The position numbers and the translations under genes are program-made. This document shows, in pieces, positions 1 to 64,000 of a stretch of 64,000 nt of DNA. This stretch comes from a virus. The notes under the pieces were generated by a model that ran no database searches, was not told where the DNA came from, and was given only the letters and a program-made list of their open reading frames with translations. The stretch covers positions 22,108-86,107 of the IMG/VR virus record IMGVR_UViG_3300036466_000273; one strand, given 5' to 3'. Position 1 is the stretch's first letter. Each line of letters begins with the position of its first letter.

Positions 1-120
1 GAGGAGTCTATTCAAACATTTGTGGATGCTATGTATGATATGGATACTGCAATTATGGCTCTTATGGAGTCAATAGGTTTTGATAACCTAGGTTATATCC
101 AGCTTAGAATGGAGAAATAA
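1..120 (+). CDS. 3' end of a hypothetical protein (truncated by the window edge)
   Basis: Open frame EESIQTFV...RMEK ending TAA at 118-120. Confidence 0.55.
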   Translation, partial: EESIQTFVDAMYDMDTAIMALMESIGFDNLGYIQLRMEK

Positions 121-142
121 AGTATATACTAAGGAGGTACGT

Positions 143-244
143 ATGGAATTTAGTTGGAAAGTAATCATTGCTACCCCCGTACTCTTCCTAATAGCTATAA
201 TAATTGAATCAGCAATAAAGGAATATTTATATGATAGACGATGA
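143..244 (+). CDS. Small membrane protein (33 aa)
   Basis: SD AAGGAGG then ATG; hydrophobic MEFSWKVIIATPVLFLIAIII. Confidence 0.6.
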   Translation: MEFSWKVIIATPVLFLIAIIIESAIKEYLYDRR

Positions 245-425
245 CATACTTTGTAAGATGTATAAAGTAGCAAAATCATGCACTACAAAAGAGCAAGCAG
301 CTTCTGCAAAGAAGTATATCGAATTAGCAAGCAAGCAATATCCATGTATATTAAATATACTATCTCATCTATTTATGATTACGGATTTATCAGTTGCTAG
401 GAGTAAGAAGCATGTCCGATTATAA
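231..425 (+). CDS. Hypothetical protein
   Basis: ORF with SD AAGGA, overlapping both neighbours in operon fashion. Confidence 0.55.
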   Translation: MIDDDILCKMYKVAKSCTTKEQAASAKKYIELASKQYPCILNILSHLFMITDLSVARSKKHVRL

Positions 426-1047
426 AGAACTGGAAAATAGTAGTAAATGGGAGTCTGAAAACTCTCGTTTGAAGTATGTACTAGGAAATAACCATAAAAA
501 AGTACGCATAAAAAATAGAGAGGAGTTACTACTGACCCCAGGGGTTTCCTATACTGCAGATAATAGAATAATTGGACCGGGTAATATTATATTCTTCAAT
601 ACTATGGCAGAATTTGCAGGGATGGAATTTAGAATAGGAGACCTCCCAAGAGGATACCCTTGGAAAAGTTGGATGTATGAAGAAGTACGAGGGTGTATTA
701 AAGAGGAGAGGCTTGTAGCAGAGGAAGATCCCAATGGAATTAACCAACATGATCCAGGTGCTAAGCTAGACAAAGGTAAAAATAGAGTCGCTTTAGTATT
801 AAGTGGATTTTCTAATGCTATTGAAGAAGTGTCTAAGGTAGGAACGTACGGGGCTGAAAAATATTCTCCTAATGGGTGGGAAAAAGTGGATAATGGTTTA
901 GAACGCTATGATAACGCTATGCTAAGACATTGGTTAGCTGAAAAACGTGGGGAAGAGTCTGACCCAGATACTGAGTTACTTCATGCAGCCCATGCAGCTT
1001 GGAACTCTCTTGCTTACCTAGAACTCAAACTTAGGGAGAAAATATGA
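412..1047 (+). CDS. dATP/dGTP diphosphohydrolase-domain (DUF5664) protein with N-terminal extension
   Basis: C-terminal GAKLDKGK...V.TYGAEKY...W...RY.NAMLRHW...DPDTELLHAAHAAWN motif; ATG at 412 follows AGGAG. Confidence 0.8.
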   Translation: MSDYKELENSSKWESENSRLKYVLGNNHKKVRIKNREELLLTPGVSYTADNRIIGPGNIIFFNTMAEFAGMEFRIGDLPRGYPWKSWMYEEVRGCIKEERLVAEEDPNGINQHDPGAKLDKGKNRVALVLSGFSNAIEEVSKVGTYGAEKYSPNGWEKVDNGLERYDNAMLRHWLAEKRGEESDPDTELLHAAHAAWNSLAYLELKLREKI

Positions 1048-1259
1048 ATATAATAGCAGAGGTTAAAGAATTTGTTGTAGAATTTACAGAACGTAAAGGG
1101 CACTACCCTAAACACATTATTCTAGGGAGGGCAGAAAAATCAAGGCTTAGAAATCTTCCTGACCTGATGCTATTAAATTACCCTGAGGAGTGGCCAGATA
1201 AATTATTTTGTATTCCGTTGAGTTATACTGCGGAAGAAAGTTGTATACGGGTGAAATGA
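1044..1259 (+). CDS. Hypothetical protein
   Basis: ATGA overlap with upstream gene, SD GGGAG. Confidence 0.6.
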   Translation: MNIIAEVKEFVVEFTERKGHYPKHIILGRAEKSRLRNLPDLMLLNYPEEWPDKLFCIPLSYTAEESCIRVK

Positions 1260-1423
1260 TGCCAATCTATGAGTATAAATGCAAAGTCTGTGGGAAAGAA
1301 TACACCAAAATTAAAAATATTCTAGAGTACAAAGACTCTATTATGTGCAACTGTGGTAATTGGGCTGATAAAGTCCCCTCCTTGCCAGGGTATAGGCGAG
1401 ACCATACCAGATTTGAGAGGTGA
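1256..1423 (+). CDS. FmdB-family zinc-ribbon protein
   Basis: MPIYEYKCxxCG...CxCG motif. Confidence 0.8.
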   Translation: MMPIYEYKCKVCGKEYTKIKNILEYKDSIMCNCGNWADKVPSLPGYRRDHTRFER

Positions 1424-1426
1424 GAT

Positions 1427-1729
1427 ATGCCAATAGATTATGGATTCTTTTATTATGTGTTAACTGGTTTAAAATACACGGCGGACTTCAAAAAGGATGT
1501 TGGCATACTACTAGGAACTGATGGTAAACTACAAAAATTACTAGACCATAAAATTGAAGTTGAGTCTGATATGTTAAGTATTCTTTGCAAAGACGAGGAT
1601 GATTTAATAGATTACTTTATCAATACATTAAACTTTGGAAGAGATAAAGCCCAAGAAAATGATATTGAGATCCTTACAATAGGTAAATTATATGATTTAT
1701 TAGATGACAGATATTCGGAGGGCGAATGA
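1427..1729 (+). CDS. Hypothetical protein
   Basis: SD GAGGTG, tight operon packing. Confidence 0.65.
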   Translation: MPIDYGFFYYVLTGLKYTADFKKDVGILLGTDGKLQKLLDHKIEVESDMLSILCKDEDDLIDYFINTLNFGRDKAQENDIEILTIGKLYDLLDDRYSEGE

Positions 1730-2442
1730 ATATAGAGCTAGTAAGTTTTACAAATAACCCTATTGAAACCTGTGCAAAAGCCGCTTATAACTGCACTAAT
1801 ACTATAGAAATGCCAGAACATGTAGACCCACATGGTTTAGTGGAGAGAGTACTTACATTAGGTCATGAGAGCATAGCTGAGTTTGCGGATTTTGTGTTTA
1901 AGGCAGATGGAATTAGTAGGGTTGCTAGTCACCAACTAGTTAGACATAGGGTGGCAAGCTATGCACAACAAAGTCAGAGATATAATACATATGATACCTT
2001 AAGTATTAATATTCCTGACGGGTTATCTTATGAACAAGCAGAGAAAATGAAACAAGCTGCTTCATATTGCCACAACCTTTACCTAGAGTTACTTAGTGAA
2101 GGAGTCCCTGGAGAAGCGGCAAGATACATTCTTCCTAACGCTGCCACTTCTAGTATTTTTATAAAAATGAACGCTAGAGAGTTACGACATTTCTTTAGCC
2201 TAAGACTTTGTTTGACTACTCAGACTGAGATTCGTTTCATGGCGCAGGCTATGTACGAAATTGTACGACGCAAATTTCCAGCCCTTTTTGTAGGGCAATT
2301 CCCGCCTTGTGAAACAAAAGGTGAATGTAAATCATGTCCGGGGGTGAATAAAAATGACAGTACAACAAAAATTAGGGTTACGAAACCTAAGCAAACCAAA
2401 CCAAGTAATGAAGCCCAAAAAGACTTATTCGAGGAAGTTTAA
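1726..2442 (+). CDS. thyX: Flavin-dependent thymidylate synthase
   Basis: GHESIAE and RVASHQLVRHR...S..QQSQRY ThyX motif; NARELRHFFSLR. Confidence 0.95.
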   Translation: MNIELVSFTNNPIETCAKAAYNCTNTIEMPEHVDPHGLVERVLTLGHESIAEFADFVFKADGISRVASHQLVRHRVASYAQQSQRYNTYDTLSINIPDGLSYEQAEKMKQAASYCHNLYLELLSEGVPGEAARYILPNAATSSIFIKMNARELRHFFSLRLCLTTQTEIRFMAQAMYEIVRRKFPALFVGQFPPCETKGECKSCPGVNKNDSTTKIRVTKPKQTKPSNEAQKDLFEEV

Positions 2443-2460
2443 ACATCGCAATCGTAAAGG

Positions 2461-2733
2461 ATGGTAATTATGATTAGCAATTTAGATGATACGTTTGCTT
2501 TTAATAAGGCAATAGAATCTTTAGAAGGGATAATTGAACTACAAGAAGGAGTTGCTTTTCCATATGAAGAGAGAACCCAGGAAGCTTTTAAAGATGCTCT
2601 AAAAGCATTTGAAACAGCCAGTACATATGCTACTAGAATCTCCAGATTGCTCAAAAAGGAAGATTACGAAACTACGTTTCACACGCTTCTAGAAAGAGAC
2701 TTGGCTGAAATAGAAGAGCTATTTAATGATTAA
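2461..2733 (+). CDS. Hypothetical protein
   Basis: ORF track, same strand as neighbours. Confidence 0.6.
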   Translation: MVIMISNLDDTFAFNKAIESLEGIIELQEGVAFPYEERTQEAFKDALKAFETASTYATRISRLLKKEDYETTFHTLLERDLAEIEELFND

Positions 2734-2742
2734 AAATAGTTC

Positions 2743-2771
2743 TTGACAATTTTCTCAATATTCGCTATAAT
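2743..2771 (+). promoter_or_regulatory. Strong sigma70 early promoter
   Basis: TTGACA-17 bp-TATAAT with A-rich UP element; near-identical copies at 4744 and 5739. Confidence 0.9.
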
Positions 2772-2803
2772 AGTATTATAAATAATAGCGAAAGGAGAAA
2801 ATT

Positions 2804-3034
2804 ATGACTAGGGAAAATATTATTAACATTCTTCGTAATTCTGAAGCAACAGTAACATTTCTTAAAAAAGACGGGTCAAAACGTGTTATGAAATGTACAC
2901 TTCGCCCAGATGTACTGCCCGCTCTAAAAGGCTCAAATCATAAGAAGAATGAAGATGTACTTCCAGTATGGGACTTAGAGAAAAATGCTTGGAGGTCTTT
3001 CCGCCTAGATAGTATTATAAAAATAGGAGATTAG
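2804..3034 (+). CDS. WYL_2/Sm-like SH3 beta-barrel protein
   Basis: VTFLKKDGSKRVMKCTL...VWDLEKNAWRSFRLDSI, a common phage family. Confidence 0.8.
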   Translation: MTRENIINILRNSEATVTFLKKDGSKRVMKCTLRPDVLPALKGSNHKKNEDVLPVWDLEKNAWRSFRLDSIIKIGD

Positions 3035-3035
3035 A

Positions 3036-3251
3036 TTGATTGATAATGTTAACAAAATTGAGGAATATCTAAGAGATTCTCTAATTGCACTGGAAACAAT
3101 ACGAGCAATTACTAAAAAAGATGAACATAGTGAAATAATTAATGTATTTCTCCAAAAGATGGAGAATTCATTAGTTAAAGTAGCGGAATGTAACTTAGAG
3201 ATTACCGATTCTTGCGGTAAACCAAAATCACGATGTATTTTCTTTAACTAA
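3036..3251 (+). CDS. Hypothetical protein
   Basis: SD AGGAG, TTG start. Confidence 0.55.
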   Translation: MIDNVNKIEEYLRDSLIALETIRAITKKDEHSEIINVFLQKMENSLVKVAECNLEITDSCGKPKSRCIFFN

Positions 3252-3327
3252 GCGAGTGTAGTCCAACGGCAGAGACAATGGACTTAAAATCCATAAAGTG
3301 AGGATTCGAATTCCTCCACTCGCACCA
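3252..3327 (+). tRNA. tRNA-Leu(UAA), short variable loop
   Basis: Cloverleaf: GCGAGTG/CACTCGC acceptor, ATGGA-CT-TAA-AA-TCCAT anticodon arm, TTCGAAT T-loop, CCA. Confidence 0.9.
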
Positions 3328-3423
3328 ATTTTGTCCGTTCAATGTAGGACGGACACACTAGACTCCGTGACGCCTTCGAAGTCTAGCGCACAACAAAAGG
3401 CCGAGATAACAAAGGAGGCCGTT

Positions 3424-3636
3424 ATGAAATTTTTTCTTTCTACTCTCTTTATATTGATGCTTACTACTCAAGCCTTTGCATCAACAGCTGGGCGAACTGA
3501 CCATTCAGGTATTCTTGTTTGGATGTTCCTAGGGTTTTGTGCGCTGATTGTAGTAGCACAGGTAGTACCTGCTCTAATGATGATGGTTGGTGTTGGGAAA
3601 GCACTACAAAAGGATGCTGCTATTACCAATGAGTAA
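3424..3636 (+). CDS. Small membrane protein resembling a Geobacter/Desulfuromonas family
   Basis: SD AAAGGAGG; signal peptide ending AFA; DHSGILVWMFLGFCALIVVAQ.VPA motif. Confidence 0.8.
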   Translation: MKFFLSTLFILMLTTQAFASTAGRTDHSGILVWMFLGFCALIVVAQVVPALMMMVGVGKALQKDAAITNE

Positions 3637-3645
3637 TAGGTGTAT

Positions 3646-3672
3646 TGGGGGGGAATTTCCCCTCCCATTTTT
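3646..3672 (+). terminator. Rho-independent terminator
   Basis: G-run/C-run hairpin followed by ATTTTT. Confidence 0.6.
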
Positions 3673-3695
3673 ATATAGCATTAAAAATTTTGCTC

Positions 3696-3724
3696 TTGAC
3701 GCAAGGGTGGATTTTTAGTATTAT
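3696..3724 (+). promoter_or_regulatory. sigma70 promoter for the hsp20-lysozyme pair
   Basis: TTGACG-17-TATTAT. Confidence 0.65.
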
Positions 3725-3789
3725 ATAAGAATAATACATAAAGCTACCGAATAATCGGGGCAAGTTTTCTACCGAAAGGAGAAAAACAG

Positions 3790-4185
3790 ATGAATCATTC
3801 ACGAAGCGCTATTAACCAAATGGACAGACTATTTGAGGTACTGTTAAAGACCTCGCAAGCTACTAAAACCAACTATCCTAGATACAGTCTATGGACTACT
3901 GAAGGATGGCAGAATAAGAAGTATATTCTGGATATATTAGTAGCAGGTTTTTCTAGAGATGAACTAAAAGTCTCTTGTTCAGATGGTGTATTAACCGTAG
4001 CTGCTAAACAAGCAGACTATGGGCACAGAAATTACTTGGAAAAAGGATTTAGTACGAAAGACTTTGAAGTAGAATTTCCAATAGCTAATTCATGGCAAGT
4101 AACCTCCGTTACCTTGAATAATGGGGTACTAAGTATTCAAATTGAAAAAGAAACTAAAGACGAACAAATACTAGAGATTGGATAA
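3790..4185 (+). CDS. Small heat-shock protein (Hsp20/IbpA-like)
   Basis: NYPRY...VAGFSRDEL.V....GVLTV...YLEKGFS..F...F......V.L.NGVLSI. Confidence 0.9.
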   Translation: MNHSRSAINQMDRLFEVLLKTSQATKTNYPRYSLWTTEGWQNKKYILDILVAGFSRDELKVSCSDGVLTVAAKQADYGHRNYLEKGFSTKDFEVEFPIANSWQVTSVTLNNGVLSIQIEKETKDEQILEIG

Positions 4186-4187
4186 GT

Positions 4188-4637
4188 ATGAACGTAGAAC
4201 GGTTGATAAAACAACTCGAAAAGGATGTAGGGAAATCTAATAGGTTATATCAAGACACAGATGGAAATAAACTAATTGGTATTGGACACTTGATAACTGA
4301 TGACGACCCTGAAGCTCTTAGAGACATACGACCTGGACAGAAAATATCTGAGTCGAAATGCACGGAGCTTCTAACATCTGATCTAACGACTGTAATAACA
4401 GATTGTGTAAAAATATTCGGAACAGAATGGGAAACTTTCCCAGAAGAGTTCCAAGAATCTTTCGCTAACCTTTTGTTCTCTACAAGTAGAGATAATATTA
4501 GTGACCTAAAAGATATTATCTATAATGCTGTAGACAGAAATTGGACACAAGTAGTAGTAGCACTAAAAGATACTGCTGTCTATCAATCGAATCCTCAACG
4601 AATAGCAAGGATGCAATCACGACTATCTATTCTGTAA
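4188..4637 (+). CDS. T4-lysozyme-like (GH24) protein, catalytic residues degenerate
   Basis: LYQDTDG..IGIGHLI and C-terminal W......Y..NP.R..R fold motifs; DVG in place of DEG. Confidence 0.7.
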   Translation: MNVERLIKQLEKDVGKSNRLYQDTDGNKLIGIGHLITDDDPEALRDIRPGQKISESKCTELLTSDLTTVITDCVKIFGTEWETFPEEFQESFANLLFSTSRDNISDLKDIIYNAVDRNWTQVVVALKDTAVYQSNPQRIARMQSRLSIL

Positions 4638-4639
4638 AT

Positions 4640-4673
4640 AAAAAGCACTGGCTATCTATTAGTCAGTGCTTTT
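4640..4673 (+). terminator. Rho-independent terminator (potentially bidirectional)
   Basis: AAAAAGCACTGGCTA-TCTAT-TAGTCAGTGCTTTT. Confidence 0.85.
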
Positions 4674-4743
4674 TATTTCTTCTATCTCAGCGCCGAGTTG
4701 CGTACATTTTAAGTGATAGTATTACGTGCGTATAAAAAAGTTC

Positions 4744-4772
4744 TTGACAATTTTCTCAATATTCGCTATAAT
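4744..4772 (+). promoter_or_regulatory. Strong sigma70 early promoter
   Basis: TTGACA-17-TATAAT. Confidence 0.9.
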
Positions 4773-4803
4773 AGTATTATAAACAATGGCGAAAGGAGTA
4801 AAA

Positions 4804-5481
4804 ATGGCTAGAGTTAAAAAGAAAGAACACGAAAATTTATCAGATTCTAATATTAAAAAAGTAATAGAACTGCTAGAAGCTAAGCAACCTATTACTAAAA
4901 AGCACGCTTGTGAGATTCTCAACATCTCTTATAATACCACTAGATTAAATAATATTATAGAGGGATACAAGCACAAAAAAGAGATAGAAGCTAAGAATAG
5001 AAAAGCTAAACGCGGGAAACCTGCTACAAAAGATGAAATTTCAGATATAATTAGAGAGTATCTAAATGGTACTTCTATATCAGAAATTTCTAAGGATATT
5101 TTTAGGTCTTCTAGTTTTGTATCTAATATTATAGATAGAGTAGGAGTACCGCGTAAGCTAACTAAAGAAGAGATGAAGGAGAGCCACTTACTTCCAGACC
5201 AGTGTATGGCGTATGAATTCAAGTATGGTCAAATTGCGTGGTCAGCGAAGTATAATGCTCCCTGTGAAGTTAGAGAAGAATTAACTGATACAGACTCAGT
5301 AAAATACGAAGAGAAGTACGGATGTAAATGTTATAAGATTTATATCGTTAGTAGGGTAGAGGAGCCAGTTCCAGGGTTCTCATCTGTAGAAATCGGTGGG
5401 TATAATGCTATTTCTCCCGCAAGTGAGTTAGGTGACTTAACCCATCTTATTGAGTTTTGCCCTAGTGTAGGAAAAATATAA
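4804..5481 (+). CDS. D2: T5 D2-like protein
   Basis: KKVIELLE...TKK.ACEIL...KAKRG...I..YL.G.S..EI....FRS...ELG.L.HL pattern and T5 synteny; ATG 4804 follows AAGGAG. Confidence 0.8.
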   Translation: MARVKKKEHENLSDSNIKKVIELLEAKQPITKKHACEILNISYNTTRLNNIIEGYKHKKEIEAKNRKAKRGKPATKDEISDIIREYLNGTSISEISKDIFRSSSFVSNIIDRVGVPRKLTKEEMKESHLLPDQCMAYEFKYGQIAWSAKYNAPCEVREELTDTDSVKYEEKYGCKCYKIYIVSRVEEPVPGFSSVEIGGYNAISPASELGDLTHLIEFCPSVGKI

Positions 5482-5735
5482 TGGAATATTATTTGATTGG
5501 AAGTTTGTCTGTAGGAATTGTATCGTATCTTTCTATTCATAGACCGGTACTAAAGGAATTGAGAGCTTCTGGGGAGTTGGAGCGCGATGAATTTAGGAAT
5601 CCTATGCTAACAGCTATGATTCTTATAGCATTATTTACAGTTTTGGCTCCATTTATGGTATTTGCTGGTATTTTCACTAGTAATGACCAATTTAAGCAAA
5701 ACTATAAAGATAGGCTCCTAGACCAAGAAAAATAG
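5481..5735 (+). CDS. Membrane protein
   Basis: Two hydrophobic segments; lies between D2 and D3 as in T5-like phages. Confidence 0.7.
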   Translation: MEYYLIGSLSVGIVSYLSIHRPVLKELRASGELERDEFRNPMLTAMILIALFTVLAPFMVFAGIFTSNDQFKQNYKDRLLDQEK

Positions 5736-5738
5736 TTC

Positions 5739-5767
5739 TTGACAATTTTCTCAATATTCGCTATAAT
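5739..5767 (+). promoter_or_regulatory. Strong sigma70 early promoter
   Basis: TTGACA-17-TATAAT. Confidence 0.9.
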
Positions 5768-5796
5768 ATATTTATAAACAATGGGAAAGGGAGAAA

Positions 5797-5868
5797 ATGG
5801 AAGATTGGGTGAAAGAGTATTGTATGCAGGGTGTTCTTTGGACGGTACATTTTGATGAAGCAATTTAA
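5797..5868 (+). CDS. Possible 23-aa peptide
   Basis: SD GGGAG then ATG directly downstream of the promoter; MEDWVKEYCMQGVLWTVHFDEAI. Confidence 0.35.
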   Translation: MEDWVKEYCMQGVLWTVHFDEAI

Positions 5869-5907
5869 AACAGACCCTGCAACCACACTAGCGAAGAAGG
5901 AGAAAGT

Positions 5908-6255
5908 ATGAACACATTGTACAAAGTAATTGAGACTGAAGAGTATGGAACTTTTCTTACTAAAGATTCCCAGGGTAAGTTGGTTTTGGAACTGAAAGGT
6001 TCTAACAAAGTAGCGTCTTTTTCAAGCGATGAGCTTGAGGAAGTAATACCTTATACTATTGATATTCGATTTAAGACTGATGGGGGTATCTATACTTTTA
6101 CCAGTGAAAAGGGCACTCTTGAGTTGGATGACCTAGTAGTATACGAAGGCCCATATGGGCGCGACATCGCGCAGGTCACGGGCGTAGATACTAAGAATAA
6201 AAAATCTAATAAGCCTTTTAAGGGATGGAAGTTGCAAACTCAACGAATCGCATAA
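5908..6255 (+). CDS. Conserved phage hypothetical protein
   Basis: SD AAGGAG; 115-aa ORF. Confidence 0.75.
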   Translation: MNTLYKVIETEEYGTFLTKDSQGKLVLELKGSNKVASFSSDELEEVIPYTIDIRFKTDGGIYTFTSEKGTLELDDLVVYEGPYGRDIAQVTGVDTKNKKSNKPFKGWKLQTQRIA

Positions 6256-6265
6256 AAAATAGTTC

Positions 6266-6294
6266 TTGACAAAAAGCTCGATTTTCGGTATAAT
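6266..6294 (+). promoter_or_regulatory. sigma70 promoter (D3 and tRNA cluster)
   Basis: TTGACA-17-TATAAT. Confidence 0.9.
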
Positions 6295-6327
6295 ATATTT
6301 ATAAACAATGGCAGAAGGAGCACTTTC

Positions 6328-6810
6328 ATGGGTGATAGATTTTATGGACAACAATTAAAGGCTACCGGAGATTGCCCAGGTGCTTCAAAATCACAAAAAC
6401 GAAAGGGAAGAAAAATGGCGTGGACTGACGAGAAAAAAGCTGAAGCAATCAAACTGTACGAAGATGCTGAACCTACTCCTGAAAATTCAATGGAAATTGT
6501 TAAAGAAGTAGCAGACCAGCTCGACGAAACTCCTAACGGAGTACGAATGATTCTCAGCAAAGCTGGAGTATACGTAAAGAAAGCAGCTGCTGCAAAAGCA
6601 TCTGGTGGAGAATCTAAGAAAGGTGGCTCTAAGCGAGTTAGCAAAGAGGATGCTCAAAATGCACTTCGCGAAGCTATCCAAGGTCTTGGACTTGAGCCTG
6701 ATGAAGACATCATCACAAAGATGACTGGGAAAGCAGCTCAGTACATTACATCAGTAATCAAAAGTTCTCAAGGTGAAGCTGAAGAAGCTGAAGCTGAAGC
6801 TGAAGGTTAA
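6328..6810 (+). CDS. D3: T5 D3-like DNA-binding protein (alternative start 6415)
   Basis: MAWTDEKK..AI.LY...EPTPE.SMEIVKE.A...TPNGVRMIL.KAGVYVKK...K.TGKAA. Confidence 0.8.
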   Translation: MGDRFYGQQLKATGDCPGASKSQKRKGRKMAWTDEKKAEAIKLYEDAEPTPENSMEIVKEVADQLDETPNGVRMILSKAGVYVKKAAAAKASGGESKKGGSKRVSKEDAQNALREAIQGLGLEPDEDIITKMTGKAAQYITSVIKSSQGEAEEAEAEAEG

Positions 6811-6820
6811 GTAGCAATAT

Positions 6821-6895
6821 TCCCAGGTAGCTCAATGGCAGAGCAAGTGACTGTTAATCACTTGGTTGCTGGTTCGAGTCCAGCTCTGGGAGCCA
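6821..6895 (+). tRNA. tRNA-Asn(GUU)
   Basis: AGTGA-CT-GTT-AA-TCACT; TTCGAG; CCA. Confidence 0.95.
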
Positions 6896-6903
6896 ATTAA
6901 TGT

Positions 6904-6978
6904 GGTGACTGTAGCTCAATGGTAGAGCAACTGACTGTGACTCAGTGTATTGGGGTTCAACTCCCCACAGTCACACCA
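6904..6978 (+). tRNA. tRNA-His(GUG)
   Basis: ACTGA-CT-GTG-AC-TCAGT; G at -1; CCA. Confidence 0.93.
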
Positions 6979-6985
6979 ATAATAA

Positions 6986-7062
6986 GCGTCCGTCGTCTAG
7001 CTTGGTAAGGACACTGCCCTTTCACGGCAGTAACGAGGGTTCAAATCCCTTCGGGCGCTCCA
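6986..7062 (+). tRNA. tRNA-Glu(UUC)
   Basis: CTGCC-CT-TTC-AC-GGCAG; CCA. Confidence 0.95.
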
Positions 7063-7069
7063 ATAATAT

Positions 7070-7144
7070 GCCGCTGTAGCTCAATGGTAGAGGTGCCGAC
7101 TTGTAATCGGCGGGTTAGAGGTTCAAGTCCTCTCGGCGGCTCCA
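7070..7144 (+). tRNA. tRNA-Thr(UGU)
   Basis: GCCGA-CT-TGT-AA-TCGGC; CCA. Confidence 0.95.
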
Positions 7145-7153
7145 AACAACTAT

Positions 7154-7227
7154 AGGGGTGTATTTCAATGGTAGAATAACGGTCTCCAAAACCGTAGATG
7201 GGGGTTCAACTCCTCCCACCCTTGCCA
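7154..7227 (+). tRNA. tRNA-Trp(CCA)
   Basis: ACGGT-CT-CCA-AA-ACCGT; CCA end. Confidence 0.95.
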
Positions 7228-7235
7228 AATACTTA

Positions 7236-7322
7236 GGGAAGGTGTGCCGAATTGGTGAAGGCAGCGGTCTGTAAAACCGTGACAGAGAAACGTTGATGGT
7301 TCAAGTCCATCCCTTCCCACCA
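7236..7322 (+). tRNA. tRNA-Tyr(GUA)
   Basis: GCGGT-CT-GTA-AA-ACCGT; long variable region; CCA. Confidence 0.93.
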
Positions 7323-7330
7323 TAATTAAA

Positions 7331-7423
7331 GGAGGGCTAAGTCCATAATTGGTATTGGCGCGGTCTTGAAAACCGTTGGGCGTTAATAGCGTTCTCAGAG
7401 TTCGAGTCTCTGGCTCTCCGCCA
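7331..7423 (+). tRNA. tRNA-Ser(UGA)
   Basis: GCGGT-CT-TGA-AA-ACCGT; long variable arm; GCCA. Confidence 0.93.
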
Positions 7424-7429
7424 AATTTA

Positions 7430-7516
7430 GGAAGAGTGTCCGAATTGGTAAGGAGCCCGACTGCTAATCGGGTAGGCGTAATAGCTTTGAAGGTTCGAGC
7501 CCTTCCTCTTCCGCCA
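7430..7516 (+). tRNA. tRNA-Ser(GCU)
   Basis: CCCGA-CT-GCT-AA-TCGGG; long variable arm; GCCA. Confidence 0.95.
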
Positions 7517-7523
7517 AATAAAT

Positions 7524-7600
7524 TATAGGGGTATAGTTCTAATTGGTCGAATTGCGGTTAACTTACCGTAGATGGGAGTTCGAATCTCCCTGCCCCTATA
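7524..7600 (+). ncRNA. tRNA-like RNA (Trp-derived; 6-nt anticodon loop, no CCA)
   Basis: Intact acceptor, D and T arms; GCGGT-TAACTT-ACCGT. Confidence 0.75.
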
Positions 7601-7608
7601 CATTAAAT

Positions 7609-7710
7609 GCCCGACAAGCCTCTCCTTAGAATCTACTAGATGAAGTGAAGCTCAAATCGTGACCGAGCATAAACGGTATCGCCTGTAGGACGCTATAGGA
7701 ATCGGGTTTT
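7609..7710 (+). ncRNA. Candidate ~100-nt structured RNA inside the tRNA cluster
   Basis: Closing stem CCCGA/TCGGG; internal hairpins ACCG/CGGT and CCTGTAG-GACG-CTATAGG; no SD-led ORF. Confidence 0.5.
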
Positions 7711-7723
7711 TCTAGCAATTTAT

Positions 7724-7800
7724 ACTACCGTAGCCCAACTGGCAGAGGCGCTAGATTTAGGCTCTAGTTGTTAGGAGTTCGACTCTCCTCGGTAGTACCA
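7724..7800 (+). tRNA. tRNA-Leu(UAG), short variable loop
   Basis: CTAGA-TT-TAG-GC-TCTAG; ACCA. Confidence 0.92.
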
Positions 7801-7807
7801 AATCTAT

Positions 7808-7881
7808 AGGGGTATAGCTCAATGGTAGAGCATTAGACTTTGAATCTAAGTATGTAGGTTCGATTCCTACTACCCCCTCCA
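7808..7881 (+). tRNA. tRNA-Gln(UUG)
   Basis: TTAGA-CT-TTG-AA-TCTAA; A1-C72 mismatch; CCA. Confidence 0.9.
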
Positions 7882-7888
7882 AATTTGC

Positions 7889-7965
7889 CGGAGTGTAACT
7901 CAGCTGGAGAGAGTGACGGATTACGAATCCGTAAGTCGTAGGTTCGAATCCTACCACTTCGGCCA
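7889..7965 (+). tRNA. tRNA-Arg(ACG)
   Basis: ACGGA-TT-ACG-AA-TCCGT; GCCA. Confidence 0.92.
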
Positions 7966-7989
7966 TTAAATAAGTAGTACCAAATCTAT

Positions 7990-8065
7990 CGGAGTGTAGC
8001 TCAGTTGGGAGAGTAGCCGCCTTGGACGCGGGCAGTCGCAGGTTCGAGTCCTGCCACTCCGACCA
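7990..8065 (+). tRNA. tRNA-Pro(UGG)
   Basis: CCGC-CT-TGG-AC-GCGG; CGGAGTG/CACTCCG acceptor; ACCA. Confidence 0.92.
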
Positions 8066-8108
8066 TTAAATAAGAGCTCTCCATCGTTCAGTAAAGGCTT
8101 TTGCTTGT

Positions 8109-8387
8109 TTGAGGGAGAATGGTGTGAAAAAAGAAGAAGTACAAAAAAAGGTAATGGCGGTAGGAGATGCAGTAATTACTTATCGAAGTAAAAATTCTAA
8201 CAAGCTGAAATACAATGTATGCACGTTAGACTTCGATAATAGCTACATCAAAAGCAAAGTACGAAAAGCTGAAGAATCAGAAGATACTATTCTATTCTTT
8301 TGTTGGGATACTGACTCCTACCGGCTACTAAGACCTGAGTATATTACTAAGGTCGTGGCATTAACCTCTATCTTGAAAGGAGTATAA
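8109..8387 (+). CDS. Conserved T5-like hypothetical protein (start may be GTG 8124)
   Basis: GDAVITYRS.NS.KLKYNVCTLDFDN.YI...FCWDTDSYRLL; position upstream of ligase. Confidence 0.75.
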   Translation: MRENGVKKEEVQKKVMAVGDAVITYRSKNSNKLKYNVCTLDFDNSYIKSKVRKAEESEDTILFFCWDTDSYRLLRPEYITKVVALTSILKGV

Positions 8388-8692
8388 TGGATGGTACAAT
8401 AGAAGATAATGAAATCTTTTATCGTATTCTAAATGAAGATGAAAATGGGTTCAACCAGCTACGGTTAGTAGTTAATAGACTTAGAGGAATCGAATATTTA
8501 CATCTTAGAGAATACTATCTTGATTTCGATGGAGAATGGTGCCCAAGCCCTAGAGGACTAGCCACACCACTAGACTTAAATACAGTATCTGAACTACTGA
8601 TAGGGCTTGCAGAGATAATTTCACTAGCAGAATCTAGAGAAATTATCGAGGAGTACTTTGGAGATATTATTAATAATATCTACGAACAGTGA
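8387..8692 (+). CDS. PC4/p15-like ssDNA-binding (transcriptional coactivator-type) protein
   Basis: QLRLVVN..RG.EYLHLREYYLDFDGEW.PS..G. Confidence 0.75.
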   Translation: MDGTIEDNEIFYRILNEDENGFNQLRLVVNRLRGIEYLHLREYYLDFDGEWCPSPRGLATPLDLNTVSELLIGLAEIISLAESREIIEEYFGDIINNIYEQ

Positions 8693-8701
8693 GGAGAGGG
8701 A

Positions 8702-9637
8702 ATGAAGGAATTTCTTGACAAAGCATCTACGGCTTACTATGAAGGGAGCCCTATTATATCAGATGAAGAATTTGATAGGCTTTCTAGAGCATGTAACTAC
8801 CGAAGTGTAGGCTATTCAGTAGAAGGTGGTGTGGAACTCCCATACCGCCTCTACTCCCTTGAAACAATTTTTGAGGGAGAGTCTTATCCGATTGATATTA
8901 GTAGTAAATCTACGATAAAATCACCTAAATTGGATGGATTAGCAATAGCTCTAATATATGTACATGGTAATCTACTATCAATAATCACTAGAGGTGATTG
9001 TAAAGTTGGTAAAGATGTTAGCAGGCATATTCCTTCATTCCCTGTACCCAAAAGTATTAAAACTACGGAAGAGGTAGTACAGATTAATGGAGAGTTAGTC
9101 GCTCCCAAAGATATCCCCAGAGCACGTAATTATGCTTCTGGAGCAGTAGGGCTAAAAGATACTAAGGAATTTGCCACTAGAGACTTAACTTTTGTAGCTT
9201 ATGGAATAATTCCATACCCAACTGATAACTTTTCTACCGATATGGAACTACTCAGAAGCCGAGGCTTCAAAACAGTTCTAGATGCGGAAGGTTTGAATAA
9301 ATTTCCTACTGATGGGATTGTTTATCGCCTTAATAGTAATAAAAAGTATCTTGATGCTGGATTTACGGCGAGAGAGCCAAAAGGAGCTTTTGCTCTAAAA
9401 ACTCTTAAAACTGGAATAACTACTACCTTAAAAGATGTTGTATGGCAGGTAGGGAAATCAGGTATAGTAAGTCCAGTAGCAATTCTAGAGCCTATTGAAA
9501 TTGACGGAGCAACAATTTCTAGAGCTACACTTCATAATATAAAATATATAGATGCTCTAGGCTTAGAAATTGGTTGTGATGTAGAAGTAATACGTTCAGG
9601 AGACATTATTCCACGTATTGTACGAAGGGTTGATTAA
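8702..9637 (+). CDS. ligA: NAD+-dependent DNA ligase subunit A (adenylation + OB domains)
   Basis: SPKLDG, DGIV, WQVGKSG, RATLHN, RSGDIIP. Confidence 0.95.
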   Translation: MKEFLDKASTAYYEGSPIISDEEFDRLSRACNYRSVGYSVEGGVELPYRLYSLETIFEGESYPIDISSKSTIKSPKLDGLAIALIYVHGNLLSIITRGDCKVGKDVSRHIPSFPVPKSIKTTEEVVQINGELVAPKDIPRARNYASGAVGLKDTKEFATRDLTFVAYGIIPYPTDNFSTDMELLRSRGFKTVLDAEGLNKFPTDGIVYRLNSNKKYLDAGFTAREPKGAFALKTLKTGITTTLKDVVWQVGKSGIVSPVAILEPIEIDGATISRATLHNIKYIDALGLEIGCDVEVIRSGDIIPRIVRRVD

Positions 9638-9656
9638 ACCTATCAAAAAATTATAC

Positions 9657-9685
9657 TTGACTTTTTCCTCGAATATTAGTATAAT
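9657..9685 (+). promoter_or_regulatory. sigma70 promoter between the ligase subunit genes
   Basis: TTGACT-17-TATAAT. Confidence 0.8.
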
Positions 9686-9709
9686 ATAAAAATAATGAAA
9701 GTTGAGGCT

Positions 9710-10468
9710 ATGAAGGAAATTATTCCACCTACAAATTGCCCCGAGTGTAATAGCAACCTACTATGGGTTAATGACCAGTTATATTGTAAAAATTCAAGTT
9801 GTCCGGCTATAACACTGAAAGCCTTGCAACATTTTACTAAAACTGCGAAAATAAAGGGATTAGGAGAAGCTTCACTCCTAAAACTGGAAATTAATAGCAT
9901 AGTAGAGCTTTACCAACTTTCAAAGGAAGACTTTATTGATGCTTTAGGTGAGAAAAACGGTACTAAGTGTTACAATGAGTTGGAGAAATCGAAAAAACTC
10001 CCCCTCAACATGCTTTTACCTGCTTTCAACATCCCTTTAATTGGCAATACTGCTTCTAGTAAAATCTGTTCTAAAGTTTCACATATTGATGAAATAACAG
10101 AAAGCTCTCTTAAAGACGCAGGAATCGGACCGAAAGCATCAGCAAATTTGTTAAACTGGCTTAATAAAGTATATAAGCCAATGTATGAGAATATTCTACC
10201 GTTTGATTTTAAATCATCCAATGTCGTAGAGACTAACACTGAGGACTCCAAAGGTACAGTTTGCATAACAGGGAAGCTTAAGACTTTCAAAACCAAAGCG
10301 GAAGCAGAGCAAGCTTTACACAATAAAGGATACTCCACAGTTCCTAGGATGACAAAAGCAGTAGATATTCTAGTCAATGAGAGCGGAATAGAATCCGCAA
10401 AAACCGAGAAAGCCAGAGAATCTGGCGTAACTATTGTTACAAACCTTAACCAACTTTTAGGAGACTGA
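9710..10468 (+). CDS. ligB: NAD+-dependent DNA ligase subunit B (Zn finger, HhH, BRCT)
   Basis: PTNCPEC...C.N..C, IKGLG, CITGKL; split ligase as in T5. Confidence 0.93.
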   Translation: MKEIIPPTNCPECNSNLLWVNDQLYCKNSSCPAITLKALQHFTKTAKIKGLGEASLLKLEINSIVELYQLSKEDFIDALGEKNGTKCYNELEKSKKLPLNMLLPAFNIPLIGNTASSKICSKVSHIDEITESSLKDAGIGPKASANLLNWLNKVYKPMYENILPFDFKSSNVVETNTEDSKGTVCITGKLKTFKTKAEAEQALHNKGYSTVPRMTKAVDILVNESGIESAKTEKARESGVTIVTNLNQLLGD

Positions 10469-10473
10469 TTAAA

Positions 10474-11208
10474 ATGGCAAAAACTACACAAAAATGGACT
10501 GAAGAGCGTACTGCACAACTTACTAACATCTTTCCGGAAGGAACATATGTTACTCAAGAAGATGTAGCAAAAGCTGCTGACGCTCTCGAGACCTCTGCTC
10601 GTTCTGTATCTAGTAAACTTCGTAAGCTGGGCTATGATGTTCAGCTGGCATCTGAAGTAGCTAAGAGCAAAGCATTTTCAGAGGAAGATGAAGCTAAGCT
10701 GAAAGAGCTGCTTACTAATAACCAAGGTACCTTTACCTACGGTGAACTTGCAGAGCAGCTTGGTGGGGATTTCACCGCTAAAAAAGTGCAGGGCAAAGTT
10801 CTTAGTATGGAACTTACCGACTTTGTACGCCCTACCCCGAAGGTAGAAGCTGCTAAAAAGTACACTGATGAAGAGCAGGCTACTTTTGTACAGATGGTAC
10901 AGGACGGTGCTTTCATTGAAGAAATCGCTGAGAAGCTTGGTCGTGCTACTAACTCCATTCGTGGTAAGGCTCTCAGCCTTCTTCGTTCTGGTGAAATTGA
11001 TGCTATTCCTAAGCAGAAGGAGTCAAAAGCAGTTGAGTCTGTTGATGCTCTTGCAGACCTTGGAGACAAAGTAGCTGAGATGACTGTAGCAGAGATTGCA
11101 GAAGCTATTGGGAAGACTGAGCGTGGTGTAAAAACAATGCTTACTCGTCGTGGTATTTCTGCCTCTGACTATGACGGTGCTGCCAAAGCTGAGAAAAAAA
11201 GCAGATAA
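10474..11208 (+). CDS. D5: T5 D5-like DNA-binding transcription regulator
   Basis: Repeated HTH units RSVSSKLRKLG, NSIRGKALSL, KTERGVKTMLTRRG. Confidence 0.9.
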   Translation: MAKTTQKWTEERTAQLTNIFPEGTYVTQEDVAKAADALETSARSVSSKLRKLGYDVQLASEVAKSKAFSEEDEAKLKELLTNNQGTFTYGELAEQLGGDFTAKKVQGKVLSMELTDFVRPTPKVEAAKKYTDEEQATFVQMVQDGAFIEEIAEKLGRATNSIRGKALSLLRSGEIDAIPKQKESKAVESVDALADLGDKVAEMTVAEIAEAIGKTERGVKTMLTRRGISASDYDGAAKAEKKSR

Positions 11209-11221
11209 GTAATTGTATTAT

Positions 11222-11246
11222 AGGGAGGGGTACTTTACCCCTCCCT
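11222..11246 (+). terminator. Hairpin/terminator after D5
   Basis: AGGGAGGGGTA-CTT-TACCCCTCCCT. Confidence 0.6.
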
Positions 11247-11268
11247 GCCTTAAATCGGGGAGCCTCTT

Positions 11269-12633
11269 TTGAATATAACACAAGTATTTCTTAAAAAAGT
11301 TATATCAGAGGTGGATTCTGACACTTGGGCACAGGTAAGGCCTCACTATCTGCCTGCTGAATATCACAGTGTTTATAAAATTATAAATAAATACTTTGAA
11401 GACCACAGTAGGCTTCCTTCCTTTGATGCACTAAAGCTCTCCGTCAGAAGCGATGTTGTATTAAATAAAATATATGCTATATCTTTAGCAGAGGATGTTG
11501 ACCTTCCAAACTCTGAATTGTTAGAGTATGTTAAGAATCAATATGCTCAAGAGGAGATACTGGACCAAATATCTAAATATCTTGAAGAGTCTATAATGAT
11601 AGATTCTGCTAAAGATAATATAACACACCTTTCAAATATAATTGCTCATGTCGAAGATAGGGTTGATATGAAAGACCCGGAGGAGGACATGAACAGAATA
11701 GAGTTATTTGATTCCGAGGAAGACCTTAGTAAAGCATTCTCGCTTGGGTTGAACTCTGACTTTGACTCTAAATTTAAGTTCGGCTGTACCGATTATATAC
11801 TTATTGGTGGTGTTAGAGGTACGGGTAAGTCCCTTACTTGCTCTAATATAGCTGTCCATGCGTATGAACAGTTGCAGCGTTCTTCAATATATTTCACAAT
11901 AGAGATGACACCTAGGGCTGTACTACAGCGCAACTGTGCTATAGCTACAGGTATTCCAGCCTCTAAAATGCGAAGCAAAACTTTATCAGTAGAAGAATGG
12001 CGTATTGTTGCTAAATGGTGGTCTGGTCGCTTTACTGATGGAGAAAAGGCTTATGAAAAATACCTACAACATCGTAGTTTTGACGAACTACACGGAGACT
12101 TAGCTAGGCTCCCTCTTTTAGAAGAAAAACAACTTGATATCGTTTACGATCCGTCTATGACGCTAGCAACGATAAGGAGCGAACTTGATAAAAAGGTAGA
12201 GCGATTAAAACCTGCCGTTATCTTAGTGGACTATGTCAACCAAGTGAGTAGATTTGGTCATAGGAAAATGGGACAATATGATTGGACAGAACAGATTGAG
12301 GTTTCAAAAGCTTTAAAAGCTATAGCCCAAGAATACCAGATTCCTGTAGTATCACCTTACCAAATCGATGCAACAGGGGAAGCTAGATTCGCGAAAGGGT
12401 TACTAGACTCAGCGGATGCGGCTTTCACACTAGACGCACACAAGAAAGAAGACGAATGCATAACTTTCAAGTGTGCTAAGATGAGAGATAACGAAGAGGT
12501 TGATTTTACTTCTAAAATGAATTGGTCTACATTGAAGATGGGGCCTGAACCAGCACAACTACCGGAAAAAGAAACAAAAGAGAAATCTTCAAAATCTAAT
12601 AATTCCACTGGGGAGGATGTCTACGATTTATAA
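11269..12633 (+). CDS. D6: DnaB-like replicative helicase (T5 D6)
   Basis: Walker A GGVRGTGKS, YFTIEM, VDYVNQ, ARFAKG.LD.AD. Confidence 0.92.
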   Translation: MNITQVFLKKVISEVDSDTWAQVRPHYLPAEYHSVYKIINKYFEDHSRLPSFDALKLSVRSDVVLNKIYAISLAEDVDLPNSELLEYVKNQYAQEEILDQISKYLEESIMIDSAKDNITHLSNIIAHVEDRVDMKDPEEDMNRIELFDSEEDLSKAFSLGLNSDFDSKFKFGCTDYILIGGVRGTGKSLTCSNIAVHAYEQLQRSSIYFTIEMTPRAVLQRNCAIATGIPASKMRSKTLSVEEWRIVAKWWSGRFTDGEKAYEKYLQHRSFDELHGDLARLPLLEEKQLDIVYDPSMTLATIRSELDKKVERLKPAVILVDYVNQVSRFGHRKMGQYDWTEQIEVSKALKAIAQEYQIPVVSPYQIDATGEARFAKGLLDSADAAFTLDAHKKEDECITFKCAKMRDNEEVDFTSKMNWSTLKMGPEPAQLPEKETKEKSSKSNNSTGEDVYDL

Positions 12634-12676
12634 AGGCTCGAATATCTTATAATAAAGGTTTCGAGCCTTTATTTTT
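12632..12676 (+). terminator. Rho-independent terminator
   Basis: AAAGGCTCGAA...TTCGAGCCTTT followed by a T-run. Confidence 0.6.
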
Positions 12677-12689
12677 TGCAGGAGAAGTT

Positions 12690-13526
12690 ATGAATGTAAA
12701 AGAGCTACTAGATAAAAAGAAAATATATCATAAAACCTCTGGTAGAGATTTTGTCATTAATTGTCTCAACCCAGAGCATGACGACTCCAATCCTAGTATG
12801 CGAGTTGACCAAGTTCTAGGAATATTCCACTGTCTCTCATGCGGGTACAAAGGTAATATCTTTCATTATTTTGGGGAAAAATTCAATAAGATTGACACCG
12901 CCAGAGAGACACTACATCGCAAAATTGAAGATATCCGCGCCGAGTCAGTAGGATTGAGATTTCCCGAAGATTACGCATTACTAGAAACGGATTATCGTGT
13001 GTCAGTAGAAACTCTACGAGAATTCGAAGCCTTTAGATCTTCTAGTAAAGACTACTCTAACCGTATAATCTTTCCGATACGGGATTTGAAAGATAAGATA
13101 GTGTGTTTCATAGGGCGTTCAGAAGACCCCTATGAAAAGAAACAAAAGTACAAAATCTATCCTAATAGAGCTAAAGTTCCTCTTTTCCCGCTCAGCAAAG
13201 CTGTGCCCTTGCAGGGCAAATTCTTGCTAGTCGAGGGACTATTTGACATGCTTAACTTATGGGACAATGGGTATAGAAATGTTGTCTGTTCCTTTGGCAC
13301 AAGTACTGTTTCTAAGGAAAAAATAGAATTACTAAAAATGATGGGTGCAACAGGAATTGACATTTGTTTCGACCCAGACGATGCAGGACAGGCAGCTGCA
13401 GAAAAAGTAAAAGAGCTAATTGAAGAACAAGAAATGGACGTACGAAATATTAATCTAAGGGATACCGACCCGGGAGATTTAACACCAAATCGGGCATCCA
13501 GACTAAAGGAAAAATTGTATGGCTAA
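12690..13526 (+). CDS. DNA primase (CHC2 Zn finger + TOPRIM)
   Basis: CLNPEHDD..PSM, FHCLSCG, VEGLFD, FDPDDAG. Confidence 0.95.
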   Translation: MNVKELLDKKKIYHKTSGRDFVINCLNPEHDDSNPSMRVDQVLGIFHCLSCGYKGNIFHYFGEKFNKIDTARETLHRKIEDIRAESVGLRFPEDYALLETDYRVSVETLREFEAFRSSSKDYSNRIIFPIRDLKDKIVCFIGRSEDPYEKKQKYKIYPNRAKVPLFPLSKAVPLQGKFLLVEGLFDMLNLWDNGYRNVVCSFGTSTVSKEKIELLKMMGATGIDICFDPDDAGQAAAEKVKELIEEQEMDVRNINLRDTDPGDLTPNRASRLKEKLYG

Positions 13527-15786
13527 AGTAGCAATAGTTGAAGTTAAACCTAGTAAGAATGACTATAAAGAACTTTTCAATAATGAGTTTGAATTCGATC
13601 TTTATAGGCTTACTTCTAATCCAGACTTGAAAAAAGTATTACGTAAAGATGTTGATATTGATATCAACACAGATGAGTACGAATTTGTAATTTTAGTTGG
13701 GTCTGAGTCTCTAAAGTATTTTACAAAGTACACAGCAATTACTTCTTATTCAGGAAGATTAGTAGATGATAAATTTCTTCCAGTTTTGAACCCAGCAATG
13801 ATTAGGTTTAAGCCAGAAGCTAAAAAACCTTGGATTGAAGCTAGAAACAAGATTATTAAGTATGTGAAAGGTGAAGCTTCCGAGGCTGAAATTGATAGAA
13901 GCCAATTCATCGGTATAGAAGATGAAGAGGAAGCATTGAAATACGTAAAAAATGCTATAAACTATGACGATGATGTTATAGGGCTTGACTCTGAAACATC
14001 TGCGTTGTACCCTCGAAATGGGGAAATTCTTGGCATATCTCTGACGTATAAGCCCGACTCTGGGGCTTACATCTCAGCGGATTGCATATCCCCTGAGGTA
14101 GAAGAAGCTCTACAAATGCTCTTTGATAAAAAGGCTGTAGTCTTTCATAACGCTAAATTCGACCTCGCTTTTTTTGAATATCATTTTGGCTTTAAGTTTC
14201 CTAACTTTCAAGATACAATGTTGATGCATTATACTCTTGATGAAACTCAAGGTAGTCATGGTCTAAAAGAATTAGCGATGAAGTTCACTAAGTACGGAGA
14301 CTATGAGCAGGAGTTAGTAGAGTGGCGAGAAAATTATTGTAGAAAGAATAGAATTAGAAAAGGGGATTTTACTTATGATTTGATTCCTTTTGATGTAATG
14401 TATTTCTATGCTGCCGTTGATGCTTGTGTTACGTATATGTTGTATAAGAAGTTCAAATCCTATTTGGACAGGAATGAGCGTCTTACTAATGTATACAGAA
14501 ACATTCTACTGCCAGGCTGTAGGTTCTTAACAGATATTCAAGATAATGGGGTTCCTTTCGATAAAGATAGGTTGCTATTCTCTCAAAAAATGATGGAAGA
14601 GCAGATTGCTGCAGCAGTAGAAGGTCTATCTAAATTTCCAGAAATCGCTAAAATGGAAGAAGATACTGGAAAACAGTTTAACCCTAATAGCACTGTTCAG
14701 CTCAGGAAACTATTGTTTGATTATGTAGGTCTTAAGCCCACAGGTAAACTAACTGGTAAGGGAGCACATTCTACAGATTCTGAAGTACTTGAACAGCTTT
14801 CAGAAAAACATGAGATTCCGAAGTATATTCTAGAACTAAGGAAAAGTTTGAAGATTAAATCCACTTATATTGATAAAATTATACCTCAGCTTGATAGAGA
14901 TAGTAGATTAAGAACTAATTTTAATCTTCATATGACTACCAGTGGGAGGCTGTCTTCTTCAGGTAAGCTTAATATGCAGCAACTTCCTCGCGATAACCCT
15001 ACTGTCAAGGGTTGTATAAAAGCAAGACCAGGGTATAAAATTGTTGCAATGGACTTAACCACAGCAGAGATGTATTATGCAGCAGTTCTTTCCGATGACC
15101 TTGCACTGCAAGATGTATTTAAAAGTGGAGGAGACTTTCACTCCGCGATTGCTAAGAAAGTGTTCAATCTTAAATGTCCGGTAGAAGAGGTTGCCGAATC
15201 ACACTCCGAGCTTCGTCAAGCCTGTAAGGCTATTTCCTTCGGAATCCTTTACGGGGCTTCTCCACAAAAGATAGCCGATACAGCAGGTTTATCAGTAAGT
15301 AAAGCCAAACAAGTTATTGATGATTATTTTGGAACTTTTTGGAAATTGAAAGAATGGATTGATGAGACTAGAGATTTTATCCAAACAAATGCCTACGTCT
15401 ATTCTCCCTTTGGTCGAAAACGTAGACTCCCAAATGTTAAATCCTCAGATAGAGGGATTGTCGGTCATGAACTTAGATCGGGCTTAAATTTTATAATTCA
15501 GTCGGTTAGTTCAGATATTAACCTACTAGCTGGTATTGATACACATAATGAGATAAAAGAGAAAAATATGGGAGCTAAAATCTTTGCTTTGGTACATGAC
15601 TCTATACTAGCAGAAGTCCCAGAAGAAGAAGTAGATGAATATTGTACAATGCTTGAATATCATACCCAAAAGGACAGAGGGGTAGGTATCCCAGGCACTC
15701 CAGTAGGATGTGACTTCGATATTGCGGACGACTACTCGCTAGGCAAGTTTGAGAAATTTTATGCAGATAGACTACAGGCAGCTTAA
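13519..15786 (+). CDS. polA: Family A DNA polymerase with 3'-5' exonuclease
   Basis: LDSET, FHNAKFD, TTSGRLSSS, DLTTAE, RQACKAISFGILYG, LVHDS. Confidence 0.97.
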   Translation: MAKVAIVEVKPSKNDYKELFNNEFEFDLYRLTSNPDLKKVLRKDVDIDINTDEYEFVILVGSESLKYFTKYTAITSYSGRLVDDKFLPVLNPAMIRFKPEAKKPWIEARNKIIKYVKGEASEAEIDRSQFIGIEDEEEALKYVKNAINYDDDVIGLDSETSALYPRNGEILGISLTYKPDSGAYISADCISPEVEEALQMLFDKKAVVFHNAKFDLAFFEYHFGFKFPNFQDTMLMHYTLDETQGSHGLKELAMKFTKYGDYEQELVEWRENYCRKNRIRKGDFTYDLIPFDVMYFYAAVDACVTYMLYKKFKSYLDRNERLTNVYRNILLPGCRFLTDIQDNGVPFDKDRLLFSQKMMEEQIAAAVEGLSKFPEIAKMEEDTGKQFNPNSTVQLRKLLFDYVGLKPTGKLTGKGAHSTDSEVLEQLSEKHEIPKYILELRKSLKIKSTYIDKIIPQLDRDSRLRTNFNLHMTTSGRLSSSGKLNMQQLPRDNPTVKGCIKARPGYKIVAMDLTTAEMYYAAVLSDDLALQDVFKSGGDFHSAIAKKVFNLKCPVEEVAESHSELRQACKAISFGILYGASPQKIADTAGLSVSKAKQVIDDYFGTFWKLKEWIDETRDFIQTNAYVYSPFGRKRRLPNVKSSDRGIVGHELRSGLNFIIQSVSSDINLLAGIDTHNEIKEKNMGAKIFALVHDSILAEVPEEEVDEYCTMLEYHTQKDRGVGIPGTPVGCDFDIADDYSLGKFEKFYADRLQAA

Positions 15787-16252
15787 AACTATAAAATTTC
15801 CGATATATCCTCTCCCATCAGATAATATAGAAGAGATGGATGGATTAGTATTTGAGGGCGGTTTCGTTGTAGATGATAAAAACCAAGAGGGGAAAACTTT
15901 AGGGATTCGCAGACTACAAAGTCCATATGAACTTCTTCCGCTTAGACGCTGTTATTACGAGGTTGCAGGGTTGATGCGTTCAAAAAATAGAGTATTTATA
16001 GATTCAGAAGGAAAAGTTTTTAAGTACCAAAAAACTAAAATGATGTCTGTAAAACCTCATAAAATATTAAAAGTAATTCCTAAAGATACATATTCAGTAG
16101 TAAAACTATCAAATATCTCCAATGGATTTATCATTCCGAGACCGCCCTCTCCTGGGTTAGAGTGGGCGTCAGTATTATACCTAAACAGATTTCCTTGGCT
16201 AATTTATGAATTTACTGAGGAGCAGGAACCTATAAAGAAAAGGAAGATTTAA
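15749..16252 (+). CDS. Conserved T5-like hypothetical protein downstream of the polymerase
   Basis: VDDKN..G.TLGIRRLQ...FIDS.G motif; synteny. Confidence 0.75.
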   Translation: MRNFMQIDYRQLKTIKFPIYPLPSDNIEEMDGLVFEGGFVVDDKNQEGKTLGIRRLQSPYELLPLRRCYYEVAGLMRSKNRVFIDSEGKVFKYQKTKMMSVKPHKILKVIPKDTYSVVKLSNISNGFIIPRPPSPGLEWASVLYLNRFPWLIYEFTEEQEPIKKRKI

Positions 16253-17532
16253 TGCGGGGTAAAACCTATATAATTGATACAAATGTCTTAGTACATGACT
16301 TTCATTCCTTTCATAATATACTTACAGATAATGTAGTAGTAATCCCCTATACTGTACTAGAAGAACTTGATAAGTTAAAATCAAAAAACGATGAAGTAGG
16401 GGTAAACGCTAGAAACGTTATTCGTAAGATTGAGCAAGAACAAATAAACAATAACCCTAGAGTCATAATTGCCGAAGTAGATAACTCTATCCCTGTACCT
16501 GATGATCGTATTCTTGAGGTATGCAAAGACCTTAGAGAGGCTGAACCTACTCTAGTGAGCAAAGACGTGTGCCTTCGCACAAAAGCGCGCGCTTTTGGTA
16601 TTAGAACAGAAGATTATAAAGCAGATAAAGTAGAAGTATCAAATCTATACACTGGAATGGCTGAGGAAATTTTTGTCCCAGCCGATGTAGTTACTAATAT
16701 TTATCTACGAGGAGAGTATCTTGTAGAGGATATTGCGGGATTGCGTAAACATGTCAAACTTTATCAAAATCAAGCGGTAACGCTTGTAAATGATACGGAT
16801 TTGACTAATAGAGCCTACGCTATCCACAAAAATGGGACACTAGAGTTAATTGACAACAAAGTAAAGCCCTTTGATTTAACTCCTGCAAATCTTGAGCAAC
16901 AAATTCTAGTGAATCACTTGCTAGACCCGGAGGTTAGTTTAGTCACCGTAACTGGAGCAGCTGGTAGTGGGAAGACACTAGTTGCAGTTGCTTGTGCATT
17001 AGAGTCTGTAATGACACGTGATGAATACAGTAAAGTAACTGTTGCGAGACCGATAATGCCATTCCAGAAAGATATAGGGTTTCTTCCTGGAGACATCGCA
17101 GAGAAGGTATCACCCTGGTTTATGCCTATTGTCGATAACTTAGACTTTCTAATGCCAATGGCTAAACAGCCTAAGAGTAAATCAGGTGCTCGACTCTCAG
17201 CATTTGAAGAACTACAGGCACAAGGAATATTAGAAATGTGCCCTCTTACATTTATTCGAGGACGCAGCATGCCAGACCAGTATATTATAGTTGATGAGGC
17301 TCAGCAGGTAACTGTAGCTGAAATGAAAACTATTCTTACTCGTGTAGGGCAGGGCACAAAAATTGTACTTACAGGAGACTACAGCCAGATTGATAATCCA
17401 TACCTATCAGCTGACTCTAATGGGCTTGTACATTGTGTTGAAAAGTTTAAAGACGAAAGTATAGCAGCCCACATATCTTTGCAGAAATGCGAGCGAAGCG
17501 AGCTGGCAGAAATATCGAGTAAACTACTATGA
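16252..17532 (+). CDS. phoH: PIN-PhoH fusion (PhoH2/YlaK-like RNase-ATPase)
   Basis: IDTNVL..., EELDKLK, DDRIL (PIN); GAAGSGKT, IGFLPG, IRGRS, VDEAQ, GD..QID (PhoH). Confidence 0.93.
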   Translation: MRGKTYIIDTNVLVHDFHSFHNILTDNVVVIPYTVLEELDKLKSKNDEVGVNARNVIRKIEQEQINNNPRVIIAEVDNSIPVPDDRILEVCKDLREAEPTLVSKDVCLRTKARAFGIRTEDYKADKVEVSNLYTGMAEEIFVPADVVTNIYLRGEYLVEDIAGLRKHVKLYQNQAVTLVNDTDLTNRAYAIHKNGTLELIDNKVKPFDLTPANLEQQILVNHLLDPEVSLVTVTGAAGSGKTLVAVACALESVMTRDEYSKVTVARPIMPFQKDIGFLPGDIAEKVSPWFMPIVDNLDFLMPMAKQPKSKSGARLSAFEELQAQGILEMCPLTFIRGRSMPDQYIIVDEAQQVTVAEMKTILTRVGQGTKIVLTGDYSQIDNPYLSADSNGLVHCVEKFKDESIAAHISLQKCERSELAEISSKLL

Positions 17533-18815
17533 AAAAAGCAATCTTATGTAATAGAATCTTTTTAGAGGTTGACGACGAGACTAGAGTTAAACTAAGAAAA
17601 GAACTAACGTATAAGATTCCTCCTACTAGGCGACACGAACCACCTCTTACAATTCGTAATGTGCAAAGCGTTATGAAAGGGGTAATTTCAATTCCTTCTG
17701 GTAGAGAGGATCTGATTCCAGAAGGGTACGAGATAGTTGACAAACGAATTAATAATCCTGTAGAGTTCCCGGAGTTTAAGTACACTCTAAGAGATTCTCA
17801 GCAAGAGATATACGACCAGATTAATTCTAGTGCAATAATAAATGCTACAGTGTCTTTTGGTAAAACTTTTACAGCTTTAGCTATTGCTGGAAAGTTAAAA
17901 CAAAAGACTTTAGTAGTAACCCACACAGTAGCTCTTAGAAATCAGTGGGAGCGAGAAATTAAAAAAGTGTATGGGATTTCTCCAAGTGTTATTGGTTCTG
18001 ACAGATTTGAATTAGCTGGGCCAATAGTAGTCGGAAATATACAAACTCTTTATAATAATATTGATCGAATTAAAAAGGAGTTTGGGACTTTAATCTTGGA
18101 CGAAATGCATCACTGCTCAGCGGCTACGTTCTCTAGAGTAGTGGATAGGTCTTGGGCTACCTATAAGATTGGGTTATCTGGCACAATAAAACGTAAAGAT
18201 GGTAAGCATGTAGTATTCACGGATTATTTTAGTGACAAGATTTTCCAACCTCCTGTAGAGAACTCTATGGAGCCTGAGATTCATCTTCATAAGTCTGAGA
18301 TAAGGCTTATTGATGGGGAAGTCCCCTGGGCTACTAAGATGAATAAGTTGGCTTATGATGAAGATTATCAACATAGTGTCGCTTTATTAGCTTCCTACTA
18401 TGCAAGTAAGGGTCATAAGGTTTTGGTGGTATCAGATAGAGTTGAATTTCTTACCACCTGCGCCGAGCTAGTCGGCTCTAATGCTATTAGTGTTACGGGC
18501 GCTATAAAGGATTTTGAAGAGCGTGAATCCTTACTAAAGCAGGTAAGCTTAGGAGAATATAATGTCCTTTGTGGTACACAAAGTATATTCTCGGAGGGGA
18601 TATCCTTAAACGAACTGTCTTGTTTAATTATGGCTACCCCTATAAATAATGAACCTTTACTTGAACAGCTAATAGGTAGAATACAACGAATCTGTGAAGG
18701 AAAACCAACCCCCGTAGTAGTAGATATAAATTTACTTGGGGGTATAGCTAAAAGACAGGCGGAAAATAGATTAGGTTTCTATCTTCGTAAAGGATGGAAA
18801 GTTAGCACCATCTAA
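17529..18815 (+). CDS. D10: SF2 helicase (T5 D10/UvsW-like)
   Basis: SFGKT, DEMHH, GLSGT, SEGIS, QLIGRIQR. Confidence 0.92.
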   Translation: MKKAILCNRIFLEVDDETRVKLRKELTYKIPPTRRHEPPLTIRNVQSVMKGVISIPSGREDLIPEGYEIVDKRINNPVEFPEFKYTLRDSQQEIYDQINSSAIINATVSFGKTFTALAIAGKLKQKTLVVTHTVALRNQWEREIKKVYGISPSVIGSDRFELAGPIVVGNIQTLYNNIDRIKKEFGTLILDEMHHCSAATFSRVVDRSWATYKIGLSGTIKRKDGKHVVFTDYFSDKIFQPPVENSMEPEIHLHKSEIRLIDGEVPWATKMNKLAYDEDYQHSVALLASYYASKGHKVLVVSDRVEFLTTCAELVGSNAISVTGAIKDFEERESLLKQVSLGEYNVLCGTQSIFSEGISLNELSCLIMATPINNEPLLEQLIGRIQRICEGKPTPVVVDINLLGGIAKRQAENRLGFYLRKGWKVSTI

Positions 18816-18823
18816 AATTGTTC

Positions 18824-18852
18824 TTGACATTTACCTCAATCTTTAGTATAAT
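18824..18852 (+). promoter_or_regulatory. sigma70 promoter
   Basis: TTGACA-17-TATAAT. Confidence 0.88.
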
Positions 18853-18887
18853 AGTAGTATAAATAATGGTTAGGAAGTATAAAAATT

Positions 18888-19292
18888 ATGGTCTTTTATA
18901 ACTGGAGGAGAATTTATGCGCTAACTAATGGGTCGTCTTTCAAAATCTTTGACGTAATTGAGTACTTAACCTACAGAAAATTACCTTGGAATAAACTATC
19001 AAAACACTATTGGGTATCCCAACATGATTGGCATGGAGATAGTTTTCTTATTAATCCGCGAGACTTACTAGAGCAAGGTCAGCTTATAACTACTAAGAGA
19101 GACATCGCCGAATACGTCGGCTTAGCTAGTATGAGAAACTACGCGGAGTATAAAGTTTTTGGTGACCCAACATTAGACTTCCTCGCCTGTAGTGGGAAGG
19201 AAGACATTATTCAACGGAATAGACTTCTACGATTAGAAGATGGTAGAGTACATTTTCTATACGAAGATGCCGTTCCAAACAAAAAGGAGTAA
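18888..19292 (+). CDS. Conserved T5-like hypothetical protein
   Basis: GDSFLINP...AEY.GLAS.RNYAEY...NRLL; position upstream of D11. Confidence 0.75.
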   Translation: MVFYNWRRIYALTNGSSFKIFDVIEYLTYRKLPWNKLSKHYWVSQHDWHGDSFLINPRDLLEQGQLITTKRDIAEYVGLASMRNYAEYKVFGDPTLDFLACSGKEDIIQRNRLLRLEDGRVHFLYEDAVPNKKE

Positions 19293-19298
19293 AGTATT

Positions 19299-19943
19299 AT
19301 GGCTATTGCATTTAACAAGACTAATGGTTCAGCGAAAAAAGGTGGAGCAAAGTATTACGAGTACAAGATGGGTGATAATAAAGTACGAATCTTCGGAGAA
19401 GTGCTCCCTCGCTATATTTACTGGGTATCTGGTACAAACGGTAAAAACGTACCTTTTGAATGCCTAGCATTTAATCGAGATACTGAAACATTTGATAAAG
19501 CCGAGCGAGATTATGTACAGGAGATGTATCCAGACCTTCGCTGCAGCTGGTCTTATGCCGTTAAATGTATTCAGGATGGAGAAGTAAAAATTATGTCTCT
19601 CAAAAAGAAGCTGTTCGAGCAGATTCTCACAGCTGCCGAGGATTTGGGAGACCCTACTGACCTTGAGACAGGCTATGATATCTGTTTTAAAAAGGTAAAA
19701 ACTGGAAGTATGGCTTATAATGTGGAATACCAATTCCAGCCTCTCAAGTGTAAGCCTAGTCCAGTAACTGATGAAGAGCGTAAGCTTATTGAAGAATCAA
19801 AGCCTATTGATGAACTGCTTCCTCGTGAATCAGCCGAAGACCAGAAAAAACGACTTGATAAACTTATGAGTATGGTTGATGGTGAAGAGGAGAAGGAAGA
19901 GGAAGTTGATTCTGAAGTAGCTGACGAGTTTGATGTAGAATAA
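19299..19943 (+). CDS. D11: T5 D11-like protein (putative ssDNA-binding protein)
   Basis: LPRY.YW, PFECLAF.R..E.FD, LKKKLFEQI, acidic C-terminus. Confidence 0.85.
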   Translation: MAIAFNKTNGSAKKGGAKYYEYKMGDNKVRIFGEVLPRYIYWVSGTNGKNVPFECLAFNRDTETFDKAERDYVQEMYPDLRCSWSYAVKCIQDGEVKIMSLKKKLFEQILTAAEDLGDPTDLETGYDICFKKVKTGSMAYNVEYQFQPLKCKPSPVTDEERKLIEESKPIDELLPRESAEDQKKRLDKLMSMVDGEEEKEEEVDSEVADEFDVE

Positions 19944-19944
19944 T

Positions 19945-20871
19945 ATGAAAATACTATTAACAGCAGATTATCATATAAAGTTAGGTCAGAAAAACGTGCC
20001 TTTTGATTGGGCTGTTAATAGGTTTGAAAGTTTATTTCAGCAAATTCACTCTATTGATTGTGACGTCCATGTGGTAGCCGGTGATATATTTGACCGGCTA
20101 CCATCATTGGATGAGTTAAAAGTATTTTATCAATTCGTACTAGGATGCACTGTAGATACATATATTATTGATGGTAATCATGAGGCTACTAAGAAAGGGC
20201 ACACTTTCTTAGAGAAGCTTACTGATATTGTGCAACTATTAAATCCTAAAGTTAGAATTGTCACTAGTATTGAGGAATTTGACTGGGGCACTCTGCTCCC
20301 TTACTGTAAATTAAAGCAGAAGGGAGTTTTTGCGTCTTTGGATAAGAGTAAGCCTCTTTTTACACATGTTAGAGGAGAAATTCCTCCTCATGTCAAACCA
20401 GAAATAGACTTAGACCTATTATCAGATTTTCCAGTAGTTTATGCAGGAGACCTACACTCTCATTCTAATACTCAAAGGAATATAGTATATCCAGGTTCTC
20501 CTATTACTACAAGTTTCCACCGCTCTCTAGTAAGTACAGGATATGTACTAATTGAGGATGCTAGCTGGGAGTGGCATAAATTTGAAGTTCCACAATTAAT
20601 ACGTAAGACAGTTACATCAGAAAAAGAGATGATACTGACAGATTACCATCATACTATTTATGAGTATGAAGGAAATCTAGCAGAACTATCAGATGTTAAA
20701 AATACCGAGTTACTGGATAAGAAAATAGTTAAACGTAGTTCAGAGGCATCTCTAATTCTTACTAATAATATGACTATAGAAGACGAGCTGTCTGAGTTCT
20801 TCCTGTATATTCTAGAGCTGAGCGAAGCTGAAACCAAAGAAGCTATAGGAGTTTTTCGTGATAATATTTAA
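19945..20871 (+). CDS. D12: SbcD/Mre11-like nuclease (D12)
   Basis: ADYH, GDIFD, GNHE, GDLH, YPGSP. Confidence 0.93.
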   Translation: MKILLTADYHIKLGQKNVPFDWAVNRFESLFQQIHSIDCDVHVVAGDIFDRLPSLDELKVFYQFVLGCTVDTYIIDGNHEATKKGHTFLEKLTDIVQLLNPKVRIVTSIEEFDWGTLLPYCKLKQKGVFASLDKSKPLFTHVRGEIPPHVKPEIDLDLLSDFPVVYAGDLHSHSNTQRNIVYPGSPITTSFHRSLVSTGYVLIEDASWEWHKFEVPQLIRKTVTSEKEMILTDYHHTIYEYEGNLAELSDVKNTELLDKKIVKRSSEASLILTNNMTIEDELSEFFLYILELSEAETKEAIGVFRDNI

Positions 20872-22660
20872 AGAGTTAAAATGGGATAACTGCTTCAGTT
20901 ATGGAGTTGGTAATTCTCTTAGGCTTGATGGTGATTCCCTCACTCAGCTAGTAGCAGAGAATGGCAGCGGAAAATCCTCTATACCTCTCATTCTTGAAGA
21001 AGTGCTATTCAACAAAAACTTCAAAGGAATCAAAAAGGCGGATATTCCCAACAGGGCAGGGGATGGTACATATAGTATTTCATTATCTTTTGAAGTCGAC
21101 GGAGAAGACTATTTAGTTGATTTAAAACGTACTAAAAGTATCAAACTGAAGCTGTTCAAGAATGGGAAGGATATCTCTAGTCATACTGCTACTAGCACTT
21201 TTAAGCAGATTCAAGAAATATTAAAAATTGACTATAAAACATTCACCCAACTAGTCTACCAAGGCAATAACTCAGGGCTTCAATTCCTCACTGCTACCGA
21301 TACAACTAGAAAGAAATTTTTAATAGAACTCTTAGGGCTGGAAAAATATGTTGAGTATTATGAAACTTTTAAAGATGTGGCGAGGGAAACAAATATTTCA
21401 GTTTCTGCGCTTGAGTCTAAGTGTGAAACTATTAAAGGCTGGCTTGAAGATAATAAACTAAAAGACGATAGTGAGTGGGAAATTCAAGAAATTAATATAA
21501 GTACTGAACACTTAGAGAAAGAATTAGCTGAATTAAAAGTATCAAAAGACAACATAGAACAGACTAATCGTAAAATTACCTCTAATAACAGTAACAAGAA
21601 GCGTCTAGATGAGCTTAGTAATAAACCTAAGATTACTACTGAAACTACTAAAATAGATACGTCTAGTATTAACTCTGAAATAGGCGGTTTAAAATCTGAG
21701 CAAAGGACAATTAAAGCTCAAGTAGATAAAGTTAAGTCTGTAAACCAAGAATGCCCTACCTGTAAGCAGAAAGTTTCTGAAGAGTTTAAAGAAAACTACA
21801 TTTCTAGTAAACGAGAAGAATTTAACAAGCTAAAAGAAAAGCTTGAAAAGCTTAAAACTGAACTAAAGGGTGCACAAGAACATAATAAAGCAATAGAAGC
21901 CCAACAAGCAAGAGACAAAGAGTTTGAAAAAATCTACCAAACCATTGATAGCTCTCTCCCAGAAGAACTGCTAGTAAAAGATGACCTTGAAGAACAAATA
22001 CAGGCTCTCACTTCTAAGATTAAGGAACAGCGTAGTAAATTAAACACTATAATCGCTAAAAATCAAGAAGCTGAGCGGCATAATACCAAGGTTAAGTTAT
22101 ACAAAGAACAGAGCGCAAGTTATCTTACTAAACTAAAAGAAGCTGAAGAAGAGCTAAAGGAAGTAAAACATTATCGTAAAAGCGTAGAATTGCTTAAAAA
22201 AGCATTCTCTACTAATGGTTTATTAGCGTATAAGATAGAAAATCTTGTAAAAGAGTTGGAGGATTTAGCTAATACTTATTTAGCTGAGTTAAGCGACGGT
22301 AGATTTACTATAGACTTCTTTGTTGAAAAAGACAAGCTAAATATCAATATTACAGATGAAGGCAAAGATACGCTAATCACCGCTCTTTCCAGCGGAGAAT
22401 TAGCACGGGTTAATATAGCTACTCTATTAGCGATAAGAAGTCTAATGAATAGTATTTCTAAATCTAGGATAAATACTTTATTCTTGGATGAAATTATTAA
22501 TACACTAGACGAGTTTGGTAGAGAGAAGTTAATTGAAGTACTTTCTAAAGAAAAGAACTTAAATAGTTTTGTCGTATCACACGGCTGGGAACATCCGATG
22601 CTAACTAAAGTAGGGATTAGCAAGGAGGAAGGAATAAGTAGAATAGACTATGGCGGTTGA
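20858..22660 (+). CDS. D13: SbcC/Rad50-like ATPase (D13)
   Basis: NGSGKS, CPTC zinc hook, LSSGE signature, LFLDE. Confidence 0.95.
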   Translation: MIIFKELKWDNCFSYGVGNSLRLDGDSLTQLVAENGSGKSSIPLILEEVLFNKNFKGIKKADIPNRAGDGTYSISLSFEVDGEDYLVDLKRTKSIKLKLFKNGKDISSHTATSTFKQIQEILKIDYKTFTQLVYQGNNSGLQFLTATDTTRKKFLIELLGLEKYVEYYETFKDVARETNISVSALESKCETIKGWLEDNKLKDDSEWEIQEINISTEHLEKELAELKVSKDNIEQTNRKITSNNSNKKRLDELSNKPKITTETTKIDTSSINSEIGGLKSEQRTIKAQVDKVKSVNQECPTCKQKVSEEFKENYISSKREEFNKLKEKLEKLKTELKGAQEHNKAIEAQQARDKEFEKIYQTIDSSLPEELLVKDDLEEQIQALTSKIKEQRSKLNTIIAKNQEAERHNTKVKLYKEQSASYLTKLKEAEEELKEVKHYRKSVELLKKAFSTNGLLAYKIENLVKELEDLANTYLAELSDGRFTIDFFVEKDKLNINITDEGKDTLITALSSGELARVNIATLLAIRSLMNSISKSRINTLFLDEIINTLDEFGREKLIEVLSKEKNLNSFVVSHGWEHPMLTKVGISKEEGISRIDYGG

Positions 22661-23102
22661 TAGTAGAGCAAAAGGAGCGCGCGGTGAATACCAAGCGCGC
22701 GACCTATTACGTAAATATACGGATTACCAATGGGAGCGTGTGCCTGCTTCAGGTGCGTTAAGCTACCTCAAAGGGGATCTTTATGTTCCTAATGAAGACA
22801 ATAAGTATATGATTGAAGTTAAAAACTATGAGGAGCCTATCTTCGATCATAAAGTATTCACCAATAAGAGTTCTCCCTTTACAAAGTTCTGGCAAAAAGC
22901 GGTAGAACAAGCAGGAGAACGAAATCAACTTCCAGTATTAGTGTTTAAGCATAACAGAAGTAAATTTTTCGTTGCCGTAGACAAGGAACCTAAGAATGTA
23001 AATAGATTCATGTTCATTAAATGGTTGGACGTGTATGTTCTTATGTTTGAGGAATGGTTGCAGAAAGAGGATATTGAATGGCTAAGAAATTCGGCGAATT
23101 AG
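22650..23102 (+). CDS. D14: D14-like PD-(D/E)xK nuclease/resolvase
   Basis: SRAKGARGE, RVPASGA, KGD, IEVK. Confidence 0.88.
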   Translation: MAVDSRAKGARGEYQARDLLRKYTDYQWERVPASGALSYLKGDLYVPNEDNKYMIEVKNYEEPIFDHKVFTNKSSPFTKFWQKAVEQAGERNQLPVLVFKHNRSKFFVAVDKEPKNVNRFMFIKWLDVYVLMFEEWLQKEDIEWLRNSAN

Positions 23103-23914
23103 GAGAAGTTGACAATAGTAGAGTTCTCATTGTTGATGCACTCAACGTCTCTTTTAAATGGAAACACCTGAAACAATGGGACTTTGCCGATGATTTTCTT
23201 GATTTTTGCAGATCATTAGCACGCTCCTACAAATGCGGGAGAATTCTTATCACAGCGGATAAAGGTTCCTCCAGTTATCGCAAGGAAATTTTCCCTGACT
23301 ACAAAGGTAATCGTAAAGATTTACAGGAAAAGCAAACTGAGCAAGAAAAACAAGATTTTGAAATGTTCATCCAAGGCTATAATGACATGCTAGAAATAGC
23401 TGAAGATGAAGGTTATACAGTTTTAGCTTACCAAGGGGTAGAAGCGGATGATATTGCTGCCTATCTTGTCAAATATAAAAACGATTTTGGATTTGGTAAT
23501 ATCTTTTTAGTAAGTTCTGATAAAGACTGGGACTTGTTGCTTAACCATGAAGTACAGCGATTTTCCCATATGACTAGAAAAGACTATACACTAGACACTT
23601 GGGTAGATAGATACGAATTTCACCATGATGATTATATATCTTATAAGTGTCTGACAGGGGATGCGGGAGATAATGTACCTGGGGTAAACGGAGTTGGAGA
23701 TAAACGAGCCACTCAATTAATAGAACAGTATGGTTCAGTATTTGATATTTATGACCAACTTCCGTTACCTGGTAAGCAAAAATTTGTGCAAAATCTCAAT
23801 GACTTTGGCGAACAACTTCTTACTAATGTTGAGTTAATGGATTTATTAACCTATTGTGATGAAGCTATTGGGGAAGATAATATAGCTGATATAAGGGAGA
23901 AACTGAATGACTGA
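23078..23914 (+). CDS. D15: Flap endonuclease/5'-3' exonuclease (D15)
   Basis: YKGNR, EADD, SSDKD, GDAGDNVPGV.GVG.KRA. Confidence 0.95.
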   Translation: MAKKFGELGEVDNSRVLIVDALNVSFKWKHLKQWDFADDFLDFCRSLARSYKCGRILITADKGSSSYRKEIFPDYKGNRKDLQEKQTEQEKQDFEMFIQGYNDMLEIAEDEGYTVLAYQGVEADDIAAYLVKYKNDFGFGNIFLVSSDKDWDLLLNHEVQRFSHMTRKDYTLDTWVDRYEFHHDDYISYKCLTGDAGDNVPGVNGVGDKRATQLIEQYGSVFDIYDQLPLPGKQKFVQNLNDFGEQLLTNVELMDLLTYCDEAIGEDNIADIREKLND

Positions 23915-24176
23915 TAAAGACCTAGATAAAGAGCTTGAAATTATAATCAAGAATACAAAGTCAATTGAATCTCTTAGAGCATTATATAACATTAACAAGA
24001 CTTTAGAGGACAGAAAAGCAGAAAAACTTGATGAATTAGAGCAAAAAATACGTGCACTGACAGAGGAACATGATAAACTCGCTCAAAAAAGTTCACCTTG
24101 GGCATTATCATATTCAGAGATAATAAAACGCAGAATATCAGAACTAATAGTAGGAGACGACGAATGCTCAGAATAG
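23907..24176 (+). CDS. Hypothetical coiled-coil protein
   Basis: Overlaps both neighbours; SD GGGAG. Confidence 0.65.
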   Translation: MTDKDLDKELEIIIKNTKSIESLRALYNINKTLEDRKAEKLDELEQKIRALTEEHDKLAQKSSPWALSYSEIIKRRISELIVGDDECSE

Positions 24177-24577
24177 TAACAGACGACCCTAATCAATTTC
24201 AGAAAGCCCATTCCGTGGATGCGGGATATGATATTCTTTCTTCCGAGGATAAAAAAGTCAGTGCCGGTAGCCGTGCATTAATTTCCACAGGTTTACGTGT
24301 GGCTATTCCGGAAGGGTACGTAGGAATTATTAAACCACGTAGTGGGCTTTCAGTAAAACATAACATAGATATTGGTGCCGGGGTAGTTGATAGCGGGTAT
24401 ACTGGTGAAGTAAAAGTATGCTTTATAAATAATGGAAAAGTACCTTACCATATCAAAAAAGGAAACAAAATAGCTCAGATGGTAGTAGCTTTAATTTACC
24501 AAGATACGGTGGAGAAAGTTGATTCACTGGATGAATCGGAACGATCTGAGGGTGGATTCAACTCTAGTGGTTACTAG
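24164..24577 (+). CDS. dut: Trimeric dUTPase
   Basis: DAGYD, RSGL, GVVDSGYTGE, IAQ, RSEGGFNSSG; ATG 24164 follows AGGAG. Confidence 0.95.
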   Translation: MLRIVTDDPNQFQKAHSVDAGYDILSSEDKKVSAGSRALISTGLRVAIPEGYVGIIKPRSGLSVKHNIDIGAGVVDSGYTGEVKVCFINNGKVPYHIKKGNKIAQMVVALIYQDTVEKVDSLDESERSEGGFNSSGY

Positions 24578-24636
24578 TAGTAAACCTATGATATTTTTAC
24601 ATAGTAGTAAACCTACGAGATTTTGAAAGGATACAA

Positions 24637-26838
24637 ATGGACAAAAATTTTAGAACACTAATGGCTGAGGCTAAGTTCTTTGAGGGCTATGCTCGATTTG
24701 ATGATAATCTTGGTAGGTACGAAACCTGGGAAGAAGCTGTAACTCGTGTAATGAATATGCATCGAGATTACTACTCTAACCTCATGACTCCTGAGCTAAA
24801 AGATTATATTGACTTTGCTGAACGCATGTATAAAGATAAAAAAGTTCTAGGAGCACAACGAGCACTTCAATTTGGAGGTGATCAACTTCTAAAAAACCAT
24901 GCTAGGCTTTATAACTGCGCTGCAACCTATGCAGACCGACCTGAGTTTTTTGGAGAATGTTTTCATTTAATGCTTTGTGGTTGTGGAGTAGGCTTCTCTG
25001 TACAAAGGCCTCATGTTGCTAGTATGCCTGAGATTAGGCGCAGAGATAAAGACCCTAAAACTTTTGTAGTCCCTGATAGTATTGAAGGGTGGGCTAGAGC
25101 ATTGGACGTTCTAATGTCTAGCTTCTTCACTAGTGGGGTACACCAAGAGTATGAAGGGCATAAAGTTTATTTCGATCTTGAGCAAATACGCCCCAAAGGG
25201 GCACATATCTCAGGAGGCTTCAAAGCACCTGGGCCAGAACCTCTACGTAAAGCGCTAGATAGAATAGAGCAAATGCTAAAAGATATTCTAAAATCTGGGC
25301 GCACAACTCTTAAACCAATAGATATTTATGATATCACGATGCACGCGGCAGATGCCGTGATAAGCGGCGGTGTCCGCCGAGCTGCTACTATTTGTCTCTT
25401 CTCTCTCGATGATAAAGAAATGATGAGAGCTAAGACAGGGAATTGGTTTAACGATAATCCACAACGTGCTAGGAGTAATAACTCAGTAGTTCTTTTAAGG
25501 GATGAAACTTCCTATACGGAATTAAAAGCTATAGTTGATTCTATAAAAGAATGTGGAGAGCCTGGGTTTGTATTCTCTGATGATATAGACACTCTCTTTA
25601 ATCCATGCTGTGAAATCGGCCTTTACCCCCGCCTTGAAAGCGGAAATACAGGGGTTCAGATGTGTAACCTTACAGAGATTAATGGGGGGCTTTCAAATAC
25701 AAGAGAGGAATTTTTCGAACAATGCCAAGCAGCTGCAATTCTAGGAACTCTACAAGCTGGTTATACTAATTTTAAGTTTCTAAACGAGGAATCTCATAAG
25801 CTGATTGAAGAGGAAGCTCTTATTGGGGTAGGCATAACTGGTTGGATGAATAATCCTGATATATTATTTGATAAAAATAATATGGTTGGAGGAGCCGAAA
25901 TTGTAAAGGCAACCAATAAAGTATTAGCAGAAATTTTAGGGATTAACCCAGCAGCTAGATGTACGACAGTAAAGCCTTCTGGTAACTCATCCGTGTTGCT
26001 AGAAACTACAAGTGGTATCCACGGAGAGCATGCTCCTGCCTATATTCGTAACGTTCAGTTTAATAAAGAGACAGAAATTGCTAAGATTTTTGAAAAACTG
26101 AACCCTGATATGGTGTCAGATTCAGTATGGTCACAAAATGGTACTGATATATGTGTTTCTTTTCCAGTGATTAGCCCAAAAGGCAGTAAGTATAAATCCG
26201 AGCTACTAGGAGTTAAACAGCTTGAGTATGTAAAGAAAGCTCAGCAATACTGGATAGAGTATGGTACTGACGTGGAACTTTGTCGTAAGCCTTATTTAAG
26301 GCATAATGTCTCTAATACAATTACTGTGGATGACTGGGATGAAGTAATTGATTATGTGTATGATAATAGAGACTACCTATGCGGAGTATCATTCCTATCG
26401 GAATTTGGTGATAAAGCATTACCACAAGCTCCTTTTACCGAAGTACTAAATCTACAGCAATTAACGGACAAATATGGAGCAGAAGTGCTCCTAACTTCCG
26501 CACTTATTGAGGCAGGTCTTCATGCTTTTAATGATGATTTATGGTTGGCATGTGATACTGCTCTCGGTAGAGGTAAGGATATTAGTAAAGAAACTCATAG
26601 TAATATCCCTAAGCGAGATTTTGTACGTAGATTTGAAAAATTTGCTAAGAACTTTTCTACTAAAGAGGAATGTGCTGAATGCCTCAAAGATGTATATCTA
26701 TTCCACAAATGGTGGAAGATTCAGAAAAACGCTAGGTTTATTAATTTTGTAGAAGAGTTGGAAGAAAAGACCTATACTGATATTAACACAATAGGCGCAC
26801 AAGCCTGCGCGGGAGGCGCATGTGAGTGGGGATCGTAA
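24637..26838 (+). CDS. nrdJ: Ribonucleotide reductase large chain, probably monomeric class II (B12-dependent)
   Basis: GGVRRAA, NPCCEI, CNLTEIN, TTVKPSG, C-terminal CAGGAC; no adjacent nrdB in the window. Confidence 0.8.
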   Translation: MDKNFRTLMAEAKFFEGYARFDDNLGRYETWEEAVTRVMNMHRDYYSNLMTPELKDYIDFAERMYKDKKVLGAQRALQFGGDQLLKNHARLYNCAATYADRPEFFGECFHLMLCGCGVGFSVQRPHVASMPEIRRRDKDPKTFVVPDSIEGWARALDVLMSSFFTSGVHQEYEGHKVYFDLEQIRPKGAHISGGFKAPGPEPLRKALDRIEQMLKDILKSGRTTLKPIDIYDITMHAADAVISGGVRRAATICLFSLDDKEMMRAKTGNWFNDNPQRARSNNSVVLLRDETSYTELKAIVDSIKECGEPGFVFSDDIDTLFNPCCEIGLYPRLESGNTGVQMCNLTEINGGLSNTREEFFEQCQAAAILGTLQAGYTNFKFLNEESHKLIEEEALIGVGITGWMNNPDILFDKNNMVGGAEIVKATNKVLAEILGINPAARCTTVKPSGNSSVLLETTSGIHGEHAPAYIRNVQFNKETEIAKIFEKLNPDMVSDSVWSQNGTDICVSFPVISPKGSKYKSELLGVKQLEYVKKAQQYWIEYGTDVELCRKPYLRHNVSNTITVDDWDEVIDYVYDNRDYLCGVSFLSEFGDKALPQAPFTEVLNLQQLTDKYGAEVLLTSALIEAGLHAFNDDLWLACDTALGRGKDISKETHSNIPKRDFVRRFEKFAKNFSTKEECAECLKDVYLFHKWWKIQKNARFINFVEELEEKTYTDINTIGAQACAGGACEWGS

Positions 26839-27004
26839 ATATGCTACAAACGAAGAGATACTAGAAGCTTTGGGAATATCTAATATAGATAGTATTAGAA
26901 AAGTCGAGATTATATTATTTCCAGAATGTTTGCCTACTTTAAAAGTAACTCGATATATTGACAATGTAGAAACTTTAACACAATTCACAATTAGAAAAAG
27001 ATAA
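26822..27004 (+). CDS. Hypothetical protein
   Basis: SD GGAGG, GTG start, ends at the terminator. Confidence 0.55.
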   Translation: MSGDRKYATNEEILEALGISNIDSIRKVEIILFPECLPTLKVTRYIDNVETLTQFTIRKR

Positions 27005-27006
27005 AG

Positions 27007-27046
27007 AAAAAGCCTCTACTACATAATTCGTAGTAGAGGCTTTTTT
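27007..27046. terminator. Bidirectional terminator between early and late units
   Basis: AAAAAGCCTCTACTAC-N7-GTAGTAGAGGCTTTTTT at convergent gene ends. Confidence 0.92.
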
Positions 27047-27047
27047 G

Positions 27048-27215
27048 TTATTCTTTAGTAGAATCAAAATCAAACTCAGGCCACTCAGCCTCTCTTAACA
27101 TGTCTTCAATTTCTGCGATAGTCATATTAGATACATCATTATCACTAATATCTTTAATTCCTTTAATTACTTCTACTAAAACGGGTAGTAATTGTTTAAT
27201 TAATTTAATATCCAT
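27048..27215 (-). CDS. Small hypothetical protein (55 aa)
   Basis: MDIKLIKQLL...FDSTKE; SD AGGAG; overlaps upstream gene. Confidence 0.65.
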   Translation of the reverse strand: MDIKLIKQLLPVLVEVIKGIKDISDNDVSNMTIAEIEDMLREAEWPEFDFDSTKE

Positions 27216-27543
27216 ACGCAATTTCTCCTATCTTAGTCAAAGTATCAAATAGGTTTTTTCGTGCACGTTCTCGCTCATCTTCAAACTCTTTCTGGTTACT
27301 AAGGTATAAAAGTTCAAATTCTAAAGCATTAGTATATAACTTTTGAGATTTCTTATATAAGGAAGCGGCTTTATCACACTGTTTCTGATTAAGTACGCCC
27401 TCAGAACATAAACTATCCGCTGTTCTAGCTGCTAAAACGATTGACTCTTGGGCTGTTTTCAGCTGTCTAGCGCTATCCTTAGCGCTATATGCTGCACAGC
27501 CGGAGAGTAATGCTATCAATAAAAATCCTATAAAAATTCTCAT
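27205..27543 (-). CDS. Lipoprotein
   Basis: Signal peptide with lipobox LSG/C. Confidence 0.8.
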   Translation of the reverse strand: MRIFIGFLLIALLSGCAAYSAKDSARQLKTAQESIVLAARTADSLCSEGVLNQKQCDKAASLYKKSQKLYTNALEFELLYLSNQKEFEDERERARKNLFDTLTKIGEIAYGY

Positions 27544-27941
27544 TAATCCTCCTCAAAATCTGAGCCAACCCCAAACATAGCCCCTATTCTGACTCCTAAG
27601 TATCCTTTAATTTGCTCCCATTTAGTACCTCTAATACCTACGTCCCGCCTAAATAGCTTATCAGCAATCTTACGCTCTTCCTTAGTCTTAGCTATAGCAC
27701 ACCTAAAATCATGGCGACAACTAGCTATAGGATGCTTCCATTTAGGAAACCCAATAATAGGCATATTCCTTAAAGGCCCACTAGAGCTTCCATCCCAGCT
27801 CCAAAATGCCGGAATTTCTCCTTCTCCACAGGGAAGAGGTTTAGTAAGCTGCATAATATCAGCAGTCTCTTTTACATCCCGCATATAAATATGTCCGTCC
27901 CAGTCTTGTTTATTTATCTCATCTGTAAAATAATTAATCAT
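27543..27941 (-). CDS. DUF1353-like protein
   Basis: IPAF.SWDGSS...AS..HDF.C...R..ADK.F...Y.GVR.G. Confidence 0.7.
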   Translation of the reverse strand: MINYFTDEINKQDWDGHIYMRDVKETADIMQLTKPLPCGEGEIPAFWSWDGSSSGPLRNMPIIGFPKWKHPIASCRHDFRCAIAKTKEERKIADKLFRRDVGIRGTKWEQIKGYLGVRIGAMFGVGSDFEED

Positions 27942-27962
27942 GTATTATACTCCTATAAAGGT

Positions 27963-28004
27963 ATCTACAAGACTAATTATAGCGTTATAATTAGTCTTGT
28001 AGAT
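27963..28004. repeat. Perfect 19-bp inverted repeat with 4-nt loop
   Basis: ATCTACAAGACTAATTATA-GCGT-TATAATTAGTCTTGTAGAT. Confidence 0.95.
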
Positions 28005-28006
28005 TG

Positions 28007-28325
28007 TTACTGTTGGGGAAACACCGGCAACATCCCAACAAACTCATCTTCATCCGGCGGATCAATTATCCCTGTTGCTACATCATGCATGATCTGACGT
28101 GCAGATTCCCACACTGATACGTTCCATGCCCACACATCGTTGCAGAACTGGTAGTGAGTGTAAGTGTTATCATCTGCATAGTTTTTGCAGGAGTGAACAT
28201 CGCGGAATGCTGTACCGTTGGCTTTGTTATAGGCGTCCACCTCTGCCTGTATCAGCTCAGTGACCAGCTGCTCGTACTTCCACAATTTGTTGCTGTTGCT
28301 TAGGTCAATCTGTTGCGTGAAGCTG
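28007..28325 (-). pseudogene. 3' fragment of a tail-fibre-assembly-like gene inserted into the holin
   Basis: GC-richer than flanks; Y...C..VWAW...VWE.A..I..DV..G...PP.EDEFVGMLP; no SD-led start. Confidence 0.65.
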
Positions 28326-28658
28326 TAGAGGTTCAATTAAAGGCATAATAGCATCTAGTTGAGAGGGTTCCTGAAAAAAGGCCCCTACACGCCCAATCAT
28401 TGGGAATATTACATAGTTAAGAAAAATCATAAATAAACCACCATACACTACGCTTGGTCTTGCACGCTTAGTAAATTTATCTTTTTGCTTTAGCTCCTCT
28501 ACCATTATTTCTGATTTAGCTTGGTCTCTGATAGCTACTTCTTGTGAGATTGCTGCCGCCATCTTTGCTTTTTGTTCTGGAGAAGCATCGGGCGGGAAAA
28601 ACCTATCTACTAGATTTTCTGCGAAAGATGCTATGCCCCCTAGTCCTGTTAAATCCAT
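28305..28658 (-). CDS. 3TM (GTA-type) holin, C-terminally truncated
   Basis: N-terminal amphipathic helix, D.FTKRARP.VVY motif plus one TM; ends abruptly at PLQLHATD. Confidence 0.7.
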   Translation of the reverse strand: MDLTGLGGIASFAENLVDRFFPPDASPEQKAKMAAAISQEVAIRDQAKSEIMVEELKQKDKFTKRARPSVVYGGLFMIFLNYVIFPMIGRVGAFFQEPSQLDAIMPLIEPLQLHATD

Positions 28659-28783
28659 ATTAACTCCTGACTAAATATATAATAAGCTTAAAGTTTCAAA
28701 CTTATCCTGAGATGCACTGTCTATTTTTGCTACTAAATAGTGCATATGCAGCTCCTAAGTTTCTTACCTTATAAAAGGTAGCC

Positions 28784-29800
28784 TTACATTCTGTTGCCTA
28801 AGAGTTTTATCTCATAGTCGGTAAGAGCAGATGAGTAAAGTGCGAAAGCTCTAAATACTCCATTAAAGAAGTTAGATAATACCCCATCAATATAGCCAGC
28901 TCCTAACTTTAAAGAGCCATTAGCTGAAGACAATTCAGAGTTATATACACCTATATCATTAGCAATCTGTCGTCCATAAGATAGTATTTGATGGTTGGTT
29001 CCTGTATACCGCATAGCAATCATAAAAGGGAACCCTCGGCCTACATTAGCTACCGTGGCGGGGTTTTCCATAATATTAAATGATATACTACCAGAGCCAT
29101 CTTCAATCTGTAGATCTAATAGAGGCGAAGTACTAGTTTCGGAATCTGCATCCATACCTGCGATAGCTCTTATTGAAGAAACATCAAAAACCGAGCCAGA
29201 AAAAAGCATTGTCCATGCTGGGGAGGGTAAGGATATGACTGGGGTGTCTATATAGTCATCAACCCCATCAAATTTTATCCCGCATAGAGTAGGAATAGCA
29301 CCGTAAATAGTGCCGTCATTTACTCCAGTAGAGTCCACTACAGTAGTACCATTTATACCCTGTATAAAATCATACTCTATAACTAAACTATCAAGACTCG
29401 GGGATACAAAACCTCCCAAATTACCAACCCATACATTATTATTTAGGGTATTATCGATACAAACCCACTCTTCTCCTGTAGTGGTATTTAATTCCTTAGC
29501 TCCAATAGAGGGAGGATTATAGTCAATTGTTGGGTCAATACTCTGCTGCACAGGAAATCTGAAGTCATTGCCTTCCGCCACTGTCTCAGCATCCGAACCG
29601 AAAGGTTTGTTGAAGGCAGAAGCTTTCTCAAACGCTGGCTCCGCATTTATAGTAGCAGGGGTTATGTTATGCGGATTGGATGCCTCTTTATGGTCTTGAA
29701 CCTCAGTGTTAATATTTATGAAATTATTATCTACTTCTGTATTTGTTAATGGAGCACCCTTAGCAGTAGTGCCTGTCTCTCTAGTAATTATAGTAGCCAT
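28784..29800 (-). CDS. Tail fibre/receptor-binding protein with LamG/ConA-like domain
   Basis: KGAPLTN.EVDNNF anchor; NPH.IT motif; FDGVDDYI...F.G....Y..ALT..EI. Confidence 0.8.
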   Translation of the reverse strand: MATIITRETGTTAKGAPLTNTEVDNNFININTEVQDHKEASNPHNITPATINAEPAFEKASAFNKPFGSDAETVAEGNDFRFPVQQSIDPTIDYNPPSIGAKELNTTTGEEWVCIDNTLNNNVWVGNLGGFVSPSLDSLVIEYDFIQGINGTTVVDSTGVNDGTIYGAIPTLCGIKFDGVDDYIDTPVISLPSPAWTMLFSGSVFDVSSIRAIAGMDADSETSTSPLLDLQIEDGSGSISFNIMENPATVANVGRGFPFMIAMRYTGTNHQILSYGRQIANDIGVYNSELSSANGSLKLGAGYIDGVLSNFFNGVFRAFALYSSALTDYEIKLLGNRM

Positions 29801-29809
29801 GCTTTCTCC

Positions 29810-30127
29810 TTATGAAATATCCAATACACGTTCTGTATAGTCATTAGTCTCAAAGTACGTATAAGTATCTGTATACCAAGTTAATATAATAAAAACTTCC
29901 GAACCAAACGAACTAATATTGTTTGAAACTGCTTCAATAGTATAATAATTACTAAAGTCTCCAATACTAACATCTGTATCTTCGAAGCTGAAGGGGGCTT
30001 CTACTATAGTGGCAACAGGAGTACCTGGAGCGCTAGTATCAATACTATCACTCGATTTATATATATTGTATTCTGCCCCTCCTAAATTTGTATCCTCAAA
30101 ATTTATAGTTATCTTTGGTGTAGGCAT
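29810..30127 (-). CDS. Fn3-like virion protein
   Basis: YNIYKS...FEDTDV...YY.IEAV. Confidence 0.6.
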   Translation of the reverse strand: MPTPKITINFEDTNLGGAEYNIYKSSDSIDTSAPGTPVATIVEAPFSFEDTDVSIGDFSNYYTIEAVSNNISSFGSEVFIILTWYTDTYTYFETNDYTERVLDIS

Positions 30128-30129
30128 AA

Positions 30130-32553
30130 TTACTCCGTATATGAGATTGTTACGTTGCCGGCTGGATTAATAGGTCTGTAGAACAAAATTGAAGGAGTTT
30201 GCAAATTCTTAACTCCCGACCTATCTGCCTCAATAGTAAATTTAAAATAGCCCGCAGTTGTATAACCAGATACCAGCGCTTCCGTGACCTCATATGAAGT
30301 ACCTGTAGTCGTGCCAGAATCTACGGTTCCCAACAGTGTATCATTAGCATCATAAGCTTGTAAAGTATAGTTATATACTACTCCTGCTTCTAAATCCGTA
30401 GAATCTTCATCCCATGTTAGGGGGCGCTCTATCTCAGTTAATCTATTTCTATGTGACCAAGTTACATTAATAGGCCAACTAAAAAATCCAGCTAGATCAT
30501 CTAACATACCAGCTACTCTGAGATTAGCTGGGCGCAGAGGTTTATAATGCCTAGCAGAGGTTACTAAAGTCTGTTCTGGGGCATCTTCTGGCTCTAAAGT
30601 ATCTGCAATAGCTATAGTACCTATTTTTAGGTACGCAGTACTTCCTACTGAGAAAGCTCTATTATACACACCCAACCCATTTTTCCCAAATAGTATTACT
30701 ACAGTGTCTTTGGGATGATTTTTTGGGACAGTATCAAATAGTCCTCGTTCTACAACGATCGAAGAGCTTAATACTGACTTTAATAGTACTATCTCTGAGC
30801 CTCCTATCAAGGCATATGTGTCAGGTACAATACTATTGGGCTGATTTAACCAAGTTATATCCATATTAGAGGTAGACTTATAGACATCAAAATTTAACTT
30901 ACATCTAAAACTTTGAGAAGCATATACTGAATCAGAATAACTGCCTTGAGGATTTTTGAATACTGGATCTATTGAAATCGTATCCTGTGTAGAGGGGACT
31001 CCTGCACACATTACGTAACTTTGAGTGGGAGTAACACTATCAGAAACTGGTGTGCCTAATCTACTACCTATAATAAACTTAGGCATATCTTCTAGTATAT
31101 GAACGCTACAAGGAGCGGCATCTTGAGAAGGAGGCTGAAATATTGCCTGCCCAGTCTGAGAATACACAGCAGAAGAGTTAGAAAATACATCTTCTATACA
31201 CTCTAATCTCAGTTTGGAGTCGGATAAATCTCCATATTTAATAGAAACGACCCTAAGCACTATTTGATCAATACCATATCTAGGCCATGACATTAATATT
31301 GGGTCTCCAATAGATACCCTCATGCCGTCTAGGTTAGTTTCTAAAGTGGCTGTTGCTAAGTTAGTAGATAAGGACTGTAAATCTCTGCTTAATAATTTTT
31401 CAGCGGTATCCTTATGTGCTACAAGTGGGTATTCTAAGGTTTTAGAGATAGTGCGTCCAGCTTGTGCAACTAGTGCAATGTCAGAACGTGTTAAAGAAGA
31501 CTTTTCTCCAGTGTCACTATCCCAGAATTTAATTGTAAGAGTGTTAGGAGACTCCTCATATGTATTACGCTTAAAAGATTTTACTTCAATTATGTTATCT
31601 TCGTCAAAGACAGGTAGGTTGTCTATATCAAAGTCATCACGTATCAGTTTTAGTCTCAACTTACCGGTATGAATATCAGAAAATAGAAAGGCATCTATAT
31701 GATTAAGTAGATCTTTTATAAACTCTCCTATTTCTGCCTCTTGAGTCCACAGTGCACACATCCCAAAATTTTCAGAAGCTAATACTGAGTTTGCTGAATT
31801 AAAAGAAGCTACGTCTATATCATCTAATGTATACCCCAGCCCCCACTTTTCATTTAATATTATCTCTGCCAATAAGTTGGCTGGATTCATTGCTTGGATA
31901 CCATTGGGGAGGGTTATTACAGGGTTATTAAGGCCAGACCTATAATATATATTTCTGCCCCAAGCATGCCAAGGTCTTATCATATCACTATCCCCTACCC
32001 AAACATGTTCTAGTACTAGGGAAGCGACTCCTCTAAATGCAGGAATTCCGCCAGACCATGTGGTTGGAAGTTTACTAGCTAGGTAAGCATTAGGCATTTG
32101 ATTGGGGTTTCCATCATGGAATCTAAAAGTGCCCCCAATACCCCCGCCGGCATAAAAACCCCCAAAAAATGAGCTTCGCCACACATGTGCTGAAGTATCT
32201 GTGCCTATCCCATCCCCATAAGGGTCTCCCCAAAGAGCTCTACCATCTACCTCAATAGCTAGAAGTCTTTGCATATCATGACAGAGCGCTAAATGCATCC
32301 CTAGATAGTAGTTATAACCAACTGTTTGGTCTTCTTTCTCTTTTTCATAAACTCGTAAGTCCCCATACCACACAACATTAGGAGAGGTTACCTTTTTAGT
32401 ACCAAATAAAACAGGAATTTCTTTTCCAATTTCCGCCGTTGGTATATCTAATTGATCTAGCGATTTAGCAGCCATATGCACGCTAGCAGAAGGGGCTAGT
32501 ATTAGAGTTGCTATGACTGCTATGATTACTACTATAAGTAAGCCTAGACCCAT
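30130..32553 (-). CDS. Tail tip/central fibre protein (putative phage tail family)
   Basis: PTAEIGK.IPVLFGT...PNVVWYGD, PAFRG, NPA..L.EI....WGLG, LKLIR.D. Confidence 0.85.
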   Translation of the reverse strand: MGLGLLIVVIIAVIATLILAPSASVHMAAKSLDQLDIPTAEIGKEIPVLFGTKKVTSPNVVWYGDLRVYEKEKEDQTVGYNYYLGMHLALCHDMQRLLAIEVDGRALWGDPYGDGIGTDTSAHVWRSSFFGGFYAGGGIGGTFRFHDGNPNQMPNAYLASKLPTTWSGGIPAFRGVASLVLEHVWVGDSDMIRPWHAWGRNIYYRSGLNNPVITLPNGIQAMNPANLLAEIILNEKWGLGYTLDDIDVASFNSANSVLASENFGMCALWTQEAEIGEFIKDLLNHIDAFLFSDIHTGKLRLKLIRDDFDIDNLPVFDEDNIIEVKSFKRNTYEESPNTLTIKFWDSDTGEKSSLTRSDIALVAQAGRTISKTLEYPLVAHKDTAEKLLSRDLQSLSTNLATATLETNLDGMRVSIGDPILMSWPRYGIDQIVLRVVSIKYGDLSDSKLRLECIEDVFSNSSAVYSQTGQAIFQPPSQDAAPCSVHILEDMPKFIIGSRLGTPVSDSVTPTQSYVMCAGVPSTQDTISIDPVFKNPQGSYSDSVYASQSFRCKLNFDVYKSTSNMDITWLNQPNSIVPDTYALIGGSEIVLLKSVLSSSIVVERGLFDTVPKNHPKDTVVILFGKNGLGVYNRAFSVGSTAYLKIGTIAIADTLEPEDAPEQTLVTSARHYKPLRPANLRVAGMLDDLAGFFSWPINVTWSHRNRLTEIERPLTWDEDSTDLEAGVVYNYTLQAYDANDTLLGTVDSGTTTGTSYEVTEALVSGYTTAGYFKFTIEADRSGVKNLQTPSILFYRPINPAGNVTISYTE

Positions 32554-32556
32554 AAG

Positions 32557-33372
32557 TTATCTCCTAATTGATGAGAGGAAAGGGTTTTTATTCGGAACCC
32601 AGTTAAATGCTAAATAGTTAAGTATATTATTAAACCTGCCCGAGCATGTTTGAGGTGTTTTATCACACCCCGGATATAAAAATATTGTATCCCCAAAACT
32701 AACATCATACAAGGGTCTTGCTAGGTATAAAGTATTTCCTACATGGTTCGTTATAAACGAAGTTTTGTACTGCAATGGAATTTCTGCAATTCCCCCAGTA
32801 AAATATCCGTCAGTATAAGTATTTTGTACTTCAATATGAGTATTACTTATTACTGAAGCTATGATTTCTTCTTGCTCAAACTCTACTTTACTAACTCCGC
32901 AACCTTGCCCATATACTAGGTGTTGGCAAACAAATTCATATCTAATACCTAAGCCTGACATAGAGATAGATGATAAAATAGGTTCACAATGGATATCCGC
33001 TACAGTATTTTTAGGTTCTACAGATACAATTCTTCCTTTCCACATAACTAAAGCTTCCGAGATATTATTAGTTCTATGTAGCTTCTTTATAGTAAGGGTG
33101 GTGCGCATTTCAGGGGTAAAATGTAGTAATTCATTAACTAATGTGTTAGATATTGGAAGTGTAATAGTTATAGGTACCTTAAGTACATCATCAGTAGTAT
33201 CAATCTTACTTCTGGAAATAGGCTCGGCTTCATAAAAATCATTACTCCCTACGGGGGTAAATCCTTCTCTAGCTGAAGTTATCTTATATCTCCATAGGTC
33301 TGAGCGACTAAACTCATATAGTTCTACCGGTTCTCCACTATGTACACTATACTCATCAGATGCAAAGCTCAT
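32557..33372 (-). CDS. BR0599-family tail protein
   Basis: G.PVELYEF, C.H.VY..GC, YPGCDKT..TC..RFNN..N...F..VP.KNPF. Confidence 0.88.
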   Translation of the reverse strand: MSFASDEYSVHSGEPVELYEFSRSDLWRYKITSAREGFTPVGSNDFYEAEPISRSKIDTTDDVLKVPITITLPISNTLVNELLHFTPEMRTTLTIKKLHRTNNISEALVMWKGRIVSVEPKNTVADIHCEPILSSISMSGLGIRYEFVCQHLVYGQGCGVSKVEFEQEEIIASVISNTHIEVQNTYTDGYFTGGIAEIPLQYKTSFITNHVGNTLYLARPLYDVSFGDTIFLYPGCDKTPQTCSGRFNNILNYLAFNWVPNKNPFLSSIRR

Positions 33373-35240
33373 TATTCAGGTACCTCCATTATCTCTATTG
33401 AAACTTCCGCTACGTTACTATTCTCATATTTAAATTTTATTTTATCAGAGTTTAACCTTACAAAATCCAATACACAAACCATGTAGATGGTTTCTGGATT
33501 TGTATCTTTAGTTAAAGCAGTCTCTAAGAAAAGCTGTTCCTCAGTTTCTGAATTAATATCTATAGAAGTAACAGTATTAAACTGATAAGACCCGTCTTTA
33601 TACCCAATAAGAATATGCGTAAGGCCTCCTTGTAACTTAGATACATCTATTGCTCTTATATTAAGAGAAGTTTCCCCTGAAATGTGATACCCAGTTACAA
33701 TAAAATCCTTATTCCAAGTAGGTAAGAAGAAAGGTTTTTGTTTTCCTCTTAAGCTAAATAACCAAGATTTCCAATCCCAAATATCCTTCTTATTAGTAAG
33801 AAGTTTTTGTAGAACTCTGGTCTTATAAGGGAAATCTTGTGCAGTATCGTAAACAATTCTACCTTGCTCATTATCTACCTTTGTATGGAATATTTTTAAT
33901 TTTTCATTCCAAGAAGAAGTAGTTGCTGTGCTGTCTAATAGGACTTGGTATCCCTTGTATACTGGGAAAGAGATCAGTCTTGGTCTATCATCCAAGTCTA
34001 AGGGAACGAACTCAACCTTAACTTCAGACCAGTCCCGCAAAGTACCACGAGAAGTTTTAATCCCTTCGGGTATATTAGCAGCTCTTACAGGAAATAATAA
34101 AGCATTACTCCAAGATAGAGCAGTAGCAGGGAATATTGATATAGAAGTAGACGTAACCTCAGTAACTTGGTATGCCACCATCTTAGACTCATTTTCATAT
34201 AAAGCTATATTAGAAGATTCTTTTATCCAAGTCCTATCTAAGTCCAGAGATACATTAATCGTCATATCTCCAGAACCAACATTTACAGTATGAAATTCGT
34301 TCCATACCGGGAAAGACCAAGTATTTATGCCCCAATTACGAATTTTATTACTAATATTCATTAATTGGTCTGCATGAACAGTGTGAGTAAACTCGATTAT
34401 CTCCCTAGGCTTATCTCGCAGGGCAACCCGCTGCTCTCCTTTTCGAGTTTTCATTACATCTGTTTTCCACTCAAATTGTTCTGAAAATTTTCTATTAGGT
34501 TGAAATTTCCATAATACTGAGCGACTACCAGAAAACCCTAATATAGAACTGGTGTCGTTATCATATACTAAAGTATATGATCCATTAATAGTACTAGGGC
34601 CATCACTTGTTGCTACAAAAACAGGATTAATTGAGCGTAAGAATGGCAATACTTGAGGTATATTTACCCCATAGAACTGTGTACCTTCAGCTCCGTCAGC
34701 CTGAATCTCAACTACTGATACATCCTCAAAATAGGCGTTCCAAAGCTCTAAATCATAGGTAGCATCATTAATGATAGTGCCAAGAGAGATATTGGAAGGA
34801 ATTAGATGAACTCTATAATAGAAATCATCCATAAAAGAAATAGCTTTTTCAGCATTGACCGTAGGATGGGCATACCCCCTATCCCACAGCTCATCTTTTG
34901 AATAGGTTCCAGTGAGTACTTCCATACTAGGAACATAAATATCTGAGTAGTTATATTCCTTAGTTAGAGGTAAAAGATCACTATTTGAAAAAGTTTCAGG
35001 CGGTTGAACTGGGGAAATAGCTATATAGGCTATCCCATTATTATACCTAGTGTTTACTACAGCGGTAGCAGAACCGTAAGTAATTACCGTTTCTGATGAT
35101 AGCTCTGTCTTATCAATGGTAGGGGTAGGGCTCCCTGAATTGAAGGCAAGTACTGTTTCTGTGGGTTCTTGTGTTATAGGGGTACGCAATACAGAGCCAA
35201 AACTTACCACAACAGGTCTAGCGGTTAAGGCGTCAGCCAT
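33372..35240 (-). CDS. Tail structural protein
   Basis: DDFYYRVH..P...LG...LWNAY, E..EWKTD......EQR.ALR..PR, RG....F..PTW. Confidence 0.8.
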   Translation of the reverse strand: MADALTARPVVVSFGSVLRTPITQEPTETVLAFNSGSPTPTIDKTELSSETVITYGSATAVVNTRYNNGIAYIAISPVQPPETFSNSDLLPLTKEYNYSDIYVPSMEVLTGTYSKDELWDRGYAHPTVNAEKAISFMDDFYYRVHLIPSNISLGTIINDATYDLELWNAYFEDVSVVEIQADGAEGTQFYGVNIPQVLPFLRSINPVFVATSDGPSTINGSYTLVYDNDTSSILGFSGSRSVLWKFQPNRKFSEQFEWKTDVMKTRKGEQRVALRDKPREIIEFTHTVHADQLMNISNKIRNWGINTWSFPVWNEFHTVNVGSGDMTINVSLDLDRTWIKESSNIALYENESKMVAYQVTEVTSTSISIFPATALSWSNALLFPVRAANIPEGIKTSRGTLRDWSEVKVEFVPLDLDDRPRLISFPVYKGYQVLLDSTATTSSWNEKLKIFHTKVDNEQGRIVYDTAQDFPYKTRVLQKLLTNKKDIWDWKSWLFSLRGKQKPFFLPTWNKDFIVTGYHISGETSLNIRAIDVSKLQGGLTHILIGYKDGSYQFNTVTSIDINSETEEQLFLETALTKDTNPETIYMVCVLDFVRLNSDKIKFKYENSNVAEVSIEIMEVPE

Positions 35241-35249
35241 GTTGCCTCC

Positions 35250-35654
35250 TTACGTAACAATTATCGATAAGGCGCCTGGGCTAAAGATAGGAGCCGGGTC
35301 ACCTGCCAATATCTCCTTAGAAACCGCCAGTGTGTCTAATATGAGTAGGTTTCCTAGATCATCATAGATGCCGTATCCTAGTACCGTGCCCCAATCTTCC
35401 ACAGGAGTGGGGAATATAATAGCAATATCATTAGTAGTGGTTCCGTCCCCACTGACAGGGGCACTCCAATAAGTAGCCCCAGGTCCTGCATCTGCTCTAG
35501 CGTAGCTAGGGGCGGAAGGCTCCGCACCCCCTACTCCGTCCTCGCCTGGCATGGTCAAAAATAACGCAACCTTTAAGGCTGTAGGTTGATGAATAGTACC
35601 AGACCTAAATAAAAGTTCTATACATAAATTCTCTAAATAATTTGATGCACTCAT
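35250..35654 (-). CDS. Virion structural protein (tail-fibre adaptor type)
   Basis: SNYLEN, VALF...PGE.G..G.E....YAR, I.FP....WGT....GI.D..GN. Confidence 0.8.
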   Translation of the reverse strand: MSASNYLENLCIELLFRSGTIHQPTALKVALFLTMPGEDGVGGAEPSAPSYARADAGPGATYWSAPVSGDGTTTNDIAIIFPTPVEDWGTVLGYGIYDDLGNLLILDTLAVSKEILAGDPAPIFSPGALSIIVT

Positions 35655-36592
35655 TAGTCCTCCTTAAGGATTGCAACTCCATACGCTCTACTATTATAAA
35701 TTGGAATCATCATCCAATTATCAGAACCGTACGTAACTATATCTCTAGGACTTAGATTATCTATTCTAACTGCCCGTAAATTTGGAACATGACCCCCATA
35801 CTTCCAAGTACCCTCACTAGTCCTGAAGAATATATAGTATGGGAATAACATAGTAGTGCCGTTGAACCTGTTGGGGGTATTACTCAATAATTGATGCATG
35901 ATTGAGTAGCACCGAGTATAGTAGGAACTAGTATCAACGCGCTCCCAACATACCGAACTGGTTGCTGTTCCGCCCCAAGTATTATGTGGATAAGATCTAG
36001 ATACTAGAGACCATCCTTCTGCGTTTGGGGTCTTCATATTCGACTCAAGCATCCGTACCCAGGCCCCATAAAAACCATTAGAGGAAGCGTATAGATTCGC
36101 ATCAAATAAGGCTGAGTTATTATACCGATCTTGGGTATCGTATCTATCACTATCATAATAATCTGTGCAATGCCCAAAAGTAAACTCCCCGCCTATATAG
36201 TTAGCAGGCTTATAAAGTTTACCAAACCCCATAGTAACAAAATCAGTTTCAGTACGCTCCACTACTATATAAATATTATCATTGGTAGAATAGGAGAAGA
36301 AATGGTACCTATTTAAATTTTGATAATGGTGTGTTCTAGAACCGTATGGGCTAGTAGTAGAAAAATCTGAAGATAAAGATCCTATAATACGAAATGCAAA
36401 TGCGTTAGTGTAAGACGTAGTATTACTGGTGTAAGTATCTTCATTGTACATACGTACATAATACCCGTTCTTACCAATACGAAGCTCTTCCGATTCATGG
36501 AGCAAAACAGTCCACCCATTTGCTTCAACAAAGGCTCTTAAACTATTAAAAAACCCGGGAATATCGCTTATATTATCTGTTTGGTATGCCAT
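35654..36592 (-). CDS. Virion structural protein
   Basis: MAYQT...F..ANGWT...G.VP.LR.V.IDN..P.D...G.D.W...P. Confidence 0.75.
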   Translation of the reverse strand: MAYQTDNISDIPGFFNSLRAFVEANGWTVLLHESEELRIGKNGYYVRMYNEDTYTSNTTSYTNAFAFRIIGSLSSDFSTTSPYGSRTHHYQNLNRYHFFSYSTNDNIYIVVERTETDFVTMGFGKLYKPANYIGGEFTFGHCTDYYDSDRYDTQDRYNNSALFDANLYASSNGFYGAWVRMLESNMKTPNAEGWSLVSRSYPHNTWGGTATSSVCWERVDTSSYYTRCYSIMHQLLSNTPNRFNGTTMLFPYYIFFRTSEGTWKYGGHVPNLRAVRIDNLSPRDIVTYGSDNWMMIPIYNSRAYGVAILKED

Positions 36593-37509
36593 TATTGTAA
36601 CCTCACTGCCATAAAACTTCTTCCACCAGTATTTAAACCCTCTTGAGCTATTAAGTAATTTACTCCGTCAATCATAATAATTGACTCTGATACTTGATTA
36701 AGCCCTGGGGGATAAAATACTCCATCTAATTCCCCAAATACTGCATTTTTATAGTAATCCCTACCAGATGAATCCCCATAGTCCCTAGAACAAAGCACAT
36801 AAGGAAAAACATAAGATTCACCACTATCATAAGGCACAAGAAGTCCTAAAAATTCTTCACAAGAACTATCATACAAGGAGGCTTCTCTAGGGAAGCAGAA
36901 AAAATCGAAGTTAGAAGTATCTTCATTATCATACCCTAGCCAACTATTATCGGGGGTATACAACCAAGCATTATTTTCGGAAGTATTTCGATAAGTAAAA
37001 CAGGTACCGGCAGTACTTGTATAAGATAATGGTGCATCATATTCTGCCCCTATAAGTAAAGGGAGAGGATACTGCGAAGGGGTGGCATATGGATGAAATT
37101 TTCCTAAATAACACGAGCGCATCCCTGTGTTTACTTTTGCGAATACCATCACTCTTTGACCGTTAGCTACGAACCAATAAGGGGTATCATTATTCCAGAA
37201 AGCAGTATATACATCATAGGGGGTGGTGCCAGGTGACTGGCCCCACCCATCAGTATCTCTCCAACCGGCAGAACCTCTAAATGCCCAACAGTAATAATTA
37301 CTAGATATATTTTGCAGAGTTCTAATCTGAATATAGATATTCTCAGTTCCTGTTAATCCAGGAGCTCTAAAATACCTAGTAGTCCCATCTTTCTTTAAAA
37401 GTTGCCATTGCTCCCCCGTACTTACTAGATCAACATTAGTGGTTAAAAATACCTCTAATCTATCCAACAAGTCTAGGTAGTCAGTGGCTATACCGATTTC
37501 TACAGCCAT
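36592..37509 (-). CDS. Virion structural protein
   Basis: G.AT.Y.DLL..L..F, YWFVANG.R....KV, YLG...PY.TP.QYP.PL, GELDG. Confidence 0.8.
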   Translation of the reverse strand: MAVEIGIATDYLDLLDRLEVFLTTNVDLVSTGEQWQLLKKDGTTRYFRAPGLTGTENIYIQIRTLQNISSNYYCWAFRGSAGWRDTDGWGQSPGTTPYDVYTAFWNNDTPYWFVANGQRVMVFAKVNTGMRSCYLGKFHPYATPSQYPLPLLIGAEYDAPLSYTSTAGTCFTYRNTSENNAWLYTPDNSWLGYDNEDTSNFDFFCFPREASLYDSSCEEFLGLLVPYDSGESYVFPYVLCSRDYGDSSGRDYYKNAVFGELDGVFYPPGLNQVSESIIMIDGVNYLIAQEGLNTGGRSFMAVRLQ

Positions 37510-40500
37510 TAAATTGCTCCTTTGTTTCTGCGAACTATGTTAACAATAGCATTTTCACCATCCGCAGTAGAAATATAATCAGATACGATGCTAGGGTCTA
37601 AAACATTAATAATATTAGGTGAGCCACTGGTAGGTTCTTTTTTAGTACTTTCCTTATTCTCAGGGTACTCACTAATATTTTTAATATTAGTATTAGTTAC
37701 ATTTTGAGTAGTTGAGCTACCCCTTATTAGTCCCCCAACGGCGTATTTTTGTTCTGATACCGATAACTGACGATTATTTAATTTATTCATAAAGTCACTG
37801 CCATAATAATCTACAGTGTCTCGACTCATCATGTACTCCCCAGGGGTAGCTGCAATCGTGACATTGTCAGCTTTGCGACCTCTTTTCAAGCCTTGAATCT
37901 CACCACCCTCAGCGTATGCAGGTTGCTGTTGTTTGATAGCTGCTACTTGAGCCATACCTGAAGCAATAGCCGCTGCTGCAGCTGCAGCACCCAACGCAGG
38001 CCCAACATAAGGAATACTAGCCATAGATGAGAAAGCTTTGGTTGCACTGTTATATGTACTAACAGTCGCTTCTACAATAGCAAAGGCTTTATAAGCTTCC
38101 CAAGCCTTTCGGTTTTCAATTAATCCGGCATCCATTATACTTTTAATTGAAGCTGCCATACTACCAGCGAAGGAACCAACAGCTGAAGTTCTAGCGTTAA
38201 ATAAGGCTTCAGATTGTTCCGCATAAAGCCTTTCACGCTCTAGAGCTTGTTCCTGTTGAACCATTTCCATTTCAGCCCTAGATGCCCCATACTCTTCTAG
38301 TAGTTGGAGTTGTCTAGCATGTTGTTCTTTCATTGCGATAATCTGAGGCTGCTCATCAACAGATTTAAATAGTGCTTGTCCCTGGAATAAGGTATCCTCA
38401 TCAGGAGCTGACCCTTTAATAGTTGCTCTCATTTCTTCAGGGTCTCTAATACCTTGGCGAGTAGTCTCTATTTTAGACATAGCAGATTCATACTCTGGGG
38501 TACCAGGTTTTAAGTTTTCTTTCACTTTCTTTGCAATACTATCAAGTTCCTTAGTTTTCTTAATAGAATCAACAATAGCTGAAGTGAGGTCATTAGAAGC
38601 CCCAATACTATCAAGCGAAGAGGAAAGAGCAGTAGATATTGACGAATCAAGGCCATCTAAACTATCTGTAATCTTAGTTACAGTATCCTCATACTCGCCA
38701 ACTAGTTTTCTTTCTTCTATTTCTAAGTTATTAATAGCAGTTTTAGTTTGTAAATCAAGCGCCCTAGTTTGGGCTTCTCTAGCACTCTCTAAAGTATCTA
38801 AATATGAGGTATCTAAGGTGCCGTTAGCTTCAATATTTAATAACTTAAATTTATGAGCGAGTAAGTCATACTCTGCATCAATCATACCCTTTTTAATCTT
38901 AGCTTCTTGGGTAATTGTAGCAATACGCTCTTCTTTTATCTCCCTAAAAACATCTAACTCTTGATAAACAGCCAGTCCTGTACCGCCTGCATCAATAGTA
39001 GCTGCACTTAATCGATACTCTAGTAGTGCATTTAGGCGTTCTCTCGTTGCAGAAGCTAATTTGTCTTCTGCCCCTAATTGAAGCTGTCTAATATTTAATA
39101 AAGCTTTTTCTTTTGCAAGAAGTTTATCACTATTATCACTTAGTTTTCTACTTATTTCGCTTCTTTCAGCTACAAGCTCTTTTATTTTTCTTGCAGTATC
39201 TTCCGAAGCTTCCTCTAGTCTCAAAATCTTTAATTTACTGTCAACCAGAGAACGTTGTTCTAAGAGCATTTTATCCTGTATTGAAAAATATTCCCCAATA
39301 CTTGAAACATCATACTCCATAGACTTTTTTAAATCTTTTAACTGGTTTTTATAAATCTTTACTTGATAGCCAGATTCTGCAGTTGCTTCTGAAGTACTTT
39401 TCCATAATGCTAATAAAGCGGAAAGCCCTTCATACATATCGCCATTCTCAGATAGCTCTTTTGCAGCAGATTTTAAATTATCACTAAGTTTAGAAACTAG
39501 AGCTCTTTCATGCTCTTCACTAACGTCTTTAAAGCTATTTACGATTGACTCTAAGTTTGAAATAGTTTCTTGGAAAGGGGCTTTATCAATGTCTAATGCA
39601 GATTCTATAGAATACCCATAGTTCTCTGCAGACTCAGCTAAACTATCAAGGTTACCTTTAGCTGCTACTAAATCTCTGTTTAAAGCGAGTGCATACTCTA
39701 CTAATAATTTTTTATTTTCATCTGAAATTAGTGGGTCTTCTAGGGCTTCAGAAATACTGCGTAAAGCTGTAATATCACCTTTTAAAGCCGTAGCTAAAGC
39801 ACTACTAGAAGATTCCACGCTAATGATTGCGGAATCTATAACTTTCCTGATAGCAGTAATAGCAGAAGTACTATACGCTTCTAAATTTTTTGTCTCTTTA
39901 CGAATTTCTGCCAGTTGTTGCGCGTATAGAAAAGCCCAGTTAGACCCAAATAGTTTAGTATGTTTATTAATTATATCTTGTGCATCATCTCCACCCTTTT
40001 TCAAGATTTCAATTTCCTGGGTAGTTAAATGTTCTGCATATTTAAGTAACTTCTCTCTCTGCTCTACTGTAGCTTCTAAGTCTTGTTCCCGTTCGGCTTC
40101 TACTATTTTAGAGATTCCAGAAGTAATTTGATTTAAAATACCCACCTGAGTATTTAAGGTAGCAATATATCTATCTACAGAACCTTCGGCTAAGGTGTTA
40201 AGCTTGTCCTGAAGTTGGCTTGCTGCCTCATCGATATCTTTAAAGCTATCGACTATTTCTGAGGCGGTTTTAGTTAGTTTATCTGGTTTTGTTAACCACT
40301 TAAAAGCACTATAAAGAGCAGAACCTGCTGAAATTGCCAAACCAATGAGAGGCATCGCAGACAGCAAGGCGGTGCCAAAAGCTTTCACGCTTACAGTCGC
40401 GGCGTACCACACAATTTTTACTCTACCCATAATTCCAATTGAAAGATTTTGTGCTGCAGCATTCGCATATATTCTTGCAGTATTAGCATCTATAGCTGCT

Positions 40501-41846
40501 GATACACTTCTTATAGTACCACGCAAAGATAAACGTTGTGCATTTTCTAGTGCAGCTATTTCAATACCCTTAATCTGGGCTTTTTGGGAGTGAGTATAGG
40601 ATTGTACATATACCGTACGCGCTCGTTCTACTTCTCTTAGATTTTCCTTAGATTTAGCAATAGACTCATTAGATCTAGTTTGTACTTTCTCTTGTTCAGC
40701 TAAAGTTCTAGTGTAGGTAGCAATTGATTTATCTAAGGATCTTAATCCTTTTACATACTGCTCCTCTGAAATTACCCCATCTTTGAATTCATCACTAAGT
40801 CGCCTAAACCCTTCTGGTAATACTTTAGTAATTTCTAAGGCTTTAAGGCTTTCCTGTGAAGTTTTTGATAGCGCAGCGGCTGCCTCCTCAGAAGCTTCAG
40901 CCGCTTTATACAGCCCAGGTACCATTTGTCTAGTAACCGAAGCACCAAGTACCGTAATAGCTCCAATCAAAGCACCTTGGTTTCCTGAAAGTAAGGATAT
41001 TAAAGGAGAAAGACCTCTATTAATTAATTCTAAAAAAGACTTGGTAAGGTCATCAAAAGATGCTGCTAATTTAGCGAAAGGACTAATCTCTATCTCTTTA
41101 GAGATAGATGAGAATTTATCCGTCCCTTGTTCTATAATGGCATTAGTGAAAGCCATTCTACGCTCAAACTGACTTAAATCCCCTGCAGTTTTCCCTAAAG
41201 TTTGGGCATAACTTTCAGTGGCGTCATCAAGCCTTACCATAATTCCTAATTCATCGAGAATTTCAGGCTCTAACTTGGTGGCACCACGTACTAGACGATC
41301 CATTGCATCGCCCATATCTCTACCAAGTGCTACGGAGGCTCCTTTTGCTACCTTAGTTAAGTCTTCTAACTGACCTGTGGAAAAGCCAGAACTAATACCT
41401 AAAGCCACGCTCTCCATAGCTTGGGCAGTAGATATACCGTACCCGGAGATTTCCTTAAGCTGCTCCGCAACGTAAGGTAGGTTAGCCCCAGCTGCTCTTC
41501 CTACATAACTCAACCCTTCGGCAAGTTGTGTAACTTCAGCTGCCCTACTTAATGCATGAAAGCCAGCGGATAGAGCGAAGATATTTGCAGCTAAACTAGC
41601 GTAAGCAGGAACGAGAGTGCCCCCTAAAGTTTGAGCCTGCTTGGCAAAAGCTTTAGTACTGTTAGATGTTAGTCCCGCAACACCCTTTTCCTGCTTACTG
41701 TAATTATTTTTGGTCTTATTATGGGAATTTTGGGCATTAGAGGCTTTTTCTATAGCTGAGGTATATACTTTTACCCCTGAAGTGGCTTGCTTAAGAGAGC
41801 CCTTATCATCAATTATAAGTTGTATATTAATAGCATTATCTGCCAT
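37509..41846 (-). CDS. Tape measure protein
   Basis: 1445-aa helical protein after the chaperones; T5 pb2-like N-terminus (YA.LAANIFALSA; KLEPE.LDELG). Confidence 0.92.
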   Translation of the reverse strand: MADNAINIQLIIDDKGSLKQATSGVKVYTSAIEKASNAQNSHNKTKNNYSKQEKGVAGLTSNSTKAFAKQAQTLGGTLVPAYASLAANIFALSAGFHALSRAAEVTQLAEGLSYVGRAAGANLPYVAEQLKEISGYGISTAQAMESVALGISSGFSTGQLEDLTKVAKGASVALGRDMGDAMDRLVRGATKLEPEILDELGIMVRLDDATESYAQTLGKTAGDLSQFERRMAFTNAIIEQGTDKFSSISKEIEISPFAKLAASFDDLTKSFLELINRGLSPLISLLSGNQGALIGAITVLGASVTRQMVPGLYKAAEASEEAAAALSKTSQESLKALEITKVLPEGFRRLSDEFKDGVISEEQYVKGLRSLDKSIATYTRTLAEQEKVQTRSNESIAKSKENLREVERARTVYVQSYTHSQKAQIKGIEIAALENAQRLSLRGTIRSVSAAIDANTARIYANAAAQNLSIGIMGRVKIVWYAATVSVKAFGTALLSAMPLIGLAISAGSALYSAFKWLTKPDKLTKTASEIVDSFKDIDEAASQLQDKLNTLAEGSVDRYIATLNTQVGILNQITSGISKIVEAEREQDLEATVEQREKLLKYAEHLTTQEIEILKKGGDDAQDIINKHTKLFGSNWAFLYAQQLAEIRKETKNLEAYSTSAITAIRKVIDSAIISVESSSSALATALKGDITALRSISEALEDPLISDENKKLLVEYALALNRDLVAAKGNLDSLAESAENYGYSIESALDIDKAPFQETISNLESIVNSFKDVSEEHERALVSKLSDNLKSAAKELSENGDMYEGLSALLALWKSTSEATAESGYQVKIYKNQLKDLKKSMEYDVSSIGEYFSIQDKMLLEQRSLVDSKLKILRLEEASEDTARKIKELVAERSEISRKLSDNSDKLLAKEKALLNIRQLQLGAEDKLASATRERLNALLEYRLSAATIDAGGTGLAVYQELDVFREIKEERIATITQEAKIKKGMIDAEYDLLAHKFKLLNIEANGTLDTSYLDTLESAREAQTRALDLQTKTAINNLEIEERKLVGEYEDTVTKITDSLDGLDSSISTALSSSLDSIGASNDLTSAIVDSIKKTKELDSIAKKVKENLKPGTPEYESAMSKIETTRQGIRDPEEMRATIKGSAPDEDTLFQGQALFKSVDEQPQIIAMKEQHARQLQLLEEYGASRAEMEMVQQEQALERERLYAEQSEALFNARTSAVGSFAGSMAASIKSIMDAGLIENRKAWEAYKAFAIVEATVSTYNSATKAFSSMASIPYVGPALGAAAAAAAIASGMAQVAAIKQQQPAYAEGGEIQGLKRGRKADNVTIAATPGEYMMSRDTVDYYGSDFMNKLNNRQLSVSEQKYAVGGLIRGSSTTQNVTNTNIKNISEYPENKESTKKEPTSGSPNIINVLDPSIVSDYISTADGENAIVNIVRRNKGAI

Positions 41847-42235
41847 ACTTACCTCTTGCCTTCTTTAACTCCTTCTCCATATCATCTGAAGATTTCTTAA
41901 TCATTCTTGAGTCTAGCCACGAGATAATATCTATAATAAGTTCTTTATCTATTGATCCCGCATGTAAATCTAAGAGAGTTGGTAAATTATTAAAAAATTT
42001 ACCAACATACCCTATATTAGCTTGTACATTGTCCCCTAGTAGATTATAAATCCTGAAAGCTATTTGAACCTCATAAGGAAAATCTTCTATTTCCAAAGGC
42101 TCTTCTTCAGGATCTACAGGGAGATTAAGTTGTTCACATATACTATAATACTTTTCTTTTGAAATATTAGAAAATAAGTCGCTAAAAAACTTATTTAAAT
42201 ACTTAAAAAGTTTTTCTCTATTTTGAAGTACGAAA
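41836..42235 (-). CDS. Tail assembly chaperone C-terminal frame (likely reached by frameshift)
   Basis: Frame open from 42241 to 41836 without an SD-led ATG; K.Y..ICEQL...VDPEE.P.E.EDFP..VQ.A. Confidence 0.7.
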
Positions 42236-42625
42236 ATATTCTAGGTCGAATACTACCTCATTAATAAACTGGTCGAACTCAGTAGAGTTCGCTATTAAAA
42301 GTTCCGCGTTTGATGGAGAGTATTCCAACTCATCATCCAAATCACGACCTTCAGTGTCGATTAGAATCAGATTCTCAAGGTTTCTAAGAGTCAGGCCTTT
42401 CCAATTTTTAATTGTAGCAGCTGAAAACTCTTTAATAAACTTATCTTCATTAAGCTGTTCTGTTAGTTGTTTAGTTTTACGGTCAAACTTTTGGGTGATA
42501 CACCGCTTACGTAGGTCAATAAGCTCTTTACGAGATAGGTTTGCTACCTCTACCGAAAATCCTGGCAGGCCGGTGAAATCTACCCATGCGGTTTTGCTGT
42601 CAACAATTAAATCTTTTAGTTCCAT
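42218..42625 (-). CDS. Tail assembly chaperone
   Basis: Between major tail and tape measure genes; LSR.EL..LRK, I.NWKGL, F..F.NE...DL..F. Confidence 0.85.
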   Translation of the reverse strand: MELKDLIVDSKTAWVDFTGLPGFSVEVANLSRKELIDLRKRCITQKFDRKTKQLTEQLNEDKFIKEFSAATIKNWKGLTLRNLENLILIDTEGRDLDDELEYSPSNAELLIANSTEFDQFINEVVFDLEYFRTSK

Positions 42626-42686
42626 TTTGTTACTCCTTTTGTTAAAATAAAATTTTTGCAGAGACCAATTCCCTACTATCTATTAT

Positions 42687-42715
42687 AGTATAACTAGATA
42701 CCTAAGATATGTCAA
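42687..42715 (-). promoter_or_regulatory. sigma70-type late promoter
   Basis: TTGACA-17-TATACT on the minus strand. Confidence 0.8.
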
Positions 42716-42739
42716 GAATAAAATTTGGTTTGGTGTAAA

Positions 42740-42777
42740 TAAAAAATCCACTAAGCAAACACTTAGTGGATTTTTTA
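42740..42777 (-). terminator. Terminator after the major tail gene
   Basis: AAAAAATCCACTAAG-N6-CTTAGTGGATTTTTT. Confidence 0.9.
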
Positions 42778-42792
42778 TTAGGTAACGACTAT

Positions 42793-43920
42793 TTAGTATT
42801 CGATTCCGGTGTATACAATAGAGGCTTCGTCCGCCTGGTCAATGGTACTAGGTAGAGCATGGAAGTTAGTCTCAACTGCAATTACATCGTCAATAGAGTG
42901 GCTAGGAACCTCTAAGTGACATTTAGGGAAAGTAAACTGAACTTTAGGAGCCACAGCTCCCCCAACAGAGAACTCTAAACTAAACTGGTTAGTTACTTTA
43001 TCTGTAGCTGAGATTATATCTTCGAAAAGGTCTCCAGTACTACCAATGGCCGAGTTCAGATAAGCAGTAAAGTTACCAGAAACTGATCTAGCCCCAGTTA
43101 CGTGACCTAATGGCTGAGATACTTGGCAAAGTAGTTCAGGAGTTAAGAATGTAATATTGTTCTCAAAAGTAATATTTCCCCCGGTAAGAACAACGTTGTA
43201 TACTCCATCGTTGTTAGCTCCTGGGAATGCAATTGTATCCGCAGCAGTAACATTGAGTGAAGTTAGTCGATTACGTAAGAAGTTGGAGGTAGCAGTTGCT
43301 GCTTCAGTTATAGTTGGAGTAGGTAGTGTAGCCCCCTCTTCAATAATAGAAGCTTGCCCTGACCAGTTAAGAGTTGCAATTCCTTCAATATCGAAATCAA
43401 TACTTACACTGCCTAGAACGCAGTCTTTTAGACGATAGATAGTTGGAGTTCCGTCAGCCGCACAGGCTCCCATACCAAAAACGATATCAAATGTACCTAG
43501 CTGGGTTTTATTAGAACCAGAGAAATCAATAGTCATTTCAGTAGCAGTTGAAGAAACCCCTTCTGTCCACCCAGTATCCGGTGTATAACTATTGATAGCA
43601 ACGAAGTTTGCCCAAAGAGCTTCCTCGATTGCATGGTGGTCTGCAGAAGTGGTCTCCCATCCATCTGTAGCACCAGGGGCTGCGACGAACGGTCTCATAT
43701 AAGTTGAAAAACTAAATTCTGCTGGAGCATAGCTGTCTGTGAACATCTGTCTAGCACGTCTAGATGTTCCATCCTGCGCTGCTGCCTCGTTAAGAGTAAT
43801 TTCTGATGTATTAGTAGCTTGTGAATAACTAAAATCGTTGAGCACAGGTAATGCCCAAACATTAGTACCCTGTTCAATAAATACTTTCGTATCTCTACTA
43901 AAATAAAGTTGGTCTGCCAT
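42793..43920 (-). CDS. Major tail tube protein (T5 pb6-like)
   Basis: SQ.TN..EITLNEA, PAEFSFSTY.RP, DFDI.GIA...WSG, TGG.IT..NNIT.LTP, TG.R...G. Confidence 0.9.
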   Translation of the reverse strand: MADQLYFSRDTKVFIEQGTNVWALPVLNDFSYSQATNTSEITLNEAAAQDGTSRRARQMFTDSYAPAEFSFSTYMRPFVAAPGATDGWETTSADHHAIEEALWANFVAINSYTPDTGWTEGVSSTATEMTIDFSGSNKTQLGTFDIVFGMGACAADGTPTIYRLKDCVLGSVSIDFDIEGIATLNWSGQASIIEEGATLPTPTITEAATATSNFLRNRLTSLNVTAADTIAFPGANNDGVYNVVLTGGNITFENNITFLTPELLCQVSQPLGHVTGARSVSGNFTAYLNSAIGSTGDLFEDIISATDKVTNQFSLEFSVGGAVAPKVQFTFPKCHLEVPSHSIDDVIAVETNFHALPSTIDQADEASIVYTGIEY

Positions 43921-43951
43921 TTTCTTTCCTCTCTAATTACTGATATATTTA

Positions 43952-44407
43952 TCAGTACCTAATCTCACAAGTGACTTCTCCAACCCCTAAGGGCTCTAGA
44001 ACACCTTCATCTGTTTCGATTGAGATTATTGATATTTGCTGTGTTGTTTGAGAAGTTCCTTGTCTATCTTTATAGACTAACCGACTTTTCTCTTCTAACA
44101 CAGTCTCTACATCTTCTATAAGACCTTCTAAAGCTAAAACTGCATCTTCTTCATTAACATAGCATCGTACAGTTACATTTAAGAATCTATCTTTATACCC
44201 AGCTCCTTGGTACTCCCTAGTCTCAGCTCCGGCGCTTAGATGAATTGCTGGGAATACTTCTACCTCATCCCAAAATTTAAGGCGGGGGGATACTTGCCCA
44301 TCAATATCTGTGTTGTAATTACCAGACCCGTCAATGGCTTTTAATTCTTCAGCTAAAGCGTAAACTATTGCCATCCGCCTACTTGTATATTCTCTAGTAA
44401 CTTCCAT
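43952..44407 (-). CDS. Tail terminator protein (T5 p142-like)
   Basis: IDGSG.Y, F.DEV..FP, ETREY, TDEGVL.P.GVGE....RY. Confidence 0.85.
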   Translation of the reverse strand: MEVTREYTSRRMAIVYALAEELKAIDGSGNYNTDIDGQVSPRLKFWDEVEVFPAIHLSAGAETREYQGAGYKDRFLNVTVRCYVNEEDAVLALEGLIEDVETVLEEKSRLVYKDRQGTSQTTQQISIISIETDEGVLEPLGVGEVTCEIRY

Positions 44408-45666
44408 TATAACCTCTTTGTGTAGAATCTTGTTTTGACGATATCTGTAGCTAACTCTCTAATAGATTTATCAATAATTTTTCTTGGGTCTCTTTGGGGA
44501 GTAGCTAATCTAGGGCTCCCACCTGGGTACTCAAAAAGTTCATAAGGGGATCTTTGGTATGTGTAATGAATAGATAATCCTCTATTTTTAGTCTCGCGAA
44601 CATCTAAAGCATAAACTGATTGAGCAAATCTACCTGTTCTATAGTTGAGGGCTGGGCTTCCCATATTGGAAGCTACCTGTCCTGGTAACCCCTTATTTAA
44701 ATAGGTGAGAAATGCTACAACCCCTATTTTATTTTGCTGTGCTCCAAATCGTACCTGATTCTTAGCTTTACGTAAGTCTTGTTTAGAGATTTTATCTTTA
44801 CTAGACTTCTTGACTACTTGTTTGGCATCTTTTAAGTCATATACTCTGAAACCTTTTAAGTGGATATCAGGGTTCTGTCTTAATTTTTTCGTAGCCTCTG
44901 TAAGTATATGCTTTTCAACACTTTCATACACAGGCTCTTCAATGAAGTTATCAGCAGTATCACGTATTAGGTTATATAATTTAGTATTGAAATCCTTATC
45001 ACGCTTACTTTCAGTACCTCTATTTGTTTTATAGTCTTTGTATGTAATTTTAGACACCACAGGCTTATTAGATTTACCGAGTTCTTTCAACCCTGTAGCA
45101 ATAGCAAGCTCAAATTTTTTTAACTCATCCCTACGTACCCCAGGCCTAGCTAAAAAATCCTGCTCGACTTGTTCCAGTATAGCTTTGTAGGCATTTTCCC
45201 CAATCTGGGAGCCTCCTTCATGTGATAAATCCAGAAAATCTTTTTTATTTTTCAGCTGTCCACCAGATTTAACTACTTTATTATTTGCTAAGGAACTATA
45301 TGCCTTATTCTTAGCTGGGGCTAAAGTGTCAAAAATCCACCCATATACATTACTGTTCGCTGTAGGCCCAATAATTTTTACTGATATTGTATCATTACTG
45401 TTCCCCGGCAGCGCCTCTACAATATACCCGTTAGTACTAGTTCGGGGGCGTAAAGCCCTCTGTATATCATTAAAAAAGGTATAGCATATTTTTGTAACTG
45501 AGGAACTTGCTTCTTGCAATCCTATGGCATTATATATTTGAGTTCTTAAAGCAGACTTATTTAGAGTAAATTCATGCACTGTTCTATCTGCCGTATAGCG
45601 TCTATAGAAATCTGTACTGGCAATCTTTTCTAAGTATAGATTAGCTAAAAACTTAATATTGCTCAT
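44407..45666 (-). CDS. Neck/tail completion protein (T5 p143-like C-terminus)
   Basis: L.YRTGRFA.SV...Y.Y...PY..FE...RDP...I..SIRE.A. Confidence 0.8.
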   Translation of the reverse strand: MSNIKFLANLYLEKIASTDFYRRYTADRTVHEFTLNKSALRTQIYNAIGLQEASSSVTKICYTFFNDIQRALRPRTSTNGYIVEALPGNSNDTISVKIIGPTANSNVYGWIFDTLAPAKNKAYSSLANNKVVKSGGQLKNKKDFLDLSHEGGSQIGENAYKAILEQVEQDFLARPGVRRDELKKFELAIATGLKELGKSNKPVVSKITYKDYKTNRGTESKRDKDFNTKLYNLIRDTADNFIEEPVYESVEKHILTEATKKLRQNPDIHLKGFRVYDLKDAKQVVKKSSKDKISKQDLRKAKNQVRFGAQQNKIGVVAFLTYLNKGLPGQVASNMGSPALNYRTGRFAQSVYALDVRETKNRGLSIHYTYQRSPYELFEYPGGSPRLATPQRDPRKIIDKSIRELATDIVKTRFYTKRL

Positions 45667-46238
45667 GTTATTTGCCTATACATATCAAGTACCCGCTTTA
45701 TGTGATCAGGGAAACCAATATTACTATCTAAGGTGCTAGAGCCTGCGTTTTTCATAGAACCACTTTTTAAGGTTCTTTGCAGTTTATACTCATCCTTTAA
45801 GTAGTATGCTACCAGGTCAATTAGAGCGAGTTTGAGGTCTTCTGGGGTATCTTGGTACCCTGCTTTATACGCGACACGTACAGAATTAATACCTTCAGGC
45901 CAAAACCCAAAAGTCTTTATAATACTATCTGTCCTGGGGTCTAGTTCAAAATTTGTAGGTTCAACTAAACTGTAACGTTCATTAGTATTATAACGTTCAT
46001 AAACTTCTACAATCTCTATTACTGGAATTTCCCCCAATTGAATAATCTGTTGAGCCCCATAGTATATAGAAAATGTTTCAGTGTAAGGTGTATTAACATA
46101 GTCAACAAAGGAATTACCACAATAGGTTTTGACAAGCTGACTTATGGATGGAATTAGCTGGTCTAAGCGCTCGTCTTCCTTCGTTCCTGTAATGGCTTTT
46201 GCTTGCTTATAGATATCTTCAGTTATTAAATCAGTCAT
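45663..46238 (-). CDS. Head completion/head-tail connector (T5 p144-like)
   Basis: V.V.Y.AGY...P.DLKLA..DLV.YY...FP.HIKRVLD.YR. Confidence 0.85.
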   Translation of the reverse strand: MTDLITEDIYKQAKAITGTKEDERLDQLIPSISQLVKTYCGNSFVDYVNTPYTETFSIYYGAQQIIQLGEIPVIEIVEVYERYNTNERYSLVEPTNFELDPRTDSIIKTFGFWPEGINSVRVAYKAGYQDTPEDLKLALIDLVAYYLKDEYKLQRTLKSGSMKNAGSSTLDSNIGFPDHIKRVLDMYRQIT

Positions 46239-46255
46239 AAGTCAACTTGTAAAAA

Positions 46256-46279
46256 CCTAGGAGTCATAAGACTCCTAGG
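46256..46279 (-). terminator. Hairpin/terminator after the capsid gene
   Basis: CCTAGGAGTC-ATAA-GACTCCTAGG, followed by TTTT on the minus strand. Confidence 0.75.
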
Positions 46280-46292
46280 CTCCCTTTATATA

Positions 46293-48287
46293 TTATACTC
46301 CGCTATACTGCAGTGCATATTTAGCAGAGGCACCATCAATGATGTCGATGAAACCCATACGCTGTGAAGCTACGAGAACGCGACGTTGGTTAGAAACTTC
46401 GTAGTCGCTCTCTACAGTCATTCCACGTAGGCGAGGAATAACAAAGTTACGAGTGTTAACCGCTACAGCGTTGAACTTGCCAGCCGCTTTAGCTGCAAAC
46501 TCGTCACAAACTACAACGTTGGAGCCGAATACGCTACCTACGCGACCAGTAAGCTTAGTAGCCATGCTCTGACCAACAAGGTTAGCATCCTGGAATTCTG
46601 CATCATCAATCAGGTTGTAGTATGCTTCCTGAGATACGATGTAAATTACATCTTCAGGACGCAGACCGTATTTACCCATATTCTTGCGGAGGTTAAATAG
46701 GTCAGCAGTAGTGATAACATCGTCAGTAGTAAACCCAGTAGCTGCAGGCTGTACAGTCTGACCATCATCAGCGGCTAGTTTTACCAGACCGTCGAAAGAT
46801 GCTCCAGAAGTACCGAAAGCACCATCAGCATGGTTACCCAGAAGGATAGCATTTTCTACTGCACGTGCGTGAGAACGAATCATAGACTCGCGAATCAGAG
46901 GCAGAATAGGCAGAATTGCATCCTCTTCAGTCTCATTACCAAGGTAAGAAACTGACATAAGCTTCTTGGTAGAAACTGTGCGCTCTTGCAGGGTAACACC
47001 AGCATTATCGCCATAGGTAGCAGAACGCTCGTCCAAGTTACCGTTCGGTGCAGTAGCAGAAGTAGTCTGTGTAGACACAAACTCGGCATAGCCAGCATCC
47101 GGCAGGATAGGCATAATCATGGTAGCAGAGTTCATAGGCAGTTCGCGGAACATAGGAGCAAGAATCAGCTCATTCTGAATGTCACGCTCGATCTTAGTAG
47201 ATACGATCTGCTCGAAATCTTCGCTAGAAACCTGAACACCAGACATAGTATTGACTTTCTCAACCATATCTTTGGCGTACTTAGTATTCCAGCCTTTACC
47301 AGTAGCGAGACCAAGTACAAAAGTATCAGTCAGCTCTTCTTCATGGCTCTTCTTCCAATCTCCACCTTCACTACGGTCAGCAAAGTGGCGCTTAGAATCA
47401 CGCATTTTAGTAATCTCTTCAGATTTACTAGAAAGCTCGTCTTTCAGCTCTGCAACAATGCTTTCCAGAGCTTCGTTTTTCTCACTGAAACGCTTCTCAA
47501 CGTCTTCCATGAGTTTCTCAGCAGAGGTTTTAACCTTTACATCAAACTCTTTCTGAGCTTTTTCAGCCTCAGCAGCAGCTTTTGCATCTTCAGCAGCTTT
47601 AGCACTCTGTGCTTCAGTGATAGCAGAAGCAGTTTTTGTTGCTACGTCATCCATAAGTTTCTGTAGTTCTTTGGGATCCATTTCGTTTTTCTCCTTTGAA
47701 TGTGACTTATTGTCACTGTCTGCCGAATCTACAGCTGAATCTTGAGCATTTACTGAATCTTCAGCTGGTTGCTCGGCTGTGTCGACAATGTCGTTAATAA
47801 ATTTCTTGTACTCTTCACTAGAGTCAAAAGATTTAGATACTGAGAATACAGCATCCTGATTGCACGGTACTGAGACTACTGATACTTCGTAAAGTTCAGC
47901 TTCTTTAATTACAAACAAGTCTGAAGCAGAATCGTAATCTGCATCTTTTACCATAAAGCCTACAGAAAAGGCTTTCAGTACATCATCTTCGATAAGGTCA
48001 GCTACATTATCAGCAGCCTTTCTAGAAATTTCAGCTTCAATCTCTAATCCTTTATCAGTGATTTCGATGCTAGTAGTGCGACCAATCGGCTTATCATAGT
48101 TATGGTTAAAAAGTAGAATTGGATTCTTTTGGTAATCCGCTATACCTTTGCTCCAAGCCTCTGGTAGTATTACGTCTCCAGCGCGGTCAGTATCATTAGT
48201 ACTAGCATAACCTTTGATCTTTACTTTTTCCTCACCAACCTCTTTCTTGGTTAGCTGAGTTTTAAGAAAGAGCTTCTTATTCAGCAT
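46293..48287 (-). CDS. Fused HK97 prohead protease + major capsid protein
   Basis: N-terminal GYAST..DR.GD, NP.LLFNH, FSVGF, L.EVSVVSVP.N; C-terminal T5 pb8-like HK97 fold with coiled-coil delta domain. Confidence 0.93.
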   Translation of the reverse strand: MLNKKLFLKTQLTKKEVGEEKVKIKGYASTNDTDRAGDVILPEAWSKGIADYQKNPILLFNHNYDKPIGRTTSIEITDKGLEIEAEISRKAADNVADLIEDDVLKAFSVGFMVKDADYDSASDLFVIKEAELYEVSVVSVPCNQDAVFSVSKSFDSSEEYKKFINDIVDTAEQPAEDSVNAQDSAVDSADSDNKSHSKEKNEMDPKELQKLMDDVATKTASAITEAQSAKAAEDAKAAAEAEKAQKEFDVKVKTSAEKLMEDVEKRFSEKNEALESIVAELKDELSSKSEEITKMRDSKRHFADRSEGGDWKKSHEEELTDTFVLGLATGKGWNTKYAKDMVEKVNTMSGVQVSSEDFEQIVSTKIERDIQNELILAPMFRELPMNSATMIMPILPDAGYAEFVSTQTTSATAPNGNLDERSATYGDNAGVTLQERTVSTKKLMSVSYLGNETEEDAILPILPLIRESMIRSHARAVENAILLGNHADGAFGTSGASFDGLVKLAADDGQTVQPAATGFTTDDVITTADLFNLRKNMGKYGLRPEDVIYIVSQEAYYNLIDDAEFQDANLVGQSMATKLTGRVGSVFGSNVVVCDEFAAKAAGKFNAVAVNTRNFVIPRLRGMTVESDYEVSNQRRVLVASQRMGFIDIIDGASAKYALQYSGV

Positions 48288-48552
48288 TATCCTTCTCCTT
48301 TATAGCTGCAAAGTTGGGTTTGGGACGTTCTTTAGGCTCTTCTTCTACTTGAATTTCTCCAATTTTCTCGTATTTTTCTGGAAAATTATAGCTAATAAGC
48401 TTATCAAGTCGAGACCATGAACCAATAGTCCTAGTAACTACTGCAGCCCGTATCGGAGTGTCATCACGTTTTGCATACTCACGTTTATCAAGAATTTCTC
48501 CAATCTCAATAAAGTAATCTGCAAGTTGTTCCAATACACGTTTCCTTGTCAT
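48277..48552 (-). CDS. Hypothetical protein
   Basis: Overlaps the portal stop and the protease start. Confidence 0.7.
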   Translation of the reverse strand: MTRKRVLEQLADYFIEIGEILDKREYAKRDDTPIRAAVVTRTIGSWSRLDKLISYNFPEKYEKIGEIQVEEEPKERPKPNFAAIKEKDNAE

Positions 48553-49754
48553 TCGTCTTCTCCTTCGGCGGGTCTTCCGCCCTCGGCGGGGTTTGCCGCA
48601 CTGCCTGCTATATTTGCTGGAATCCTAATCTCGTCGAGCCCATCAATTGGGTCTCTCCCTAGCTTCTCTCTAGCCTCGTTAGGAGTAATTACACCACCAT
48701 TAACTAATGAGGTAAGGTAACTAGATTGATCGCTAAGAGTAGGCTGCAAGGCAGGAGTATTAGTTGCATCCTCATGCACTTCATATCCAAAGAACCTTGA
48801 CAAACCATCATTAATCTTGCGAACAATGGGTAATACAGTTTCTAGGTAGTAAAGCTTATGATTCGGTGCAATATTAGCATTATTTCCTCCATCAAACAAA
48901 ATCGGAGGAACTCCTAAAGCCTTAAGAATAGTTTTTTCACAGTCTGAGCAGGCACTTTGAAAATCCAACTCTTTAAAATTTACATTTGATACAGAGTCAA
49001 TCTCTAACCCACCATCTAATATCATTGGGGAACGCCCCCCACTTTCTGGACGATAACGTAATCTCCAACTTTGTAGCAAACGTTCTTTTATTTTTTCACT
49101 AAGAGAATCTGGGCTCTTTAGTACTAATCCTGGTACAGCTCCATTATTAAAGAAGTTCTTCTGGAACTTACGAAGCTTAAGTAGCAAATCCATAGTATCT
49201 GAAGCTGCTTTAAGTCTTGAAGTTCCACGATATATTGATCTGAAAGAATTTTCTTTTATATGGATTATTTCGTCAGGACTGTAGTCAATAAGACCAGAAT
49301 AACTATAATGACTAACAAATGTTCGTTCATCAGTATGAATGGATACCTTATCAGCGGGGAGGTGGTACATATGAGCCCCGTCCCAGTAGATAAACATATT
49401 ACCATCAACTAGTAAATCTACAATTAAATTTCTTTTAAACGTGCTAACATCCTGAAAGGGGTTAGGCTCATACTTTAGTACTCTTTCAACAGTATTTTTC
49501 CTAACGCCTTTAACTACAGGGCTTACACCTTTTTGCTGATTACCTACAGCACATGGTAAGTCTGCTGAGTCATCAACAATCATATTAATTGCACGGTTTA
49601 CAATTTCAATGGACTCATACTGATTTCGATAATTGGTGGGGGAAGCGTGAGAATATATTTCACTACCTTCTCGTTGTCCGATTAGAGTTTGAGCTGGATT
49701 TAACTTTTCTTCAACTTCTTCAGTTTTGTTTTTTCTCCAGTTAAACAAGCCCAT
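48549..49754 (-). CDS. Portal protein (HK97 type)
   Basis: EPNPFQD, D.L.DGN.FIY.D, FF.NGA.PG, LDGG, ALGVPP, G.ITPNEAR. Confidence 0.95.
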   Translation of the reverse strand: MGLFNWRKNKTEEVEEKLNPAQTLIGQREGSEIYSHASPTNYRNQYESIEIVNRAINMIVDDSADLPCAVGNQQKGVSPVVKGVRKNTVERVLKYEPNPFQDVSTFKRNLIVDLLVDGNMFIYWDGAHMYHLPADKVSIHTDERTFVSHYSYSGLIDYSPDEIIHIKENSFRSIYRGTSRLKAASDTMDLLLKLRKFQKNFFNNGAVPGLVLKSPDSLSEKIKERLLQSWRLRYRPESGGRSPMILDGGLEIDSVSNVNFKELDFQSACSDCEKTILKALGVPPILFDGGNNANIAPNHKLYYLETVLPIVRKINDGLSRFFGYEVHEDATNTPALQPTLSDQSSYLTSLVNGGVITPNEAREKLGRDPIDGLDEIRIPANIAGSAANPAEGGRPAEGEDE

Positions 49755-50115
49755 TTTTAATCCTTTGTTTTTCTACCCAGCGTTCCTGCTTTGCAGCAGT
49801 ACCAAGCCCGGGCTTCTGTCCATATACTTTATGCAGTCTACTGTGACAGCTTTTACATAAAGTAACAGTTTTATTATAAATTTGATCGTGGTGTTCTTCA
49901 ATAAAACGATCTCGATGTTCTACGATATCTGAAGGACTAATCTTCTCCTTACGCAACCATCGATCTAACATTGCAGTCATACTTGTATAGTGATGAAACT
50001 CTAACTCTTCATTAGCTCCGCACATTCTACAAACAGAATCTTTCGTGTAAGCTGACTTAGCTCGATCACGCACATACTTAACTGCATCTCTTTTTAGATT
50101 TGACATTTCAACCAC
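49741..50115 (-). CDS. HNH nicking endonuclease (T5-type, upstream of portal)
   Basis: KYVRD.AKS.Y.K...C..CG...LEFHH...TLC..CH..LH. Confidence 0.85.
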   Translation of the reverse strand: MVEMSNLKRDAVKYVRDRAKSAYTKDSVCRMCGANEELEFHHYTSMTAMLDRWLRKEKISPSDIVEHRDRFIEEHHDQIYNKTVTLCKSCHSRLHKVYGQKPGLGTAAKQERWVEKQRIKNGLV

Positions 50116-50123
50116 CTATAGAA

Positions 50124-50152
50124 ATGATACCATCACTACCATATCAAGTCAA
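50124..50152 (-). promoter_or_regulatory. sigma70-type late promoter for head genes
   Basis: TTGACT-17-TATCAT on the minus strand. Confidence 0.65.
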
Positions 50153-50162
50153 CAATAATTTT

Positions 50163-50580
50163 TTATTGGGATGTAAATTCTTTAACGAATACGTAATTTC
50201 CACAATCAAAGTATCTTAGATACCCATTATCTAGCATATTTTCTACTTCTGTCTTAGACTCGTCAAAGTTATCTAAAAGATTGGGGAGCTTGTGTTTTTG
50301 AAATTTATACCTGGGAAAAACTTTACCACTCTTATAATAGAAGTAATTGGGCTTAGATTTGTGAGACTCAGTAAAACCTAATTGCAAGTATAGGCCTCCT
50401 GAACCCCATCTGCGATCACAATAGCTTATTATAGAGGTTGGTTTATACTTTCTCTCAAAGTATTTTAAAAGTCTAGACGCGCCACCTACTATAGTAGTAT
50501 TTAATTCACTACTATACCTGATAAGTTCCCATTGGTATTTACTGTTAAATCTAGGCTTTGCAAAAGACATTACCGCTACT
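50163..50580 (-). pseudogene. C-terminal fragment of a Hef-like homing endonuclease
   Basis: VAVMSF.KPRF...WEL.R......VGGAS.LL..F...IISY.DRRW..G.LY..LGF...DCGN; lacks a native start. Confidence 0.8.
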
Positions 50581-50732
50581 TTCAGCGTTTCTATGTTAAA
50601 TGGAGTTTCCAAAGTAATCACAATTTAAACATCTTACACTCTACACAATGATGCCCAGAGAATAAGTATATCAGCACTCGCTTGTTCTCTGGGCATTTTA
50701 GCTCCGAAGCAAATAGAACTCAATGTTTGCAT

Positions 50733-50819
50733 TTATAAAGCGAATATCTTACTATTTCTTTCAAACATTCTCTCCTGATACGCTAAAGCGATTGCCTTTG
50801 CTATCTGTGTTGCTTCTTG
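50733..50819 (-). pseudogene. Orphan 3' end of a paralogue of 51202..51747
   Basis: QEATQIAKAIALAYQERMFERNSKIFAL* versus EQASNIAATIAIAYRERMFERNSKLAEI*. Confidence 0.8.
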
Positions 50820-50859
50820 AACCTCCCCATATCTAAAGAAAGGGGATTCCGGGAGGATG

Positions 50860-50997
50860 TCAATACACCTCAAACACAGGCAACATCCCAACAAATTCTT
50901 CCTCATCCACCGTAGGCGTTGCCCTGGTGCCGCTCTTTACATCGGCCAGAATGTTCCGTGCAGCTTCCCATACAACGCTCCGATATATTGAAGCCGC
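50860..50997 (-). pseudogene. Orphan 3' end of a tail-fibre-assembly-like gene, homologous to 28007..28325
   Basis: VWEAARNILADVKSGTRATPTVDEEEFVGMLPVFEVY*; in-frame stop upstream, no start. Confidence 0.8.
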
Positions 50998-51201
50998 CTA
51001 ATTCTGTATACTTGAAGTTGTATGTATGCGAAAGTTGCAATAAAAAAATGAATTGCAAAAACTGCAATCCCTCTCGTTATTATTTAGAAAGTGTAGCTAT
51101 AAATATATATTCAACCTTATGTTGGCTGAATGTATATGCTGTTGCGCGTTGTTTGAAATTACACATCGTTGACATACATCTATCGTAATAAATCTATTTA
51201 G

Positions 51202-51747
51202 TTAGATTTCAGCCAGCTTACTATTTCTCTCAAACATACGTTCTCGGTACGCAATAGCGATGGTTGCTGCAATATTAGACGCCTGCTCAAAGCTAATGGC
51301 TTCGTGGTTTATATTATAAGCATCCCATAGTGTTACATCCATTTCCCCATTAGCCTGGGCCAGTTGTATTGCTCCGTTTATTGCAGCAGCACTGCCGTCT
51401 CCACCATTCCATAAAATACCGTTTACTTCGACTGGAGGATGAGTTTTATACTGTGCTTTAATAGCTTCCCTCTTTTCTTGTTTTCTTTCTTCTTCCTCTA
51501 TAGCATTCTGTTCAGCTATAATTTCGTCATACAATTCTTGGTTAGCTACATTCCAAGAACCGTCAAAAGACATTGCATTGGGGATGAAAATTTTTGGCTC
51601 TGGTGCAGTTACTACTTCATAAACGTCTGGGGTTATATCTAGTATTCGTTCTGGACTTCGTAAGCCAACGTCAGTAATACGGACGATATGTGTATCATCA
51701 TAGAGCCTTATTACTATTTTTGTCTCTCTATGTCTAATTGCTTTCAT
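51202..51747 (-). CDS. Tail fibre assembly/chaperone protein (DUF4376-like C-terminus)
   Basis: Immediately downstream of the fibre; SD GGAGG; V.VNG..W.G...SA..I..A......W. Confidence 0.7.
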   Translation of the reverse strand: MKAIRHRETKIVIRLYDDTHIVRITDVGLRSPERILDITPDVYEVVTAPEPKIFIPNAMSFDGSWNVANQELYDEIIAEQNAIEEEERKQEKREAIKAQYKTHPPVEVNGILWNGGDGSAAAINGAIQLAQANGEMDVTLWDAYNINHEAISFEQASNIAATIAIAYRERMFERNSKLAEI

Positions 51748-51766
51748 AATCTAAACTCCTCCGTCG

Positions 51767-54322
51767 TTAGGTAGTGCCTACTGTTAACTTAGTTGTGGAT
51801 AGTGCTTTACCAGCAACTGGGTACCCTGCGTCAGAAGTTATAAGTGAACCATCATAATCTAGCCAATATACAGTTCCACTATTCAGCCCAGTTTGATTTT
51901 CATCTACCGCGTATTGGGTAGCGACAGTTAAAGATTCGGTGTCTGATACGGCTTGTTGAGAGAAACCAATAAATTCTTGGGCGTTTGTATTAACTCCAGA
52001 AGAATTTTCAATGACGTTTGCTACAAACTTATAAATACCTCCTACGTTTTGTCTCGAAGATATAACTACATATTGGGATACAGGGTCGTATATTACCTTT
52101 GTGAATGTTGTCGTATTAGACATATATGTGACAGGGCTACTTACAGATATAGTCATTCCTGCTAATGTTACAGAATATACTTTATCTTGAATTACTAATA
52201 CAAATGAATCATGTAATACATCATAACAGATGTCATTATAAGAAGATGACGTTAATGTTACAGGATCCCCTACAGTTACATTATCACTGACATCTATATC
52301 AAAAGCTAGGACGGTCTGTAGATAACTGTTATCCAAATTTTTAAACGAAATGACAAGTTTATTATCTACAGTAGAATAAGCTGTACGTATACTTTGAGAA
52401 TCATACTGCCCCACCATAGTAGTGGAACCAGCTGTAATTCCTCCGTCAGTTACATTTAACACAGAATAACTCAAGTAATTATTATTGTCTTTATTTGGAA
52501 ATAGAGCTATATATTTATCAGAAGCCTCATGATACGCTAAGTTAATATTATAAGAATTTGTATTTGTATGGATAACTATTTCCGGCCCAGCTGTTAGCGT
52601 TTCTGTTACAGGATCAAGCGAAGTTACAGTTGCATATAATACGTTATCATCTCCGTAAACAGAAACGATCTGGTCATTAACAGAGTCGTATATCATCTCT
52701 ACACTATCAGGGTACCTTCCATTAAATGGCTCAATAAACGCACCCCGAATTAAAGAGCCAAATTCGTCTATGGTATAAACATACATTCTATTCCGGGGAA
52801 CTACAGCAGTAATGCCCGAGGTACAATAAACCAGGGACATGCTATCAGTTAGGTTGTTAATATTATTCTCAGAAACGATATCAATTTGGTCATTAGTTAT
52901 ACGAAGTACTGAACAAAAGAAATCATCAGAAACATCGTCATTTATAGCAGGAGCAAGTATATAATCATTTACTGGATCGTATACCATACTGTGATTGCCG
53001 CCTTTATCGCTAAACGAAGAACTGACGTTATCTATTAACAACATATCCATGTATTCACCATAAACTTCACTAACAGTATCGTCAGTGTTAAGTGCTAGAG
53101 CCTTTCCAGCAGCTGTTATTTCCCCACTAGCGGTGAATGTAGGTAATGACCCTGCTTGAGCAACCTTCTCATCAAGTACACGCCCTTGGTTGGCAGATAA
53201 GGCATTAGTTGTGCTGGTGGAAGTAAGATTATCCTCAACCGTTACCTGGGTATCATCCAGGAGTGCGCTAAAGTCCACGGTGAAGGTAGAGGCATCATCC
53301 CGCTCAAACGTAGCAATACCCGTGGCTCCATCCAGAGTGCCCGATACAAGCCTTGCAAGGTTGGTATCATCGAGGTACAGACTGAGGTCTATGTCATGCG
53401 ACACGCCGTTTTCATCCACGTATGTAAGGATGTTGGTTGTGAGGGATAAACTTGTTACGGTTTCGGCTGCTTGCACTGCGGTGTCGAAGTCAGAGATGGT
53501 ACTGGCTGTCTGAGTACCGGTGTGGTTGGCGCGTGATCTGTCGCTGATGTGGTAGTGCAGGGATGTATCGCCTTCATCAGTTAAATCCGTGGCGTTGGTG
53601 TCGGAGATGTTGTTTGCTTCAGCTCCATTCTCAATCGCAGCCAGTTTCGCCTTTTCTGCATCCGTATAAGCGTTGGTGTCCGCGTTGGACTCGTACAAGC
53701 TTTTTACTTCTGTGGCGTCCAGGCTGTCGCTTATCTCCACGTATACGGTAGTCGCCCAGCGGTAAATGTTGCCGGTGTCCAGGGCGACATATATCTTGCC
53801 TGCCTCGCCCGTTGCAGGGAACGATGCCGCATCGGCGTACTCCAGCACATCATCAACAAAGCCGGGCAACTGGCTTGATGGTACCGTGCCGCCCACCAGG
53901 TCTGCCTTACCGTCCAGCGCCGTCTGTTGGGCTGTGCTGACGGGTTTGTCAGCATCACTGGTGTTGTCTACCTGCCCCAGCCCCACCTGTGCAGCCGTCA
54001 CGCCGTGGGGGTTGTCGGTCAGGTTTGCGTGGGCATTCACCCGCGCCTGCACCTCTGTGCCGGTGTCGTACTGGCTATGCGGGTCAGCGGCTTGCTCGTG
54101 CGCTGTAACCGCTGCCTCTGCAGACCCGGCGGGGTCAGCCCCGATACTGTCAGGGGTTTCTCCATGAACATTTTCACCGATTGTAGCGATGTGATTATCT
54201 GCTGCAAGCAGGCTATTCTGCTGCTCTGGAGTCAAAGCCGCGGAATCTCCGAGCACCTCAAGAGTCATAGATTGCCCTGCAACAAGTCCTTCGCTGTTTA
54301 CTTGTTCTACAATCATCTTCAT
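51767..54322 (-). CDS. Tail fibre/receptor-binding protein (mosaic)
   Basis: NPHGVTAAQVGLG.VDNTSD.DKPVS.AQQ.ALD, SQLP..VDDVLEY....FP.TGE.GKIY, LTSTST..ALSANQG..L, C-terminal beta-repeat head. Confidence 0.88.
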   Translation of the reverse strand: MKMIVEQVNSEGLVAGQSMTLEVLGDSAALTPEQQNSLLAADNHIATIGENVHGETPDSIGADPAGSAEAAVTAHEQAADPHSQYDTGTEVQARVNAHANLTDNPHGVTAAQVGLGQVDNTSDADKPVSTAQQTALDGKADLVGGTVPSSQLPGFVDDVLEYADAASFPATGEAGKIYVALDTGNIYRWATTVYVEISDSLDATEVKSLYESNADTNAYTDAEKAKLAAIENGAEANNISDTNATDLTDEGDTSLHYHISDRSRANHTGTQTASTISDFDTAVQAAETVTSLSLTTNILTYVDENGVSHDIDLSLYLDDTNLARLVSGTLDGATGIATFERDDASTFTVDFSALLDDTQVTVEDNLTSTSTTNALSANQGRVLDEKVAQAGSLPTFTASGEITAAGKALALNTDDTVSEVYGEYMDMLLIDNVSSSFSDKGGNHSMVYDPVNDYILAPAINDDVSDDFFCSVLRITNDQIDIVSENNINNLTDSMSLVYCTSGITAVVPRNRMYVYTIDEFGSLIRGAFIEPFNGRYPDSVEMIYDSVNDQIVSVYGDDNVLYATVTSLDPVTETLTAGPEIVIHTNTNSYNINLAYHEASDKYIALFPNKDNNNYLSYSVLNVTDGGITAGSTTMVGQYDSQSIRTAYSTVDNKLVISFKNLDNSYLQTVLAFDIDVSDNVTVGDPVTLTSSSYNDICYDVLHDSFVLVIQDKVYSVTLAGMTISVSSPVTYMSNTTTFTKVIYDPVSQYVVISSRQNVGGIYKFVANVIENSSGVNTNAQEFIGFSQQAVSDTESLTVATQYAVDENQTGLNSGTVYWLDYDGSLITSDAGYPVAGKALSTTKLTVGTT

Positions 54323-54657
54323 TATGCTATCTCCGGATCAATCACCATGGTAAGCTGCCGATCTGTGGTACTCTCGCGGTTCCAGGTGCGTATACCCCCA
54401 GCAGCATCCGTCACCTGGATCTCATACACCCACTTACCCTCGGTCAGATCCCCAGGCTCCCACTCCACCAGCCACTTGCCGTTGTCCGCATCCAGGATGG
54501 TGGCGGTTTTGACCAGCGGAGTATTGTACTTGATGTGCAGCTCCACGCTTGCGCCGTTCAAATCGACAGGGGTACCGTCGTCTTCGGTGATGGTGCCTCG
54601 AAGCTTAGGCAGAGTGTCGTTTTCAACAAAGCGTATTTCGTTGGGTTTTAGTGCCAT
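54322..54657 (-). CDS. BppU-N-like baseplate/fibre adaptor
   Basis: NDT.P.L..T..DDG.PVDL.GA.V...G......W...D...G...YEIQVT. Confidence 0.75.
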   Translation of the reverse strand: MALKPNEIRFVENDTLPKLRGTITEDDGTPVDLNGASVELHIKYNTPLVKTATILDADNGKWLVEWEPGDLTEGKWVYEIQVTDAAGGIRTWNRESTTDRQLTMVIDPEIA

Positions 54658-54742
54658 TTTGGGGGCTCCTTTTATTTTTCAAAAGTTGTGGAAATAGTCA
54701 AAAAAATTAGGTCTTTGTGGTTAATAATGTGAGATAAAGTTA

Positions 54743-54935
54743 TCAAACTACGTATTCGTCAAAGTAGTCCTGATATGTATTATAGTTTTCCAATGCGTAA
54801 GCTATATTCTCTTGAGTGTCATAAATTTTAGGTGAAAAATAGTACCTAAAAGTTGTCCATCCATCAGGAAACGTGCTGCCAAACAGGTTGTCTCCCCCGA
54901 AATAAGCCGAAATGCTAACCCCATCGCCGTTAAGT
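54743..54935 (-). pseudogene. 3' fragment of an unrelated gene
   Basis: Open frame ending ...QDYFDEYVV* that begins where the upstream fragment breaks off. Confidence 0.45.
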
Positions 54936-55163
54936 TCAGCACAGATACCCAAAACATGCATCACTTGCAAAAGACCAGCCATTGATCAACTGGTACTCAC
55001 GTGGTGTCTGTGCCGACATTGATACAGGGTCGTCCATTTGTGACGCATCGTCGAACACGTCCATTAGCCAGCTGTAGAACTCCTGCACTGTATAGCGTGT
55101 AGTGCCCGCTGTGTGGGTTATTGTTTTTGCTGTGTAATCTAACGTCCAGTCATCTTGAATCAT
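54936..55163 (-). pseudogene. 5' fragment of a virion structural gene
   Basis: MIQDDWT.DY..K.I.H..GT..YTV.E.YS.LMD..DD...MDDP..MSAQTP..Y..INGW resembles the start of much longer proteins; stops at codon 76. Confidence 0.6.
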
Positions 55164-55356
55164 TTGTCGTCACCTCGCTTTATGTGGCCTTTGAATAATG
55201 GTGCTGGTAAAATTCCTAAATCGTCTTTGTCCGGGATGAAATGCTCAAAATACTCATTCGGCTCTGGTGGATGCCAAAGCACGTGTATGCGTATGAAAAA
55301 ATGATTGTGTCTGCTTTTGCGAAAGCATAGATAGCCGCCCTCTTTGCGCCACTTCC
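55160..55356 (-). pseudogene. Small phage gene with disrupted 5' end
   Basis: WR..GGYL..RKSRH...H.LW......HF.P......P.PLFKG..KRGD; the SD-led ATG is out of frame. Confidence 0.5.
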
Positions 55357-55359
55357 ATT

Positions 55360-56424
55360 TTATGCTCCTAAAAATAAGGGTTGAGATGGTTGCCAACACT
55401 CACCGTTATACTCAATTGCTAAGGCTTTATCTGGGATATAGATATCTAATTCTTTAGGCTTTAAAATAGTCCTGTCAGAAGTTTTAATTTCTCCAGAATA
55501 ATGCTCTTTTATAAATTCTAATACTTCTAGTTCACCAGAGGAAATAGAGTTTGATTCATACTCTAAACCTGCCGCTTCTAAAGCATTGGCCCAGCTCCCA
55601 AAATGCCTTTCAAAGGTGGATGGAGTGAATATTTTATTGTCTTGGTTATTTCTATTCCAATCTAATAAATCTTTGCGAGTAGGTGTTTTACCTAATTCAT
55701 TAGCAAAATCTTTAAGTTTTTTGAGTAAGATATTACTATCTGTTTTTGGTACCGTGGGTTTTCTATTAACCTTGTACTCTAGCCCAGCGGCTTCTAAAGC
55801 CTTAATAAAGCTTCCAAATTTTTTTGTTAGTGTAGTAACGGCTGGGGTTAGATAAGATTCATTACACTCTATTTGGGTAGGAGCTCTATTAAGTTGCTTA
55901 CCTAGAGCTGCTAGGCCTTCTAATGGGTCGCCCCTAAATACTTTATTACCTTTAGTAATTCCTGCTAAAGCACGGGCTTTATCTATAGAACCAAAACGTT
56001 TAGTATAAGTAACATAATTAGAGATAAAAGTACAATTTCTAATATCTCTATTAGAGGGTGGTTTTCCGATTTGAGAATATAACTTATATAAATCTTCTAA
56101 TAACTCTTCATCAGTCTTAGTATTAGTTAAGCTATTAAACCCAGCAGCTTCTTTAGCTTTTACCCATGTGCCAAATAACTTTCTACACGCCTTAGTATTT
56201 ACCCCTAGCTTATGTGCCTCAGTTTCACTAACATTTCCAATTTCTTTAATTTTAGATAGATGATATTCTTTTAAGATATCGTCTAAAGGGACTTTATTAA
56301 CCGCATTAGTCCAGTTTCCGTATTCTTTTCTTGCAGCTTTAATTAGCTCTTTACTGGCATCCTTCTGTGTGGGGCGTTTACCTAGCACTACAACTAAATC
56401 TGAAATCTCTTTAATTACGTTCAT
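55360..56424 (-). CDS. N-terminal part of a homing endonuclease-like protein (about 5 DNA-binding repeats), truncated
   Basis: Repeats L.....G..P.......Y...FG.W..A..AAG; S.GE.E...FI...ELDIYIPD..LAIEYNG then a break. Confidence 0.85.
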   Translation of the reverse strand: MNVIKEISDLVVVLGKRPTQKDASKELIKAARKEYGNWTNAVNKVPLDDILKEYHLSKIKEIGNVSETEAHKLGVNTKACRKLFGTWVKAKEAAGFNSLTNTKTDEELLEDLYKLYSQIGKPPSNRDIRNCTFISNYVTYTKRFGSIDKARALAGITKGNKVFRGDPLEGLAALGKQLNRAPTQIECNESYLTPAVTTLTKKFGSFIKALEAAGLEYKVNRKPTVPKTDSNILLKKLKDFANELGKTPTRKDLLDWNRNNQDNKIFTPSTFERHFGSWANALEAAGLEYESNSISSGELEVLEFIKEHYSGEIKTSDRTILKPKELDIYIPDKALAIEYNGECWQPSQPLFLGA

Positions 56425-56447
56425 TTATTACCTCCTTTTTGACTACC

Positions 56448-56476
56448 ATTATATAATAACTCAGTCAAAAAGTCAA
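56448..56476 (-). promoter_or_regulatory. sigma70 promoter of the endonuclease-like gene
   Basis: TTGACT-17-TATAAT on the minus strand; SD GGAGG downstream. Confidence 0.85.
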
Positions 56477-56522
56477 GTCTTATTTTTCAGTCTCTAAACT
56501 GTAATTATCAGAACCCTGAATA

Positions 56523-57830
56523 TCAGAACACACCTACGCCCGAAGTGGCGTAACTGTAGAGTGCGTATCTAATGGCATCCGCCATATGCGAAGCATCATT
56601 ATGTACAGGTTTTTCTTTAGTCAATCCAGGCCTAGCATCCCAACCATACTGGTCAATTGATTCTAAGCTATGTAGACAATCTGCATCAACTAACAAGCGA
56701 CCAGTGTCAATAATACTACCAACATGAGCAATACCATCTAATATCGATTTCTTTGCATTAGTACAGCTAATATCATAAAGTTGCGCAAGGTCAAACTTCG
56801 TTTGAGCTGCCGCAGAGTCTATGTAGACAAAATCAACATCCCATTTATCTAGTATTTCTCTTATACATTTTGCATGATCTGCAGTCGTTTTCTCAGCTGC
56901 TTTATACTCGTCTATTAGATAGTAAAGGTCAGCAGTATCATCATAAGCAAATACAGCTAAAGCTGTGGAATCCTTAAATCCAACATCTAGCCCAGCGATC
57001 TTATCCATACCACTAAAATCTACATCAAGCGAAGAACAGTTAACAATATTATCATCTGATAATTGCCATATCTGGCCTTCAAAAGTAGTAAAACTAGCAA
57101 GGTACTCTTGCTCGAATTCCTGTTTAGACATTGTAGCGCGTGCTTCTGCGATATCTTCCTCTGATACTCGCGGATTTTCGCGATAATCAGAATGGATGGA
57201 TACCCAAGCAGGGTATTCAGAACTAAAACCACGTTGGAAGAACTTACTAAACCAGTTATTTTTACCACGAGGAGTGGAAATAAATATAGCTTTTGAATTC
57301 TCTTTATCTAGTGTCGGGCGCAACGCGATATTGAAGGCATCTTCGCCAGCATTAGTTAAGGCAGCCTCATCAAACAGTATCAAATCATATGATCTACCAA
57401 CACAACTATCAACCTGTGAAATAGAACCCATTCTAACAGAAGAACCATTCGATAAAGTAATAACCCTATCCTTAACGTTATTCTTAGCTACCTCCAAATC
57501 AAATTGATTTATCAACGATCGTTGTAATTCAAAAGAAATCTGAGATAAGCTATAGTTAGGGGACATTATTAGCACAGATGCATTTGGTATTAATGCTACA
57601 CACTGAGCTATAACATTCGCTATAAATGTCTTACCTGTTCGACGAGATAATGCTGCACAAACAAAACGATACTTAGGGTTGTTAATTGCATTAATTGTAG
57701 CAATCTGGGGAGGAATAGGATCAATCCCCATTAATTCTAAATATCCATCGATAGGAACTCGCATATAGCTACGAGAGCCATAATCAATTATCCTATCTAT
57801 TATTACATCTTCTCTACTTACTGAAAGCAT
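56523..57830 (-). CDS. terL: Terminase large subunit (T5-like)
   Basis: SRRTGKT, VGRSYDLI.FDEAA, FISTPRG, F.QEY.A.F, GLDVG, SH.ADA.RY. Confidence 0.96.
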   Translation of the reverse strand: MLSVSREDVIIDRIIDYGSRSYMRVPIDGYLELMGIDPIPPQIATINAINNPKYRFVCAALSRRTGKTFIANVIAQCVALIPNASVLIMSPNYSLSQISFELQRSLINQFDLEVAKNNVKDRVITLSNGSSVRMGSISQVDSCVGRSYDLILFDEAALTNAGEDAFNIALRPTLDKENSKAIFISTPRGKNNWFSKFFQRGFSSEYPAWVSIHSDYRENPRVSEEDIAEARATMSKQEFEQEYLASFTTFEGQIWQLSDDNIVNCSSLDVDFSGMDKIAGLDVGFKDSTALAVFAYDDTADLYYLIDEYKAAEKTTADHAKCIREILDKWDVDFVYIDSAAAQTKFDLAQLYDISCTNAKKSILDGIAHVGSIIDTGRLLVDADCLHSLESIDQYGWDARPGLTKEKPVHNDASHMADAIRYALYSYATSGVGVF

Positions 57831-58109
57831 TTATCTCATCTCCAAAAGAATTACTATACCACTACCAACTACAGCAGATACTACAATCCAAAACAGTTTA
57901 ATAAATCCACTAATCTTTAAAAAGTTATCATTTGACTGTTTCTCTACAGTAGCTAAACGTGCTAATACTTCTTTACAATGATTTTCTAAAAATGCTACCC
58001 TTTCATCTAATCTAGCAACATTATATAAATACTCAGTCAAGGCATCTAGCTTAGCTTCTATTCTATCCAATCTTCCTGGGTCGGTTCCTCGTCGTAAGTC
58101 ATCTGACAT
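57831..58109 (-). CDS. Coiled-coil protein with C-terminal TM (holin/XhlA-like topology)
   Basis: RLDRIE.KLD.L...ARL.ER..; hydrophobic C-terminus; SD GAGGAGG. Confidence 0.65.
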   Translation of the reverse strand: MSDDLRRGTDPGRLDRIEAKLDALTEYLYNVARLDERVAFLENHCKEVLARLATVEKQSNDNFLKISGFIKLFWIVVSAVVGSGIVILLEMR

Positions 58110-58222
58110 TCTTCCTCCTCTACTCCGACGTATTCTTCGGCCTCAGCTAAAGAATTAAATTTTATCCAACGTCCATTTTCATATATGCAGTAGCGTCCGC
58201 GCTTTTCTAAAATTTCTGTCAT
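58058..58222 (-). CDS. Small acidic protein (54 aa)
   Basis: MTEILEKRGRYC...EDWIE; ATGA overlap with terS, SD AGGAGG. Confidence 0.6.
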   Translation of the reverse strand: MTEILEKRGRYCIYENGRWIKFNSLAEAEEYVGVEEEECQMTYDEEPTQEDWIE

Positions 58223-58656
58223 TCTTTATTTCCTCCTAATAACTTATCCATCAACTTTCCGTAATTACCGCCATTAATCTGCACGTTGGTTTGATTTGCG
58301 ATGGATTGACTCTGTGCCTTCTGTTGAGCTGCTATTTCGTCCATTCTCATTTTATGGGCTAGAGCGAGGATATCCATCAAATCTTTCGAAGAGTAGACTT
58401 CACTTTCGCGAGCTTCTTCTAATTTAGAATCGATGATTTCATCTATTAAACCGCCCAGCTTAAATCTATTGCGATACCCACGATCCATATAAACGGAATT
58501 AATATAGTTCTTTACCTCAGCTTTGTCTAGTAGCGCAGCAGCCTTCTCTACTGACACACCCATCTCATAAGCTGCGGCATCAATTGAACCTAGGCTTAGA
58601 TAGGCATTTGCCAGCTCCAGTCCCTCCGGGGATATTTTAAGTGCATTAGTGTCCAT
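58219..58656 (-). CDS. terS: Terminase small subunit (T5-like)
   Basis: ISPEGL..AN.YL, EVK.YI..V..D.G.RNR, KLEE..E....S.KD, QTNVQIN..NY..LM. Confidence 0.9.
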   Translation of the reverse strand: MDTNALKISPEGLELANAYLSLGSIDAAAYEMGVSVEKAAALLDKAEVKNYINSVYMDRGYRNRFKLGGLIDEIIDSKLEEARESEVYSSKDLMDILALAHKMRMDEIAAQQKAQSQSIANQTNVQINGGNYGKLMDKLLGGNKE

Positions 58657-58663
58657 ATGTTAT

Positions 58664-58692
58664 ATGTTACTATCATGGGGGCGATGTGTCAA
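58664..58692 (-). promoter_or_regulatory. sigma70-type promoter giving a probably leaderless terS mRNA
   Basis: TTGACA-17-TAACAT; ATG lies 7 nt downstream, no SD. Confidence 0.6.
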
Positions 58693-58777
58693 GGATAAAA
58701 AATTTAATAGGTATTTGAAATTTTTGAAAATTTTTTCGAAGCGTGGGTAGATTCGCCGAATTAGTAGTCTCTTAATC

Positions 58778-58922
58778 AACATTAGCCAATTGCCGCGAAG
58801 TTAGTCGTATACCAATTACTGCCAAACAATAGCCATATGCCGCGAAGTTAGTTATATACCAATTACTTCCAAACATTAGCCATATGATAATTACTGCCAA
58901 ACATTAGCCAATTGCCGCGAAG
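58778..58922. repeat. Shuffled direct repeats
   Basis: GCCGCGAAG x3, AATTACTKCCAAACAWTAGCCA x3, AACAWTAGCCA x4. Confidence 0.85.
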
Positions 58923-59106
58923 CGGCGTATCTGCTGCATTTTGGCGTCTAAATGGACTTGAAAATACCTTGTGGGCCGCGTGTGGGGGAGTGTACGTTAA
59001 AAATTTTAATGAAAGTCTACTAACCGCCCTACATTAGTCTGTTTTAATCTTGGGTTGGTCAACATTAGAATCCTCTAAGGTTTGTTACCAACATTAAAAA
59101 TTTTTA

Positions 59107-59139
59107 TTAAGCCCGCTCCAGGATTAGAGCGGGCTTAAC
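59107..59139 (-). terminator. Hairpin closing the leftward pre-early unit
   Basis: TTAAGCCCGCTC-N7-GAGCGGGCTTAA. Confidence 0.7.
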
Positions 59140-59152
59140 TTTGGTTGCTAGG

Positions 59153-59371
59153 TTAGGATTGCTCCACGGTTTCGGTTATTGCCTTTTTGTTGAATATCCT
59201 ACGCCATACATACGACCGAATCAAACTAACAACGGTATAAATGGCAGTTATAGTTATTGGGGATAAAACATTCAAAACGGGATAAAGCGCATTAGTTACA
59301 ATTAAACTAACGATAAACCCGCTTGCGGTGTTTAATGATACCTCTTGAATACTTTTTGATTTGCTTTGCAT
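59153..59371 (-). CDS. Small two-TM phage membrane protein
   Basis: MQSK..S..E...NTA.GF.VS...YT.VS..RSY..RR.FN motif. Confidence 0.75.
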   Translation of the reverse strand: MQSKSKSIQEVSLNTASGFIVSLIVTNALYPVLNVLSPITITAIYTVVSLIRSYVWRRIFNKKAITETVEQS

Positions 59372-59439
59372 GGTTTTAACCTTCCCGCCTTGCCCTTGCG
59401 TGGTAAACTCACACTACAAGGGCAAGGCTTAAAATTTGT

Positions 59440-60144
59440 TTACACGTTGAAATTATCGCGAACCTGCGCTAAACGCCAATTATATGGAGGAACTTCTTGC
59501 AATTGCTTAACGCTTTTACGTTTAAGCAGGTGTTGCAATATGGGTAACTCATGCAATACCACGTCCTCATAAGCGGTATGAGGCTCCACATCATATTGCC
59601 CTGAGATAAACGCTGAAACGGTTTCAGCGTTTACTTTATACGTCATATTCCCGCGCTCGGTAGGCGCGTTAAATAGGTGATTATCTAGCACAAAGCGCTT
59701 ATATGCTTTTGACTGTCCTATGGCATTAAACGCGCAATGCCATAAGCAGAATTTACGGGTAAACATGGTTAAATCAATCCCCGTTTTGCTACACTTGTCA
59801 AGGTCAAATGCCAGATTGTACGCCGTTAAAACCGGCTTAAATTGGCTATAAGCCTTTAACAGCCATGAATTTATCGCTGGCACGCTTGCCAGCATTCTCA
59901 TACCATCTGCCAGCATTTCCTTGTATTTTGTTTCCCTTTGGTCTGCGGCTTTTGCAGACCAAAGGGCATCCTCTTGTGCGTTGGAATCAAAAAATAGAGG
60001 TTCTTTACCAAATATACCAGATACCAGAACAGCGCACTGTGCGACAATATTTCCTTTTTTATCACACACTATTGCCCCAAAGTCTGCAACATTCTGCGCT
60101 TGCGTGGTCTCGGTATCAATCAATAAAAAATAGTTTTTTCTCAT
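59440..60144 (-). CDS. DEDDh 3'-5' exonuclease
   Basis: IDTET, AYN..FD, HTA.ED. Confidence 0.85.
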   Translation of the reverse strand: MRKNYFLLIDTETTQAQNVADFGAIVCDKKGNIVAQCAVLVSGIFGKEPLFFDSNAQEDALWSAKAADQRETKYKEMLADGMRMLASVPAINSWLLKAYSQFKPVLTAYNLAFDLDKCSKTGIDLTMFTRKFCLWHCAFNAIGQSKAYKRFVLDNHLFNAPTERGNMTYKVNAETVSAFISGQYDVEPHTAYEDVVLHELPILQHLLKRKSVKQLQEVPPYNWRLAQVRDNFNV

Positions 60145-60152
60145 AATAGCCC

Positions 60153-60221
60153 CTATAATAAAAACGGTAAAACATATAAGGGGCTGAAAATAGCCACTAA
60201 AATTAAAAACTCTTTAAACAT
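60153..60221 (-). CDS. Possible 22-aa hydrophobic peptide
   Basis: SD AAGGGG; MFKEFLILVAIFSPLYVLPFLL. Confidence 0.45.
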   Translation of the reverse strand: MFKEFLILVAIFSPLYVLPFLL

Positions 60222-60278
60222 AGCTTGCCCCTTTCAGAATAAGCCCGCCTGCTAACATAACAGGCGGGCGCGTTGTGG

Positions 60279-60578
60279 TTAATCCTCGAGGGAATCAACC
60301 ATCTTTTGTAAAACATCCTTGCTCGCTTTTTCAAGCCCTGCAAGGTCGCCTTCCATAAAACCTAACCCCTTTTCGATAAGGGGTACAAGGTCAGTCTTTC
60401 TCAAGACGGGTGCCCCAGACTTGCTTACCCGCTTTTTGCGCTCATACTCGATGCCATTTCGTGTAGCACTTGCCACAATAGCACGAGGTTTAACATTAAA
60501 TTTCTCGGCTATTTCCTGTGCCTTAGTCCAGTTGAGAGGGGCATTTTCCTTCATAACTTCCAGAATTTCGTTTTTCAT
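60279..60578 (-). CDS. A2-like DNA-binding protein (copy 1)
   Basis: EIAEKF...PR..V......Y......G....RK..LV..I......L.GLEK pattern resembling T5 A2; pre-early position. Confidence 0.7.
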   Translation of the reverse strand: MKNEILEVMKENAPLNWTKAQEIAEKFNVKPRAIVASATRNGIEYERKKRVSKSGAPVLRKTDLVPLIEKGLGFMEGDLAGLEKASKDVLQKMVDSLED

Positions 60579-60757
60579 GGTTTGACTCCCTTAGTCAAAG
60601 GTTAAAAGAAACTAACGTTTATTATGCCTAGCTCGCGGCATGTTTCCAGCGGGCGCCACCTCATACTATCGCGCATGATTAGGCGTTTTTCCCGTGGTGC
60701 GGGTTGCTAGGCTATTCTGTTTTCAAGGAACGTTATCGTTATGTTTAACTTGACTAC

Positions 60758-60786
60758 AGACTAACAAAACGCCTTGAACCTGTCAA
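60758..60786 (-). promoter_or_regulatory. sigma70 promoter of the leftward pre-early unit
   Basis: TTGACA-17-TAGTCT with TGn extended -10. Confidence 0.7.
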
Positions 60787-60797
60787 AAATACAAAAC

Positions 60798-61020
60798 TCA
60801 ATAATATCAGGTACTTAGAAAAACCACCCTCAATGATTTCAGGTACTTACAAGAAAAAAGCATGAAAAAATATTTTTTGCATTTTTTCTTTTATCCCGAA
60901 AAACTCAATAAAAACAGCTACTTACAAGCGACCTCCTGAGAGGCGTTCTAAGACACTTTTATCAACTAAGGTATGCAATAGTATAGGCAAAAATAAATAT
61001 TCAAGGATTCCAGGCACTTA
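60798..61020 (+). promoter_or_regulatory. Four 20-bp IHF-type boxes
   Basis: TCAA-N6-CAG-N2-ACTTA at 60798, 60830, 60905, 61001; the first contains an exact WATCARNNNNTTR. Confidence 0.7.
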
Positions 61021-61093
61021 TAAATGTTGGCACGGAAATTGTCGTGACTTACAGCTAAAAATAGAACGTTGGTATAATTTAATAAAGCGATTT

Positions 61094-61192
61094 TAACATT
61101 AGAAAATTTTTATAAGCCAGGTGTAACATTAAAATAAATTTATTTTCCTGGGCTAACATTAGAAAAATTTTTATAAGCCAGGTGTAACATTA
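61094..61192 (+). repeat. Two ~38-bp direct repeats giving four TAACATTA boxes
   Basis: TAACATTAGAAAA(A)TTTTTATAAGCCAGGTGTAACATTA x2; boxes at 61094, 61124, 61154, 61185. Confidence 0.9.
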
Positions 61193-61359
61193 GAAAAAAT
61201 TAATTAAAATCCTTTCATTTAAATCATGCGCCGCTTCATTAAAATGCGTTTATTTATTAAATTTTTCATGAACCTATTTTAATAAACAAAAGCTAATTTT
61301 GCGCCGATTACCCTAATGAGAGAATTTTAATAAATTAGCCGTTCATTAGCGTGGGCTTA

Positions 61360-61417
61360 TGGCATGAAATTTGCTATTGCTAGAATCGTGCCAGGTTGGG
61401 TTGGCATGGTATTTGCA
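61360..61417. promoter_or_regulatory. Cluster of three sigma54 -24/-12 elements
   Basis: TGGCATGAAATTTGCT (+61360), TGGCACGATTCTAGCA (-61393), TGGCATGGTATTTGCA (+61402); all GG-N10-GC. Confidence 0.7.
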
Positions 61418-61765
61418 TAAAAATAGTTTTAATAAACGGATTCTAATTCATTAAAGCACTCTAATTCATTAAAGCTTTTTAATTAGGGTCGACGCCTCCG
61501 GCGCCTAAGTGGTAAAGTGATAAAATTATAATAAGTGCCGCGCCAGTGCTAAAGTGAAGAAATTATAATGTATGCCGCAGCCCCGCGCCAGTGCAGAACC
61601 TAAGTGCAAAACATATACCTTGCGCCGAGCCCCACATTAGAAATTTTTAATGTTACCTGTCTGCGAGAACCTCCGGATTAAAATGTTTTAATTTCTTCAG
61701 ATAAGATTAAATATCTCTAATTAAGTACAACTAAGATTAAAATTCACCAAAGAAGCCGATTTTCC

Positions 61766-61794
61766 TTGACTTTTCGACTCCGCCACGGTATAAT
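61766..61794 (+). promoter_or_regulatory. sigma70 promoter
   Basis: TTGACT-17-TATAAT. Confidence 0.88.
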
Positions 61795-61827
61795 GTATTT
61801 ATAAACAATGAGGGAAGGAGAGAAATT

Positions 61828-61995
61828 ATGAAAGAATCTTACGTTGACTTTCTTATTCGTAAATTAGACGACCTTAACACTCCCCAGGACATGGCTGATT
61901 ATTACCTGGATGAAATTTTCGACCTAGCTCTAGAAACTAATGAGAAGGCTGTTAAGTGGCTATTCGGAACTTCTACCTACGTACCGAAAAGATAA
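61828..61995 (+). CDS. Small acidic protein (55 aa)
   Basis: SD AAGGAG; MKESYVDFLIRK...YVPKR. Confidence 0.7.
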   Translation: MKESYVDFLIRKLDDLNTPQDMADYYLDEIFDLALETNEKAVKWLFGTSTYVPKR

Positions 61996-62008
61996 CCGAA
62001 AAAAGTTC

Positions 62009-62037
62009 TTGACTTTTCGACTCCACCGCGGTATAAT
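62009..62037 (+). promoter_or_regulatory. sigma70 promoter
   Basis: TTGACT-17-TATAAT, identical to the 62277 copy. Confidence 0.88.
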
Positions 62038-62068
62038 ATATTTATAAACAATGAAAAAAGGAGGTTAT

Positions 62069-62263
62069 ATGACCGGATTAGATGTATTAGAATTTGCAAT
62101 GAATAATAAACTGGATGCAGAGTTAGTATTTGATACAAAGAATAACACTGTCAATTTCATTCGATTTGAAAATTTTGAGACAGATACTATTGACAAAACC
62201 AATAATGAGATAATTGAAATACTAAACGCTTTTAAAACCCTCCAAGACCACAATGTTATTTAA
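62069..62263 (+). CDS. Hypothetical protein
   Basis: SD AGGAGG before ATG 62069. Confidence 0.7.
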   Translation: MTGLDVLEFAMNNKLDAELVFDTKNNTVNFIRFENFETDTIDKTNNEIIEILNAFKTLQDHNVI

Positions 62264-62276
62264 TAGAAAAAAGTTC

Positions 62277-62305
62277 TTGACTTTTCGACTCCACCGCGGT
62301 ATAAT
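62277..62305 (+). promoter_or_regulatory. sigma70 promoter
   Basis: TTGACT-17-TATAAT. Confidence 0.88.
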
Positions 62306-62359
62306 GTATTTATAAACGATGGGAGAAGCCCACAAACCCTGAGCCAAGGAGGTTCCACT

Positions 62360-62659
62360 ATGAAAAACGAAATCATCGAAACTATGCGCGCAGAAGCCCC
62401 TCTCAACTGGAGTAAAGCCCAGGAGATTGCTGAGAAGTTTGACATTAAGCCTCGTGCTGTAGTCGCCTCTGCAACTCGAAACGGCATCGAGTACGAGAAG
62501 AAGAAGCGTGTCTCAAAGTCCGGTGCTCCGATTGTTCGCAAAACTGACCTCGTAGCTAAGCTGGAAAGTCTTACCGGCGAGAAACTGGAAGGTCTGGAGA
62601 AATCCAGCAAGGAGCCTCTGGAGACTATGCTCAACTACATCGAGTCTCTGCAGAGCTAG
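62360..62659 (+). CDS. A2-like DNA-binding protein (copy 2)
   Basis: Close paralogue of 60279..60578, same length (99 aa); SD AAGGAGG. Confidence 0.75.
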   Translation: MKNEIIETMRAEAPLNWSKAQEIAEKFDIKPRAVVASATRNGIEYEKKKRVSKSGAPIVRKTDLVAKLESLTGEKLEGLEKSSKEPLETMLNYIESLQS

Positions 62660-62743
62660 TCTCCCAGAGCTAGTTTCCCCATTTCCCCGCCGAAAGCGGG
62701 GATTTGGGGCATCTATTGAATACTAATCAGAGGGTGGGAATTT

Positions 62744-63517
62744 ATGGAAACATACCAAGCAAAATGTATGAATGAAGCACAAAAAGGAAATTCTATGACC
62801 GAACTAGAGTACTACAAAACACGTGAGAAAACGCTTGAAAAAGAACTTAACGAAGCTAATGATGAAATCAATAGACTTAATTTTCTCGTTGCTCAGGAGA
62901 GTGATAAAGCTAATTTGGATAAAGCTAATTTGGAACACAGACTTAAAAACCAATTAGCTGAAATTCTTCATCTTTCTGATATTAACCAGGAACAGCAGGA
63001 TGAAATTGATAGATTGCATGAAGAAATTCAAGAATTCTCAACACACGTAAGTTTTCTTCAAGATGCTTCTGAACGAGAATCCGATTGCTATATTCAGCAG
63101 ATTAGTTCCCTCCAAAAAGAACTTAGCGACCTCAGTAAAAACTATAATATTTTACAATCTCGATACGGTAAGCAACCCATAACCCTACAAGAAGAAGTTG
63201 AAAAGTTGAAAACGGAATGCGAAAAACTGCGCAAAGGCTACAAAGAGATGCGAAGTCTGCAATTTGATACAGCTTGTGGCTATGAGAAGCAAAAGTTGAA
63301 AATTGAAGAACTAACTCGCCTGCTTGATGAAAAAGACGATATTATTTTTGATAAAACTCAAGAGTGCCGGCTTCTTCGACTTGCCGCCGAACATGCGGCA
63401 GCAAAAACTGCGGAATATGAAGCGCATGGCTTGAGTGGTGAATCTAAGGATAAAATCATTAAAAGTCTGCAGAAGATGTTCGACGAAATGAAAGAAATTG
63501 AAAAGGAGATTCTCTAA
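62744..63517 (+). CDS. Long coiled-coil protein
   Basis: E/K/L-rich heptads; internal DKANL duplication. Confidence 0.75.
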   Translation: METYQAKCMNEAQKGNSMTELEYYKTREKTLEKELNEANDEINRLNFLVAQESDKANLDKANLEHRLKNQLAEILHLSDINQEQQDEIDRLHEEIQEFSTHVSFLQDASERESDCYIQQISSLQKELSDLSKNYNILQSRYGKQPITLQEEVEKLKTECEKLRKGYKEMRSLQFDTACGYEKQKLKIEELTRLLDEKDDIIFDKTQECRLLRLAAEHAAAKTAEYEAHGLSGESKDKIIKSLQKMFDEMKEIEKEIL

Positions 63518-63732
63518 TGGCTACTTTCTGGTATGATATTTGTAATGACTACACCCTGCAAATTCGCATGGACCAAAATGACCCAGCTGACCTCCATGAG
63601 TACACTACTGAAGAGCGTGCAACTCTTGAGGATGACTACTCCCTAACTATATTTGTTGATGATGATGAGGAAGAAGTGTATCTGCTCTCAAGTTCCCCCG
63701 ACCTGCATGGAGATAATTTGTTTAGCGTGTAG
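63517..63732 (+). CDS. Acidic hypothetical protein
   Basis: TAATG overlap, SD AAGGAG. Confidence 0.7.
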   Translation: MATFWYDICNDYTLQIRMDQNDPADLHEYTTEERATLEDDYSLTIFVDDDEEEVYLLSSSPDLHGDNLFSV

Positions 63733-64000
63733 ATGTTAGTAAAATTTAGTACGAATGTTAGTAAAATTTAGTACGAATGTTAGTAAAATTTAGTACGAAT
63801 GTTAATAAAATTTAGTACGAATGTTAGTAAAATTTAGTACGAATGTTAGTAAAATTTAGTACGAGAGGAGGGGAAATTTAGTACGAATGTTAGTAAAATT
63901 TAGTACGAATGTTAGTAAAATTTAGTACGAATGTTAGTAAAATTTAGTACGAATGTTAGTAAAATTTAGTACGAATGTTAGTAAAATTTAGTACGAATGT
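63733..64000. repeat. 22-bp tandem repeat, at least 12 units, running off the window
   Basis: Unit GAATGTTAGTAAAATTTAGTAC; one point variant and one purine-substituted unit. Confidence 0.97.

Follow-up and report, generated by a model that had tools for sequence, protein, structure and literature searches.

A packed cluster of sigma-54-type sites in the control region of a T5-like phage: candidate docking sites for a host sigma factor

RNA polymerase carrying sigma-54 sits stably on its sites and remains silent until an activator ATPase acts on it. To our knowledge, hardly any work has addressed what this sigma factor does when phages infect, and the Pseudomonas phage YuA is the one precedent that we have met. 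YuA is reported to rely on host sigma-54, and its promoters are described as single and firing (Ceyssens 2008, as cited in PMC5053324 and PMC10914365). Work on the factor itself has indicated that its closed complex is stable (PMC3844500) and that sigma-54 free of core is able to occupy some promoters (PMC2715252). A T5-like phage infects Salmonella less well once the host has lost rpoN, an effect that is indirect and runs through RpoS and glutamine (PMC8744999); draining sigma-54 is thus not obviously useful to a phage. The T5 genome record places iss at 9140-10149, after T5.011-T5.017, and a preprint describes paired DnaA boxes in inverted repeats of the T5 iss regions (Davison, 10.1101/866236). 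A search that covered mainly openly available main texts found neither a sigma factor titrated by a natural DNA sink nor any description of clustered sigma-54 sites in phages; within this searchable literature, the statement of the original prediction that no such use is known in T5-like phages holds.

The locus described here belongs to a distant relative of T5 whose source is a shale-gas metagenome, and whose record of 86,107 bp is 77% complete. The window is the 64-kb stretch of this record that was analysed. Its relevant features are the following.

60279-60578, minus strand: A2-like HTH gene, 99 aa, the first gene leftward of the control region
60579-61827, no strand: divergent control region holding the sites, gene-free and repeat-rich, with no ORF of 60 aa or more
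61028-61043, plus strand: weaker fourth site, TGGCACGGAAATTGTC, GT where GC is expected (TTGT for TTGC)
61360-61375, plus strand: sigma-54-type site 1, TGGCATGAAATTTGCT, exact to TGGCAYG-N4-TTGCW
61378-61393, minus strand: sigma-54-type site 2, TGGCACGATTCTAGCA, one mismatch to TGGCAYG-N4-TTGCW (TAGCA for TTGCA)
61402-61417, plus strand: sigma-54-type site 3, TGGCATGGTATTTGCA, exact to TGGCAYG-N4-TTGCW
61766-61794, plus strand: sigma-70-type promoter TTGACT-17-TATAAT, 11/12, between the sigma-54-type sites and the gene at 61828
62360-62659, plus strand: second A2-like gene, 99 aa, in the rightward unit

All four motifs were located where the original prediction had placed them, and the strict RpoN spacing that it had noticed is borne out by the sequence comparisons, as is the polarity of such sites: the GG and GC doublets lie exactly 10 bp apart within TGGCAYG-N4-TTGCW, two sites being exact and one having a single mismatch. 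The three sites fit inside 58 bp in the orientation +/-/+. Sites 1 and 2 are head-to-head with a start-to-start distance of 18 bp, and form a 34-bp near-palindrome; sites 2 and 3 are back-to-back at 24 bp. (Some NtrC-family activators bind short palindromes that resemble the centre of such a head-to-head pair.) The first spacer base is R in 4/4 sites of the window. The fourth site, which carries 10/12 consensus letters by hand count, is less certain as a part of the module. A scan of the window for TGGCAYG-N4-TTGCW with at most one mismatch returns exactly sites 1-3, where 0.68 matches are expected; a total of three matches anywhere is reached in 4 of 100 shuffles of the window, and three matches within 100 bp in none of 200. 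When the non-coding region 60579-61827 was itself shuffled 3000 times with its dinucleotides preserved, 2949 shuffles held no match, 51 held one and none held two or more, which puts the cluster far beyond chance. Across the 86,107-bp record, 13 places combine GG-N10-GC with at least 9/12 consensus letters; sites 1-3 have 11 each, a single further place has 10 and the remainder have 9, so that sites 1-3 are the top three sigma-54-type matches of the whole record.

A variant strain from an independent study provides a contig of 266 nt over the sites. It differs at six positions, four of which lie inside the two plus-strand sites: site 1 then begins with TGGCACGG, with T changed to C at position 6 together with a change of the first spacer base, and site 3 has G changed to A at position 7 together with a change of the second spacer base. 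For site 2, no difference is listed in the spanning contig. All four changes within the plus-strand sites fall at degenerate or spacer positions, and none in TGGCA or TTGC, a pattern that is suggestive of selection on the core letters and is counted here in its support.

The same arrays are present in many phages outside the T5-like group. Paired sites with the N4 spacer were found at no fewer than 120 places in viral contigs, as against 2 stretches for the same pattern with N5. Array regions totalling 33,086 bp contain TGGCA-N6-TTGC 495 times and its three permuted arrangements 0, 0 and 1 times, so that a generic repeat of T(G/T)GCA pentamers is ruled out as a description of these arrays. Letters that the search pattern left unforced are skewed as well, with T before TGG in 69%, R as the first spacer base in 81%, and W after TTGC in 91%. 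The 120 loci listed fall into 73 DNA-similarity groups of 31-65% G+C, and array loci carry two different, unrelated terminase types; this breadth points to a conserved host reader, and the small terminase was rejected as the reader of the sites because of the two unrelated types. (One large array-bearing phage group makes up 40 loci.) Where a listed locus has a terminase of the T4 type, that gene is preceded by the array at a distance of 0.7-2.5 kb (46/46). Among the 120 loci listed, the array lies wholly outside ORFs of at least 80 aa in 62, where the overall ORF cover is 82%.

The geometry is likewise shared. Plus-then-minus pairs stand 17-21 bp apart in 24 of the 30 lineages that have such a pair, with a mode of 18 (14/30), and minus-then-plus pairs stand 22-26 bp apart in 16 of 28 lineages, with a mode of 24 (6/28); the spacings of 18 and 24 in the window are thus the commonest values across independent viral lineages. 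The window trio, three sites in 58 bp of a 1.25-kb gene-free region, is packed as these arrays are. The exact head-to-head pair was found in 92 viral stretches, as against 4 stretches in 185,579 bacterial and archaeal genomes. All 4 lie on MAG contigs, 7.7-22.8 kb in length, one of which has an identical counterpart among the viral contigs; the other three have no protein in common with the phage ORF set. A packed layout that recurs in many unrelated phages and hardly ever in bacteria is probably a selected docking element.

The surroundings of the cluster are those of a divergent control region. The 1.25-kb region, which holds 21 direct-repeat families and 61 inverted pairs, has no DNA match, near or distant, among 50,697 phage records, and Rfam gives nothing above noise within 58500-64000. 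That no ORF follows the sites closely, as had been claimed, is confirmed, for the interval between 61017 and 61828 holds no start of an ORF of at least 30 aa. Reading onward from the sites, the nearest co-directional genes start at 61828 (plus) and 60578 (minus), 411 and 800 bp from the sites and behind sigma-70-type promoters; judged from the sequence, no gene is placed to be served by a transcript that begins about 12 nt past a GC. The further claim that every recognisable gene promoter is of the sigma-70 type was checked over 60400-62100, where two 11/12 sigma-70 matches lie at 61766 and 62009; no intrinsic terminator-like site was found in the same interval. In the Vibrio phages 70E37.1 and D254 the order is the same, from sigma-54-type sites through sigma-70-like hexamers to the gene, the hexamer matches there being weak.

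The two A2-like paralogues are 66% identical to each other. The leftward one resembles T5 A2 weakly (28% over 76 aa, pairwise E 0.032), and these proteins give only a weak generic HTH match. Against viral contigs, the 99-aa protein yields only two 16-residue matches, and a direct search of the same contigs gave no relatives of the two flanking proteins of 234 aa and 257 aa. When the neighbouring genes were scanned with PHROG and Pfam, the outcome was a small terminase, a single family whose function is unknown, and weak hints of an HTH. With the T5, D254 and 70E37.1 proteins as queries, no A1 or dmp homologue was found in the 86-kb record; the 234-aa protein was considered as a T5 dmp and has no likeness to it. 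The cluster lies 3.5 kb upstream of the start of the large terminase. In the source run, contig depth steps from 57.9 (left of 62027) to about 125 (right of 62276), which is at most a weak hint that this step marks the start of a terminal repeat.

Conservation among T5-like phages, which the original prediction had raised as a test, is divided. Exact sites are present in the pre-early or terminal-repeat DNA of 5/5 cultured Vibrio T5-like phages scanned, and 0/7 enterobacterial-type T5-like phages, T5 included, have sites above control. The exact sites of D254 immediately precede its annotated A2 and A1 genes, and both D254 and 70E37.1 have two plus-strand sites that point at the A2/A1 operon. 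At the opposite end of the small-gene operon, the far one, lie the 70E37.1 pair at 1199/1216 and the VPG01 sites at 2406-2926. Among other T5-like relatives, L159, L121, L058 and L036 have co-oriented sites 130-450 bp upstream of an A2-like gene, and A2-like homologues adjoin sigma-54-type clusters in these four as well as in L061 and L095. The spacings in T5-like relatives agree with this geometry, at 17 (70E37.1), 17 (L159), 19 (L036), 18 (L095), 18 (L088), and 18 and 23 (D254). Of 80 relatives found by their terminase alone, 3 reach an A2-like gene, and the cluster is present in 1 of these (L159); L157 and L181 have the A2-like gene without the cluster.

Taken together, these comparisons lead us to a tentative reading, to which we give slightly less than an even chance: the motifs may be selected docking sites for host sigma-54, forming a module for holding the factor that is more likely than a set of ordinary promoters. 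The sites themselves, with their statistics, conservation pattern, geometry and distribution, are what the sequences show; the identity of the binder as sigma-54, and a function in binding instead of firing, are what we infer, and the host is assumed to possess sigma-54. The three motifs, and perhaps also the fourth, would be bound by the host factor, either free or as RNA polymerase holoenzyme. The window trio would be the smallest version of a phage-specific element in which sigma-54 sites stand almost end to end in alternating orientation, in gene-free DNA ahead of pre-early and packaging genes, and the module would mainly hold the host factor on phage DNA as a dock, a sink or a barrier between the divergent sigma-70 units. 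By standard -12 numbering, with starts placed about 12 nt past the GC, the predicted start of site 1 (about 61386) falls inside site 2 and that of site 2 (about 61367) inside site 1. Such starts inside the partner's site, together with a polymerase that is stable yet silent, in our view make holding more likely than ordinary promoters. The decoy or clamp proposed in the original prediction appears to fit this geometry, because the pair at 61360 and 61378 would start inside partner sites and because head-to-head pairs are common in viruses and nearly absent from bacteria. As counterpoints, three sites make a small sink, the cluster is patchy among relatives, and the co-oriented sites upstream of A2-like genes in L159, L121, L058 and L036, like those at the D254 and 70E37.1 operon, look promoter-like. 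A more ambitious version, which we regard as unlikely, is that the arrays are a DNA-based anti-sigma device. The near-consensus sites of multiplying phage genomes, too close together for promoter use, would soak up the small sigma-54 pool, and the host sigma-54 regulon (stress, repair, motility and signalling) would be silenced without any phage protein, with the T5-like three-site module as the minimal member.

The main rival, which we consider rather unlikely without dismissing it, is that we are looking at functional, enhancer-dependent promoters that an activator ATPase of the host sets off. Both divergent units would then be transcribed, the rightward one from sites 1 and 3 and the leftward A2-like gene from site 2, as a layer dependent on host state on top of the sigma-70 promoters. 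The sites equal validated promoters in quality: by hand count, 6 of 29 ChIP-supported intergenic Salmonella sites (PMC3844500) are exact to TGGCAYG-N4-TTGCW and 15/29 match at 11/12 or better, a likeness that speaks for the docking reading as well. The +/-/+ orientations face both gene units, as the plus-strand sites of D254 and 70E37.1 face the A2/A1 operon and the co-oriented sites of L159, L121, L058 and L036 their A2-like genes. Repeat families lie 100-290 bp either side of the sites, an enhancer-like distance, and candidate IHF-like boxes have been noted. However, the transcripts would carry leaders of 400 and 790 nt that cross a strong sigma-70 promoter, and the starts of sites 1 and 2 would each fall within the other site. 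Neither an activator gene (PF00158) nor a sigma-54 DNA-binding domain (PF04552) was found in the 86-kb, 77% complete record, and no known activator box was identified among the flanking repeats. Nor do viral array sites have an orientation bias toward genes. For 725 exact sites at 206 loci, a co-directional ORF start lies 5-400 bp downstream of 419, and in the mirror control of 408; of 96 same-direction clusters, 24 fit forward only and 18 mirror only. (It should be noted that these orientation tests use crude ORF calls and partly related loci, and that the second locus set is symmetric by construction.) Head-to-head pairs are almost missing from bacterial genomes, where real promoters are at home. 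The dependence of YuA on host sigma-54, as reported in PMC5053324 and PMC10914365, speaks for promoters as well, but YuA itself has no cluster: at two or fewer mismatches it holds 8 scattered matches as against 12 for a control pattern, and it was rejected as a known example of clustering.

It is improbable, in our judgement, that the motifs are operators for a phage DNA-binding protein such as the flanking A2-like HTH protein, with their sigma-54 likeness a coincidence or mimicry. T5 A2 is annotated in its record as a DNA-binding protein, clusters have an A2-like gene beside them both in the window and in the six relatives given above, and a near-palindrome such as that of the head-to-head pair is what dimeric regulators prefer. 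Yet one bipartite motif, with one spacing and polarity and with its permuted arrangements absent, is found across the 73 similarity groups among the loci listed, whereas A2-like homologues lie within 3 kb of arrays in only 4 of the 120 loci listed (L036, L058, L061 and L095). In addition, T5 has A2 and L157 and L181 have A2-like genes without the sites, and the HTH match of the A2-like proteins is weak and generic. The idea that bound sigma-54 polymerase clamps the DNA as the stop signal of T5-type two-step injection, which the original prediction had also entertained, is very improbable. The region is non-coding, repeat-rich and of pre-early type by its weak A2 likeness, and some Vibrio sites (70E37.1, VPG01) lie at the operon far end where the T5 record annotates iss. 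But the link is not supported: T5 and 6 other enterobacterial-type relatives have no sites above control, no A1 homologue is present in the 86-kb record, and phages outside the T5-like group commonly have the arrays. The window cluster lies in the divergent control region by the A2-like genes rather than at the distal end of a terminal repeat after the rightward pre-early genes, where the T5 record has iss. The DnaA boxes of T5 iss are absent from 58-64 kb, none of the 10 TTWTNCACA matches in the window falling there, and an intracellular protein binds DNA only after its entry. Finally, the abundance of repeats in 60579-61827 could suggest chance or a neutral leftover of local duplication. This account is close to refuted: none of the 3000 shuffles has two matches, the flanks of sites 1-3 are mutually unrelated, the core letters are kept in the variant strain, the geometry is common to separate lineages, and permuted forms of the motif are all but missing from array regions.

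Docking sites for host sigma-54, if that is what the motifs are, would represent an undescribed way for phages to use or disable a host transcription factor, through a module that appears to be selected, is present in many unrelated phages and is nearly missing from bacterial chromosomes. The same geometry (18 and 24 bp) recurs in a T5-type phage and in unrelated lineages, and cultured Vibrio T5-like phages have the same sites in matching DNA, which opens the question to ordinary phage-host experiments. The element is also set apart from the long-standing T5 injection-stop problem, since it is not a good candidate for iss.

Among known systems, the motifs are most like bacterial RpoN -24/-12 sites such as those of pspA, pspG, glnA and rpoH (PMC3844500), with GG and GC exactly 10 bp apart and the same extended letters; the fourth site at 61028 has the TTGT variant, which is likewise found at pspA and pspG among the ChIP-supported sites of Salmonella (PMC3844500). 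Unlike bacterial RpoN promoters, the phage sites alternate in orientation and extend over the start points of their neighbours; they lie on a lytic phage, no gene follows them directly, and an activator gene is missing from the record. YuA, as cited, resembles the case proposed here as a lytic phage that uses host sigma-54, and differs in having no sigma-54 site cluster in its genome. The untranslated repeats and iss of T5, as described in the preprint (10.1101/866236), are like the control region of the window in being gene-free, repeat-rich pre-early DNA with a proposed host DNA-binding protein; that protein would be a different one, sigma-54 sites are missing from T5 and DnaA boxes from 58-64 kb of the window, and the position of its cluster matches the divergent promoter region of T5 rather than iss. 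Decoy sites that titrate transcription factors (PMC8599769, PMC7826281) share the concept, in that clustered, high-affinity sites without output lower the pool of free factor; those decoys concern response regulators and synthetic arrays, whereas the sink proposed here would act on a sigma factor.

The window covers bases 22108-86107 of the IMG/VR virus record (86,107 bp, linear, estimated completeness 77%; G000:C1 where its own coordinates are used), which encodes a large terminase (56523-57830, minus strand) with 48% identity to those of Vibrio crassostreae phages of the Demerecviridae, the T5 family. Plus-strand replication-type genes are followed by minus-strand structural and packaging genes, and the public run that matches the record best is a shale-gas metagenome. 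Between a 99-aa gene (60279-60578, minus strand) and a 55-aa gene at 61828 (plus strand), 1249 bases contain no ORF of at least 60 aa. This gene-free stretch holds 21 families of direct repeats and 61 inverted pairs, and a DNA search of 50,697 phage records returned nothing that matches it. Two paralogues bracket the control region, which is laid out as follows.

60279-60578, minus strand: A2-like 99-aa gene, 66% identical to its paralogue at 62360-62659
61028-61043, plus strand: weaker fourth sigma-54-type site
61360-61375, plus strand: site 1
61378-61393, minus strand: site 2
61402-61417, plus strand: site 3
61766-61794, plus strand: sigma-70 promoter between the sigma-54 sites and the first gene; cassette copy
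62009-62037: cassette copy
62360-62659, strand opposite to 60279-60578: A2-like 99-aa gene

The four motifs of the original prediction are present exactly where it placed them, and the clustering of the sites is confirmed. When the pattern TGGCAYG-N4-TTGCW is searched with up to one mismatch, the three clustered sites are the sole matches in 64 kb, where 0.68 are expected; in the whole record only these three reach a score of 11 out of 12, and one other place reaches 10. Dinucleotide-preserving shuffles of the non-coding region (n=3000) contain no match in 2949 cases, one in 51 and two in none, and three matches within 100 bp occur in 0 of 200 whole-window shuffles. The sites are thus the top-scoring ones, at a density beyond that of the shuffles, and it is scarcely credible that they arose by chance. 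Their flanks have nothing in common, which argues that the repeated unit is the 16-bp motif itself.

The 12-letter consensus was checked against 29 ChIP-supported intergenic Salmonella sites (PMC3844500). By a hand count, 6 of the 29 carry the exact pattern and 15 score at least 11/12. Judged by this distribution, the window sites (two exact, one scoring 11) match validated sites in quality; the site at 61028 shares TTGT with Salmonella pspA and pspG (PMC3844500). Across viral contigs, at least 120 stretches have two same-strand sites 10-40 bp apart, and the same pair search with the halves set one base further apart returns just 2. Within the array regions of the 120 loci among the matches listed, TGGCA-N6-TTGC occurs 495 times and permuted arrangements 0, 0 and 1 times; letters that the search did not force are also biased: T precedes TGG in 69%, the first spacer base is a purine in 81%, and TTGC is followed by A or T in 91%. 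On these patterns, the arrays behave as sigma-54 recognition sites should. Because the array loci among the matches listed fall into at least 73 DNA-similarity groups with a G+C content of 31-65% and cover two unrelated terminase types, a conserved host reader would fit them better than many unrelated phage proteins. The phage record encodes neither a sigma-54 DNA-binding domain nor an activator ATPase. Host sigma-54 is the probable reader of the window sites, and a phage-encoded reader seems quite unlikely. Sigma-54 is able to occupy some promoters without core polymerase (PMC2715252).

The arrays also share a geometry. Counted once per DNA-similarity group among the matches listed, plus-then-minus neighbours are separated by 17-21 bp in 24 of the 30 groups with such a pair (mode 18, 14 groups), and minus-then-plus neighbours by 22-26 bp in 16 of 28 (mode 24). 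The window spacings are 18 and 24, and those of T5-like relatives are 17, 18, 17, 19, 18 and 18 for the former arrangement and 23 for the latter. Sigma-54 transcription usually starts about 12 nt past the GC, so that the predicted start of site 1 falls near 61386, within site 2, and that of site 2 near 61367, within site 1. The viral collection has the exact head-to-head pair in 92 stretches, bacteria and archaea (185,579 species, one genome each) in 4; all 4 belong to MAG contigs 7.7-22.8 kb long, one of which is identical to a viral contig.

A variant strain is present in runs of an independent subsurface study, where a 266-nt contig covers 61189-61454 with six differences. Four of these (61365 T>C, 61367 A>G, 61408 G>A, 61410 T>A) lie within the two plus-strand sites. 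They hit two spacer bases plus positions 6 and 7, at which either letter is common; none touches TGGCA or TTGC, and site 2 is unchanged. Four changes placed at random on the 48 site positions would spare all 27 core letters in about 3 of 100 cases (hand arithmetic, for one lineage and post hoc). Between strains, the sites at 61360-61417 vary faster than their flanks. After the changes, the eight letters that precede the final base are identical in the two plus-strand sites, which could reflect gene conversion or tuning. At 61134-61178, this strain has 12 other letters in place of 43 bases of the AACATTAG repeat block (period 30 bp), so box copy number differs between strains.

Whole-genome scans, controlled with the pattern read backwards, split T5-family phages clearly into Vibrio phages and the rest.

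Matches in Vibrio phages of the T5 family
70E37.1: 8 matches, 7 in 29054-33017; control 2
D254: 10 matches, 9 in 105195-109604; control 1
VPG01: 5 matches, 4 in 2406-2926; control 0
Chester: 5 matches, each terminal repeat with two exact sites; control 2
Chloris: 5 matches, each terminal repeat with two exact sites; control 4

T5, Serratia Kamaji, Providencia PR1, Klebsiella K7_rec21, EPS7, Proteus Stubb and Shigella SSP1 have no matches above control. One D254 cluster (109402 minus, 109425 plus, 109589 plus) lies directly upstream of annotated DNA-binding and DNA transfer protein genes, the A2 and A1 counterparts, and the matching 1.4-kb divergent gap of 70E37.1 holds three sites. Both 99-aa proteins flanking the window cluster bear a faint likeness to T5 A2; together with the gene order, this places the cluster in the counterpart of the T5 divergent pre-early promoter region. 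Its position differs from that of the injection stop signal annotated in the T5 record, which speaks against the proposed role in halting injection; an injection clamp is very unlikely. By gene order, a better candidate for a T5-type distal repeat is a tandem array at 63733-64000.

In that array, within which the record terminates, a 22-bp unit is repeated in 12 copies with at most 4 substitutions, one copy having a purine run in place of its first half. It is not continued at the opposite end of the record, so the assembly probably broke inside it. In contigs of the probable source run, depth is 57.9 until 62027 and about 112-125 from 62008 and 62276 on. This break, within 62008-62300, falls at the second TTGACT...TATAAT promoter cassette copy; a collapsed terminal repeat may begin there, or it may be merely a shared repeat. 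An ORF at about 130-400 of G000:C1, at the record start and outside the window, appears by eye to encode a third protein of the A2-like helix-turn-helix type.

The pattern matches include seven IMG/VR relatives from the lineage of the window (L036, L058, L061, L088, L095, L121 and L125; terminase identity 50-64%); since they were found by the pattern, only cluster position is informative. In five (L036, L058, L061, L095, L121) the clusters adjoin A2-like genes upstream of the small terminase, and L095 and L036 have two or three A2-like genes around them. Of at least 597 terminase relatives, the best 80 form an unbiased set, in which only three loci reach an A2-like gene: L159 carries a cluster upstream of it, at about 150 bp, and L157 and L181 carry none. 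The element thus recurs within the lineage but is dispensable.

The orientation of such sites bears on whether they serve as activator-dependent promoters. At T4-type terminase loci among the matches listed, the array lies 0.7-2.5 kb upstream of the terminase gene in 46 of 46, with 148 sites facing away from that gene versus 67 towards it. A co-directional ORF starts 5-400 bp downstream of 419 of 725 exact sites (206 loci) and of 408 mirrored sites; among 96 uniform-direction clusters, only the forward direction fits in 24 and only the mirrored one in 18. These tests, which are crude (naive ORF calls, partly related loci, a second locus set symmetric by design), give no sign of the orientation rule of promoters. 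However, in several T5-like relatives co-oriented sites lie 130-450 bp from the A2-like gene they face, which keeps a promoter function alive, if somewhat doubtful. Tentatively, we read the window sites, on their arrangement, less as ordinary promoters than as a possible docking or holding module under selection. At L033, a viral locus, nine alternating sites sit between divergent genes beside a good sigma-70 promoter; the window has this plan too, with a sigma-70 promoter (61766) between the sites and the first gene.

L033 (8126-8665) and its 40-locus group are abundant uncultured phages with an SU10-type portal, a T4-type terminase and an M15 endolysin; the nine sites derive from a tandem unit of about 47 bp, and the group has no close named relative. 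The largest array met is at L073 (IMGVR_UViG_3300049489_000321, a 147,530-bp contig; locus 5660-6445), where a 6.5-kb locus contains 43 sites with a score of at least 10. About 800 bp of it hold 23 of these sites, and long same-strand runs occur in each orientation.

The window promoter at 61766-61794 belongs to a promoter-plus-leader cassette of about 45-56 bp, present in at least nine copies with 84-91% identity (also at 9020, 12034, 13146, 16600, 27866, 28393, 84115 and 84383 of G000:C1). It resembles the strong early promoters that T5-type phages carry in repeated form. Salmonella cells that have lost rpoN are more resistant to a T5-like phage, an effect that runs via RpoS and glutamine (PMC8744999), which calls for caution on the idea that the sites act as a sink for host RpoN. 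Full-text literature searches returned no paper that describes clustered sigma-54 sites in phages. The present analysis adds spacings corrected for lineage, the permutation control, the pattern of substitutions between strains and the patchy occurrence of the element in terminase relatives. The nearest precedent is the reported dependence of phage YuA on host sigma-54; the YuA genome is without a sigma-54 site cluster.
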